Below are positions 1 to 32,000 of a stretch of DNA of 32,000 nt, piece by piece (positions within the stretch are counted from its first letter, which is position 1; every line of letters begins with the position of its first letter). A program made the position numbers and the translations under genes. Source of the stretch: Hyphomicrobium sp. MC1 (GTDB lineage Bacteria > Pseudomonadota > Alphaproteobacteria > Rhizobiales > Hyphomicrobiaceae); NCBI RefSeq assembly GCF_000253295.1, contig NC_015717.1, positions 3,188,575 through 3,220,574 on the forward strand, written 5' to 3'. The notes under the pieces are model-generated. The model was not told where the DNA came from, ran no database searches, and saw only the letters and a list, made by a program, of their open reading frames with translations.

Positions 1-437
1 ATGCGCTCGCCAGCGATCTCACGCTCGAACTGTGCAAACGACAGCAGCATGTTGAGTGTTAGGCGCCCCATCGACGTCGTCGTGTTGAACTGCTGAGTCA
101 CCGACACAAACGAAGCGCCATGTGCATCGAATATGTCGACGATCTTGGCAAAGTCCGCCAGAGAGCGGGTCAGCCGGTCGACTTTGTAGACGACAACGAT
201 CTGGGCTTTGCCAGCCTTGATGTCGCCGAGCAGTCGCTGAAGCGCGGGACGTTCCATCGTTCCGCCGGAAAGGCCACCATCGTCATAGAGGTCAGAGACC
301 GCAGTCCAGCCCGCGTGCTTCTGGCTCTTAATGAAAGCTTCACAGGCCTCCCGCTGGGCGTCGAGAGAGTTGAATTCCTTCTCCAGCCCCTCATCCGAGG
401 ACTTGCGGGTGTAGATCGCGCAGCGGACTTTGATCAT
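1..437 (-). CDS. Large serine recombinase, N-terminal resolvase-type catalytic domain (gene continues beyond the left window edge)
   Basis: Absent from the ORF track because it is open at the window edge. The reverse complement from ATG 437-435 reads MIKVRCAIYTRKSSDEGLEKEFNSLDAQREACEAFIKSQKHAGWTAVSDLYDDGGLSGGTMERPALQRLLGDIKAGKAQIVVVYKVDRLTRSLADFAKIVDIFDAHGASFVSVTQQFNTTTSMGRLTLNMLLSFAQFEREIAGER. This has the YxRxSS nucleophile region, DGGxSG and VDRLxR motifs typical of serine recombinases. ATGA start/stop overlap with the upstream DUF2924 frame. Confidence 0.9.
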   Translation of the reverse strand, partial: MIKVRCAIYTRKSSDEGLEKEFNSLDAQREACEAFIKSQKHAGWTAVSDLYDDGGLSGGTMERPALQRLLGDIKAGKAQIVVVYKVDRLTRSLADFAKIVDIFDAHGASFVSVTQQFNTTTSMGRLTLNMLLSFAQFEREIAGER

Positions 438-918
438 TCGGGACGCCTCACCTGAGTAGAGGACGCGGCATCGCTCGCGCCGCTGGTCAACCCGAAGAAG
501 CGCGGTCCAGACCAGCGGGCGCCCGTGATTTCGCGGGCGACGACCGACAATGATGCATAGCGCTGTCCCCGCCATTCGACGCCATCGTCCAAGATGATGA
601 CGGTATGCGTCTGCCCGTGCCATTCCCGGATCAGGCGGTACCGCCTTGACGAACGGGCCGCCGGCGGCTTCTGCTCAAGAGATCTTCCGAAGTCGAGGAC
701 TGAAGCTTGCGAAGTGTGCCTTTCGCCAATCCGCCATGTGCCAGCTCTTGGAGCCTGTAGGTGATCCCACGTAGCAGGATATCGCGGCTCAGGCGTTTGG
801 GTGGCGACGTCTGATAGAGACGTCGCCACTCACTGCGCAATGCATCGATCGTAAGGCTCTCGAGCCCCACGATCTCTGCGGCTAAGTCCAGCGACGGCTT
901 TGCCATTTCAGCGGCCAT
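434..918 (-). pseudogene. DUF2924-family protein, disrupted by a single-base frameshift
   Basis: The N-terminal half is in ORF 631..918(-): MAKPSLDLAAEIVGLESLTIDALRSEWRRLYQTSPPKRLSRDILLRGITYRLQELAHGGL. The C-terminal half is in ORF 434..829(-): RLIREWHGQTHTVIILDDGVEWRGQRYASLSVVAREITGARWSGPRFFGL. The frames join at minus-strand GGT ACC|GCC TGA (642-631). One extra C would give the family motif GTRLIREW. Confidence 0.75.
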
Positions 919-1258
919 GACGGGAAACGATGCGATACCGCCGCAACTCCCCGTCGGATTTCGAGGATGTCAGAGCGAGTCCGAGTTTCTTCTTGACTGT
1001 TCCCGCGAGGAAGCCTCGGACACTGTGCTGTTGCCACTCAGTCGCTTGCATCATGTCGGGGATGGTCGCGCCGTTGCGCTCCCTCAACAGCGACAGGATG
1101 CGCTCCTGCTTTGTGCTGCGCGCTGGTGTGTCAGGCTGTCCTGTAGGTGCTGCCGCTGGTTTTGGCTGTTTCAGATTGCGCTTCGATTTGCTCGCTTTGC
1201 TGGCTGGCGGAGTTGCTCGCGTGGCTTTGGTCAAGGAATGAACTTCAACTGCGGTCAT
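908..1258 (-). CDS. DUF3489-family small DNA-binding-like protein
   Basis: From the internal Met (MTAVEVHSL...) the C-terminus reads KQERILSLLRERNGATIPDMMQATEWQQHSVRGFLAGTVKKKLGLALTSSKSDGELRRYRIV, matching the DUF3489 pattern as I recall it. It is the first gene of the DUF3489-DUF2924-recombinase triad. The start is chosen at 1258 rather than 1318 and is uncertain. Confidence 0.75.
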   Translation of the reverse strand: MTAVEVHSLTKATRATPPASKASKSKRNLKQPKPAAAPTGQPDTPARSTKQERILSLLRERNGATIPDMMQATEWQQHSVRGFLAGTVKKKLGLALTSSKSDGELRRYRIVSRHGR

Positions 1259-1701
1259 GTTGGGCTCCGTGGCTATTGGCGCGCCCCGTTGGCGCTCCCA
1301 CTGCCCGAAGCCCCGCAACCGCGAGGCGACCTCTCAGATATTCAGCAAGCCAAAGGGCCGTCCGCCGATGTCCCTATACCAATGCGTCCTTTGCGACAGA
1401 AGTCGAGGTCTGATTTCGCTGTGGCGGCCAATCTCGGAATATCAGTTAAACAACTCTGTCAGTGCATTGGGTTTTAAGTTCGGTCGACAGACAGATTAAG
1501 ACGGCATCAGCCGACCGCATTGTCGCCGATAGCTGGGAAGCGCCGGTAATCCCCGTCCACACGTTGGAAAATCACGTTGATGACGATTGGCAGGTCCCCA
1601 TAAGGTCCAATATCCACGCAATCCATATGTGTCGGGGAGGATGCCGTCGACCAACATCATTATGATCTTCTGCAGTTTTGATTCTTTCATAGGCCATATT
1701 G

Positions 1702-3648
1702 ATGCGGCTCAAACGCGCCGAGATTTTTAATTACCGATCCATCAGACAGGCGACGATCGAATTCGGCGACCAGACCCGGCTGATCGGGGGCAACGGATGC
1801 GGAAAGTCATCCGTAGTCAAGGCATTGGAATTGTTCTACGCGCCCGCGAAAACAACAGTCTCCCGCGATGACTTCTTCGGCCGCGATGAAGCGAACGAAA
1901 TTGAGATCGCGCTCACCTTCCATGAGTTCTCCGACCAAGAGAAAGAGACGTTTAAGGGTCACATCACTGAGTCCGGGGAGCTAAGCGTTAGCCGCGTTTT
2001 CTCGGCGAATGGCGGCAAAAACAACGGCAAATACCACGGTGTGCAGCTCGCGTACCCGGCCTTCCAGGCTGTGCGCGCTGCCGGCAAGGCAGCAGAGAAA
2101 TCTGAGGCATACAAGGCGCTGCTTCCCGAACATCCTGACCTAGACAAGGGTGCGAAAACAGCAGCGGCAATTGAGGCTGCGATGGCCGCCTGGGAAGCTG
2201 CAAATCCTGAGAAATGCCAAGCGCTGCGAGACGACGGCCAGTTCTTCGGCTTTGAGGGCGTCGCACAGGGAAAGCTGTCCTCGTCAACCGCTTTCGTGTT
2301 CGTACCTGCCGTCAGGGACGCAGCGCAGGATGTCGCTGAAGGGAAAGGGACCCCTATTACCTTACTGATGGATCTGATCGTCCGGTCGGCAATAGAGGCG
2401 CGACCGGAGATCAAGGAGTTCAGGGCTAAGGTTGAAAGCGAATACCAGGCACTCACTGATCCTGCGAAGCTCACTGAGCTCGGCGGGCTTGCTACTACGT
2501 TGTCTGGCACGCTGAGCACCTACTATCCGGAAACTTCCGTAGAACTGGATTGGCTCCAACGGGATGCGCTGAAAGTGCCGCTGCCGAATGCAGCAATCCG
2601 GTTAAATGATGATGGCTTCTCTACGGCCGTCGACAGGACTGGGCACGGCTTGCAACGCGCGCTGATCTTAACTTTGCTCCAGCATTTGGCGACGGCCAGC
2701 ATGAAGTCGGAAGACGTCACTGAGGAGATGAGCGGAACTCCCACCGAACCCGATCTCATCCTCGCCATCGAGGAGCCCGAGGTATATCAGCACCCAACAA
2801 AGCAAAGGCATTTTGCTCGCGTCTTGGATTTGCTGAGCAGCGGCAAGCTAGCCGGTATCGGCAAGCGCATCCAAGTTATCTACTGTTCCCACTCGCCGAT
2901 GTTTGTTGCTATGGAGCAGTTCGACCAGGTGCGTCTGATGAGGCGCATTAAGAAGGAGGGGCAGAGAGAATCGGTCCCACATGCCGTTTCCCTTGCCGAT
3001 GTCGCGACGGAACTAGACGCCGCACATCAGGCGGAGGGCAAGTTCAGCGCAGATCGTCTGCGGAGTAGACTCCACATCATCGATATAGGTGTGGCCGAAG
3101 GGTTCTTCTCCACCGTCACCGTGCTTGTAGAAGGGCCGAGCGATCGGGCAGCGCTCCTCGCCGCGGCTAGATACCTCGGCAAAGATTTGGAGCAGAACGA
3201 AGTAGCTGTCGTCTCCGTCAATGGTAAAGCCAACATTGACCGTCCTGCCGCTGTTTTCCGCGGGCTTGGAATTCCGGTCTACGCTGTATGGGACTGTGAT
3301 GAGGGCACCAATGATTTTCGGCCCGAGACCAACAAGGCACTTCAACGCCTGTTCAAGACGCCCGAGGCCGAAATTGTCGACGCTGTTGACCGCATTACGA
3401 CGAATTATGCTTGCTTCCGCGTCAAGCTTGAGGAAACGCTGAAGGCAGAAATCGGCGCTGAATTTTACCGCAAAAAGATGGATGAGCTTAAGACTAAGTT
3501 CGAAATCACAAAAGATAACGATGCGCAGAAATCGCCTGTCGTGATGTTCGATCTTATCGTTGAAGCCGCTAATGCGGGCAATGTTCCCAAGACCTTGGTC
3601 GCAATCGTCGAGGCGGTGATTGCACTTCGTCCTACACCAGAAATATGA
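1702..3648 (+). CDS. OLD-family ATP-dependent nuclease (N-terminal ABC-type ATPase plus C-terminal Toprim)
   Basis: Walker A GGNGCGKS (1786-1809). ABC-signature-like GHGLQRAL. Walker B-like LILAIEEPEVYQHP. Toprim motifs VLVEGPSD (3121-3144) and WDCDEG (3289-3306). The track starts at TTG 1699 and the adjacent ATG 1702 is equally possible. Confidence 0.85.
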   Translation: MRLKRAEIFNYRSIRQATIEFGDQTRLIGGNGCGKSSVVKALELFYAPAKTTVSRDDFFGRDEANEIEIALTFHEFSDQEKETFKGHITESGELSVSRVFSANGGKNNGKYHGVQLAYPAFQAVRAAGKAAEKSEAYKALLPEHPDLDKGAKTAAAIEAAMAAWEAANPEKCQALRDDGQFFGFEGVAQGKLSSSTAFVFVPAVRDAAQDVAEGKGTPITLLMDLIVRSAIEARPEIKEFRAKVESEYQALTDPAKLTELGGLATTLSGTLSTYYPETSVELDWLQRDALKVPLPNAAIRLNDDGFSTAVDRTGHGLQRALILTLLQHLATASMKSEDVTEEMSGTPTEPDLILAIEEPEVYQHPTKQRHFARVLDLLSSGKLAGIGKRIQVIYCSHSPMFVAMEQFDQVRLMRRIKKEGQRESVPHAVSLADVATELDAAHQAEGKFSADRLRSRLHIIDIGVAEGFFSTVTVLVEGPSDRAALLAAARYLGKDLEQNEVAVVSVNGKANIDRPAAVFRGLGIPVYAVWDCDEGTNDFRPETNKALQRLFKTPEAEIVDAVDRITTNYACFRVKLEETLKAEIGAEFYRKKMDELKTKFEITKDNDAQKSPVVMFDLIVEAANAGNVPKTLVAIVEAVIALRPTPEI

Positions 3649-3697
3649 GCTGCATTCCCCTTATGTAGCGGAAGTCATTGGCGGAGGGTAATTAGTC

Positions 3698-5107
3698 ATG
3701 AATGAAATTATCTGCCCGCACTGCGGGAAGGCGTTCAAGATCGATGAGTCCGGATACGCCGATATCCTGAAGCAAGTTCACGACAGCGAGTTCGAGAAGC
3801 AGCTGCACGAACGGCTTGAATTGGCCGAGCAAGACAAACGAAGCGCCGTCGAACTCGCCCGAACTAAGGTCGCCAGTGAATTTCAGAACACATCCGCAGC
3901 CAAAGACGCTGAAATTCAGGAACTGAAGTCAAAGCTCGAGGCCGGTGAGGTTGCGCGGCAGCTCGCCGTGACTCGGGCGCTAAGTGCCGTGGAAAAGGAG
4001 CGCGATTCGCTAGCGAACGAACTTACCCAGGCCAAGAATGACAAGAAAGCCGCTTCCGAGCTGGGCGAGGCAAGATTAGCGAACGAATTGCAGAAGGCAG
4101 TCAGTACGAAGGACGCGGAGATCCAGGACCTGAAGGCCAAGCTTGCCGCCGCCGAAGTTGCCCACAAGCTCGCGATCAACGAAGCTGTCAATGTAGTTGA
4201 AAAGGAGCGCGACGTACTGAAGAGCGGCGTTGAGCGAGCGGAGCTTGAGAAGCAACTCGCAGAAAAGGCGCTGAAAGACAAGTACGAAACGCAGATAAAG
4301 GATCGGGATGACGCGATCGAGCGCCTCCGGGACATGAAGGCTCGACTGTCGACCAAGATGGTTGGCGAAACCCTTGAGCAGCACTGCGAAACTGAGTTCA
4401 ACCGCATTCGCGCGACGGCGTTTCCGAGGGCATATTTCGAGAAGGACAACGACACGCGGACTGGCAGCAAGGGCGATTACATCTTTCGTGACTCGGACGA
4501 GTCTGCCACTGAGATCATATCGATTATGTTCGAGATGAAGAACGAGAGTGATCGCACCACAACGAAGAACAAGAACGAGGACTTTTTAAAGGAACTCGAC
4601 AAGGATCGCACCGAGAAGGGTTGTGAATATGCGGTACTGGTCTCCCTGCTCGAACCTGACAGTGAACTTTACAACACCGGGATCGTTGACGTTTTTCATC
4701 GCTATCCGAAGATGTACGTCGTCCGACCGCAGTTCTTTATTCCAATCATCACGCTTCTGCGGAACGCCGCAATAAACTCCCTCAAGTACAAGTCGGAGCT
4801 GGCGCTCATCAGGGCGCAGAATATAGATATCACTAACTTCGAAACCCAGCTTGAGACATTCAAGACTGGATTCGCAAAGAACTATGACCTCGCGTCCAAG
4901 CGTTTCCAAACGGCGATCGACGAGATCGACAAATCGATCGACCATCTACAGAAGACCAGGGATGCCCTAATTGGCGCCGATCGGAACCTTCGTCTTGCGA
5001 ACGACAAGGCGCAGGACGTTACGCTCAAGAAGCTTACTCGAGGCAACCCGACGATGGCAGCCAAGTTTGCCGATCTTAAGGACAATGGCCCCTCAGATGC
5101 TGGATGA
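3698..5107 (+). CDS. DUF2130-family protein: N-terminal CPHC Zn-ribbon-like motif, long coiled coil with a 69-aa tandem duplication, C-terminal PD-(D/E)xK-like nuclease fold
   Basis: N-terminus [27 protein letters not shown] and the overall layout match DUF2130 as I recall it. Putative nuclease triad is D260 (GDYIF) and E279-x-K281 (MFEMK). GGAGGG Shine-Dalgarno lies 8-13 nt upstream of the ATG. The gene starts 49 nt after the OLD gene. Confidence 0.8.
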
Positions 5108-5117
5108 GGCAGGTCAT

Positions 5118-5137
5118 ACGCGGCCAAGGCGCGTTTT
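5118..5137 (+). terminator. Possible small intrinsic terminator after the DUF2130 gene
   Basis: ACGCG (5118-5122) pairs with CGCGT (5130-5134) around a 7-nt loop, followed by a TTT/TTTT run, 11 nt after the stop codon. The stem is only 5 bp, so support is weak. Confidence 0.3.
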
Positions 5138-5315
5138 GACCCTGCAATTCCGCATATGGGCGTCGACGTTCCTGCGGGCTATCTGGCTTCCGGCCCGCCG
5201 CATCCGAATGAAATTCCTTCGGACCCAAGCCTCCGCTAACAAGTGCACGAGACGGTCAGCCATCTCGATGTCTGGTTCTCTACGTCGCAGAATAGAACTT
5301 ACGGCACAGCGTGAT

Positions 5316-6704
5316 TCATCTGCTAGGCAGTTGACGGGCCTTGAGTTGAGAGGGGTATGCCACCTGATCTCCTGCGTCCCGATCAGTGCGATCTTCGCTG
5401 ATCACCTTAAGGGGTATGGCGCCGGCAACAGTTGATCGCTCAATGGCAATATCTCCTCCGACGCTTCCAAGAAACCCCCGCAGCTTGTCGAGATCTCCAC
5501 ACCACTGAACTTCGACATCACGGTCTCGCGAGCGGTCGCGCGGTACACCCTGAGGCGCAAATGCGACAATCCGCATTTGCAATCTCTCGGCTTCAGGCGA
5601 ACCATTGATCTCAAGGCCGAAGCCCGGCGTATTCGCGTGCCGCATCACGACGGCGTCGCCCTTGGCGAAAGCTGTCGCCATGCCTTCTTGTACTTCATAG
5701 CCTAGGCTTGACAGGCCTTGGAGGATCGCCTTTCGGCGCGCTTCAGCGGCCAACCGGTTAATCTCTGATGTTACGAGAACCTTCGCGGACGCGATCAACT
5801 CATTGGCCTGCGCTGCATTTGAGGCAGTGATGGCGGTCTTTAGGTTGGCAGCGAGCGCTCTCGCGGCTTCGGAGTTGAAGCGCCGAACTTCAGCTAATTG
5901 CTCGCGAAGTTTCGCGACTAGATAGTTGTTCTCTCGAGCCACACGAGTAGCGTCAGCCAAATCCGCGACGAGGCTATCGGTTAGCAATCGCTTTCGAGTC
6001 TGTGAAGGTTCGGCACCGATTGCTGTTATCCGCTGCTCAAAGATTTCCCGGTTAGGGCCACCTAAGGAACCGAGTTCAACGATAAAGTTGTCGATACGTT
6101 TGAGGCGCTCGTCTTCATGGTTTTCGAGATTTTCGACACGCCATTTAGCGAAACTTGTTGAACGCTCGCCGGCCGCAAGTCTGGCTGCTATCTCACTCGT
6201 CCGCTCCTGCGCCACACTGGTCGCACTATTGCCGGCGAGAACGGCGTAGGCATCAGCAAATGCACGATCCGTATCCGCATTGTTTTCATTTCCCGCAGCA
6301 ATTTCCTCAAGTAATGAGAGCAGCTCTGTCGACACATCCTTTCCAGCGGTCCGTAGCTTGGAAATCACTGCGTTAGCCGCCGCGCAACGCCTGCGCTTTC
6401 TTGTCCGCTTCGCCGCTGCCCTCTCAATCGCTGCGGCCAGCCGAGCCTGCGCATCTTCCTCTAAGAACTTGATTTCTTCCGGTACTGCTTTTTGAAGATC
6501 GAGGAATGCGTTCGCATCCAAAAGCGCGCGGAGTTCATCCCGCCGCTTGTGAACGGCGGCAATGTCCGCTTCGTTAATTCCGTTGGCGCGTTTCCCAGAT
6601 TCCGTCCAGCCCTCTATCGCGGCGTCAAGCCGAGCGAGATGCTGCTCGCAGATAGCTAGAATTTCCTCTCTCGTTACAATCCGAACGACTTTTGGACCGC
6701 TCAT
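5316..6704 (-). CDS. Hypothetical 462-aa protein, predominantly alpha-helical/coiled-coil with a small C-terminal domain; fourth gene of the candidate system
   Basis: The start is taken at MSGPKVVRIVTREEIL (ATG 6704-6702), which forms an ATGA overlap with the stop (6703-6701) of the giant gene. A GGGAGAG Shine-Dalgarno lies just upstream. The 65 residues the track adds upstream would overlap the giant gene. Ala/Glu/Arg/Leu-rich heptad-like sequence with no domain I can name. Confidence 0.7.
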   Translation of the reverse strand: MSGPKVVRIVTREEILAICEQHLARLDAAIEGWTESGKRANGINEADIAAVHKRRDELRALLDANAFLDLQKAVPEEIKFLEEDAQARLAAAIERAAAKRTRKRRRCAAANAVISKLRTAGKDVSTELLSLLEEIAAGNENNADTDRAFADAYAVLAGNSATSVAQERTSEIAARLAAGERSTSFAKWRVENLENHEDERLKRIDNFIVELGSLGGPNREIFEQRITAIGAEPSQTRKRLLTDSLVADLADATRVARENNYLVAKLREQLAEVRRFNSEAARALAANLKTAITASNAAQANELIASAKVLVTSEINRLAAEARRKAILQGLSSLGYEVQEGMATAFAKGDAVVMRHANTPGFGLEINGSPEAERLQMRIVAFAPQGVPRDRSRDRDVEVQWCGDLDKLRGFLGSVGGDIAIERSTVAGAIPLKVISEDRTDRDAGDQVAYPSQLKARQLPSR

Positions 6705-9700
6705 GCCGCTCTCCCGCCTGGATTGCTCAGCGCCGACGCGATAGCCGCGCGGAGGCGCTCCTGCTCGTAGGTTCGACGCGCATACCATTCGGCACACGAG
6801 ATTCGATGAAGTGAACGCACCGTGTTCGAGAGAATTCGCGGCCGCCATAACTCGCGCGCTCTGGCGCGGGCAAGAATTTGGTGTTGGGGTGCATCGCACT
6901 CGATGCCAATGCCATAGAGACCGGTGTTTGGGTTCACAATAGCTAGGTCGACGTTGAATGCGTCGTCTTGGTCACCCGGGACGGGATCATAACCGATTTC
7001 TCTGATGAAGCGCTCTACCGAGCGCTTGAATGCATCGCCTAAATCGTGATCCCGCCCCTCCGTCCGCTTGCCCTCTGTTACCATCCGTCGACAGAGTGAT
7101 CGCGCGGCATCTAGATCCTGTGCGGTAATGGCTCGACCGAATTCCAGATATCCTTGGAGGTAGTCACGCTCAGTCATTGGCGGCCGATGCGTTGACAACA
7201 TGTCGGACACGTCGCCAATTGGGATTGAAGTCGCAACAATGACTTTTCTCTTGGCTCGCGTGATCGCGACATTCAAGCGACGTCGGCCGCCATGCTGGCC
7301 AAGCACACCAAAGTTTCGGCGAAACGAGCCATGCTCGTTGCGCCCAAACGTCGTTGAGAAGATGATTACATCGCGCTCGTCGCCTTGCACATTTTCGACG
7401 TTCTTGACGAAGAAACCAATGTCTTCGTGATCCTGTGTCCGCTGCTGCTCTTCGATATAGGCCCCTCGGAACGCCTCGTCTTCTTCTGCTCGTTCTTCAA
7501 GGCGGTCCTCGATCAAATCGGCCTGCTTACGATTGAATGTTACGACTCCAATAGAGGGGCGTCGTTGCTGGGGTTCCGACCAATAGTCTGCGAGGAGGCC
7601 AACGATGCGATCTGCTTCCTCCAAGTTGGTTTGCTTGGAATAGGTGCCGTTAACGTGTACGATTTCGATCGGGCACTGTTGCAGCACAACCGAGTCGGGG
7701 TGTTGGATAGGGACGTTCAGCCGATTGCCGTAAAATGCTGCGTTAGAGAAGGCGATGAGCTCTCGGTAGGCGGACCGATAGTGAACTTCGAGCATGGTTG
7801 TCGGTAGCGACACTCGAGCCAGATTTAGGAGATCTGGACAGTCCTTGATCTCACGGCGGTTCCAGGTTTCCTCTAATGCTTCGCGGGCGCTTTCACTTAG
7901 CGCTGTATCATCTACATCAACGTCAAGATCTTCCTCATCGTCTTCAATGCGCCCCGCAAAGAACGACGTCGGCGGCATCTGTTTTTCATCGCCACTCACA
8001 ACCGCAATTCCCGCCCTAAAAAGCGTCGGAAGTGCATACTCGATGGGCATCTGCGATGCCTCGTCATAGACGACAACATCGAACAGTCCGGGCGTCAGTG
8101 GGAAGATTCGGCTTGCCACATCTGGATTCACCAGCCAAACTGGCCGCAATTCAAAAAGTCCGAGATCCCGTCCGTTTTCAATGAGATCGCGAATACTAGA
8201 TCGCAACACACCGTTCGCCGCGCGTAGCCGCGTAATACTTGTCCATGTCTGCTGCGAGCCCTGAACCTGATTGTTGTCGACGCCATCGGCCAAAAGGCGA
8301 CTATTGAGGACGCGGATTTTTTGATCGGCATCAGCGAGTGATTGAATTTTTGTTTCTATCTCGCCCTGGTCCATGAGCAACGATGGTTCACGTTCCTCTA
8401 GCGCAGCTTTCAACGCTAGGCGGGGCTCACGAGCGATGATCCGCCGAACCATGGCGGTAAGTTCGCTTGTTGGTAGGATCTCTAGCGGTCCCTCAACTTC
8501 ACGCAAACACTCGAACACTGCAAGGACCATCCCGTCTTGCCCTGCCACGCGCCGACGGAACTCTTGAAACGCCTCCACCGTCGGCAAGGCTCCAGCAATC
8601 GGTCCAACCCGTGCCGTGTTCGACTTGCCCATTGCAATTGCTGATTGACAGGACGACGACCACTTTTCTTCGAACCAGCTCCCAAGGGCCTCAAGTGCGG
8701 CCGCGCTATCCGCTCGTGCTTTGCACCGCTTGATTGCCTGTGCCACCTCTTCAAAGAATATCGGTAACGCATGGTTCTTGGTTGCCTCAAATGCCATATT
8801 CGGCTGAGGTCCTTGAGCGAGCATATCGGCGACCGCAGCGACGTTTCCAAGCGACTGGCGTAGGTCCGCGGTTAGACGTCGAATGCTGCTGATTGGTAGA
8901 TCGCCGACCGTAGGATTATCAATGTCAAGATCTTCAAGGATCCTCTGCAGCCGCTGCTTAACAGCTCGTAGCTCGCGCTCAAATCGTATCGCCGCGTGCA
9001 ATAGCGCAACGTCATGTTTTTCTCCCAGCTTATGATCGCGGAGAAAGCGCCTGAGCTGCCTGAGCGCGGTGTACCTAAAAGGGCTCAGTCGGCTGATAAG
9101 CGACGTCGAGGCAAGCACGCGGCCGGATGCGCGCTCAAGTTTGGAAAAGATTGTCCCGTCAAGGGAGAGGAGAACGCGCTGGAGCTCGACCGGCGGTGCG
9201 GAAGAGGCCTCCTTGTCCAATATCGTAAGAAGTTCGTCGAGTTCTAAGATCAAGCCTCTTCCATCCTCCTTTTCAGTCAGGACGGCGGAGACGGGCCGGA
9301 ACAAGGAAATCCAGCGCGCCAGATTCTCTCGCTGTTCGCCGCGCTGCGCGGCGACCACATCAGTTGAGTCGGAGAGCCACGTGAGCGTGTCGCCGGGGTT
9401 CTCGACTTCAAAAACGGCGGATCTCTCTGCAATTATATGTACGCGCATTGCTTCGACGGAGGCAAAGCGTTCGAAGTCCTCGCTAAACGCGCGCACCGTC
9501 GCAGGATCGGCTTGAAATATCTTTAGTACGCGCAGAGGGCTTCGTTCAAATTTCGAGGGTAGCCAATAGCGCGCCAGCGAGGCACACGCCTCCTCAATAG
9601 CAGTCCGCTGTGCGGGAGGTAGAGATTGGAGAAGGCGACGAAGTTTTGGTACATCAATTGGCGGTACCCCAGCGGCTTCTAGATCAACCAGTTCGCTAAG

Positions 9701-12700
9701 CAGTGATCTGTAACTAGAACCCGTTTGTTCGTCCACGCGATGCACCGCGTCGTGACGGCGATCGAGCTGTCCCTCTAACTCTTCGATCAAAGTCGCTAGT
9801 TGTTTCCTCCGGTTGTTTACGCTGCTTATGCCTGATGGAGGATCGCGGCGTAAATTGAAGACCTGATCGCGGATCATTTGAAGGACCGGCTGCCGGTCTT
9901 TATTTATGTCCGTTATCATCACGCAACGGTCTTGCAGCCCCTCCTTCTCAAGACGCTTTCTCACGACATCTATTGCCGCAAATTTCTGGCAGACGACTAG
10001 TACGCTCTTCTTTCGACCTATAGCGTCGCCAATAACGTTGACGATGGTTTGACTCTTGCCGGTCCCTGGAGGACCTTCGAGCAATAAGCCAGGGCTATGC
10101 CGCGCCTTGAATACGGCGTCCTCTTGCGACGGATCACTCGCCGCACTGAAGAAACGATCTACTTCACGGGGCGCGGTGTGGGTGATCTCCTGTTGCACAG
10201 GATCGGAGATACGAAGTAGCGCGGCCAATGAGGTGGAATCAGGCGCTCTCGACTTCAGGCGTCTCAAATCATCGACAATGGCCTGGCCGATATAAGAGAG
10301 ATGAAAGAGAACAGCTGATGCCGTGACCCGTCGCGCGAAAGGAGGAAGTTGAACATCTCGAGCGGGCAGTTTCGAAATCTGGCGACCCGTTGATGTTGCT
10401 AGGGTCGCAAATGCATCCATTATGTCCGGTGGATTTAGAGTTGATCGACCGAGAAGTTCGTCGATTAGCTCTCGCCACCTGGCCATTTCCTCGATTCCGA
10501 CGATGCCCTCGAGTGCAGGATTAATTCGAACGTCCTCGCGTTCTCGATCGAAGGCGATCGTCACATCACCCCGAACGCCTGTTGCGACATCCACGCGCAC
10601 TGGCCAAAGAAGGACCGGTGCTATCCGAGGCTTGGTTGTCGATCTTCCATCGCGAGCTACAAGAAATGGAAATCCCAGATAAAGCCCGTCAATACCCGTA
10701 TCTCGCTTGTATATGACCGCGCTCTGAACAAGGTGCCGCAATCGGCTTTCTGGCGAGCCCTCAGAAATTGCGAATATAGCTGGGTCAACACTAAGTTTCT
10801 GATCTGAACGTCGCAGAACATGGGAAACAATATCGTCTGGACTTCGCCGTTGTGTACCTAGCTCCGAGACGTCAATGCGCGGTGTCGTCTTACCAATCGT
10901 CATCCTAACCAGCGGCCCTCGCGCTAGCGAAACCGTTACCTTCTTCTCAAAATATTCGAGAATACGCTGGTAGTATTCGTGCTTCGGCGGCTCGAGCCAA
11001 TGTTCCGCAGGAATTGCTAGAAGCGCTAACGCCCGAGCAATTGGCAGACGCCGCTCTAAGCGGAGCTGTTCGACCCACTCGTCCGCGCGAGAAATATTAC
11101 AGCGCGCTAGATCTCCGGTCCGCTTCCGCACCTCTGCGATAAGGTTGCTGCGGGAAAGCTCAAGAGATTGGTCCGCGATCATGGGATCAAATCCCAAAAT
11201 GCCGGCGCGTTGTGCCAGTTGTGCGGCCTCTTCGATGACTTCATCCCTGCTTCGGAAGAACCCGGTATCCGCGGCTAGAAGGATGATTAAATCTTCTTCC
11301 GAAGACTGGCGTCGTTCCATCAGGCTCGCGATCCCGGCATGTTCGGTGTCGGGAAAAAGCCGCCGCTTCGCATCCCATTCGGATGCGAGTTGTGATCGCG
11401 ATGTGGAGAGGAGATAGGCGCGTAACGCAGCTTCTTCCAATTGGATTTCTAGAAGCCTTGCCTTTTCCCGTACAGCGGTGGCGCGTACTCTAAGACGGGT
11501 TAGCCATACTTCCGAGCCCAGAACTTCAAGTATGTCCGGTGCGGGACCATCAATCAGCTCGTAACCGAGTTCACTATTCGTGCGAAGCCAGGGCGGGTTG
11601 ATGATGTCGCCCCGGAACGTGAGGGGCATATTTTCGTTGAGGAGCTTAAGAGCAAGAGACAGTCGAAAGTCATCATGGAGACCATCTCGTCGTGCGACCT
11701 GACGCAACGCCGATGTCGTGCCGCTGGGCAATCCGACCTCAGCGGACCAACTCGCAACTTCGCCGCGCATCAGTAGGTCTCGGGCCTCATCCCAATACTC
11801 GGAGCCAGCGGCTTCGAGGGCGAACCGTATAGGACTCGTATGTGTTTTGCCGCCGAGAACAATCGTTGGGAGTTCAGCAGATTCGCTCTGGCCGACATTT
11901 ACCTCGGTGGGCAGCTCAACGGGCTCCCCGTCGAGACAGGCTTTGAGTTGTTTCCAACCCCACCGTTGGGACTGATCTCGTATCAGCAGACCCCGGAGAA
12001 GAGTTCGAAGTTCGCCCGGCAGGTCCTCTGGAATCGGGACGCCGGTCGCAAGAGCATGCATCAAGAAAACGCGGGGGTTGATCCCATCGAAACAGCGACC
12101 TTCCGTAATCTGTTCGAGCAAGATCATGCCTAAGCTCCACCAGTCCGAGGCGGAAGCAACGGCACCGATGACTGCTTCCGGCGCGGTATATCGCGTCAAT
12201 TCAAGTGGAGCGACGATATCGAGATCGAATTCGGACAAGCGTGCGGACTCAAACCCCGTGATAACGAGATCGAGCGGATCCTCGGCTCGAATGAGAATGT
12301 TAGGCGGCCTTAAATTCCGATGGCGAAGGCCGGCTTCAGCGAAATCCCTGAGTGCTGTTCCGATCTCCAAGGCAAGCGTACGAACGGCTTCAATCTGACA
12401 GCCTGACGGAGACCGGTCTGCGAGCGAACCCGTCTCCATGTTCTCGCACACATCGTAGGCGCGATCACCCCAACGACCGGTTGTTATGAGCTCGGGAATA
12501 TGATCGCGTGGGAGACGTCGAAGCAATGCATAAACGGATGGATCGGGTTCAGAGCCTATTGCATAGAGTGTGAGGACAGCCGACTTATTCCTATCTGCTT
12601 TGGTTGCAATGAACCGTTCGACTGCGGGCCCTGTCGTCTCTAAGCGACGTTCTAGATGCCAACCATCGATCGTCGCTGGCGCCGGCATGTCTTCATCAGA

Positions 12701-13021
12701 ATCCGGACTAGCTTCATCTGCTTCGTAATGCGATTGAGCTTCATTGAAGCCGCTCGGTGTTACAACATCGGCGTGACACACCGGGCAAATGAAATCCCCC
12801 GCTGTGATCGGATGCCCATTTGGACAGGTTGGGCCTGATGAAGTTGTATTTGCTGCCGGCACACTCGTGAGTGGTTCCGGACGCCAGCCAGTTGCCCGAA
12901 TGGGCTCCTCGGAGATCAGCCAAGGCTCGAAACCTCTTTCAATGCAACCTTGGCATAGAACTTCGCCGAGGCCGCGCTCGGTTTCGCAACTCGGGCACCA
13001 TCGCATCCGACTTAGCGACAA
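6701..13021 (-). CDS. Giant 2106-aa multidomain protein: two Zn-ribbons, pseudokinase, DUF4011-like region, Upf1-like SF1 helicase (AAA_11/AAA_12 type) with a large insertion, C-terminal REase (MTES_1575/DUF559-like) domain
   Basis: Zn-ribbons: CPSC...CQGC (aa 9-26) and CPNGH...CPVC (aa 66-82). Kinase fold aa ~118-365: HRNLRPPN at nt 12322-12299, YTAPE, SDWWSLGMILLEQITG. GFPFLV...APVLLWPV is DUF4011-like (aa ~780-810). Walker A GPPGTGKS at nt 10075-10052. Motif II DEASQ at nt 8065-8051. Further helicase motifs: SGDEKQMPP, HYRS, VTFNRKQ, VENVQGDERDVIIF, LNVAITRAKRK. C-terminal VDLAI...GIECDAPQH...RISCAEWY (aa ~2020-2080). TTG start at 13021 is preceded by GGAGGA with a 6-nt spacer. Alternative ATG at 13006. 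Confidence 0.9.
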   Translation of the reverse strand: MSLSRMRWCPSCETERGLGEVLCQGCIERGFEPWLISEEPIRATGWRPEPLTSVPAANTTSSGPTCPNGHPITAGDFICPVCHADVVTPSGFNEAQSHYEADEASPDSDEDMPAPATIDGWHLERRLETTGPAVERFIATKADRNKSAVLTLYAIGSEPDPSVYALLRRLPRDHIPELITTGRWGDRAYDVCENMETGSLADRSPSGCQIEAVRTLALEIGTALRDFAEAGLRHRNLRPPNILIRAEDPLDLVITGFESARLSEFDLDIVAPLELTRYTAPEAVIGAVASASDWWSLGMILLEQITEGRCFDGINPRVFLMHALATGVPIPEDLPGELRTLLRGLLIRDQSQRWGWKQLKACLDGEPVELPTEVNVGQSESAELPTIVLGGKTHTSPIRFALEAAGSEYWDEARDLLMRGEVASWSAEVGLPSGTTSALRQVARRDGLHDDFRLSLALKLLNENMPLTFRGDIINPPWLRTNSELGYELIDGPAPDILEVLGSEVWLTRLRVRATAVREKARLLEIQLEEAALRAYLLSTSRSQLASEWDAKRRLFPDTEHAGIASLMERRQSSEEDLIILLAADTGFFRSRDEVIEEAAQLAQRAGILGFDPMIADQSLELSRSNLIAEVRKRTGDLARCNISRADEWVEQLRLERRLPIARALALLAIPAEHWLEPPKHEYYQRILEYFEKKVTVSLARGPLVRMTIGKTTPRIDVSELGTQRRSPDDIVSHVLRRSDQKLSVDPAIFAISEGSPESRLRHLVQSAVIYKRDTGIDGLYLGFPFLVARDGRSTTKPRIAPVLLWPVRVDVATGVRGDVTIAFDREREDVRINPALEGIVGIEEMARWRELIDELLGRSTLNPPDIMDAFATLATSTGRQISKLPARDVQLPPFARRVTASAVLFHLSYIGQAIVDDLRRLKSRAPDSTSLAALLRISDPVQQEITHTAPREVDRFFSAASDPSQEDAVFKARHSPGLLLEGPPGTGKSQTIVNVIGDAIGRKKSVLVVCQKFAAIDVVRKRLEKEGLQDRCVMITDINKDRQPVLQMIRDQVFNLRRDPPSGISSVNNRRKQLATLIEELEGQLDRRHDAVHRVDEQTGSSYRSLLSELVDLEAAGVPPIDVPKLRRLLQSLPPAQRTAIEEACASLARYWLPSKFERSPLRVLKIFQADPATVRAFSEDFERFASVEAMRVHIIAERSAVFEVENPGDTLTWLSDSTDVVAAQRGEQRENLARWISLFRPVSAVLTEKEDGRGLILELDELLTILDKEASSAPPVELQRVLLSLDGTIFSKLERASGRVLASTSLISRLSPFRYTALRQLRRFLRDHKLGEKHDVALLHAAIRFERELRAVKQRLQRILEDLDIDNPTVGDLPISSIRRLTADLRQSLGNVAAVADMLAQGPQPNMAFEATKNHALPIFFEEVAQAIKRCKARADSAAALEALGSWFEEKWSSSCQSAIAMGKSNTARVGPIAGALPTVEAFQEFRRRVAGQDGMVLAVFECLREVEGPLEILPTSELTAMVRRIIAREPRLALKAALEEREPSLLMDQGEIETKIQSLADADQKIRVLNSRLLADGVDNNQVQGSQQTWTSITRLRAANGVLRSSIRDLIENGRDLGLFELRPVWLVNPDVASRIFPLTPGLFDVVVYDEASQMPIEYALPTLFRAGIAVVSGDEKQMPPTSFFAGRIEDDEEDLDVDVDDTALSESAREALEETWNRREIKDCPDLLNLARVSLPTTMLEVHYRSAYRELIAFSNAAFYGNRLNVPIQHPDSVVLQQCPIEIVHVNGTYSKQTNLEEADRIVGLLADYWSEPQQRRPSIGVVTFNRKQADLIEDRLEERAEEDEAFRGAYIEEQQRTQDHEDIGFFVKNVENVQGDERDVIIFSTTFGRNEHGSFRRNFGVLGQHGGRRRLNVAITRAKRKVIVATSIPIGDVSDMLSTHRPPMTERDYLQGYLEFGRAITAQDLDAARSLCRRMVTEGKRTEGRDHDLGDAFKRSVERFIREIGYDPVPGDQDDAFNVDLAIVNPNTGLYGIGIECDAPQHQILARARARELWRPRILSNTVRSLHRISCAEWYARRTYEQERLRAAIASALSNPGGRAA

Positions 13022-13668
13022 CTTTTATCCTCCGATGTTGCGACCCGGTGGCCATCGGCTTCGAGCAACTCACGAAGACGCGCGAGATCGCCGCGGTCGG
13101 GAATGCCAGCGAACCACACGGCACCACCCTCTTCGAAGGCTATGTCTAGTCTGCGGTCTTGTTCGCCTCGCGGGCCATCGTAATTGGCAAAGCGGCGTCG
13201 GCCGAGCTGCGTTAAAGGAAATAGACGTTGATTGTCACTACCGCGCAGACGGCGCGTTTGCGCCGTTGACCGTACGAAAGGATCGGTCACGATTGCATCG
13301 ATAAGGCCCGACAGCCGCTCCAAATGCGGGCCAATTGCTTCAAAAGAATAGCCTGAGAAAACCAAAATGTCCGCGGAGCATTCTAGTCTCAGAAGGCGGA
13401 GCAAAGCCTCAAGCGCCGCGACCTGATCGAACGGCTCACCTCCGGAGATCGTAATGCCATCTGCCTGCGACAACCAAGGTTTGATTGATGCAAGAACTTC
13501 GTCAATGGCCACGGTTGCCTTCGCGAATGTCCAAGTGTCCGCGGAAATACAGCCCGAACACCGAATTGAGCATCCCTGGAACCAGATGCCAATCCGCTTT
13601 CCAGGACCGAGGGCCGTGACCGGAAAATGGAGCCGTGAAAGACCGACAGCGATAGGTATGTCACTCAT
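13012..13668 (-). CDS. Small radical SAM protein of the NrdG/PflA/QueE-like (4Fe-4S single-cluster, activase-like) type
   Basis: GIWFQGCSIRCSGC gives C33-x3-C37-x2-C40 (nt 13572-13549). ITISGGEP is a SAM-binding motif (aa 72-79). Only 218 aa. ATGA overlap with the upstream AAA+ gene and a 10-nt overlap with the giant gene start. Confidence 0.85.
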   Translation of the reverse strand: MSDIPIAVGLSRLHFPVTALGPGKRIGIWFQGCSIRCSGCISADTWTFAKATVAIDEVLASIKPWLSQADGITISGGEPFDQVAALEALLRLLRLECSADILVFSGYSFEAIGPHLERLSGLIDAIVTDPFVRSTAQTRRLRGSDNQRLFPLTQLGRRRFANYDGPRGEQDRRLDIAFEEGGAVWFAGIPDRGDLARLRELLEADGHRVATSEDKSCR

Positions 13669-15509
13669 GATGATCTCGACAGTCGCAGCGAAGTCACTGG
13701 CCCTTTTTCCAAATCGGCAATTGTGAGCCGACCGTCCCGCCCGTCCCCAAAATCGAACAGTGAACGTGCAAGCGGATTCACAAGATGGCGTTCGACCTGA
13801 TTTCGGATGCCACGGCCGCCGTTGGATAGATCTTCAAGGCATAACGCGGCGAGCTTCTGACGTGCGATATCACTCATCGAGATCTGGATGCCGCTTTGCG
13901 CAAGATCGGCCAAGGTGGAAACTACCATCGAATCAAAAATCTGAATCGCAACCTCCGGGCGGATAAAGTCGAAGACTATAATGTTTTCTCCAATCCGATT
14001 GAGGATTTCTGGCCGGTTTAATGTGATCTTAAAATGACGATCAATCTCTCTCCTGACGCCAGCCCTAACTTCATCGAATGGTTCGCTCGGCGAGACATTT
14101 AAGGTGCGTCCGCCGGATGGGTCGTCGCGGTAGATTCCGAGATTAGAAGTGAAGACGATAAACGCCTCTGAAAAATAGACTCGATCACCTCGCCCGGATG
14201 TGAGTACGCCGTCGTCGAGCACTTGCAGGAATTTATCGAGAATGCGGGGATGCGCTTTCTCGATTTCATCGAACAGCACCACGCAAAATGGTCGCTCGCG
14301 AATGGCGTTCGTTAATTCTCCGCCAACGTCATAGCCGACATAGCCGGGTGGGGCGCCTATCAATCTTTGATCCGAATGCTCTGCGCCAAATTCAGACATG
14401 TCAAAACGAATATACGCACTCTCATCACCGAAGAGCAGAGAGGTTATCGTTTTGGCGAGTTCAGTTTTTCCCACGCCAGTGGGACCGGCCAAGAAAACGA
14501 CACCCCGTGGACGTCCTCCTCGGCGTGGAGCCCCAACTCCCGTAACCGCACGCTTAATAATGTCCAGCACATGCGTGATGGCGTGGTCCTGGCCCTTGAC
14601 CCGCTCGCGAATAAAATCAGGAGCCGACTCGATCTTGCGTCTATCGATCTTGCGCCAAGGGTCTTCAGTCACTCCCACTTTGTAACGTCGCACGGCATCA
14701 CCGATACGGTCGAACGTGACCCCCTCGCCGCGTCCCAATTGCGCAATTGCATTGAGATCCGTCAGCAGCAATCCGTCCGTCATATCCACGAACGCATCTG
14801 CAGCTGACCGAATTGCATCCGAAGTAGCTCCGGCCCCTCCCGACATTGTTTTCACGAGTGTCTGACCGAGGGATTTTCGCACTCGATGGTCGGGCTTTGG
14901 GATCGGTATGTGCCGAAGGCGCGCGTTATTAAGTAGGAACCAATCTGGAAGATCGCCCTCCTTGTCGACGATCCAAAGGATAGAATTGAAGAATGGTGTT
15001 CGCTGTGCGCCAATTGGCTTGGGTCGAGCTGTATGGCACAGCACTTGTGCTCGCAGGAACAGCTGATGTTCATGCGGCTGGAGGAATTCATTCCGTACAA
15101 TTAATCGCGATGCAAAATCGACGATGAGCGCGATTGGTCCATCGGGAAAAGAGACAATCTTTTCGAGTGTTGCCGAGAGTAAATCGAGGCCCCCGGGGGC
15201 TGCACCATCGGCAGGCGTTAAGCCGAGTTGGGTCAGAAGAGTTTCGCTACCAGCGGGCGATCCCAATAAAGGCTCGGCCAGCCCGAATCCCGTCGTAGGC
15301 TCGTATGTGACTACACGTCGATAACCCGCGGCGGTGAGTTCCGTTGCGACAAGGGTCAGCAGCGGTACTGCAGCGATAGCGCCCGGAGTGGTTTCGGTCG
15401 TCTGAAGATCCCGAATGTTACCTGTCAGGACAAACTGGCTCTTCAGCGGAAGGAAACGCTGGAGATCTCTAAGCCAACGCGGCTTTTCGTAGATGTCGAC
15501 GTCAGCCAT
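13665..15509 (-). CDS. AAA+ ATPase: ClpA/ClpB D2-type module (AAA_2 plus D2-small-like C-terminus) preceded by a degenerate, P-loop-less AAA-like N-terminal module
   Basis: Active module: VFLAGPTGVGKTELAKT (Walker A nt 14486-14463), IGAPPGYVGYDVGGELT, VVLFDEIEKAHP (Walker B), FIVFTSNLG, RPEILNRIG. N-terminal half: FVLTGNIRDL in the Walker A position, ALIVDFASRL Walker B-like, RLRHIPIPKPD. ATG at 15509 is preceded by GAGG and a G-run. The TTG at 15557 in the track is less likely. Confidence 0.85.
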   Translation of the reverse strand: MADVDIYEKPRWLRDLQRFLPLKSQFVLTGNIRDLQTTETTPGAIAAVPLLTLVATELTAAGYRRVVTYEPTTGFGLAEPLLGSPAGSETLLTQLGLTPADGAAPGGLDLLSATLEKIVSFPDGPIALIVDFASRLIVRNEFLQPHEHQLFLRAQVLCHTARPKPIGAQRTPFFNSILWIVDKEGDLPDWFLLNNARLRHIPIPKPDHRVRKSLGQTLVKTMSGGAGATSDAIRSAADAFVDMTDGLLLTDLNAIAQLGRGEGVTFDRIGDAVRRYKVGVTEDPWRKIDRRKIESAPDFIRERVKGQDHAITHVLDIIKRAVTGVGAPRRGGRPRGVVFLAGPTGVGKTELAKTITSLLFGDESAYIRFDMSEFGAEHSDQRLIGAPPGYVGYDVGGELTNAIRERPFCVVLFDEIEKAHPRILDKFLQVLDDGVLTSGRGDRVYFSEAFIVFTSNLGIYRDDPSGGRTLNVSPSEPFDEVRAGVRREIDRHFKITLNRPEILNRIGENIIVFDFIRPEVAIQIFDSMVVSTLADLAQSGIQISMSDIARQKLAALCLEDLSNGGRGIRNQVERHLVNPLARSLFDFGDGRDGRLTIADLEKGPVTSLRLSRSS

Positions 15510-15566
15510 CCCCCAAACCTCAGCGACCAATACCCCACAATGCTCATAGGCGAGCAAAGGATATCA

Positions 15567-15582
15567 GTCGATGCGAATCGAC
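15567..15582. promoter_or_regulatory. Perfect 6-4-6 palindrome GTCGAT-GCGA-ATCGAC about 60 nt upstream of the AAA+ gene start; candidate operator or structural element
   Basis: Seen directly: gtcgatgcgaatcgac in the 470-bp intergenic region upstream of the four-gene operon. No function demonstrated. Confidence 0.2.
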
Positions 15583-15979
15583 GGCTATCTGCACTTTCAC
15601 GGTAGCTTTTTCCACCACTTGTGCCGAGGGTGCATGGCAGTCAGCATCGATCGGGCGGACTTGAGTGCATGCTCCGGTTCGCTATGACTCGCCCCACCAG
15701 CGGCCTTGTAGGTATTGCGCAACGTTGCTTCCGATTGACGGGAAGAAATGCGGCTCCGATTTCCGCAAGGATGCAAATTGCAGACATCTGGCTAGAAAAG
15801 TTGGCCGACAGCTCAGAGCGATTGTTTGATATCGGCAATCGGTTTAGGAGCACACATCGCGGACACTTGAGCCAAACCTCTTAGTGACCCTTACTGGACA
15901 TCAGGCGCCTGCCGGCCTTGGAGGTTGTTGATCGAAGCGATGCTTAGTGGTTGTTGGAAAGATGTCCGCACAGCAACGG

Positions 15980-16810
15980 TCAACGACTGCCTATAAGCTG
16001 GCCTCGGAAATCGGGATTTCTTTTCTCAATAAAGGCGCGGACACCTTCTTTATGCTCGTCGCTAAAGTTCGATAAGCCCTCAAGCGCAAGCGAGGCTTCT
16101 ATGTTGGCGGAAACGATTTGCCTCAGGGTCGCATTAACGGCCATCTTGGTCGATTGTATCGCCTTCGTCGCCCCCCGCAACAACTGCTGCGCGAACGCGT
16201 CGACACTGTCGTCCAGCTCTTCGTGCGGAACGCAATAATTGATGAGGCCGATGCGCTCGGCCCGCTCGGCGCTGAGCAGGTTTCCCGTCATCAAAAATTC
16301 CTTGGCGCGCGCATAGCCGACAAGTTGCGGCCATATCGCCGATCCGCCATCGCCAGCGACGAAGCCGACCGATACGTGCGGATCGCCGATCTTTGCCTTC
16401 TCCGATGCAAAAACGACATCGCAAAATAAAGCGATGGTCGCACCAAGACCGACTGCACTGCCGTTGAGCTTGGCAATGATCGGCTTTTCGCAATCGAGAA
16501 GGCTGAAGACGATCCGCTTTGCTTCCGTTACCGTCTGATACCATCGCTCGGGATAGGTGATTAGGTCTTCCATCCATTGAACGTCGCCGCCGGCGCAAAA
16601 TGCGCGTCCCGCACCAGTCAGAACGATGACGTCGATCGTGCTGTCCGAGCCGGCATCGGTAAAGATCTGCGATAATTCGCGATGCATCCGCGCATCGGTG
16701 GCATTGAGCTTCGCGGGCCGATTCAATGTCAGGGATAGAAGGCGGTCGTTCTTTTCGATCGTGATGTCTTGATATTTTGCGTAAATTTCTGAAATCGAAT
16801 TTACCTCCAT
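15980..16810 (-). CDS. Enoyl-CoA hydratase/isomerase (crotonase) family protein
   Basis: LTLNRPAKLNATDARMHRELSQIF...VIVLTGAGRAFCAGGDV is the classic crotonase oxyanion-hole region. The start at MEVNSISEI (16810) gives a TAATG overlap with the upstream Zn-ribbon gene. Confidence 0.9.
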   Translation of the reverse strand: MEVNSISEIYAKYQDITIEKNDRLLSLTLNRPAKLNATDARMHRELSQIFTDAGSDSTIDVIVLTGAGRAFCAGGDVQWMEDLITYPERWYQTVTEAKRIVFSLLDCEKPIIAKLNGSAVGLGATIALFCDVVFASEKAKIGDPHVSVGFVAGDGGSAIWPQLVGYARAKEFLMTGNLLSAERAERIGLINYCVPHEELDDSVDAFAQQLLRGATKAIQSTKMAVNATLRQIVSANIEASLALEGLSNFSDEHKEGVRAFIEKRNPDFRGQLIGSR

Positions 16811-17025
16811 TATCGGTGAATTTCCTCGCGGACGGCTGGCGCTCGAAATTTGAACCACCCGAAATGAGTTCGGCAGACGTTGCACTTCATCAACATTTCC
16901 GACGGATGCGCACCATATAGCGAGACGACGCGAACGTCGTCGCTATTACAGTTGACGCAGGCGATGCCTCGAGCGAGCGCGGCAATCAAATCGGGCGCTT
17001 TTTGGGGCGGGCCGCTTTTCGTCAT
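16810..17025 (-). CDS. Small Zn-ribbon protein resembling the C-terminal part of PaaD (PaaJ)
   Basis: MTKSGPPQKAPDLIAALARGIACVNCNSDDVRVVSLYGAHPSEMLMKCNVCRTHFGWFKF has CxxC...CxxC followed by F-x-x-FK, as in the PaaD C-terminus. ATGA overlap with the PaaC-like stop. Confidence 0.6.
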   Translation of the reverse strand: MTKSGPPQKAPDLIAALARGIACVNCNSDDVRVVSLYGAHPSEMLMKCNVCRTHFGWFKFRAPAVREEIHR

Positions 17026-17777
17026 TGTTCGCCAACGCGCATATGTTGGAAGAGACCATCGGGAATGGCACCGGCACGTCTGCGCCGTCGGTCCCACGCA
17101 TCTGATATTTTGCGCTTTGGCAATTCTATCGCCACCTCGAGGAGCTGATAGATCCCATTGAGTTCCTTATTGAAGAGCGCATGCACCTCCTTGTTGGATG
17201 TTTTGCGAAGTCCGGAGACGTGCGTGCTGTCGTCTTGCTCAGCGGGGCCTATCCACTCGTTGGCGAGCGCGGCGCGCGCGCCGAGGCAGCTAACGAATTC
17301 AGCCTGTTCCTCGGCCTCAAACGCTTCGGCCCAACCTTTGACGTAGAGCTGATGAAAATATTGCTCCTGGTGGATCTTTTTCAGAAGAAGTCCGCCCTGA
17401 CGGTCGCTTCCATCTAAGAATCCAGTCGTGAGCGCCTTGATCGCCGCTTCTGCCGCAAAGATGGCAGCAAGGAGATCCGGCCACGATTGAGGCGGTCTAT
17501 CGAGGACGGCCATCGCATGGATGTCCTCTGCACGTCTCCCGCGCTCCAGATGATCATAGTCGAAGCCGTAGTTGACGAGATATTGAAAGAGCACTCGGGC
17601 GTGGCCGAGGGACGTGCCGCCGAGGGCGAGCAGCGTCGCGAAATCGGCCACCGATCGGCCATTGAAGACCGTCGTGAAGCACCATGCGGAGAGAGCATGT
17701 TTGGAATCCCCAACGGCGAGCAGATCGGAGATGTAATTAGGATCGGCCGTCGTGCTTTCTTCGATGATGGCGTTCAT
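17022..17777 (-). CDS. paaC: PaaC (PaaI)-like structural subunit of an aryl-CoA epoxidase/oxygenase
   Basis: 251 aa. Its ferritin-like helical sequence aligns by eye with E. coli PaaC (LLAVGDSKHALSAW..., HARVLFQYL, HQEQYFHQLYVKGW). Sits between the PaaB-like and PaaD-C-like genes. Confidence 0.7.
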   Translation of the reverse strand: MNAIIEESTTADPNYISDLLAVGDSKHALSAWCFTTVFNGRSVADFATLLALGGTSLGHARVLFQYLVNYGFDYDHLERGRRAEDIHAMAVLDRPPQSWPDLLAAIFAAEAAIKALTTGFLDGSDRQGGLLLKKIHQEQYFHQLYVKGWAEAFEAEEQAEFVSCLGARAALANEWIGPAEQDDSTHVSGLRKTSNKEVHALFNKELNGIYQLLEVAIELPKRKISDAWDRRRRRAGAIPDGLFQHMRVGEQ

Positions 17778-18010
17778 AGTATCCTTTCGGCGTTAGCGCC
17801 TCGCCCAACGGCGAGCACCTCAACAATCGCGTTGCTCCTCACTACCCACATCTCTTTCCACGGATGTTCGTCGAAGACATACCAAGCGCGCGCACGGGCG
17901 AGATCATCGCTGCCGGCGAGCACCCGCCCGAGGTGATGAAGGGTTTCCGATGAATTGCGTCGTGCGAAGACTTCATAGCCTTCTTCAGCCGCACACGCCT
18001 TTTTCGGCAT
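17774..18010 (-). CDS. paaB: PaaB-like subunit of an aryl-CoA epoxidase
   Basis: YEVFARRNSSETLHHLGRVLAGSDDLARARAWYVF...EMWVVRSNAIVEV parallels PaaB (YEVFVR...HVGSLHA...A...A...SIWVV). ATG at 18010 is preceded by AAGGAG, which overlaps the TAA of the upstream gene. Confidence 0.75.
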   Translation of the reverse strand: MPKKACAAEEGYEVFARRNSSETLHHLGRVLAGSDDLARARAWYVFDEHPWKEMWVVRSNAIVEVLAVGRGANAERIL

Positions 18011-18023
18011 AGTCCCGGACTCC

Positions 18024-18338
18024 TTAGTAGAGAATTCCATGCTCTTTCAACGTCGCTCGCGCATCGCTTGCTAAGAGGTCGATGCTCCAGGGCCGGGCCC
18101 AACCAAAATCTATTGCGACCTTGGATACACCCGATAGCTTGGACACCTTTTCCCGGATCGCAGATTCCAGAACCGCAACGCCAGGACAACTGAGGCACGG
18201 CATGCTAAGGTGGATCGTGACTTGACCGTCTTGGTCCACGTCGACGGCATGGAGCATCCCCATTCGCTCTATGCTGATCGGCACATGGGGATCATTGACG
18301 CCTTGAAGCGCGAAGATGACGTCTGAAGCTGTTACCAC
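18024..18338 (-). CDS. DUF59 (MIP18/SufT-like) domain protein, equivalent to the N-terminal part of PaaD
   Basis: VIFALQGVNDPHVPISIERMGMLHAVDVDQDGQVTIHLSMPCLSCPGVAVLESAIREKVSKLSGVSKVAIDF has the DUF59 pattern (DPE/H...I..LG.I..V, then CP..). Start uncertain. GTG 18338 is proposed (GTGGTAA overlap with the paaA stop), while the ATG at 18410 would overlap paaA by 79 nt. Confidence 0.65.
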   Translation of the reverse strand: MVTASDVIFALQGVNDPHVPISIERMGMLHAVDVDQDGQVTIHLSMPCLSCPGVAVLESAIREKVSKLSGVSKVAIDFGWARPWSIDLLASDARATLKEHGILY

Positions 18339-19294
18339 AGCGCATCTCCCCAAGACTCGTTCTGGAGTCTTTGGAGGCCCGGCTGCTTGATCGGGCCGCC
18401 TTTTTTCCACTGCCGGAACTTCTCATCCCAAGTGACCTGCGTGAAATCCCATTTTCCCGTCTCGTAGTCGAACAGGATCGGCTCTTGATAATCCAAGACG
18501 TAGGAGGATTTGTCGGTGTCGAAATGCGCAGGAACCTTGATCCCAACGGATGTGCAGAAAGGAACCACCTCAGCCAGCCACTTCTGCCGAAGCTCGTCAT
18601 TGCTGAGACCGCGGATTCTATAGAGAATTTGATCGGTTCTCTTCTTCATATGGTCGGGAACGCCAAACCACGCTGCCGCCATCGGAAAGTAGGCATCGAC
18701 GGCGTCTTGGACCCGTTTGCGCGTTTCGGCGGAATGATTCCAGAAGTGCTTGACCCAATGTTCGCCGTGGAGGACGTGGAATCGTTCCTCGAAATTGACT
18801 TTCCTGAGCGAGCGCGCATAAGGCCCATAGGAGCAGTGCTCTTCGAGGTCCATGGTCGTTACGCGACCCGCTCGATCACCCAGCATCATCATCGTGACGC
18901 ATTTGATGTAGTCGTCGATATCTTGCTCGATCAATTGGAACGAGCGGAACTTCTGAGGATCGCGGATAAAGAGATAGTCGTGCGTGTCAACGCCGAAGTC
19001 CTCAAGCAGACTGTACATCACTTGGGCATGTCCCATTTCGTCCTGGATGGCTGACGCCACCGCAATTCTATCGTTGAAGGACGGGGCATTGACCAATGCG
19101 CCGTAGTAAGCTGGCAAGGTCATAATTTCGAGGTCGGCTGCAATCATGATCGTCTGGAGGAGAACGTCTCGGTATCGCGGCGTCATGAAGTCCAAGTGCT
19201 CGACGATTTCGCCGGCGCGCAGACGCACCTGCAGCGCCAACTCGCTGCGTTCGGAATGTCCATCTTCTTCGGAGCCTGGCACAAGATCGAGCAT
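18332..19294 (-). CDS. paaA: PaaA-like di-iron catalytic subunit of an aryl-CoA epoxidase (1,2-phenylacetyl-CoA epoxidase family)
   Basis: IQDEMGHAQVMYSLLEDFG, SYGPYARSLRKVNFEERFHVLHG and GLSNDELRQKWLAEVVPF align by eye with E. coli PaaA ([51 protein letters not shown]). ATG at 19294 is preceded by GAGGAA. Confidence 0.85.
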   Translation of the reverse strand: MLDLVPGSEEDGHSERSELALQVRLRAGEIVEHLDFMTPRYRDVLLQTIMIAADLEIMTLPAYYGALVNAPSFNDRIAVASAIQDEMGHAQVMYSLLEDFGVDTHDYLFIRDPQKFRSFQLIEQDIDDYIKCVTMMMLGDRAGRVTTMDLEEHCSYGPYARSLRKVNFEERFHVLHGEHWVKHFWNHSAETRKRVQDAVDAYFPMAAAWFGVPDHMKKRTDQILYRIRGLSNDELRQKWLAEVVPFCTSVGIKVPAHFDTDKSSYVLDYQEPILFDYETGKWDFTQVTWDEKFRQWKKGGPIKQPGLQRLQNESWGDALW

Positions 19295-19307
19295 CGATTT
19301 TATTCCT

Positions 19308-19991
19308 CTATTTGGCGCGCCGGCCACTGCCACGCGTGACGCCGAGCTTCACGACCGACGAATTTGGCTTTCGTCCGTTCTCTAGACCCGCCCAGAGAAC
19401 GGCACGCAGCGTTCGAAAGAGTTCGGCACCGTCGATTTTTCGCTTTTGACGAATCTGTTCGAGCATTGCGCCGTCTTCGAGAGCCAAAACGAGACTTGCG
19501 AGCTCTTTGGCGCGTAGGTCGGTGCGGAAAAGCCCCGAGATCTGTCCTCTACGGATAACCGCCTCGAGACCTTTAAGGAGCAAGACATAGCCGCCGCTGA
19601 CATAACGAGCCGAGCGGGTGTTGGTGCCGTTGAGCTCAATCGACAGCAGGATCGTCATTAGGAGCTTGCCGGGTTCCTCGGCGGCGATATGAGCCTTGCA
19701 TAGAAGATAGCGGTCGAGGGCTTCTGATGGACCAGCTCCGTCGAGAGTCAACGCGCCGAGCAAGGGTTCGAGAACGACGGTACGCACGCGTGTCATGACG
19801 GCCAACAGCACGTCTTCTTTGTCTTTGAAGTAAAAATAGATCGCGCCCTTGGTATAGGGCGTCATTGCCGATATGTCGTCGACGCGCGCGCCAAGAAAGC
19901 CGTGCGAAAGAAATAGTTTTTCGGCGGCATCGAGAATGGCCTCGCGGGTCATTTCCCGCTTCGCTTCGCGCTTGGAAAGAACTGCTTTCAT
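19308..19991 (-). CDS. TetR/AcrR family transcriptional regulator
   Basis: N-terminal helix-turn-helix: TREAILDAAEKLFLSHGFLGARVDDISAMTPYTKGAIYFYFKDKEDVL. First gene of the minus-strand paa-like operon and divergent from the hydrolase gene. Confidence 0.9.
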   Translation of the reverse strand: MKAVLSKREAKREMTREAILDAAEKLFLSHGFLGARVDDISAMTPYTKGAIYFYFKDKEDVLLAVMTRVRTVVLEPLLGALTLDGAGPSEALDRYLLCKAHIAAEEPGKLLMTILLSIELNGTNTRSARYVSGGYVLLLKGLEAVIRRGQISGLFRTDLRAKELASLVLALEDGAMLEQIRQKRKIDGAELFRTLRAVLWAGLENGRKPNSSVVKLGVTRGSGRRAK

Positions 19992-20075
19992 TCAATATCC
20001 GGGCAAGTTGCTAAAAACATTCCAGCCAGTATCATGACGGCTGAGTGAGTTCAATGATGGAGGAACGAGCCGTAC

Positions 20076-20873
20076 ATGAGTTTTGAAATTGCGGATATCG
20101 ACGGGGCGAAAGTAGAGTATCGATTGGAGCCGCCACACCATCCAGGGTTCCCCACGATTGTGTTTCTTCACGAAGGTTTGGGCAGCGCGGCGTTGTGGAA
20201 AGATTTTCCAAAAGAGCTCGCTGAGCAAACGGGATGCGGAATTCTCGTTTATAGCCGTGCCGGATATGGTCGATCGCAAGCGGTTTCGTTGCCTCGACCT
20301 GTTGATTACATGCAAAAGGAGGGACTTGAATTTCTTCCGTCCGTCCTCGAACATTTTGGTCTCCGCGACGTAATCCTGTTTGGCCACAGCGATGGCGCAA
20401 CGATCGCACTTGTCGCTTGCGCCGGTCCCGCTGCTAAATATGTCAAAGGCGCGGTGATCGAAGCGCCCCACGTCGTCATCGAACCAATCACTGTCAGCGG
20501 CATTGCAAAGCTCGCCGATGAATTTCGAAAAGGGCCCCTCAAGGCGCGTCTGGAGCGCCATCACGGGACCAACACCGACTGTGCATTCTGGGGCTTCGCG
20601 GGAACATGGCTTAATCTCGAGAATGCCAGGTCCTGGACGATCGTGCCTCTGCTGCAAAGCATCAATCAGCCGCTCCTCGTCATCCAGGGAGATCGTGACG
20701 CCTTTGGCACGGCCTATCAAGTACACACCATTGCGAAATCGGTTTCTGGCGTCTGTGCGGTTCAAATGCTTGCCGGCTGCGGACATGCTCCTCATGTCGA
20801 AGCTCGGGCGAACGTTCTTGACGAGACCTCGCGCTTCATCGCCCATCTCACGGCCGACCGAGCCGTCGCCTGA
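20076..20873 (+). CDS. Alpha/beta-fold hydrolase
   Basis: TIVFLHEGLGS, nucleophile elbow GHSDG, C-terminal GCGHAPH. GGAGGA Shine-Dalgarno upstream of the ATG. The 368-aa antisense ORF 19992..21098 is judged spurious. Confidence 0.85.
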   Translation: MSFEIADIDGAKVEYRLEPPHHPGFPTIVFLHEGLGSAALWKDFPKELAEQTGCGILVYSRAGYGRSQAVSLPRPVDYMQKEGLEFLPSVLEHFGLRDVILFGHSDGATIALVACAGPAAKYVKGAVIEAPHVVIEPITVSGIAKLADEFRKGPLKARLERHHGTNTDCAFWGFAGTWLNLENARSWTIVPLLQSINQPLLVIQGDRDAFGTAYQVHTIAKSVSGVCAVQMLAGCGHAPHVEARANVLDETSRFIAHLTADRAVA

Positions 20874-22461
20874 ACGTTGCTGTCGGATATGTTTCCTCGG
20901 CGGAAAGCGTAGTCCACGTCTCGCGAAGCTTGCTCCGTAAGACCTTGCCGCGATCGTTGCGCGGCAACTCATCAACGAAGAAAACGTTTTTCGGGACCTT
21001 TGCGGGAGGAAGATATCGCCGACAGTGGTCCGTGAGATCAGCGGCATCGACCGTGGCTCCAGGTGCTTCGACGACGAAACAAACGACCTCCTCGCCATAG
21101 ATTCGATCTGGAACGCCCACCGCCGCCGCTTCCCTTACGCCGGCATAACCCGAGAGAACGCTATCGATCTCGGACGGCGCAATATTCATCCCGCCACGAA
21201 TGATGAGGTCTTTAGAGCGACCTGTAATATGAACGAAGCCATCGGCATCAATGATACCGAGATCGCCGGTCTTGAGAGGCGTTCCGCGGATGGGCTCGAT
21301 GACGTCGTTTCCGATAAGGTAACCTACAGCCACATGGGGGCCGCTGACCGAAATTTCTCCTTCGGTCTCATGCCCAAGGGACGCGCCGAGCGGGTCCACG
21401 ATATCGACTTTTTGGTAGAGAACAGGGCGGCCAACTGTGCCGTAGCGGAAAGCGTCTGGCCGATTGGCGCAGATCCAGTTTGCCTCCGACATCCCGTACA
21501 TTTGAATGAGTTGCAGCTCATAGGTATCTTCGAATGCCTGCCACTGCGCTGCCGAGAGAGGCGCGGTGCTGCAGGTCATCAGCCGCAAGCTGCGCATCCG
21601 GGAGGCGTTATGTTTGGCTTCACCCTCAAGCAGGATCGCGATGACGGTTGGCACCCCGACTGCAAACGTAATTCTATTGTGCTCGATCCAGGCAAAGAAC
21701 CGGCTTCTTGAAAACTTCGACGCGAAGTGAAGCGTGAGCCCCAGCTGTAAGAACGGCATCAGGCTCAGCATCTGTACTGAGGCCCACCCAAACGAGCGAT
21801 ACTCGAGCGTGCGGTCGTCCGGCGTGAGCCCCAAAGCATCGATCATCGAAAGGCCGCCGGCCCAATGAGCAAAATGATCGGCGACGACAAGCTTGGGCTT
21901 CTCGGTGGTCCCCGATGTGCAGAAGATCGTCGAAAGATCGCTGAGACCGTATGGCTCGTCCGGAAGCACCGCGTCCCGCATGACCGCATGGTTCTCTACA
22001 TCGAGAAAGGACGGAGCTTCTTTCGTCCAGCGATCATAAAGCACTGCCTGCCGCGCCAGTTCCGGGAGGCTGGTGACGGTCGACAGGCTTTTCTGCATAA
22101 GGATGGCGCGCGGCGCGCAGGTCTCGCAAAGCTCGACAAGATGCCGTTCGTTCATCTCGATATTGAGCGGACAAATGACGGCGCCCACGCGCCATATGGC
22201 GAGCCACAGGACAACCTTTTCTAAAGTCTCGTCGGCCAGCAGAACGACCTTGTCACCAGCGCCGATGCCAAGCGTTAGGACATTTCTGGCTGTCGAATCG
22301 ACGAGCGACGCAAGATCCGCATAAGTCAGGTTCGAACCCTGATCGAGATCGACAAGTGCGCGCTTATCGGGCCATCGAGAGGCATGGTCCGCCAGCAAGT
22401 GATTGATCGTCGCAAAGGAAATCGGGAAATCGAGTTCCGGAATGGAATAGAAGGCACTCAT
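20848..22461 (-). CDS. AMP-forming acyl/aryl-CoA ligase (class I adenylate-forming enzyme)
   Basis: AMP-binding signature FCTSGTTEKPK. Later motifs: YGMSE, TGDLG, GRSKDLIIRGGMNI, and the PRNDRGKV C-terminal lysine motif. Confidence 0.9.
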   Translation of the reverse strand: MSAFYSIPELDFPISFATINHLLADHASRWPDKRALVDLDQGSNLTYADLASLVDSTARNVLTLGIGAGDKVVLLADETLEKVVLWLAIWRVGAVICPLNIEMNERHLVELCETCAPRAILMQKSLSTVTSLPELARQAVLYDRWTKEAPSFLDVENHAVMRDAVLPDEPYGLSDLSTIFCTSGTTEKPKLVVADHFAHWAGGLSMIDALGLTPDDRTLEYRSFGWASVQMLSLMPFLQLGLTLHFASKFSRSRFFAWIEHNRITFAVGVPTVIAILLEGEAKHNASRMRSLRLMTCSTAPLSAAQWQAFEDTYELQLIQMYGMSEANWICANRPDAFRYGTVGRPVLYQKVDIVDPLGASLGHETEGEISVSGPHVAVGYLIGNDVIEPIRGTPLKTGDLGIIDADGFVHITGRSKDLIIRGGMNIAPSEIDSVLSGYAGVREAAAVGVPDRIYGEEVVCFVVEAPGATVDAADLTDHCRRYLPPAKVPKNVFFVDELPRNDRGKVLRSKLRETWTTLSAEETYPTATFRRRLGRP

Positions 22462-22467
22462 GGCTGC

Positions 22468-24051
22468 TCACCGTCCCGATTTCGACAAGAGGTCCGTCCA
22501 ACCCGAACGCCTCGCGGTTGCGCGCGCGATGTCGTCGCTTTCAAAGAACCGAGACAGCGTCACGCGATCGATGGGATAACGTGGCCGCATGAAGTCCTTC
22601 TCATATCCATAGGGGATCGTCGCATCGATCCCCATACCGCCCTCGAAATTGGTGTTGCTTGCGGTCCATTCTTTATCTCCCGCCGTCATTCGCTCCGCGG
22701 GCATGAAGGTTTGTCCGCGGCCTCCGGGTATTGGATTGAGAATGTCGGTGCGTGGATTGACGCGCGTCGTGAGACACCACATGATCTCGTCCATGCTGTA
22801 GATGTTAACGTCTTCACTGACGGCAATGGCGAGACGCATCCCCTGAGATGTCGACAGCAAAGCCGCCAGGAAATTGCGCTGCCATCCCTCTTCGAGACGG
22901 CTGCGCTTCTTCACCTGGATGATGACGCCACCCCAGTCGGTCATCGCATAGGGGATGTGAACGTCCTGGACGATGCCAGGTTGCAGACGGTTACAAAGCT
23001 CGAACATCGATGCTTCGCGCACCATGGTCATGAGGTTATTGTCGTCGAGCGTATGAACGCCCAGAATATGGACGAGGGATTTTTGTGTTGGCCCTTTCGA
23101 CGTAACCGCCGTGACGTGGAACGTCGGAGCCTTATACGCCTTCCCCATGTATCCAGCCCATTCAGGGTGAAAATGGTGCTTACCCTGCGTCTTATCGGCT
23201 TCGGCCTCTGCCGTTTCGTAACGCGAATCTCGCGGATCGATATAGCCTTCGAGAACGAGTTCTGCGTCAGCTAGCGCCAAGGCGTCGACGGTCTTCGCTT
23301 TGACAGTGCGCACCGGAAATCCCTGAATGGCGCCGGCGACGCCCAGCTCGTCGCAGCCATGGGGAAGGATGACATAACCAAAGGACGCCCCGGCCATGAC
23401 CGTGCAGGCGACCGGCACGCCAAAGCAAAAGGTAATCGGGATGCGCTCGCGCTTGCGGGAAGCCTCAGTCAGAACCTGCCACACGTGTGACCCCGGCGCG
23501 ATTTGAAAGGTGCCGACGTTGCCCCAACGAAAGTTGATCCTATTGTAACCGACGTCGGTGCCGCCGCCGAAAACCTCACCTGAGACAACCCTTATCCCGG
23601 ATCCGATGGTGAGTTCCGTCTCAAGCTCGGTGTGGCGGATCGGAACGAGGTAACCCAAAATCTCAGCCGGATTCTCAACGACAAATCTTTGACTGGGCGC
23701 CAGTTCGGACGGCACGAGTTCGGGTTTGATCGGCTTTGAGATCGCCTTGGCGAGTTTATGCGTGCGGTCGGTGTCGTCGCTCCAACCGAACATCTGATTG
23801 ACGACCGAAATGTCGCTAAAGAGGTTAGTGATGACGGCGTGGTTAGGCTTTCCCTTGACGGTGTTGAAGAGAGTTGGCACGCCGCCATCCAGAGTTTTCT
23901 GTATCCCGACGATTTCGAGATCGGGATCGACTTCGACGTCGGTTTCCAGCAGATATCCCGAATTTTTGAGCCAACGGATGGTATCGCCAAGGCTTTGCAG
24001 GCGCTCCCTATCGCTCGCTGCCAGTCTGTTCTCTTCCCGAATTTTGCTCAT
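22468..24051 (-). CDS. UbiD-family (prenyl-FMN dependent) decarboxylase
   Basis: 527 aa. The UbiD-like layout is recognised by eye (N-terminal LRWLKNSGYLLE..VDPDLE, central GGTDVG.NRI, FCFGVP). Genomic linkage to ubiX at 27126. Family-level call only. Confidence 0.8.
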   Translation of the reverse strand: MSKIREENRLAASDRERLQSLGDTIRWLKNSGYLLETDVEVDPDLEIVGIQKTLDGGVPTLFNTVKGKPNHAVITNLFSDISVVNQMFGWSDDTDRTHKLAKAISKPIKPELVPSELAPSQRFVVENPAEILGYLVPIRHTELETELTIGSGIRVVSGEVFGGGTDVGYNRINFRWGNVGTFQIAPGSHVWQVLTEASRKRERIPITFCFGVPVACTVMAGASFGYVILPHGCDELGVAGAIQGFPVRTVKAKTVDALALADAELVLEGYIDPRDSRYETAEAEADKTQGKHHFHPEWAGYMGKAYKAPTFHVTAVTSKGPTQKSLVHILGVHTLDDNNLMTMVREASMFELCNRLQPGIVQDVHIPYAMTDWGGVIIQVKKRSRLEEGWQRNFLAALLSTSQGMRLAIAVSEDVNIYSMDEIMWCLTTRVNPRTDILNPIPGGRGQTFMPAERMTAGDKEWTASNTNFEGGMGIDATIPYGYEKDFMRPRYPIDRVTLSRFFESDDIARATARRSGWTDLLSKSGR

Positions 24052-24075
24052 CGTTATCCGTATGTAGCTATCGTT

Positions 24076-25350
24076 TCAATTTGTGAGCCGCGGAATCGTA
24101 AGGGAGATCAGCGGAAAACAGACGATCAGGATCAGTGCAAAAACGTTGATGGCGACAAATGGAAGAACGCCGCGATAGATTTGTTCGAACGACACACCGA
24201 AGAGCGCCTTGGCGGCAAAGATGTTGAGACCGAAAGGCGGCAGAAACATTCCGATACTCAAGTTCACGACCGCGACGATGCCAAAGTGAATGGGATCGAC
24301 GTGGAACGTCGTGACGAGTGGAAGCAGGACCGGCACCAGAATGAGAATGGCTGCCGGCGGCTCAAGGACGCTCCCGACCAGGAGAAGAACAACATTGATG
24401 ATGAGCATCGTGCCCGCGTAGCCAAGATGCATTTGCTGAATTGATGCTGCGAAAGCCGCGGGCAACCCGCTTGCCGTGAGTAGCCAGGAGTACACGTTAG
24501 CCGCTGCCACAATGATTAGAATGCTACCGGTCAAGGTTGCCGAACGCTGAAAAATTTCCCAAAGTTTCACGAGCGGCATTTCGCGATGCACGACGTGCGT
24601 GACGAATATCGCGTAGACGACCGCGACGCCGGCGGCTTCCGTCGGGGTGAAGATGCCGCCATAGATGCCGCCGAAAATCACCAGGATCATGCCGAGTGAC
24701 CATGCCGCTTCACGCGTCTTCGCCCACACGTTCTCCCAACGCGCGCGAGCTGTGAGAGGCAAGCGTTCGGCTCTGGTCTTCCAGACAATGTAGACGGAAA
24801 GCAAGGTGCCGATCAGGATGCCCGGCAGTATGCCAGCTGCAAAGAGTTTGGTAAGCGATTGTTGCGCCGTCAAACTGTAGAGGATCATCGCGATCGAAGG
24901 AGGCACGACGATCGCAATAGCGCCGGCGCTCGTTATGATGCCGACGGAGAACCGCTCGCTGTATCCATTCTCGCGCATGCTTGGATAGAGCAGCCGGCCG
25001 ACCGCAACCATGCACCCAAGCGACGATCCCGAAATTGTGCCGAACATCTCCGACGAGGCGACCGTTGCAAGCGGCAATGATCCCCTGACACCACCGAGGA
25101 GAGCGAGAACCCAGTCCACGATTCGCCGGGCAATGCCGCCCTGCCCCATGATATCGCCGGCAACAATGAACAAGGGTACTGCCAATAGCGGAAAGCTTTG
25201 CAGGCTTCCGAAAATAATCGGTTGAATTGCTTCAGGCACGATGCCGTCCACATGCATAATCAGCAGCGACGCGGCGAGAATGGCAAGAAAGATCGGAAAG
25301 CCCAAAGCGATCAGGGCTGCAGGCAGGCCGATAAATAGGAGCGCCGACAT
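24076..25350 (-). CDS. dctM: TRAP transporter large permease subunit (DctM family)
   Basis: Highly hydrophobic polytopic protein starting MSALLFIGLPAALIALGFPIFLAIL (start moved to 25350). Follows the DctQ gene with a 10-nt gap. Confidence 0.9.
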   Translation of the reverse strand: MSALLFIGLPAALIALGFPIFLAILAASLLIMHVDGIVPEAIQPIIFGSLQSFPLLAVPLFIVAGDIMGQGGIARRIVDWVLALLGGVRGSLPLATVASSEMFGTISGSSLGCMVAVGRLLYPSMRENGYSERFSVGIITSAGAIAIVVPPSIAMILYSLTAQQSLTKLFAAGILPGILIGTLLSVYIVWKTRAERLPLTARARWENVWAKTREAAWSLGMILVIFGGIYGGIFTPTEAAGVAVVYAIFVTHVVHREMPLVKLWEIFQRSATLTGSILIIVAAANVYSWLLTASGLPAAFAASIQQMHLGYAGTMLIINVVLLLVGSVLEPPAAILILVPVLLPLVTTFHVDPIHFGIVAVVNLSIGMFLPPFGLNIFAAKALFGVSFEQIYRGVLPFVAINVFALILIVCFPLISLTIPRLTN

Positions 25351-25360
25351 TGGATCGTTG

Positions 25361-25903
25361 TCAGGTTGGGTTGGGTTGCTGCGCTGCAGACGCTCGGACT
25401 TCGCGCACGTCACAAACGGCCGATGAGGACGACCAGATGAGCCTCAATCTGATCAGAGCCGCGACGGCAGCAGTCAAAAAGCCTGCAGGAACGATCGCTT
25501 GTGAAATTGCGATGGATATTTGCGCAGCATCGCTCAGCTGTCCATAACGATAAAAGCGCTCGATCAAGGGTGCTGTCCAGAAGGTGATATAAAGTGAGAC
25601 ACCGATCAGGCAGAAAAGCGCAATCGAGTTCGTAACTTTCTGCCCCAAAGGCGGCAAGCGGCCGATAACGAGCTCCATCTTGATCTGGCGATCGCTGAGC
25701 GTCATAGCGGACAGCCCCGCAAACACCGATAGCGTCAGGAGATACATCATGACCTCCTCTGCCCACATGATAGGTGCTAGAAATACGAAGCGGCCGATGA
25801 TATTCGCGACGTTGAGCCCAACAATGAGCGCCAGAGCGAGCGCAGCCACACATTGGCATGCCCACTCCAGTCGAACTCCTAACTTTTCTGCTGATATCGT
25901 CAT
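25361..25903 (-). CDS. dctQ: TRAP transporter small permease subunit (DctQ family)
   Basis: 180 aa with four predicted hydrophobic helices. WAEEVMMYL motif typical of DctQ. Located between dctP and dctM. Confidence 0.85.
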   Translation of the reverse strand: MTISAEKLGVRLEWACQCVAALALALIVGLNVANIIGRFVFLAPIMWAEEVMMYLLTLSVFAGLSAMTLSDRQIKMELVIGRLPPLGQKVTNSIALFCLIGVSLYITFWTAPLIERFYRYGQLSDAAQISIAISQAIVPAGFLTAAVAALIRLRLIWSSSSAVCDVREVRASAAQQPNPT

Positions 25904-25971
25904 TTCAATCCTACTCGTCTGAGCCAGTTACTGAGGCCGCGCGTGGGCCGAAGCACAGGCAGCCGCAAGCT

Positions 25972-26982
25972 TCACTCGACCCTAGCTTGCGCAGCCTTGA
26001 GGCTCTTGTACGCCTCGGCCGTCGTTTGATCGCTAGAAAGCAAGGTGTCCGACAGGGTCGCGAGAGAGGCTCTGGCCTTATCATCGTCATCCTTGCTCAG
26101 TTGCTCGAGCTTGCCGCCGTTCTTGATCCACGCTTGCTGCTGCGCGGCGTAAAAATTCTTGAGCCATGGGGCGAGCGATGCCGAAATGTCGTCAGCGCTC
26201 TTCTCAACGACGGCGCGCAGGTCTGGAGGGAGCTGGTCGAGCCATGTTCGGCTTAGGACGAAGACGCTCGTTGAGTACGTGAATGCCGTCTCGGTCATGA
26301 CTGGCGCGACATCATAAAAGCGAAGCTGATTTATGACAGAAAGCACGATATAGACCCCGTCGATCGTTCCCTGCTGAAGGGAAGGGAGAACTTCACCAAG
26401 AGAAATGGGTATTGGCGACGCTCCGAGTTTCTTCACGCTCTCGATCTGAATTGGTGATGACATGATGCGGATCTTCTTGCCGCTGAGATCGGAGATGCTG
26501 GCGAGGGGCTGCCGGGTGTTGAACCCCGTGGGACCACTGACAAATATTCCGCCGACTTCCAAACCCTTCTCCGCCCCAAAGGAGAAGAAGAGCTTGCGGA
26601 ATTCCTTATCGTGCAGCACGCGTTCGGTTTGATCCCAATCTTTGAATAGCCCGGCGGCGCCGAGAATTTGAAACCGCTTGTCGACGCCTTCGAAGAATTC
26701 GCTCGGCGCAATGAAGCCCTGGATGGCGCCGATCTGGGTCGATTCGATTTGACGGGGAATCGATCCGAGCTGACTGGCAGGATAAATTTCGACTTTGATG
26801 CGTCCGCCTGACTTCTCTTCGACCTCTTTAGCAAGACGTTTGTAGTACTCGTGCTGACCGTCATTGATAGTGGCGGTGCCAAGCTTCATGATGATCGGCG
26901 ATTGCGCCTCAGACGTCGACGAGAGCCCCATTAGCCCCAACGCGAGCGAAGCACAAATGGTGAGGTGCGCGACAAGCCGCAT
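25972..26982 (-). CDS. dctP: TRAP transporter periplasmic substrate-binding protein (DctP family)
   Basis: Signal peptide MRLVAHLTICASLALGLMGLSSTSEA, followed by a DctP-like sequence (IYPASQLG, GLEVGGIF, FNTR). GGGGGAA Shine-Dalgarno lies 6 nt before the ATG. Confidence 0.9.
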   Translation of the reverse strand: MRLVAHLTICASLALGLMGLSSTSEAQSPIIMKLGTATINDGQHEYYKRLAKEVEEKSGGRIKVEIYPASQLGSIPRQIESTQIGAIQGFIAPSEFFEGVDKRFQILGAAGLFKDWDQTERVLHDKEFRKLFFSFGAEKGLEVGGIFVSGPTGFNTRQPLASISDLSGKKIRIMSSPIQIESVKKLGASPIPISLGEVLPSLQQGTIDGVYIVLSVINQLRFYDVAPVMTETAFTYSTSVFVLSRTWLDQLPPDLRAVVEKSADDISASLAPWLKNFYAAQQQAWIKNGGKLEQLSKDDDDKARASLATLSDTLLSSDQTTAEAYKSLKAAQARVE

Positions 26983-27275
26983 TCAAATTCCCCCGAAAAC
27001 AGCAAAGTGTGTAAATGCTCTGATAATTAGATACCGGCTAGTATGTTTTTCTATGTATAAGGTGTGCCCCAAGTCAATCCGCATAGACATGATAAGAATA
27101 TGCGAAGAACAGCTAAGGACTACGCATGAGCGGCAAACGCCGATTGATCGTCGGAATCTCGGGTGCTTCGGGTGTTGTCTATGGCGCGCGACTGATTGAA
27201 GTTTTGAGAGATCTCGATGTCGAAACGCACCTCGTGATCACAAAAAGCGCGATCGTCACCGCCTCGATTGAAGGC
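26848..27275. repeat. Arm A of an inverted segmental duplication (5' end of dctP, the dctP-ubiX intergenic region, 5' end of ubiX)
   Basis: The reverse complement of this segment aligns by eye, at roughly three quarters identity with several indels, to 28440-28871 (see findings for aligned strings). Confidence 0.8.
27080..27104. promoter_or_regulatory. Inverted repeat CGCATA-N13-TATGCG in the dctP/ubiX divergent promoter region; candidate operator
   Basis: Seen directly. The same 6-13-6 element (one mismatch) recurs at 28612-28636 in the duplicated copy of this intergenic region. Confidence 0.35.
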
Positions 27276-27701
27276 GTCGACATCAATCAGCTTCGCGCCA
27301 ATGCAACGACCACCTATGCCAACGCCGATCTCGCCGCGCCGATCTCGTCTGGTTCTTTTCTGGCTGATGGGATGTTTGTTATCCCCTGCTCTATCAAGAG
27401 CATGAGCGAAATCGCGACCGGCGTAACATCCTCGTTGCTCAGTCGTGCAGCCGATGTCGTGCTGAAGGAGAGACGTCGACTGGTTCTCGCCGTACGCGAG
27501 ACGCCGTTGCATACCGGTCACTTGCGCACCATGACTTCTCTTTCAGAAATGGGCGCGATTATCTCGCCGCTCGCGCCCGCCTTTTACAATCGACCCGCCA
27601 CGGTCGACGATCTCATCGATCACACCATCGGAAGGCTTCTAGATCTCTTTGGGTTAGATGCCGGGATCGTAAAACGCTGGTCAGGAGCACGGCCCAGTTG
27701 A
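27126..27701 (+). CDS. ubiX: UbiX-family flavin prenyltransferase
   Basis: MSGKRRLIVGISGASGVVYGARLIEVL...HLVITKSA...VIPCSIKSMSEIATGV...LKERRRLVLAVRETPL is the canonical UbiX/Pad1 pattern. Confidence 0.9.
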   Translation: MSGKRRLIVGISGASGVVYGARLIEVLRDLDVETHLVITKSAIVTASIEGVDINQLRANATTTYANADLAAPISSGSFLADGMFVIPCSIKSMSEIATGVTSSLLSRAADVVLKERRRLVLAVRETPLHTGHLRTMTSLSEMGAIISPLAPAFYNRPATVDDLIDHTIGRLLDLFGLDAGIVKRWSGARPS

Positions 27702-28270
27702 CAACAGATCCCGTCGACGGGGGTCCCGCGATAGACCTTTGGAACTTTTCTCTGGACGTCTACGCAGCCACCGGCGTCGCGGAAGAATGTCTCACTTTGC
27801 AAGACAGCTATCGCCTCGACGTCAATCTGATCCTGATGGCGGCCTTCGCTGGAGTGAAAGGAAGAAATATACCGCAGAGCCATTTGGACGACGCGAGCCG
27901 ATGCACGGCCGACTGGTACGCCAATGTTATTTGCGGCCTGCGCGGTGTGCGCCGAGCTACCAAGGGCTTGATCGCGAATTGCAGCAATCCGCAAGAATGG
28001 GAAACTTTACGACGCAGCTTAAAGGATATCGAGCTCAAGGCAGAGAAAGAAGAGCAGGCGACATTGGCAAATTGGATGCAAGCTCACTCGGCGTCGTGGC
28101 CAACGGCCCCTGCCCGCGAGGCCGTGGTCACCAACCTTGGCAGCCTTTTCAATTTTTATGGGATGGACGACAACGATCCTAATCGGGTTTCCTACCATCT
28201 CATCGTAGCCTGCGAGAAATTCATCGCAGCACGTGAGCCGTCGACAGCAAGGGGCTGTTGCGGCTCCTGA
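27698..28270 (+). CDS. TIGR02444-like conserved hypothetical protein
   Basis: LWNFSLDVYAATGVAEECLTLQDSYRLDVNLILMAAF resembles the N-terminal signature of that family as I recall it. TTG start overlaps the ubiX stop (TTGA). No ATG is available upstream of the conserved N-terminus. Confidence 0.6.
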   Translation: MTTDPVDGGPAIDLWNFSLDVYAATGVAEECLTLQDSYRLDVNLILMAAFAGVKGRNIPQSHLDDASRCTADWYANVICGLRGVRRATKGLIANCSNPQEWETLRRSLKDIELKAEKEEQATLANWMQAHSASWPTAPAREAVVTNLGSLFNFYGMDDNDPNRVSYHLIVACEKFIAAREPSTARGCCGS

Positions 28271-28439
28271 GGTCCACCGGAAAACGCGTGCGATGTCGCT
28301 TAGGAACGGACCGCGAACTGCAGCGGCGAGCGATTGTCTTCAAATCTATTCACGCCAATCCTTGAGCTGCGCCGGCATCGTCGCACAAACGATGTCCGCT
28401 AAGCGCCAACCGATCGCGCTTCGTCCCGATAGAGCTTCG

Positions 28440-28584
28440 ATGGCAACGGCCTGAGCCGTGCGCACGGTACGCCTTTTTTTGATCACGAGATGCGTTCGAT
28501 ATCGAGATCTTCGAAACGTCAATCACCGCGCGCCAGAGACGATAGACGAAGCCACAAAAATCCAACGAACAGCCGGCGTTTCAT
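28440..28584 (-). pseudogene. ubiX paralogue remnant (5' fragment with frameshifts and indels); may extend in more decayed form toward ~28290
   Basis: Minus strand from ATG 28584: atgaaacgccggctgttcgttgga...gacgtttcgaagatctcgatatcgaacgcatctcgtgatcaaaaaaagg. ubiX reads atgagcggcaaacgccgattgatcgtcgga...gaagttttgagagatctcgatgtcgaaacgcacctcgtgatcacaaaaagc. The remnant reads MKRRLFVG and then loses frame. Confidence 0.6.
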
Positions 28585-28611
28585 AATCAGGCGTGTTCCT
28601 TAGTTATTCTA

Positions 28612-28636
28612 CGCATACCCTTATCATATCTATACG
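28612..28636. promoter_or_regulatory. Second copy of the 6-13-6 inverted repeat (CGCATA-N13-TATACG), upstream of the outer-membrane protein gene
   Basis: Seen directly. Positional equivalent of 27080-27104 within the duplicated intergenic region. Confidence 0.3.
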
Positions 28637-28734
28637 GATTGACTCCGGTCGCGCCCCGTACATACAAAATACATACTGGTTGGTATCTATTTATCCGGCA
28701 CGTTTACACACCTTGTTGTTTTGGGGGAATTTGA

Positions 28735-28871
28735 ATGCAGGTCGTCGCACATCTCACTCTGGGGCTCCATCTGCGCAGCCGCAGATGGAGCTCTTGTCGA
28801 AGTCTGAGACACAATCGCAGATCGTCTTGAAGCTTAGCGCCGCCGCCATCTGTGACAGATCGGAAGCGTGA
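28735..28871 (+). pseudogene. dctP paralogue remnant (signal-peptide and N-terminal fragment, out of frame)
   Basis: ATG 28735 gives MQVVAHLTLGL, versus DctP MRLVAHLTICASLALGL. A shifted frame gives SETQSQIVLKLSAAAICD, versus DctP SEAQSPIIMKLGTATIND. There are stops in all frames, and it retains the GGGGGAA Shine-Dalgarno. Confidence 0.6.
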
Positions 28872-28980
28872 AGAAACTCGAAGCTCGCCTATGTCGTCGT
28901 CCCGACGCGGCGAGCGCGAACAGTCGTGCGCAGCTGCCTGGGGGGTAAGCGCGCACCGTTTGCCCAAAAGACCGATATCG

Positions 28981-29868
28981 ATGGAGATCATGATGTTAAG
29001 CAGAACTAAGACGTTGGCGTCACTCGTGCTCGGACTTTCCGTCCTATTGGAGGCCGCGGCTCCGGCCGGAGCAACCTCGTGGACGCCGCCCGGCGTCACG
29101 ATGGGCCTTACCCTGGGCGCTGCGTTACCACCCGGGATTTATGTCTCCAACCTCCTGCATTATGGCGACGGGCCAGACAAGACTGTAACGGCCGAAATCC
29201 CAGGGTTCACCTGGTCTACTGGAAAGGAGTTCCTTGGCGCCCAGTATTCTGCCGCCCTCATCCTTGAAGGCTTAAATTTGCATTTCAAAAATCCGAAATC
29301 GATCAATAAATCCGGCATTTTCAGCCCGCTGCTCGTACCTGTAAGTTTGTCATGGAATTTAGGACAGGGGTACTTCGTGTCGGTTAGCGAAGGTGTCATG
29401 TTTCCATTCGATAGCGACGTGTCCCTGACGACAGCTGGCGAGACGAGTGGATGGGCCGCCGAAACGCGCGTCGCCTTCAGCTATCTGAAAGATGGTTGGG
29501 TCATTTCCGCAAACACGATTTTTGGCGCCACGACGCCCGATGACGTTGGACGAAAGCAGCCGGACTATTTCAACGTTGATTGGAGCGTCGCGCACACTTT
29601 CGGAAAATGGCAAGTTGGCGTCGTTGGGTATGGCGCATGGGATTTAGAAACCACAGTCACGAATTCTGCAGCCGGCGCAGGTCACATCGCAGGCGTCGGC
29701 GGTCTCGTGGGCTATGATTTCGGCGGTGCCAAGCTCCTCGTCGAACTCACCCATGCGGTTGAACAAGGCGGGACCACAAACTATTCACGCAACGATACTC
29801 ACATCTGGACGCGTCTGTCGTTCCCAATTTGGAGACCCGAGTCGGAACAATCCGCCTCGTTGAAGTAG
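28981..29868 (+). CDS. Outer-membrane beta-barrel protein, probably of the MetA-pathway phenol-degradation-like transporter family (putative aromatic-compound channel)
   Basis: Signal peptide MEIMMLSRTKTLASLVLGLSVLLEAAAPAGA. The mature part has alternating beta-strand-like sequence and ends with an aromatic-rich C-terminal region. PPGIYVSN and the G/Y/W-rich strands resemble that family. Start could be 28981, 28990 or 28993. The track start at 28852 lies in the dctP remnant. Confidence 0.65.
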   Translation: MEIMMLSRTKTLASLVLGLSVLLEAAAPAGATSWTPPGVTMGLTLGAALPPGIYVSNLLHYGDGPDKTVTAEIPGFTWSTGKEFLGAQYSAALILEGLNLHFKNPKSINKSGIFSPLLVPVSLSWNLGQGYFVSVSEGVMFPFDSDVSLTTAGETSGWAAETRVAFSYLKDGWVISANTIFGATTPDDVGRKQPDYFNVDWSVAHTFGKWQVGVVGYGAWDLETTVTNSAAGAGHIAGVGGLVGYDFGGAKLLVELTHAVEQGGTTNYSRNDTHIWTRLSFPIWRPESEQSASLK

Positions 29869-30125
29869 CAGCGCTGCCGGAGGCTCTAGAAAAAGGTGCC
29901 TCCGATTGCGAAATTATGTGCGATCGTGGCACTCCCCTGAAGTCAAGCCGGGTGACGCGGACGGCACGTGCCTCAGAGCTCGATATCATTTCCCTCCGCT
30001 TTATCCCGAGCAACCGCTCCATCCTTGCGCGGGTTCGGCCGTCCACTGATCTGGCACGTCCAAGAAGGGACCTAAGCGAACGTTGAGCACCTGGCTTCAT
30101 TGTTATTCCGTGGAGCGCACCTTCG

Positions 30126-30686
30126 TTGTCTGAGCGACCTTCGCCTCTGCAAATCAGCCGGCATTATGCTCGAGCAGTCGCAATTCGTCGGGCAAACGTG
30201 CTGAAGGGGCACGCCACGTTGCCTGCCGCACCCTATGGCAATTTCACCGAACCGCTGCCGCGAACCGCCAATGAACTCCTGATCCGTGTCCGACGAACGG
30301 TCGACGATGCTGCCGAAAACGGCATATCTTGGCACGCAGTCGTTGATGCAGTTCGAGCCCAAGCTAAGTTTTTCTGGCCCTCGCTCACACTTACCGAACG
30401 CAGCCGTATTATTCGTCATCTACGGCCTTACTGGGACGTGCACCGCTTTCGGGTTGCCCCGCAGATGGAATCCATCATCCGCCGGCGCGTCGATGCAGGA
30501 GCCTTGCAGTTTGTCGCCGGGGCGATCGAGAAGCTGAGTTTTCGACGCGGGGGTGTCGAAGTCGTACTGCGCTTGTCGCGCTCTGACCGCCGCCTTGCGC
30601 GCATCATCAACGCGATTGTTTTTGCAACCGGCCCCGATCATCGCAACATTCTTGCAAGTCAACGCTTTCTCGCTGAGCTCGAATGA
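30126..30686 (+). pseudogene. Truncated fragment of an FAD/NAD(P)-binding (PF13454-like) oxidoreductase gene
   Basis: Contains the mid-protein motif LTLTERSRIIRHLRPYWDVHRFRVAP typical of that family. It lacks the N-terminal dinucleotide-binding GxGxxG region (about 200 aa expected upstream, where the OMP gene lies) and appears short at the C-terminus. TTG start only. Confidence 0.5.
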
Positions 30687-30790
30687 TCGTCGGGATGGCG
30701 GATGGCCAGCCTGCTTTCACCCCAGGCCAGTTTTGCCCTGTTCAAACGACCGTGGCCAATCGACGAAGGATTATGCGTTCGGCAAGTCCG

Positions 30791-31588
30791 CTAATCGACC
30801 AAACGTCCATTTTTATAAGATTCTATCAAGCGGGCGCGCTGATTGGCGTCCCCAGGATTACCCTCATCTATTTGTTCGCCGTGATGCAGAACGATGGCTC
30901 TTCTCGCCTCTGAGAAGACCAAGTCCAAATCATGTTCGATCCAGAGAACCGCAAGCTTTTTGCGGGTGAGAGCCAACCGGACCATCTGGCCGATAAGGGG
31001 ACGTTCATCGTGGCTCAATCCCGAGGCCGGCTCATCAAGCAGAAGGAGTTTGGGCCGACCTATAAGCGCGCGCGCAAGATCGACACGACGAAGTAAGCCG
31101 AACGGCAAGTCGCTACAGCGCTCTCCCCAAATTTTCTGCAAGCCACACAAGTTGAGTATTTCAAACGCTTCTTCACGCGCAAGCTTCTCTGCCCGAAGTG
31201 CCGCCCATGGCCGAGCAAGCGTCCCGAACACATTCAGCGCGAAGTGAGTGGTCAACCCCAACAGGACGTTATCTAGAACGGAATGACTGGATATCAGATT
31301 CAATCCCTGAAATGTCCGGCTCACTCCTACCCGCGCCCTACGATGGGCTGCAAGTCGGTCTAGACGGACGTTATCAAGGCTGATACGGGCATCCCGTTTT
31401 GTGGGATATACGCCACTTATGCAGTTTAGGAACGCCGACTTGCCGGCGCCGTTCGGTCCTATCAACGCTACGACTTCCGATTCTCTAATCGATAGGTTGA
31501 TGTTGTTCAGGACAACTATTCCGCCAAAAGACAAATTAACGTTTTGTACCTCTACGAGAGGAAGCTGCTGGGACTGATCCAATGACAT
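30791..31588 (-). CDS. ABC transporter ATP-binding protein, LivG-like (branched-chain amino acid/urea-type uptake family)
   Basis: Walker A GPNGAGKS, signature region LPFGLLRRVDLARAL, Walker B LLLLDEPASGL, H-loop IEHDL. Confidence 0.9.
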   Translation of the reverse strand: MSLDQSQQLPLVEVQNVNLSFGGIVVLNNINLSIRESEVVALIGPNGAGKSAFLNCISGVYPTKRDARISLDNVRLDRLAAHRRARVGVSRTFQGLNLISSHSVLDNVLLGLTTHFALNVFGTLARPWAALRAEKLAREEAFEILNLCGLQKIWGERCSDLPFGLLRRVDLARALIGRPKLLLLDEPASGLSHDERPLIGQMVRLALTRKKLAVLWIEHDLDLVFSEARRAIVLHHGEQIDEGNPGDANQRARLIESYKNGRLVD

Positions 31589-32000
31589 TCAAGTGCTCGC
31601 AGGAGAAGAGTTGACCAAGCCTAAGAGCATGCCGTGCATCGTTTCGAGACTTGAGTCATCGATATGATCGAACGTCGCGATCGGCCAACCTCTGTCAATG
31701 ACAATGGCACGGTCCGAGAGGTGCGGGATCCATTGCGTGTCGGATTCGGCGACGAGAATTGTCAGTGAAAGCTCGTTTCGCAAGCGCCTTAAGCTTTGGC
31801 AAAGCATTTCCACGACAGGCGTGGCCAATCCTAGGCTCGGTTCATCAAGCAACAAGAGCTTGGGCGACGCGAGAAGCGCCATAGCCAAAGCAAGCATTTG
31901 CTGCTCGCCGCCGGATAAATTTCCAGCCTGCGTCTTTCGTCGTTCTGCCAGACGGGGAAACCAATCGAATGCGTCAGCCTTTTTTCTACCGTGCTGAGCG
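31589..32000 (-). CDS. ABC transporter ATP-binding protein, LivF-like (5' end beyond the right window edge)
   Basis: The reverse complement reads ...FPRLAERRKTQAGNLSGGEQQMLALAMALLASPKLLLLDEPSLGLA... (signature plus Walker B). Its stop TGA 31591-31589 abuts the LivG-like ATG at 31588. Confidence 0.85.
   Translation of the reverse strand, partial: AQHGRKKADAFDWFPRLAERRKTQAGNLSGGEQQMLALAMALLASPKLLLLDEPSLGLATPVVEMLCQSLRRLRNELSLTILVAESDTQWIPHLSDRAIVIDRGWPIATFDHIDDSSLETMHGMLLGLVNSSPAST

What the first reader, a model, noticed from the sequence alone, without database searches (positions are those of the whole stretch)
5316..15509. Four-gene translationally coupled operon (AAA+ / radical SAM / Zn-ribbon-pseudokinase-helicase-nuclease giant / coiled-coil protein): candidate undescribed conflict or anti-phage system
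Seen in sequence. Four co-oriented minus-strand genes are joined by start/stop overlaps: ATGA at 13665-13668, a 10-nt overlap at 13012-13021 and ATGA at 6701-6704. That implies co-translation and probably a complex. Gene 1 is a Clp-D2-type AAA+ ATPase with a dead N-terminal AAA-like module. Gene 2 is a 218-aa NrdG/PflA/QueE-like radical SAM enzyme. Gene 3 is a 2106-aa protein combining two Zn-ribbons, a kinase fold without catalytic residues, a DUF4011-like region, an Upf1-like SF1 helicase and a REase-like C-terminus. Gene 4 is a 462-aa coiled-coil protein with no domain I can name. Established knowledge. SF1 helicase-nuclease fusions, AAA+ remodelers and radical SAM enzymes each occur in known defence systems. 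From memory, a DUF4011 helicase plus Vsr-like endonuclease single-gene system named Hhe has been described, as have viperin-type radical SAMs. I know of no named system that combines a Clp-like ATPase, an activase-like radical SAM and a pseudokinase-helicase-nuclease. Inference. The location next to an OLD-family nuclease and a serine-recombinase module fits a defence-island cargo. A plausible logic is a sensor/scaffold (pseudokinase, Zn-ribbons), an effector (helicase-nuclease), and accessory remodeling plus radical chemistry.
Basis: partly seen in the sequence, partly recalled or inferred. Interest (0 to 1): 0.9.

Follow-up and report, generated by a model that had tools for sequence, protein, structure and literature searches.

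The report
Conserved four-gene helicase-nuclease / radical-SAM cassette
Four tightly linked genes (a Clp-like protein unfoldase, a radical-SAM enzyme of the glycyl-radical-activase type, a 2106-residue pseudokinase-helicase-nuclease and a protein with no known relative) travel together as one unit across at least seven bacterial phyla; the set has no name or tested function, and it is most likely an undescribed defence system against foreign DNA.

Summary
Four co-oriented minus-strand genes in Hyphomicrobium sp. MC1 are joined by ATGA, 10-nt and ATGA overlaps.

- **The genes are not adjacent by chance.** The best 80 genome loci found with the radical-SAM gene included 58 complete operons. All 58 have the same order and the same gene sizes (about 610, 215, 2090 and 450 aa). 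They come from Proteobacteria, Chlamydiae, Acidobacteria, Verrucomicrobia, Bacteroidetes and Cyanobacteria; truncated actinobacterial loci carry the first genes.
- **The genes are inherited as a unit.** Pairwise identities of the four genes correlate at r = 0.84-0.95. Flanking genes are not conserved: 382 flank proteins fall into 363 clusters.
- **Gene 3** is a relative of the anti-phage helicase-nucleases ProA, Hhe and PDC-S37. It scores below their membership cut-offs and carries an extra N-terminal zinc-ribbon plus kinase-like module. That module is catalytically dead here but looks active in variant loci.
- **Gene 2** is a PflA/NrdG-type activase homologue with no glycyl-radical enzyme nearby.
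- **Gene 1** is a two-tier Hsp100 with a degenerate first ring.
- **Gene 4** has no sequence or fold relative and an invariant MSGPK N-terminus.

No defence database or paper searched names the quartet. In P. aeruginosa it appears to be the core right flank of defence hotspot cDHS1. A defence role is inferred, not shown.

The parts
13665..15509 (-). g1: 614-aa two-tier Hsp100/Clp-like ATPase. Residues 1-280 are a degenerate AAA-like module with no Walker A (FVLSGN in its place). Residues 290-614 are an active ClpB-D2-type module: GPTGVGKT, VVLFDEIEKAH, pore loop GAPPGYVGY, and the D2-small domain. There is no N-domain, and I saw no IGF-type ClpP loop.
   Evidence: Pfam and NCBIfam. Alignment A3 has 74% mean column identity. 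AF2 model pLDDT 77. Foldseek to ClpC/ClpA/ClpB over about 640-700 columns, E 1e-29. Partial PADLOC hits to PDC-M37B and DolB.
13012..13668 (-). g2: 218-aa radical-SAM enzyme of the glycyl-radical-enzyme-activase type (PflA/NrdG-like). It has an N-terminal GPGxR motif, CX3CX2C (C33, C37, C40; nt 13549-13572), an invariant SGGEPF SAM-binding motif and a PflA-like C-terminus.
   Evidence: Pfam Fer4_12 2.6e-25. NrdG TIGR02491 78 bits, below the 126 cut-off. Best solved relative is PflA 3c8f, E 1.6e-13, including a weak second match to the PflA C-terminus (3 bits). 56 invariant columns in A1.
6701..13021 (-). g3: 2106-aa multidomain protein, taken to be the effector.
   Evidence: ORF. Alignment of 53 full-length homologues. 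Pfam, PADLOC and NCBIfam.
12767..12997 (-). g3 residues 9-85: two zinc ribbons (CPxC...C...C and C.NGH...C..C).
   Evidence: The Cys pairs are conserved in 53 homologues. Variants carry DZR/Zn_Ribbon Pfam hits.
11927..12664 (-). g3 residues 120-365: Hanks-type kinase fold, catalytically dead in this protein. HRD is HRN, DFG is GFE, and the beta3 Lys is Thr. The APE motif is kept.
   Evidence: Pfam Pkinase 8.8e-15. Motif comparison.
10508..10774 (-). g3 residues 750-838: DUF4011 core (YKRDTGIDGLYLGFPFL...PVLLWP), inside a conserved but uncharacterised region covering residues 400-950.
   Evidence: Pfam DUF4011 3.9e-09. The ProA model aligns from residue 750. Conservation.
7217..10174 (-). g3 residues 950-1935: Upf1-like SF1 helicase with all motifs conserved (GPPGTGKS 983-990, DEASQ, SGDEKQMPPT, QGDERD, RLNVAxTRA). 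A poorly conserved insertion of about 560 aa lies between motifs Ia and II.
   Evidence: AAA_11 and AAA_12. PDC-S37, Hhe and MkoA/C hits. Conservation.
6740..7030 (-). g3 residues 1998-2094: MTES_1575 restriction-endonuclease-fold domain. D2025 is invariant; E2041, C2042 and D2043 are conserved.
   Evidence: Pfam PF18741 2.6e-17. Conservation.
5316..6704 (-). g4: 462-aa protein with no recognisable family. It has an invariant N-terminus MSGPKVVRIVTREE (nt 6663-6704), a long helical region (residues 12-333) and a C-terminal alpha/beta domain (residues 335-436, nt 5397-5702). That domain has many invariant polar residues: G335-Y336-E337, E365, Q376, R378, R393-D394, E398, W401-C402, E422, K433.
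   Evidence: No Pfam, NCBIfam, PADLOC or PHROG hit. Alignment A2. AF2 pLDDT 81, pTM 0.74. No Foldseek hit at E<=0.001 in PDB or BFVD. No PDB sequence hit. 1419 representative clusters, all about 450 aa and matched from residue 1.
15510..15979 (-). 470-nt upstream intergenic region, presumed to hold the promoter of the operon. No element was identified in it.
   Evidence: Read. No sigma-70-like site. No LexA-type box in 34 homologous upstream regions except one chance-level match.

Best explanation
This is a self-contained, horizontally transferred four-gene conflict system, most likely anti-phage or anti-plasmid.

**Effector (inferred).** g3 is the effector. It has an Hhe/ProA-type Upf1-like helicase fused to a restriction-endonuclease-fold nuclease, and would translocate on and cut foreign nucleic acid. 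Its N-terminal double zinc ribbon and kinase-like domain would be the regulatory or docking module.

**Control module (inferred).** The other three proteins form a conserved control module that arms or licenses g3.
- g2, the PflA/NrdG-type radical-SAM enzyme, would act on a protein partner, as all characterised members of that clade do.
- g1, the Hsp100-type unfoldase, would remodel or thread a partner, either to expose the target site or to remove an inhibitor.
- g4, with its invariant N-terminus and fast-evolving helical body, would be the adaptor, inhibitor or substrate.

**What is shown:** gene order, coupling, co-inheritance, domain identities, conservation of catalytic motifs, and modular replacement of the C-terminal module.

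**What is inferred:** the defence role, which protein is the effector, the protein target of g2, and the roles of g1 and g4.
For: **Unit of selection.**
- Of the best 80 loci, 58 have the complete operon in the same order, from at least six phyla; truncated actinobacterial loci carry the first genes.
- Overlapping junctions are conserved.
- Pairwise identities of the four genes correlate at r = 0.84-0.95.
- There is no fifth conserved gene: 382 flank proteins fall into 363 clusters.

**Kinship with validated or candidate defence proteins.**
- g3 against ProA: 8.5e-146. g3 against Hhe: 4.2e-96.
- g3 against PDC-S37: 2.4e-140. g3 also hits MkoA/MkoC, and its kinase region hits mad6 and PD-T4-6.
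- g1 hits PDC-M37B and DolB.

**Catalytic motifs are intact** in the helicase, the nuclease, g1 D2 and g2.

**Modularity typical of conflict systems.** Variant loci keep g2 plus the kinase protein (usually with g1 and a g4-like gene), while the helicase-nuclease is replaced by FGE-sulfatase, FtsK-gamma or unknown C-termini. Their kinase motifs are intact.

**Patchy distribution and mobility.**
- Genomic contexts differ even within Pseudomonas.
- Copies occur on 11 megaplasmids.
- One copy lies beside IS66 and an N6-methylase.
- In this window the operon lies beside an OLD nuclease and DUF2924/DUF3489 remnants.
- The P. aeruginosa counterpart borders defence hotspot cDHS1 (PMC10250203).

**g2 is PflA-like along its whole length**.
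Against: - No experiment exists.
- Immediate neighbours in 58 loci are mostly housekeeping. Only about 10 of 147 hit defence models, and there are 2 integrases and 2 relaxases.
- The P. aeruginosa counterpart is reported in every isolate, which is unusual for a defence system.
- g1 and g2 are unusually well conserved across phyla (62% and 51% mean identity).
- No copy was found in phage genomes or viral contigs.
- No glycyl-radical domain or other recognisable substrate of g2 was found. g4 shows no similarity to GrcA.
- All defence-model hits are partial and below the curated cut-offs.
Confidence: 0.5

Rival explanations
1. The cassette is a genome-maintenance or stress-response machine, not an immune system. 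The helicase-nuclease would process damaged or aberrant host nucleic acid (for example DNA-protein crosslinks, R-loops or stalled complexes). The unfoldase and the radical-SAM enzyme would provide repair chemistry or protein removal.
For: - Reported in every P. aeruginosa isolate (PMC10250203).
- High conservation of g1 and g2.
- Neighbours are mostly housekeeping.
- Absent from phages and viral contigs.
- Present in obligate intracellular Parachlamydiales and insect-gut symbionts.
Against: - Very patchy distribution, with different insertion sites even within one genus.
- No LexA boxes upstream.
- The closest characterised relatives of g3 are anti-phage proteins.
- The effector module is swapped in variants, which is not expected for a dedicated repair pathway.
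Confidence: 0.2
2. The defence role is the same, but g2 makes or modifies a small molecule (a nucleotide-like signal, as QueE or viperins do). The degenerate kinase pocket of g3 binds that molecule as an allosteric switch.
For: - g2 also resembles QueE weakly.
- The kinase-like domain is always partnered with g2, and in the main family it has lost catalysis but kept the fold. That pattern fits a ligand sensor.
- No protein substrate motif was found.
Against: - g2 is far closer to PflA/NrdG (E 1.6e-13; NrdG 5e-22) than to QueE (3.5e-4; 2.6e-5), and those enzymes act on protein glycines.
- In variant loci the kinase looks catalytically competent, so a pure ligand-sensor role is not general.
Confidence: 0.15
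3. g3 alone is an Hhe-like single-gene defence protein, and g1, g2 and g4 are functionally unrelated passengers.
For: Hhe, ProA and PDC-S37 relatives are described as single-gene systems (names).
Against: - Order, overlaps and co-variation of all four genes are conserved in 58 loci across phyla.
- Variants that lack the helicase-nuclease still keep g1, g2, the g4-like gene and the kinase.
Confidence: 0.03

Closest known systems
ProA (NCBIfam NF058533, 'anti-phage protein ProA') and Hhe (Gao et al. 2020; NF042953; PADLOC Hhe)
   Same: Both share the C-terminal two-thirds of g3: DUF4011 core, Upf1-like SF1 helicase with a long insertion, and a C-terminal restriction-endonuclease-fold nuclease. 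The ProA model aligns to g3 residues 750-2100 and Hhe to 1546-2083.
   Different: - g3 scores 488 and 323 bits against cut-offs of 1500 and 2000.
- Residues 1-750 of g3 (two zinc ribbons, the kinase fold and a conserved unknown region) are not covered.
- g3 is always encoded with three partner genes, whereas Hhe is a single-gene system.
- I could not find the paper that defines ProA.
PADLOC candidate PDC-S37 (single-gene phage defence candidate)
   Same: This is the best PADLOC hit for g3: 2.4e-140 over g3 residues 962-2098.
   Different: The hit covers only HMM positions 294-1342 of 1550. It is a candidate, not a validated system. It is single-gene and has no N-terminal kinase module.
Dodola DolB and PADLOC PDC-M37B (ClpB-like ATPases in defence systems)
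   Same: g1 shares the ClpB-D2-type AAA+ core (4e-27 and 6e-17).
   Different: The match covers only about 120-180 residues of the ATPase core. No DolA or PDC-M37A homologue is present. The degenerate first ring of g1 is not covered.
Glycyl-radical-enzyme activases PflA and NrdG
   Same: g2 shares the GPGxR motif, CX3CX2C, the GGE motif, the LxGxxNxR region and a weak match to the PflA C-terminus. It is PflA-like over the whole length.
   Different: - It scores below the family cut-offs.
- The residue after the third Cys is an invariant Ser, not Asn.
- No glycyl-radical enzyme is encoded nearby.
- It is found in aerobes and linked to a kinase-domain protein.
Defence Ser/Thr kinases (PD-T4-6, MADS mad6)
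   Same: The g3 kinase fold hits mad6 (2.4e-20) and PD-T4-6 models. Variant loci have intact Lys/HRD/DFG motifs.
   Different: In the window protein and in most of the full-length homologues aligned, the catalytic Lys, the DFG Asp and (here) the HRD Asp are lost.
P. aeruginosa cDHS1 right-flank genes (Johnson et al. 2023, PMC10250203). From memory these are PA2725-PA2728.
   Same: [quoted passage not shown] That matches g4-g3-g2, and P. paraeruginosa locus L027 carries the full operon.
   Different: There the genes were used only as conserved markers of a defence hotspot. No function was proposed or tested.

Membership tests
Hhe (single-gene DUF4011 helicase-nuclease defence) | Score at or above the NCBIfam equivalog cut-off (2000 bits) with full-length coverage | tested here: not met
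   322.8 bits, covering g3 residues 1546-2083 only. PADLOC Hhe hit covers HMM positions 1325-1767 of 1911.
Hhe (single-gene DUF4011 helicase-nuclease defence) | DUF4011 plus SF1 helicase plus C-terminal endonuclease in one protein | tested here: met
   PF13195, PF13086/PF13087 and PF18741 are all in g3.
Hhe (single-gene DUF4011 helicase-nuclease defence) | Acts as a stand-alone gene | tested here: not met
   g3 is always flanked by g1, g2 and g4 with overlapping junctions, in 58 loci.
ProA (NF058533) | Score at or above the equivalog cut-off (1500 bits) | tested here: not met
   487.6 bits. Model positions 449-1709 of 1903 align to g3 residues 750-2100.
PADLOC PDC-S37 | Full-length match to the PDC-S37 HMM | tested here: inconclusive
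   E 2.4e-140, but only HMM positions 294-1342 of 1550 and g3 residues 962-2098 are covered. PADLOC system-level rules could not be run.
Dodola (DolA + DolB) | DolA partner present, and full DolB match | tested here: not met
   No DolA hit in any of the six proteins scanned. The DolB hit is partial (g1 residues 279-457).
Glycyl-radical-enzyme activase (PflA/NrdG) | CX3CX2C cluster motif, GGE SAM motif and N-terminal GxGxR motif | tested here: met
   C33, C37, C40, G76-G77-E78 and G21-P-G23-x-R25 are invariant in 28 sequences. PflA 3c8f E 1.6e-13.
Glycyl-radical-enzyme activase (PflA/NrdG) | Score above the curated family cut-off | tested here: not met
   NrdG 78.4 bits against 126.1. PflA 56.1 bits against 231.75.
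Glycyl-radical-enzyme activase (PflA/NrdG) | A cognate glycyl-radical enzyme or domain encoded nearby | tested here: not met
   No Gly_radical Pfam hit in g1, g3, g4 or the neighbours. g4 against GrcA by hhalign gives probability 0.07%. The only invariant G-aromatic motif outside the g1 pore loop and its N-terminal module is g4 LGYEV.
Glycyl-radical-enzyme activase (PflA/NrdG) | Generates a protein glycyl radical | not testable with these tools
   This needs EPR or SAM-cleavage assays.
Hsp100/Clp double-ring unfoldase | Two AAA+ tiers, with a D2 carrying Walker A/B, an aromatic pore loop and a D2-small domain | tested here: met
   Foldseek to ClpC/ClpA/ClpB over about 640-700 columns. GPTGVGKT, DEIEK and GAPPGYVGY are invariant. 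PF07724 and PF10431.
Hsp100/Clp double-ring unfoldase | ClpB/ClpA equivalog score, N-domain, and an active D1 | tested here: not met
   ClpB 250 bits against 1232. There is no N-domain, and D1 lacks the Walker A motif.
Hanks-type protein kinase | Catalytic beta3 Lys, HRD Asp and DFG Asp | tested here: not met
   The window protein has LTLY, HRN and GFE. Variant loci and some full-length homologues do keep these residues.
Viperin-like (pVip) radical-SAM defence | Match to the viperin/pVip family | tested here: not met
   g2 has no PADLOC hit at all. Its family is Fer4_12/activase-like.

The most novel reading that the evidence does not exclude
A homologue of the glycyl-radical-enzyme activases has been recruited into an immune-type system. 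g2, helped by the Hsp100 unfoldase g1, would install a radical or a radical-derived modification on a partner protein (g4 or g3). That step would be the switch that arms or disarms a helicase-nuclease. Protein-directed radical-SAM chemistry would then be a new signalling principle in bacterial conflict systems. The same control trio would drive alternative effectors: an active kinase with FGE-sulfatase or FtsK-gamma modules.
Probability: 0.2. Interest if true: 0.9.

Novelty: new variant of a known kind. Interest (0 to 1): 0.72.

Why it matters
If the inference holds, three things follow.

- **A new component set for defence.** It would add an activase-type radical-SAM enzyme, a half-dead Hsp100 unfoldase and a protein family of at least 1400 sequence clusters with no known fold to the Hhe/ProA class of helicase-nuclease defences. 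It would also show that these large effectors can be controlled by protein remodelling and radical chemistry.

- **An immediate genetic test.** The cassette is widespread and highly uniform. It appears to be the core cluster that borders the main defence hotspot of P. aeruginosa, so a model pathogen is available for testing.

- **A probable new substrate class.** g2 is a glycyl-radical-activase homologue without a glycyl-radical enzyme, in aerobes.

If the cassette instead turns out to be a housekeeping repair machine, it would still be an uncharacterised, conserved four-protein system.

Tried and rejected
1. **Named-system search.**
   - PADLOC, NCBIfam, Pfam and PHROGs on all four proteins gave only partial hits for g1 and g3, and none for g2 (defence models) or g4.
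   - Seven literature searches found no description of the quartet. Kaur et al. 2020 mentions a different radical-SAM system. The source of the name 'ProA' was not found.

2. **g4 as a glycyl-radical substrate.** This is rejected as homology. The invariant LGYEV motif remains only a lead.

4. **SOS regulation.** No LexA-type boxes were found in 34 upstream regions.

5. **Promoter and terminator scan.** Nothing exceeded the shuffled controls.

6. **Phage carriage.** No g4 homologue was found in 50,697 phage genomes or in IMG/VR.

7. **A fifth conserved gene.** None was found.

8. **tRNA integration site.** The window has no tRNA gene.

Full report
**Observation.** The window comes from the Hyphomicrobium sp. 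MC1 chromosome: g2 is 100% identical to a protein on a 4.76-Mb contig. The four minus-strand ORFs exist as described. Reading the junctions shows three overlaps:
- ATGA at 13668..13665 (g1 stop / g2 start).
- A TTG start of g3 at 13021, overlapping the g2 stop (TAA 13014..13012) by 10 nt, with a GGAGGA Shine-Dalgarno sequence upstream.
- ATGA at 6704..6701 (g3 stop / g4 start).

The N-terminus MSGPKVVRIVTREE is invariant at residue 1 in 32 homologues, and the profile matches about 450-aa proteins from residue 1 throughout a 1.84-billion-protein library.

**What the proteins are.**
- **g1 (614 aa).** It has an active ClpB-D2-type AAA+ module. Walker A, Walker B and the GAPPGYVGY pore loop are invariant. 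Ahead of it lies a 280-residue alpha/beta module plus lid that lacks a P-loop. The AF2 model (pLDDT 77) aligns over about 640-700 columns with double-ring ClpC, ClpA and ClpB (E 1e-29). g1 is therefore a two-tier Hsp100 with a degenerate first ring and no N-domain.
- **g2 (218 aa).** It is a radical-SAM enzyme whose closest families are NrdG and PflA. Its closest solved structure is PflA (E 1.6e-13), with a weak second match (3 bits) reaching the PflA C-terminus. The GPGxR motif, CX3CX2C and SGGEPF are invariant.
- **g3 (2106 aa).** It contains two conserved zinc ribbons, a kinase fold, a conserved unknown region with a DUF4011 core, an Upf1-like helicase with all motifs conserved, and an MTES_1575 restriction-endonuclease-fold domain in which D2025 is invariant.
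- **g4 (462 aa).** It has no hit in Pfam, NCBIfam, PADLOC, PHROGs or PDB sequences. Its confident AF2 model (pLDDT 81, pTM 0.74) shows an N-terminal strand, a long helical region and a C-terminal alpha/beta domain rich in invariant polar residues. Foldseek found no match at E<=0.001 in PDB or BFVD.

**Is the adjacency meaningful?** Yes.
- A scan of one genome per species with the g2 alignment found 481 relatives. The best 80 loci were kept.
- tblastn and ORF mapping show g1, g2, g3 and g4 on one strand with near-constant sizes in essentially every locus that has enough flank. That gives 58 complete operons.
- The complete operons come from Alpha-, Beta- and Gammaproteobacteria, Parachlamydiales, Acidobacteria, Verrucomicrobia, Flavobacteria and a cyanobacterium; truncated actinobacterial MAG contigs carry g1, g2 and part of g3.
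- The overlapping junctions recur: g3/g4 ATGA in 41 of 53 loci.
- Pairwise identities of the four genes across 48 loci correlate at r = 0.84-0.95. g1 is the slowest gene (62% mean identity) and g4 the fastest (32%).
- The flanks are not conserved. 382 flank proteins form 363 clusters, and the neighbours differ even among Pseudomonas species.

The cassette is therefore a self-contained unit that is inherited and transferred whole.

**Variants.** In four verrucomicrobial loci (including Akkermansia) and three betaproteobacterial loci, g2 is linked to a shorter kinase-domain protein that lacks the helicase-nuclease.
- The C-termini of these proteins are FGE-sulfatase, FtsK-gamma or unknown. The betaproteobacterial ones keep the zinc ribbon.
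- The loci usually also carry g1 and a g4-like gene.
- Their kinase domains keep the beta3 Lys, HRDLKPxN and DFG motifs.
- Of the full-length homologues inspected, verrucomicrobial L058 keeps all three and flavobacterial L063 keeps the HRD and DFG Asp residues. The proteobacterial and most other full-length proteins aligned, including this one, have lost them: LTLY, HRD/HRN without the Asn, and GFG/GFE.

The constant pair is thus the radical-SAM enzyme plus the kinase-domain protein (with a zinc ribbon in most). The C-terminal module is exchangeable.

**Comparison with known systems.**
- g3 hits the anti-phage models ProA (488 bits, cut-off 1500), Hhe (323 bits, cut-off 2000), PDC-S37 (partial), MkoA/C, mad6 and PD-T4-6.
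- g1 hits PDC-M37B and DolB, but only over the ATPase core.
- g2 has no hit to any defence model, and g4 has no hit to any model.
- No paper in the searchable library describes the quartet.
- The nearest mention is Johnson et al. 2023 (PMC10250203). [quoted passage not shown]
- That description matches g4-g3-g2, and P. paraeruginosa locus L027 carries the full operon.
- From memory these genes are PA2725-PA2728. Two papers list PA2727/PA2728 as a helicase-like gene.

**Context.**
- In this window the operon lies between ordinary aromatic-acid catabolism genes on one side and, on the other, a DUF2130 gene, an OLD-family nuclease and DUF3489 / frameshifted DUF2924 remnants of a mobile element.
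- Across loci, the 147 nearest neighbours are mostly metabolic. A minority are defence or mobile-element genes: JetA, Upx, AbiEi, Old, a type II REase, Mokosh-like helicases, integrases and relaxases.
- g4 homologues occur on 11 megaplasmids. One lies beside IS66 and an N6-methylase.
- None occurs in phage genomes or viral contigs.

**Interpretation.**
- *Main explanation (about 0.5).* The best-supported reading is a conflict system. The Hhe/ProA-type helicase-nuclease is the effector, and g1, g2 and g4 form a conserved control module.
- *Role of g2.* Because g2 is PflA/NrdG-like along its length, its target is most likely a partner protein. No glycyl-radical domain was detected, and the only invariant G-aromatic motif outside g1 (its pore loop and N-terminal module) is g4 LGYEV. 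This step is therefore speculative.
- *Repair rival (about 0.2).* A housekeeping repair role is not excluded. It is favoured by the core status in P. aeruginosa, the slow evolution of g1 and g2, and the weak defence-island signal.
- *Small-molecule rival (about 0.15).* g2 could instead make a small-molecule signal that the degenerate kinase pocket senses.
- *Chance adjacency* is refuted.

Noticed in passing
window 1699-3648 (+) and 3698-5107 (+): An OLD-family nuclease (AAA_15 + OLD-like TOPRIM; PADLOC Old 1e-56) is followed 49 nt later by a 469-aa protein. That protein has an N-terminal CPHC zinc-ribbon-like motif, a coiled coil and DUF2130 (1.9e-93), and it has no PADLOC hit. This could be a two-gene OLD + DUF2130 module.
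   Followed up: partly
window 434-1318 (-): DUF3489 (908-1318) lies next to a DUF2924 gene split by a frameshift into two ORFs (434-829 and 631-918). From memory, these families accompany large serine recombinases of alphaproteobacterial mobile elements. The island containing OLD, DUF2130 and the operon may be old cargo of such an element. The recombinase itself is not in the window.
   Followed up: partly
L075 5042-11313 (Akkermansia muciniphila MAG); L054, L059, L067 (Verrucomicrobia): This is a variant cassette. It runs Clp-like ATPase, g4-like protein (about 514 aa), an active-looking Ser/Thr kinase fused to FGE-sulfatase (or FtsK-gamma in L054), and the radical-SAM gene. In L075 a double-zinc-ribbon + FHA protein follows. 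There is no helicase-nuclease.
   Followed up: partly
L078-L080 (Ottowia, Methyloversatilis, a Burkholderiaceae MAG): The radical-SAM gene is followed by a zinc-ribbon + active-looking kinase protein of about 830-880 aa (the L080 ORF is longer). In L079 this is followed by a 778-aa protein ending in AAA_33 and a 911-aa unknown protein. L078 keeps a Clp-like ATPase upstream; no g1 was detected in L079 or L080 (in L080 the contig ends just upstream of g2). No g4 was detected in any of the three.
   Followed up: partly
g3 residues 120-365 (window 11927-12664) compared with homologues: The kinase catalytic residues form a gradient within one orthologous family. Lys/HRD/DFG are intact in the short variants and in verrucomicrobial full-length L058; flavobacterial L063 keeps the HRD and DFG Asp residues but not the Lys. 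The motifs are lost in the proteobacterial (and most other) full-length proteins aligned. The window protein has additionally changed HRD to HRN.
   Followed up: yes
g4 residues 1-14 (window 6663-6704): The N-terminus MSGPK..RIVTREE is invariant, although g4 is the fastest-evolving of the four genes (32% mean identity). This points to an N-terminal recognition or processing signal, perhaps for the g1 pore. That idea is untested.
   Followed up: partly
L081 (Rhizobium leguminosarum plasmid pRL1, CP090109.1 623582-631859): A copy of the cassette sits on a 1.17-Mb conjugative plasmid. Its g3 is annotated as two CDSs (a DUF4011 protein and an AAA-domain protein), which suggests a frameshift or a split gene. 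No AAA+ CDS is listed upstream of the radical-SAM gene, but the PLSDB gene table is incomplete. IS66, an N6-DNA methylase and an AAA ATPase + metallophosphoesterase pair are nearby.
   Followed up: no
window 15980-30000: This stretch is an aromatic-acid catabolism cluster. It holds enoyl-CoA hydratase, two PaaA/PaaC-like oxygenase subunits, TetR, an AMP-dependent ligase, UbiD-like and UbiX-like (flavoprotein) decarboxylase genes, a TRAP transporter (DctPQM) and a MetA-pathway outer-membrane protein. It is ordinary chromosomal context and marks the right-hand boundary of the island.
   Followed up: partly

Follow-up and report, generated by a model that had tools for sequence, protein, structure and literature searches.

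The window analysed here, a stretch of 32,000 nucleotides from Hyphomicrobium sp. MC1, harbors an operon of four genes on the minus strand, which encode, in this order, a ClpB-like AAA+ protein, an NrdG-like radical SAM protein, a giant helicase-nuclease and a protein with an MSGPK N-terminus. An OLD nuclease adjoins the operon. The gene order is conserved in all 81 related loci wherever flanks exist. The features are, in coordinates of the window:

13665..15557, minus strand: operon gene 1, ClpB-D2-like AAA+ ATPase, found upstream of the giant in 79 of the 81 related loci
13012..13668, minus strand: operon gene 2, NrdG/PflA-like radical-SAM protein (Fer4_12, by profile match)
6701..13021, minus strand: giant ORF of 2,106 aa, helicase-nuclease, with a TTG start and GGAGGA upstream
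12944..12997, minus strand: Zn ribbon 1, ligands C9, C12, C23 and C26
12776..12826, minus strand: Zn ribbon 2, ligands C66, H70, C79 and C82
11909..12673, minus strand: kinase-fold domain (predicted pseudokinase), residues 117-371, from profile, AF2, Foldseek and alignments
12569..12571, minus strand: Thr151 at the position of the beta3 (VAIK) Lys
12299..12322, minus strand: catalytic loop HRNLRPPN, residues 234-241, with Asn236 (codon AAT) at the HRD Asp and Asn241 retained
12176..12256, minus strand: activation segment, from GFE (Gly256) to APE (280-282), with a near-invariant acidic core, SARLSEFDLDIV.PLE
10742..11908, minus strand: all-alpha domain, residues 372-760, directly C-terminal to the kinase-like domain (AF2 pLDDT 90.9)
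7232..10135, minus strand: SF1 helicase core (AAA_11 + AAA_12, Pfam), interrupted between motifs I and II by a long insert
6740..7030, minus strand: MTES_1575 (Vsr-fold) restriction-endonuclease-like domain (Pfam)
5316..6704, minus strand: operon gene 4, a 462-aa protein with an MSGPK N-terminus and no family match

From the N- to the C-terminus the giant protein is composed of two Zn ribbons, the kinase-like domain, the all-alpha domain, DUF4011, an SF1 (Upf1-like) helicase with its large insert, and a Vsr-type MTES_1575 restriction endonuclease (REase), a family that is described in PMC3710099. The two N-terminal Zn ribbons, which the earlier note had read from the sequence, are real and are conserved both in the clade with a dead kinase, to which the window protein belongs, and in the clade with an intact-looking one. 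In ribbon 1, which falls in a region of high AF2 confidence (pLDDT 85-95 across residues 1-50), the fourth ligand is C32 rather than C26 in most family members; the ligands of ribbon 2 are near-invariant among the 121 homologues compared. The all-alpha domain matched no known fold, as Foldseek returned no PDB match at E <= 0.001.

That residues 117-371 adopt a Hanks-type (eukaryotic-like) kinase fold is confirmed, far above chance. The Pfam Pkinase profile (PF00069) scores 55.2 bits in this region (E 8.8e-15; cut-off 31.7), a phmmer search of the PDB matched 690 kinases, and the AF2 model of the domain (pLDDT 82.8) retrieved ULK1, PDK1, S6K1 and PknA in Foldseek with E ~1e-13 and a target TM of about 0.75. 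The fold landmarks that had been proposed for this region are thus borne out, and all motifs lie where they had been placed in the minus-strand ORF 6701-13021, including YTAPE at residues 278-282, SDWWSLG at 292-298 and RW at 353-354. The structural core, consisting of E282 (APE Glu), D293-W-W-S-L-G (DxWSxG) and R353 (subdomain XI Arg), is invariant in 202 orthologues.

The catalytic positions are occupied by other residues. In hhalign comparisons of the family profile with two canonical kinases of the same genome, N236 aligns with the canonical HRD Asp, in agreement with the Asp-to-Asn replacement claimed before, and N241, the catalytic-loop Asn that is still present in the window protein, aligns with its canonical counterpart. 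The same comparison places G256 at the DFG Asp, so that the DFG position indeed reads GFE (residues 256-258, nt 12256-12248) with Gly at the metal-binding Asp. These alignments spanned alphaC and the C-lobe only, even with mact 0, and do not settle the N-lobe. For the latter, an HMM alignment in which AVLT (148-151) faces AVLK/YVLK of the nearest canonical relatives supports replacement of the beta3 Lys by Thr151. The phmmer register against VAVK of Lck would make L150 the equivalent residue and was dropped in view of the same alignment; under either register there is no Lys at the beta3 position. The Gly-rich loop was rightly called degenerate: residues 127-135 read LETTGPAVE, which fits neither GxGxxG nor SGE[AS]DL[FWY]. 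Because the relatives with an intact kinase also lack GxGxxG and carry SGE[AS]DL[FWY] at this site, an absent Gly-rich loop is by itself no evidence of inactivity. The alphaC acid is absent as well, the candidate positions 162, 163 and 165 being S, V and A in a register that is uncertain by about 2 residues. A glycyl-radical reading of the motif V-I-[ST]-G-F at the DFG position was rejected, as 18 of the 202 orthologues have S, D, N, A or E instead of G256.

Residue counts over the 202 close orthologues separate family-wide replacements from local ones. Lys is found at the beta3 site in none of them and its loss is fixed in 200, with Thr151 in 199 and L150 in 200 sequences; loss of the DFG Asp is fixed in 199, with Gly256 in 184 and Asp in 3. 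Of the N/G/T substitutions for which the earlier note had asked whether orthologues keep them, T and G are therefore family-wide, but N is not. The HRD Asp (D236) is kept in 197 sequences (97%), and Asn at 236 is confined to the small clade of the window protein (P0001, with P0002 and P0003) plus one independent case, P0019. At the catalytic-loop Asn position, 241, about 86% of the orthologues have T, S or A, and both this position and 256 are freely variable (T/S/A/N/V and G/S/D/N/A/E, respectively). The P-loop equivalent, V149, K151, D236, K238, N241, T275 and T276 are conserved in the intact clade only, and the constraint on a bulky residue at 192 that is seen in the intact clade was lost in the dead clade. 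Loss of constraint is thus specific to nucleotide-site and catalytic positions, while both clades have a conserved C-lobe and fold core. In the raw counts, a lost HRD Asp and a Glu or Asp at DFG+2 tend to occur together (10 of 45 vs 2 of 158), but the association is not significant in a phylogenetically independent-pairs test, and for that reason we do not claim that an acid at DFG+2 compensates for the missing Asp.

Retention of the HRD Asp in most orthologues might reflect some remaining chemistry and not a structural role. It is one argument for an atypical enzyme, in which the kinase fold would catalyse via non-canonical residues, either in a WNK-like phosphotransfer or in SelO/SidJ-like nucleotide-dependent chemistry. 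Pseudokinases with hidden activities are known, and the family has conserved charges that are not needed for folding, namely R134/E135/R136 (beta2), R245 and, within the activation segment, D266/D268. The WNK beta2 Lys would correspond to R134, a position where 176 of the 202 orthologues have Arg, in a register derived from our own motif comparison and not from structural superposition. The cleft may hold an unconventional charge arrangement, for which R136, E135, N241, E258, D266 and D268, together with R134 and D236 in most orthologues, are candidates. The window protein, however, has V134, N236, T151 and G256, which is neither the canonical nor a WNK-like set. A WNK-like rearranged active site fails on V134 at the beta2 Lys site and on the absent DFG Asp; the compensating Lys or Asp that would have spoken against a pseudokinase was, by motif register, not found. 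A Lys and a metal-binding Asp are retained in the 'pseudokinases' known to be active, but the window protein has neither, which also speaks against a SelO/SidJ-type active pseudokinase; these families gave no Pfam or NCBIfam hits in the window protein. Furthermore, the free variation at 241 and 256 and a HRD state that changes at least 24 times among the 94 Lys-less giants fit relaxed catalytic constraint. We give an atypical enzyme only a small chance.

The domain had also been suggested to bind a ligand, a nucleotide or a partner. The nucleotide part of this suggestion looks unlikely because Lys, P-loop and metal ligands are missing, whereas partner binding is plausible. A nucleotide could still be sensed without catalysis, if ATP or a signalling nucleotide were bound without turnover and its occupancy acted as a switch, as in RNase L and STRAD-alpha. 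Nuclease-coupled pseudokinases that bind a nucleotide exist, RNase L being an example, and the bilobal fold, the hinge Glu193 and a conserved small residue (A or G) at position 148 are retained in the domain. Against such a sensor, no constraint is left on the metal ligands, bulky residue 192, the P-loop equivalent or the beta3 Lys, and none of the four operon genes encodes an enzyme for the synthesis of a signalling nucleotide. We regard this role as very improbable.

The history of the domain can be followed in a sister clade with an intact-looking kinase (for example P0271/L095, P0200 and members from Verrucomicrobia). These giants have an identical Pfam architecture and retain xV[FL]K, HRDLKPAN, DF[SG] and APE. 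The two clades are alike in architecture, four-gene operon and Zn ribbons, with the giant of L095 (P0271) encoded in a matching operon, and they have the C-lobe signature EPLDLV, SDWWS.G and LL.GLL.R...RW in common. They differ at the active site: where the sister clade has xV[FL]K, HRDLKPAN, DF[SG] and the SGE[AS]DL loop, the window clade has T at the Lys, HRD or HRN, T/S/A/N at the catalytic-loop Asn and GFG or GFE. A third variant, L097, in which the Lys is changed to R and HRD to HGN, likewise occurs in a four-gene operon. In a tree rooted with non-giant active kinases the intact giants are basal and the Lys-less clade is derived (86; a starred 98 for the inner clade), with the window protein nested in a triplet of HRN sequences (starred 99). 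Scanning metagenomes with P0200, a giant of the intact type, retrieved distant kinases only.

Repeated decay of catalytic residues would also be expected of a structural remnant, kept only because the giant needs it to fold, to oligomerise or to space its parts, and with no role in sensing or regulation; recognition could then fall to the Zn ribbons and the all-alpha domain. Several observations argue against this. The kinase-like domain is 74.9% identical to its orthologue in Hyphomicrobium zavarzinii, compared to 72.9% in the region of DUF4011 and Walker A and 64.3% in the REase tail, so the dead domain is conserved as strongly as the helicase. The domain is absent from none of the approximately 250 giants examined. 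Moreover, the activation segment, which lies exposed on the surface, hardly varies between phyla, although it is modelled with low confidence by AF2 (pLDDT <50 for residues 265-270); such conservation suggests an interface rather than mere packing. A purely structural role is in our judgment unlikely.

Taken together, residues 117-371 display a kinase fold without the canonical catalytic residues that is under purifying selection. The earlier proposal of a pseudokinase, not a phosphotransferase, is well supported, since the window protein lacks the alphaC acid as well as the Lys, HRD Asp and DFG Asp, and since constraint was lost specifically at nucleotide-site and catalytic positions. We consider it fairly probable that the domain is a genuine pseudokinase which descends from an active Ser/Thr kinase and is kept as a non-catalytic docking or allosteric module. 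An active kinase would already have resided at the N-terminus of the helicase-nuclease before the losses. The lineage lost the beta3 Lys (to Thr), the DFG Asp (to Gly), the P-loop equivalent and usually the catalytic-loop Asn, after which the HRD Asp changed to Asn in the small clade of the window protein. Strong purifying selection has continued to act on the fold core, C-lobe and APE/alphaF region and on the invariant acidic activation segment. The domain probably no longer binds Mg-ATP or transfers phosphate; instead it may hold a partner at the former substrate-binding face and couple this binding to the helicase-nuclease, so that binding alone would remain of what was formerly a phosphorylation step. 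Candidate partners are the other operon products and proteins of an invader.

A bolder version of the docking module, to which we assign a low probability, is that the dead kinase serves as the trigger-sensing latch of a new immune machine in which operon partners release the helicase-nuclease. The acidic activation segment and the former substrate groove would bind either a protein of the invader or the gene 4 product by its invariant MSGPK N-terminus, and the ClpB-like unfoldase and the radical-SAM enzyme would act on the complex, thereby setting the helicase-nuclease free. Kinases that are intact, partly dead and fully dead within one operon would then form a natural series in which a phosphorylation switch becomes a pure binding switch.

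Pseudokinases are well-studied regulators in eukaryotes, but to our knowledge few bacterial ones have an assigned role, and our literature search found no paper on a pseudokinase fused to a defence-type helicase-nuclease. The family is carried by about 360 of the GTDB species genomes scanned. In Pseudomonas aeruginosa, P0099 is about 48% identical over the N-terminus and lies among four genes in matching order; the operon family appears to include a core gene of this species. In view of the adjoining OLD nuclease and of the PADLOC and NCBIfam relatives Hhe, ProA and PDC-S37, the operon would most likely be an anti-phage or anti-plasmid system of several proteins that has not been described. 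A point against a defence role is that in P. aeruginosa the apparent orthologue belongs to the core genome, at the edge of a defence hotspot, and is not variable cargo (bioRxiv 10.1101/2022.11.11.516204). What is new here is the orthologue-wide pattern of losses, the intact sister clade in the same operon, the derived position of the dead clade, the recurrent HRD changes and conservation at the level of the helicase. This constrains how a four-gene operon that is widespread but undescribed can work: most of its members would need no phosphotransfer by the kinase-like domain. The sister lineages with an intact-looking kinase provide a built-in control, which makes the role of the kinase fold after loss of catalysis directly testable by genetics.

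Among known systems, the eukaryotic RNase L and IRE1 resemble the giant in combining a kinase fold and a nuclease in one polypeptide, in a context of antiviral or stress signalling. The kinase fold of RNase L is catalytically dead and serves regulation and dimerisation. RNase L has kept nucleotide binding and carries a KEN/HEPN RNase and ankyrin repeats, whereas the giant has a degraded nucleotide site, an SF1 helicase with a Vsr-type REase as effector, and three partner genes; the resemblance to RNase L and IRE1 is an analogy, not homology of the assembly. The DUF4011 - SF1 helicase - Vsr/MTES_1575 nuclease core is shared with Hhe (reportedly from Gao et al. 2020), ProA and PDC-S37. The PADLOC model of PDC-S37, which is given without a curated cut-off, matches residues 962-2098 at model positions 294-1342 of 1550 (E 2.4e-140), and that of Hhe matches with E 3.5e-66. 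The scores against the NCBIfam models of Hhe (NF042953; E 4e-96, 322.8 bits vs a cut-off of 2000) and of the anti-phage protein ProA (NF058533; E 8.5e-146, 487.6 bits vs 1500) are far below the cut-offs. In these searches the matches to the three systems span residues 750-2100 only and leave the N-terminal 750 residues and the three partner genes uncovered. The 'large DUF4011 gene' and the 'radical SAM protein' of the right flank of P. aeruginosa cDHS1, used as conserved boundary markers (bioRxiv 10.1101/2022.11.11.516204), apparently belong to the same operon as that of the window, and we infer that the marker is P0099; that paper treats the genes as core flanks and does not analyse the kinase-like domain. 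Beyond this mention as a boundary, the literature search yielded no description of the kinase-like domain or the operon. The kinase-like part itself matches the PADLOC models of MAD6 (E 2e-20) and PD-T4-6, with a MAD6 score of 59 for the window protein against a cut-off of 460. The defence-associated Hanks kinases, MAD6 of MADS, PD-T4-6, Stk2 and PglW of BREX, rely on active kinases, unlike the dead domain of the window protein. DndF has been noted as a defence protein with a fused inactive S/T/Y kinase domain (PMC10853773), but there the dead kinase copy lies beside an active one, whereas the giant of the window carries a dead copy alone.

The giant helicase-nuclease protein (P0001) is encoded by gene 3 of an operon of four translationally coupled genes. 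Its reading frame starts with a TTG codon, has a GGAGGA Shine-Dalgarno sequence ahead of it and shares 10 nt with the upstream gene.

1699-5107, plus: OLD-family nuclease (AAA_15 and Toprim; PADLOC Old, E 1e-56), then a DUF2130 protein; adjoins the operon
5316-6704, minus: operon gene 4, 462-aa protein with no family match
6701-13021, minus: operon gene 3, the giant, 2,106 codons
13012-13668, minus: operon gene 2, NrdG/PflA-like radical-SAM protein
13665-15557, minus: operon gene 1, ClpB-D2-like AAA+ ATPase

Pfam places a Pkinase domain at residues 166-360 (55.2 bits, gathering score 31.7), DUF4011 at residues 750-838, the AAA_11 and AAA_12 domains of a Upf1-like SF1 helicase, and an MTES_1575 Vsr-fold nuclease at the C-terminal end. 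An all-alpha domain directly follows the kinase-like domain (residues 372-760, window 10742-11908, minus strand; confidently modelled, pLDDT 90.9); it gave no Pfam match in a full-length scan of the giant, and Foldseek found no similar PDB fold at E ≤ 0.001. Within residues 23-32 of the first Zn ribbon (window 12926-12955, minus strand), 112 of 121 homologues have C32 as the fourth ligand; the window's clade has this ligand shifted to C26 and carries Glu at position 32.

The earlier note predicted a pseudokinase from a set of degenerate motifs, and each of these is present in the window as described (all on the minus strand):

residues 148-151: AVLT
residues 234-241, nt 12322-12299: HRNLRPPN, with N236 at 12314-12316
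residues 256-258, nt 12256-12248: GFE, with E258 at 12248-12250
residues 278-282: YTAPE
residues 292-298: SDWWSLG
residues 353-354: RW

The kinase fold is real, as Pfam, phmmer (690 PDB kinases matched) and AlphaFold2 with Foldseek all agree. For residues 1-420, modelled with 75 homologues, the mean pLDDT is 82.8 and the secondary structure follows the order expected for a kinase; Foldseek matches the model to ULK1, PDK1, S6K1, PknA and similar kinases (E about 1e-13, target-normalised TM about 0.75). The residue equivalences are sequence- and profile-based rather than geometric. Alignment by hhalign of the family profile with two canonical Hanks kinases that the same genome encodes pairs N236 with the HRD Asp, N241 with the catalytic-loop Asn and G256 with the DFG Asp. 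The assignment of T151 to the β3 Lys position also holds, because the nearest canonical relatives read AVLK, YVLK or AVFK exactly opposite AVLT in the HMM alignment. A phmmer alignment to Lck put L150 there instead; the HMM alignment was taken as decisive, and the Lys is missing in either register. The candidate αC acid positions are S162, V163 and A165. The pseudokinase call is sound: the fold lacks the β3 Lys, the HRD Asp and the DFG Asp. Kinase domains devoid of the β3 Lys, the metal-binding Asp and the phosphate-binding loop should not bind Mg-ATP or transfer phosphate, and the window domain, which also lacks the catalytic base, should by its sequence do neither. It is not the organism's sole kinase fold, since the two canonical Hanks kinases, encoded outside the window (L003 and L004), possess K, HRD, N and D[FL]G. 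By eye, the long N-terminal region of the L004 protein resembles PP2C.

Residues 1-420 used as a query matched at least 848 proteins that share the architecture of the giant and are about 2,100 aa long; when one genome per species was scanned, 360 species had a relative. Among 202 aligned orthologues, position 151 is T in 199 and K in none, with L in 200 at the neighbouring position 150, and position 256 is G in 184 and D in 3; the losses of the Lys and the metal-binding Asp, being near-fixed, are therefore an old family trait. Of the three substitutions in the earlier note, T and G are thus kept by orthologues but N is not: D236 is retained in 197. HRN is limited to the window protein, P0002 and P0003 (the two proteins nearest to it) and, as a separate case, P0019; on this alignment the window's lineage acquired D236N recently. 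Position 241 is T, S or A in 174 orthologues and N in 20. An atypical enzyme with rearranged catalysis is weakened as an explanation both by this free variation at positions 241 and 256 and by the presence of V134, T151, N236 and G256 together in the window protein.

Glu or Asp at DFG+2 occurs in 10 of 45 Lys-less giants without the HRD Asp versus 2 of 158 that keep it, a hint of charge exchange in the cleft; an independent-pairs test of this association on the tree was not significant. The observation involves the window protein (N236 and E258) and P0019, P0139, P0161, P0179, P0181, P0216 and P0244. Longer variants with the same dead-kinase N-terminus also exist (P0139, P0179 and P0187, about 2,700 aa; P0161 and P0174, about 3,400 aa), many with HR[SA]...GFE; in P0139 helicase motifs I and II are spaced much wider.

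Searching 1.84 billion representative proteins with the domain profile gave 900 at E < 1e-30. Beyond the core family, giants with the same Pfam architecture carry the kinase motifs xV[FL]K, HRDLKPAN, DF[GS] and APE, and a conserved SGE[AS]DL[FWY] loop where GxGxxG is expected. These intact-type giants include P0200, P0270-P0299 (several named Verrucomicrobia), P0315, P0320, P0327, P0328 and P0332, and their signature recurs in shorter kinases that carry Sel1 or RCC1 repeats. Kinases of 700-1,400 aa with this loop (P0215, P0227, P0224, P0248, P0265 and similar) are the nearest canonical relatives and look like a bacterial kinase clade of their own; of the two that were domain-scanned, P0215 has Sel1 repeats and P0227 RCC1 repeats and an FtsK-gamma domain.

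A maximum-likelihood tree was built from 128 kinase domains, with its root placed on the shorter active kinases. The intact giants branch at its base as a paraphyletic group, and the dead state is derived. A 92-row clade is wholly degenerate (SH-aLRT 86) and contains an 81-row clade (98, starred); the window protein lies in the HRN triplet (99, starred), whose sister P0004 retains HRD. The HRD Asp state changed at least 24 times among 94 Lys-less giants. A third domain state, with the β3 Lys replaced by Arg, HRD by HGN, and DFA, is found in Hyphomicrobium denitrificans 1NES1 (L097), and both this protein and the intact-type P0271 are encoded in the same four-gene operon as in the window. At L097 a WYL-domain gene precedes the operon, and ParDE and phage-tail genes are nearby.

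Comparison of 36 intact with 55 representative dead giants showed where constraint was lost. Conserved in the intact clade only are the P-loop equivalent (127-136), V149, K151, R154, R155, position 192, D236, K238, A240, N241, T275, T276 and A279; by alignment these are the positions for nucleotide, metal and catalysis. Both clades conserve H234, R235, P239, R245, F257, S263, D266, L267, Y278, APE, SDWW, G298, R353, W354 and the two Zn ribbons. Identities to the H. zavarzinii orthologue (kinase-like domain 74.9%, DUF4011/Walker A region 72.9%, helicase 2A 82.0%, nuclease tail 64.3%) indicate that the catalytic apparatus alone is decaying and not the domain as a whole. A sensor of nucleotide occupancy is weakened by the degraded pocket, and the four-gene operon harbors no signal-nucleotide synthase. 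The activation segment (family consensus GFGSARLSEFDLDIVSPLE) is almost invariant across phyla; the low AlphaFold2 confidence at residues 265-270 would fit a loop that becomes ordered only on complex formation. This invariant surface loop, and the loss of the domain in none of about 250 giants, also weaken the view that the domain is a purely structural remnant.

Wherever the contig extends far enough, the four genes occur in unchanged order at every one of the 81 related loci, which belong to Alpha-, Beta- and Gammaproteobacteria, Acidobacteriota, Gemmatimonadota and Fibrobacterota. The first residues of the gene 4 product are MSGPK, both in the window and at 76 of 83 related loci (set: L001, L006-L085, L095), among them L095 with its intact-type kinase; such constancy at the very N-terminus suggests that this peptide is processed, modified or docked. 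An apparent orthologue of the giant is very common in P. aeruginosa (two clusters of 3,452 and 2,367 member sequences), with the operon present, and we infer that the 'large DUF4011 gene' flanking the cDHS1 defence hotspot, used as a boundary marker in bioRxiv 10.1101/2022.11.11.516204, is that of the P. aeruginosa homologue P0099. The operon itself is probably undescribed.

A sensor or regulator role, as the earlier note proposed, is plausible. The dead domain is probably retained as a docking or allosteric module: it would hold a partner with the face that once bound substrate and with the invariant, acidic activation segment, and thereby gate the helicase-nuclease. The intact sister clade suggests that the ancestral domain phosphorylated either a partner or the giant itself; for members of the dead clade, binding by itself appears to be enough. 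New here is an intact-to-dead evolutionary series inside one conserved operon, and with it the question can be approached by experiment.

Inactive kinase copies have been noted in defence proteins, in the case of DndF (PMC10853773), and our literature searches found no paper that describes the kinase-like domain of the giant. In PADLOC the kinase part matches MAD6 and PD-T4-6, and the helicase-nuclease part matches the candidate system PDC-S37 (E 2e-140), Hhe and MkoA. The helicase-nuclease cores of Hhe, ProA and PDC-S37 are related to that of the giant, but in the NCBIfam comparison, in which ProA and Hhe were scored, its matches are far under the curated cut-offs of these relatives, and their models do not reach its N-terminal 750 residues. 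The closest functional analogy, and an analogy only, is with RNase L or IRE1, whose kinase or pseudokinase fold regulates the nuclease fused to it in an immune setting.

Follow-up and report, generated by a model that had tools for sequence, protein, structure and literature searches.

To our knowledge, the only known role of NrdG/PflA-type enzymes is to activate, in anaerobic metabolism, glycyl-radical enzymes that are sensitive to oxygen. Hyphomicrobium sp. MC1 encodes an enzyme of this type in the window analysed here (the whole 32,000-nucleotide stretch, at 3.19-3.22 Mb of its genome) as the second of four genes, which encode in this order a ClpB-D2-like AAA+ ATPase, the radical SAM enzyme, a giant protein of 2,100 aa and a 462-aa protein beginning with MSGPK, and the question raised by this locus is what the enzyme acts on. 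A serine recombinase and an OLD-family nuclease are the neighbours of the cassette in the window. The preliminary description, made from the letters alone, had called the enzyme activase-like without a canonical substrate, there being no NrdD, PFL or queuosine gene in the window. This is true, and for NrdD and glycyl-radical enzymes the absence extends to the whole host genome (4.76 Mb, a single contig, 100% complete), across which neither Gly_radical (PF01228) nor NRDD (PF13597) has a match; both are likewise absent from 40 of 50 other carrier genomes. The host is of the aerobe type, with class I/II RNR-type large subunits and five haem-copper oxidase homologues. In addition, the genome encodes a genuine QueE, scoring 337.7 bits on TIGR04508 (cut-off 240), beside QueF at about 1.87 Mb, a long way from the window. 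The enzyme of the cassette is neither the activase of a canonical glycyl-radical enzyme nor QueE.

The radical SAM enzyme and its relatives

The enzyme gene (13012-13668, minus strand) begins with an ATG that overlaps the stop codon of the AAA+ gene as ATGA (13665-13668), and the start of the fourth gene overlaps the stop of the giant gene in the same way (6701-6704); both overlaps are as first described. Its translation agrees with the 218 aa, the C33-x3-C37-x2-C40 motif and the GGEP reported before. The codons spanning the three ligands of the [4Fe-4S] cluster (13549-13572, minus strand) read CSIRCSGC in the window protein and are followed by an invariant I-S42-x-D-T-W, while the SAM-binding GGE motif, G76-G77-E78-P79, lies at 13432-13443 and the activase-type GPGxR loop, L20-G21-P22-G23-K24-R25, at 13594-13611 (both minus strand). 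Both the three cysteines and GGEP are kept in 128/128 distinct cassette orthologues, among which CX3CX2C, GGEP, GPGxR, DTW and RGSxNQ are each conserved at about 100%. The family match is far beyond chance, since Pfam Fer4_12 is matched at E 2.6e-25 and the NCBIfam models NrdG and PflA at 5.3e-22 and 3.3e-15 (both below cut-offs). With its cluster motif, its GGE motif and the partial TIM barrel of the AF2 model (pLDDT 84.5), the protein has the features of the radical SAM superfamily and can be classed, from translation, profiles, alignment and model, as an intact NrdG/PflA-type (Fer4_12) radical SAM enzyme.

Placement of the enzyme among NrdG, PflA and QueE, as the preliminary description had suggested, shows that it falls outside the NrdG clade and reaches none of the equivalog cut-offs. 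On NCBIfam models it scores 78.4 bits against a cut-off of 126.1 for NrdG (TIGR02491), 56.1 against 231.75 for PflA, 33 against 174 for PFLE_PFLC and 24 against 300 for QueE. True NrdG proteins score above 200 bits on the NrdG model (200-214 for those of the same phylum); the range is 79-95 for the window enzyme and related 'X' enzymes and 50-68 for most PflA-like ones. The tree joins the cassette enzymes to NrdG, apart from the PflA-like enzymes (SH-aLRT 93), but places them outside true NrdG, which forms its own 100%-supported clade as sampled by 8 gammaproteobacterial-type sequences. Searches by fold and by sequence point first to PflA: Foldseek with the AF2 model gave PflA as the best match (E 3.7e-07), then QueE (2.2e-04), and a profile search of PDB sequences gave PflA at 1e-13 and QueE at 5.5e-04. 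Viperin-like enzymes match the model weakly (E about 0.02) and differ in size, and a viperin-like identity was rejected.

The nearest relatives of the family are the glycyl-radical-enzyme activases NrdG and PflA. NrdG, the nearest clade in the tree, is alike in its small size, its N-terminal GPGxR, its CX3CX2C followed by xxTW, its SGGEP, its D(I/V)xVxxGY strand and its C-terminal RGSxNQ. Unlike NrdG, however, the cassette enzyme carries about 65 extra aa at its C-terminal end, which align weakly with the PflA C-terminus, and its constant partners are the AAA+, giant and gene 4 proteins rather than NrdD. PflA (PDB 3C8F, 3CB8, 8FO0), the best match among solved structures by both sequence and fold, has the partial TIM barrel in common with the cassette enzyme and resembles it in the C-terminal segment P-x-x-x-x-x-R-(L/V)-x-x-x-L-x-x-x-GH-x-V, but only about 130 residues align, with 24-26% identity. 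QueE is alike in belonging to the Fer4_12-type radical SAM group with a truncated barrel, whereas E. coli QueE has neither GPGxR nor RGSxNQ in the alignment.

The residues by which known activases hold their substrate are those that differ. The substrate anchors of PflA are Asp16 and Asn38 (PMC9326890), and their aligned positions are occupied in the cassette enzyme by Leu20 and Ser42, both invariant; Leu20 immediately precedes GPG, where Asp16 of PflA anchors the substrate glycine. NrdG has Asn at both positions, before GPG and after the third Cys, so the cassette enzyme keeps GPGxR but carries neither the (D/N) before GPG nor the Asn after the third Cys. The PflA anchors being replaced, the pocket is therefore not that of a known activase. 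In a search for covariation between the substrate loop of the enzyme and the N-terminus of gene 4, changes of P22 to Y/F/H and of R142 to L/M were found, and the signal is confounded by phylogeny because these changes track clades.

Cassette partners and distribution

The first gene (13665-15509, minus strand) encodes a ClpB/ClpA D2-like AAA+ ATPase of about 614 aa, recognized by Pfam, NCBIfam and PADLOC; its ATG is at 15509, and the reading frame is open up to a TTG at 15557. It carries a Walker A GPTGVGKT, a Walker B DEIEKA, a GYVG pore loop and a D2-small domain (AAA_2 8.2e-43, ClpB_D2-small 4.4e-06), while its N-terminal part of about 300 aa has no family match. The NCBIfam ClpB match (4e-74) is far under the cut-off, and the PADLOC matches are PDC-M37B and DolB.

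The third gene (6701-13021, minus strand) encodes the giant of about 2,100 aa, characterized by Pfam, PADLOC and NCBIfam as a kinase-like/DUF4011/helicase/nuclease protein. Two starts are possible, the ATG at 13006 and a TTG at 13021 that overlaps the stop of the radical SAM gene and is preceded, at a distance of 7 nt, by GGAGG. The N-terminal part contains Zn-ribbons and then a kinase-like domain in which HRN and GFE replace HRD and DFG; then come DUF4011, an SF1 helicase (AAA_11/AAA_12) containing a long helical insert and, at the C-terminus, the restriction-endonuclease-like MTES_1575 domain. PADLOC gives PDC-S37 at 2.4e-140 (residues 962-2098 only) and Hhe at 3.5e-66, and the NCBIfam matches lie below cut-offs (ProA, 487.6 bits against 1500; Hhe, 322.8 against 2000). 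Hhe, the PADLOC candidate PDC-S37 and the NCBIfam 'anti-phage protein ProA', all DUF4011 helicase-nuclease defence proteins, share the core of DUF4011, SF1 helicase and C-terminal nuclease with the giant, but by their database descriptions they are without a radical SAM enzyme, a ClpB-like AAA+ protein or an MSGPK protein.

The fourth gene (5316-6704, minus strand), with its own ATG at 6704, encodes a 462-aa helical protein, modelled with a pLDDT of 90, in which the strand MSGPKVVRIVT at the N-terminus is followed by a long helical bundle (12-333) and then by a conserved alpha/beta domain at the C-terminal end (335-443). It has no Pfam match even at E<=10, Gly_radical included; a profile search of PDB sequences returned nothing, and Foldseek against PDB and BFVD gave nothing with E below 0.07. 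Only 14 of its residues are conserved at 98% or more, including S2, G3, P4, G335, Y336, G363, E398, C402 and G428, and all but four of the 14 fall within residues 2-4 of the N-terminal strand or residues 335-428 of the C-terminal domain. The codons of the near-invariant S2-G3-P4-K5 (97-100% conserved) lie at 6690-6701 on the minus strand, and this N-terminus is, by its conservation, an alternative candidate site of recognition or modification.

Burkholderia, Pseudomonas and Gilliamella carry these four genes in an identical order. Gene 4 is sparsely distributed within the phylum (3/401 genomes), and the set of three carriers was replaced by gene-4-seeded metagenome loci for the analysis of co-occurrence. 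All 49 of these loci with sufficient upstream DNA carry the four genes, as do almost all radical-SAM-seeded loci with sufficient contig; the AAA+ gene adjoins the radical SAM gene in nearly all loci, and rearranged variants retain the AAA+, radical SAM, gene 4 and kinase parts. Co-occurrence is thus strict in both directions, whichever gene seeds the search, which bears out the earlier view that the enzyme is tied to its operon partners: the radical SAM gene is inherited only together with the other three.

At least 128 distinct sequences of the enzyme were found, in Proteobacteria, Chlamydiae, Acidobacteria, Verrucomicrobia, Bacteroidota and Cyanobacteria; the partner protein by itself forms 1,953 clusters at 50% identity. 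The cassette was also found on conjugative megaplasmids and was absent from phage records. Cassette genes flank the defence hotspot cDHS1 in P. aeruginosa (PMC10250203). Moreover, PDC-S37, Hhe and ProA are relatives of the giant, and DolB is a relative of the AAA+ protein; the cassette is probably, from its relatives, sparse distribution and genomic setting, a mobile anti-phage or anti-plasmid system. No description of the cassette or of ProA was found in literature searches.

A protein or a nucleotide as substrate

What emerges is a large, strongly conserved sister family of NrdG/PflA, present mostly in aerobes that have no glycyl-radical enzyme, and always linked to an unfoldase, to a helicase-nuclease of a known anti-phage lineage and to a protein of predicted new fold. 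The probability that the enzyme is a protein-directed radical enzyme of a distinct family, acting on a partner in its own cassette, is put at about one in two. By analogy with its relatives, it would use the 5'-deoxyadenosyl radical on a protein substrate and not on a metabolite. The substrate would be a cassette partner, for which gene 4 was the partner screened for candidate target loops, and the leading candidate is the 'head' of the gene 4 protein, namely the N-terminal SGPK strand together with the C-terminal alpha/beta domain that holds the Gly428 loop, Cys402 and Gly335-Tyr336. The part of the ClpB-like motor is probably to present the head or to remodel it, and the outcome on gene 4 could be a backbone radical, a cleavage or another modification. 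Against a protein substrate, small radical SAM enzymes with truncated barrels, such as QueE, act on small molecules. Once found, the substrate would reveal either protein-radical chemistry on a new fold in immunity or a new signal or modification made by a radical SAM enzyme.

The latter would follow if the enzyme makes or modifies a nucleotide, a nucleic acid or a second messenger that is used or sensed by the helicase-nuclease, a reading already raised in the preliminary description, which we consider possible but doubtful. QueE is the second-best match in both sequence and fold, the PflA substrate anchors are not conserved, and the main effector of the cassette is a DNA helicase-nuclease. 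Prokaryotic viperins (pVips) are nucleotide-directed radical SAM defence enzymes. A further radical SAM defence acting via nucleotides or nucleic acids is Ophion, which consists of the radical SAM enzyme OpnA, a PHP protein and a PRTase (bioRxiv 10.1101/2025.09.30.679545). In the cassette, as in pVips and Ophion, a radical SAM enzyme would be an essential part of an anti-phage system; the lineage of the enzyme, the partners and the presumed nucleotide-directed chemistry are different, however, and the three genes of Ophion are unrelated to the cassette. The cassette has no PRTase, NTP kinase or PHP partner, and the viperin-like matches are weak. The activase-specific GPGxR and the NrdG-type RGSxNQ, both missing from E. 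coli QueE, are invariant, and chemistry on a protein is suggested instead by the strict linkage to an unfoldase and to a partner whose terminus does not vary.

The Gly428 loop and other explanations

A backbone (glycyl-type) radical might form on gene 4 at Gly428 or Gly3, with the motor presenting the site, and in these aerobic hosts site-specific scission or cross-linking, dependent on oxygen, might then act as a one-shot switch by which the helicase-nuclease is armed or released; such a course is unlikely. If a radical does form on gene 4, prokaryotic immunity would have its first case of protein-radical chemistry, and an activase-type enzyme would for the first time be seen to work on a substrate without a glycyl-radical-enzyme fold.

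Gly428 itself (codon 5421-5423, minus strand) had been put forward as a weak glycyl-radical-like site. With the gene 4 start at 6704 it lies, as given, 34 residues from the C-terminus, within IERSTVAGAIPL (residues 421-432); the range 5438-5415 assigned to this 12-mer does include Gly428, but it spans residues 423-430 and not the whole of it. The glycine is invariant in 151/151 representatives (less than 50% identical to each other) and is kept in rearranged and SGPK-less variants as well. Its distance to the C-terminus among representatives is 13-35 residues, with a median of 29, and it sits in the loop of a predicted beta-hairpin between strands 418-423 and 433-435. Neither a loss of the Gly428 region among orthologues nor a placement of the enzyme with its known relatives was found, since the glycine is conserved and the enzyme lies outside the NrdG clade in a genome with its own QueE.

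That Gly428 is a genuine glycyl-radical site installed by the enzyme is nevertheless quite improbable. The mid-hairpin position resembles that of the radical glycine of PFL, the nearest relatives of the enzyme are glycyl-radical activases, and an invariant cysteine, Cys402, lies 26 residues upstream; but an invariant glycine in a C-terminal hairpin loop is not specific, and may be purely structural, because Gly428 is one of four invariant glycines. The local motif is (A/S)-x-x-(V/I/A/P)-G-x-x-P-(L/V)-K, in which position +1 varies (A, E, T, V, Q), so that RVxG[FYW] is not found at Gly428: neither the Arg at -3 nor an aromatic residue at +1 is present. Gene 4 likewise lacks a Gly_radical domain, the 10-stranded barrel or GrcA fold of a glycyl-radical enzyme and any structural match in the PDB, and Cys402 is placed by the model in a helix, not in a finger loop. 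In the remote variant L127, the single member of a gene-4-like family, Glu occupies the position aligned to Gly428 (hhalign probability 63%, one sequence). The replaced PflA anchors and the aerobe-type host add to the difficulty, as the hosts are mostly aerobes without any glycyl-radical enzyme and a glycyl radical is destroyed by oxygen. A stable PFL-type glycyl radical in gene 4 is unlikely, because most hosts are aerobes, and the idea of Gly428 as a radical site of the known type is not sustained.

The enzyme might also have a mainly sensory or structural role, in which the SAM-bound Fe-S site would report SAM level, redox state or oxygen and thereby gate the nuclease, with turnover chemistry of lesser importance. 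Phage SAM lyases counter host defences, and depletion of SAM by such SAM-degrading enzymes could conceivably be the cue. As would be expected of a core regulatory subunit, the enzyme is the second most conserved protein of the cassette, with about 55% identity where gene 4 has 25-40%. All catalytic motifs are invariant, however, beyond the cluster ligands, which argues for real radical chemistry, and we know of no precedent for a sensor role in the NrdG/PflA clade; a sensor is accordingly a rather improbable explanation.

The last explanation, an ordinary NrdG, PflA or QueE with the gene for its true partner at another place in the genome, could draw on the automatic annotation of its relatives as 'anaerobic ribonucleoside-triphosphate reductase activating protein' and on NrdG as the best NCBIfam match, but it is contradicted here by scores far below every cut-off, the position outside the NrdG clade, the constant linkage to the cassette, the complete genome without NrdD or a glycyl-radical domain and the real QueE encoded elsewhere.

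The cassette is core in Pseudomonas aeruginosa and so tractable in standard laboratory strains, where C33/C37/C40, L20 and S42 of the enzyme and G3, C402 and G428 of gene 4 offer themselves as mutational targets. As a side observation that counts against the gene 4 head as the target, the SGPK start is lost in three Enterobacterales loci, being replaced by MS[SA]S[LV]H, while the radical SAM invariants of these loci are otherwise unchanged, except for a conservative D44E in one of them (L032).

The four-gene cassette and its radical SAM enzyme

Of four co-oriented genes, the second (13012-13668, minus strand) encodes the radical SAM enzyme, and translation of this interval bore out the 218-aa protein with C33-x3-C37-x2-C40 and GGEP (G76-G-E-P) that the preliminary description had reported. 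The AAA+ gene (13665-15509, minus strand) precedes it, with its stop overlapping the radical SAM start as ATGA, and on the other side the radical SAM gene is followed by the giant gene of ~2,100 aa (6701-13021 or 6701-13006, minus strand), whose two alternative starts place the radical SAM stop either inside the giant gene or 5 nt ahead of it. Gene 4 (minus strand, 462 aa) begins with ATG at 6704 (MSGPK...), where its start overlaps the giant stop, again as ATGA. The AAA+ protein, as read from its sequence, possesses a GYVG pore loop, Walker A and Walker B, and is apparently an active threading ATPase. Moreover, HRN and GFE replace the HRD and DFG of active kinases in the kinase-like domain of the giant protein (residues ~230-260; window ~12250-12330, minus strand), which is probably a pseudokinase in the Hyphomicrobium lineage; in rearranged cassette variants, the kinase is encoded by a separate gene.

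The radical SAM protein matched Fer4_12 in Pfam (E 2.6e-25), and its best NCBIfam matches were NrdG (78.4 bits) and PflA (56.1 bits), with QueE far lower (24 bits), all well below the curated cut-offs of 126, 232 and 300, respectively. Among 5.8 billion proteins searched, 4,949 were related at E<=0.001; the top 120 of these were all 211-229 aa long and at least 54% identical, and came from Proteobacteria, Acidobacteria and others. Invariant in an alignment of 34 were S-R-x-H-x-P, L-G-P-G-x-R-x-G-x-W-x-Q-G-C-x3-C-x-G-C-x-S-x-D-T-W, T-x-S-G-G-E-P-F-x-Q, L-R-G-S-x-N-Q and a C-terminal G-I-P...D...G. Alignment with E. coli NrdG, PflA and QueE indicated that the RGSxNQ motif is common to NrdG and the cassette family, while the extra ~65-aa C-terminal unit of this family resembles the PflA C-terminus. 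The substrate glycine of PflA is anchored by Asp16 and Asn38 (PMC9326890); NrdG carries Asn at both positions, whereas the cassette family carries invariant Leu20 and Ser42.

When 151 genomes from the host phylum were scored against the NrdG model, the matches fell into three clearly distinct classes, comprising true NrdG (200-214 bits), the window enzyme together with four related NrdG-like radical SAM proteins termed 'X' enzymes (79-95 bits), and most PflA-like proteins (50-68 bits). A maximum-likelihood tree from a quick search on 82 sequences, with SH-aLRT values as the only branch support, separated the PflA-like enzymes from a side comprising NrdG, the 'X' group and the cassette enzymes (support 93). 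The window protein was found deep among cassette sequences and outside true NrdG, which formed a separate 100% clade on a long branch whose exact position is unsure; NrdG sampling was narrow. Because of the tree, the alignment and the anchor replacements, the enzyme is assigned to a sister family of the activases with an altered substrate pocket; by these comparisons, it is related to activases and is not itself an activase. As well, the 'X' proteins (213-215 aa) sit outside the cassette in the loci L128 (7639-8280), L125 (7780-8427) and L126 (7686-8330), one lying between lysozyme-like and Zn-ribbon genes, one adjoining UmuC/UmuD-like genes and one near a small AAA+ gene; there may be several orphan branches within the activase-like clade.

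Linkage, variants and genomic context of the cassette

Exact-sequence look-ups in Burkholderia ubonensis, Pseudomonas sp. and Gilliamella recovered all four genes in identical order, within unrelated genomic surroundings. In these three distant relatives, the genes encode an AAA_2 protein of ~605 aa, a radical SAM protein of 214 aa, a Pkinase-DUF4011-AAA_11/12-MTES_1575 protein of ~2,100 aa and a gene-4 protein of 445-460 aa with no Pfam match. Among 80 genome loci found from the radical SAM profile, with Chlamydiae, Acidobacteria, Verrucomicrobia, Bacteroidota and Cyanobacteria among the taxa, almost all sufficiently long contigs carried the four genes in this order, and a rearranged minority (loci L065, L070, L078, L087 and L090) retained the AAA+, radical SAM, gene-4 and kinase parts. 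In the reverse test, which started from the gene-4 N-terminus in 80 metagenome loci, 49/49 loci having at least 8.9 kb upstream contained all three of the AAA+, radical SAM and giant genes, and 3/3 having at least 7.1 kb contained the radical SAM gene. Identity to the window proteins was ~62% for AAA+, ~55% for radical SAM, ~45% for the giant and 25-40% for gene 4. Throughout these sequence surveys, the enzyme was strictly co-inherited with the AAA+ ATPase, the predicted helicase-nuclease and the gene-4 protein.

Gene 4 was found in 3/401 sampled genomes of the phylum, yet public data contain 1,953 clusters of its family (50% identity). The radical SAM enzyme is also carried by eight Rhizobium/Caballeronia megaplasmids, five of them conjugative, and was absent from 50,697 phage records, in which only true NrdG adjoining NrdD was found. 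A remote variant of the system is present in Magnetofaba australis (L127, 2988-11699), with genes in the order gene-4-like (422 aa), AAA+ (37% identical), radical SAM (34%), Zn-ribbon, PP2C-like phosphatase and an 879-aa kinase. Its gene-4-like protein, the single member of its family in the 5.8-billion-protein collection, has no MSGPK start, and Glu occupies the position of Gly428 in its alignment to the C-terminal domain of gene 4 (hhalign probability 63%, E 7.3e-05).

The giant protein matched PADLOC PDC-S37 (2.4e-140) and Hhe, as well as NCBIfam ProA and Hhe below cut-off, while the AAA+ protein matched PADLOC PDC-M37B and DolB. An OLD-family nuclease gene (AAA_15 plus OLD-like TOPRIM; PADLOC Old 1e-56) followed by a DUF2130 gene occupies 1699-5107 on the plus strand, a resolvase/DUF2924/DUF3489 trio lies to its left at 3-1318 on the minus strand, and an enoyl-CoA hydratase catabolic operon is found on the other side of the cassette at 15980. 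From these matches, the neighbouring genes and the distribution we infer that the cassette is probably a defence system, and together with the OLD/DUF2130 genes and the trio it looks like one mobile defence island ending before 15980. PA2725-2728 presumably represent the cassette in P. aeruginosa PAO1. Papers on PAO1 label PA2727 helicase-like. No publication on the cassette or its radical SAM family turned up in literature searches.

The gene-4 protein and the possible target of the enzyme

The confident AF2 model of the gene-4 protein (pLDDT 90, pTM 0.85) opens with an N-terminal strand (5-10), continues into a helical bundle (12-333) and an alpha/beta domain (335-443), in which Cys402 lies within helix 391-414, and ends in a disordered tail after 444. 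The usual N-terminus is MSGPKVVR(I/V)VT; S2, G3, P4 and K5 were 100% conserved in 58 orthologues, MSGPK opened 140/150 retrieved representatives, and SGPK followed the start residue in ~145/150. Since most conserved residues are in the N-terminal strand or the C-terminal domain, these two may make up a single functional 'head'. The gene-4 proteins of L030, L032 and L064 (Enterobacterales loci of Xenorhabdus, Enterobacillus and Providencia) start with MS(S/A)S(L/V)H and retain the Gly428 loop as well as the G-Y, Y-G-x-E, W-C and P-x-G loop motifs near the C-terminus. The radical SAM enzymes of these loci keep the family invariants, with a conservative D44E in L032 as the sole exception; therefore, loci with the enzyme do not strictly need SGPK. 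In the rearranged loci L065 (9449-11020), L078 (4086-5570) and L090 (6679-7761), from Verrucomicrobiota and other lineages, a hydrophobic, membrane-helix-like stretch comes right after MSGPK, and Pro22 in the GPGxR loop of the enzyme is replaced by Tyr, Phe or His in L065, L070, L075, L078 and L087, not in L090. Both changes follow the same clade and, therefore, are not readable as covariation.

In the leading reading, given a probability of about 0.5, one of the cassette proteins would be the substrate of the enzyme's radical chemistry, with the gene-4 head as the likeliest target, which the AAA+ protein would present or remodel. Small-molecule or nucleotide chemistry has a smaller, though appreciable, chance. 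PflA led the solved structures matched by sequence (1e-13), followed by QueE (5.5e-04), and for the AF2 model of the enzyme (pLDDT 84.5, pTM 0.84) the closest fold was PflA (E 3.7e-07 to 1.1e-05), ahead of QueE (2.2e-04) and, only at ~0.02, viperin-like enzymes. Viperins and Ophion, the radical SAM defence systems known so far, both differ from the cassette. A sensor or structural role is improbable; the three Cys, GGEP, L20, G21, R25, T45, W46, S144, N146 and Q147 were 100% conserved in 128 distinct orthologues and S42 in 127/128, so the enzyme, intact by these motifs, is under selection as a catalyst.

A narrower form of radical chemistry on the gene-4 head, a true glycyl radical at Gly428, is equally improbable. 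The preliminary description had proposed this residue, 34 residues from the C-terminus within IERSTVAGAIPL (residues 421-432), as a weak candidate for a glycyl-radical site. Its placement was confirmed, and its conservation leaves the lead standing: Gly428 was present in 151/151 representatives mutually <50% identical, 13-35 residues from the C-terminus (median 29), with the consensus I-E-(R/K)-A-L-(P/A/G)-(V/I/A/P)-G-x-x-P-(L/V)-K-x-V. It was also 97% conserved in 58 orthologues and at least 90% in 64, the exceptions being a truncated contig and alignment gaps, and by eye the loop is kept in all rearranged or divergent variants (e.g., ALPPGSG, MPAGSHPVRVV, LAPGEHPVKVI). The model places Gly428 mid-loop between strands 418-423 and 433-435. 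A canonical radical site, however, is not what the loop resembles, as Arg is missing at -3, +1 is variable (A, E, T, V, Q), no Gly_radical Pfam match was found at E<=10 even with the C-terminal 144 aa alone, Foldseek against PDB and BFVD gave no match below E 0.07, Gly428 is just one of 14 gene-4 residues conserved at 98% or more and one of four invariant glycines among 27 (G3, G335, G363, G428), the single Magnetofaba sequence has Glu at this position, and cassette hosts are mostly aerobes.

Glycyl-radical enzymes in the host and other carriers

The lack of an NrdD or PFL-type gene nearby, remarked on earlier, extends to the whole host genome (single contig, 4.76 Mb, scored 100% complete), in which Gly_radical (PF01228) and NRDD (PF13597) had no match in searches positive in the expected control genomes, and the enzyme is without a canonical substrate. 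With its class I/II RNR-type large subunits and its five homologues of haem-copper oxidase subunit I, the host is aerobe-type and has no need of NrdDG. A genuine QueE of the Cx14CxxC type (TIGR04508, 337.7 bits vs. cut-off 240) adjoins QueF (QueF-II) at ~1,868,600-1,870,200 (~1.87 Mb), and the other three Fer4_12 matches of the genome resemble MoaA, KamA-like and PqqE proteins in their N-terminal motifs. An ordinary NrdG, PflA or QueE was rejected on account of the scores under all curated cut-offs, the host without a glycyl-radical enzyme and the host's own QueE, and a housekeeping activase is by far the least probable reading. Among 50 carrier genomes, 40 were without both PF01228 and PF13597, five Enterobacterales/Orbales genomes had both and five more had NrdD only. 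The L030, L032 and L064 loci belong to the few carriers with real glycyl-radical enzymes.
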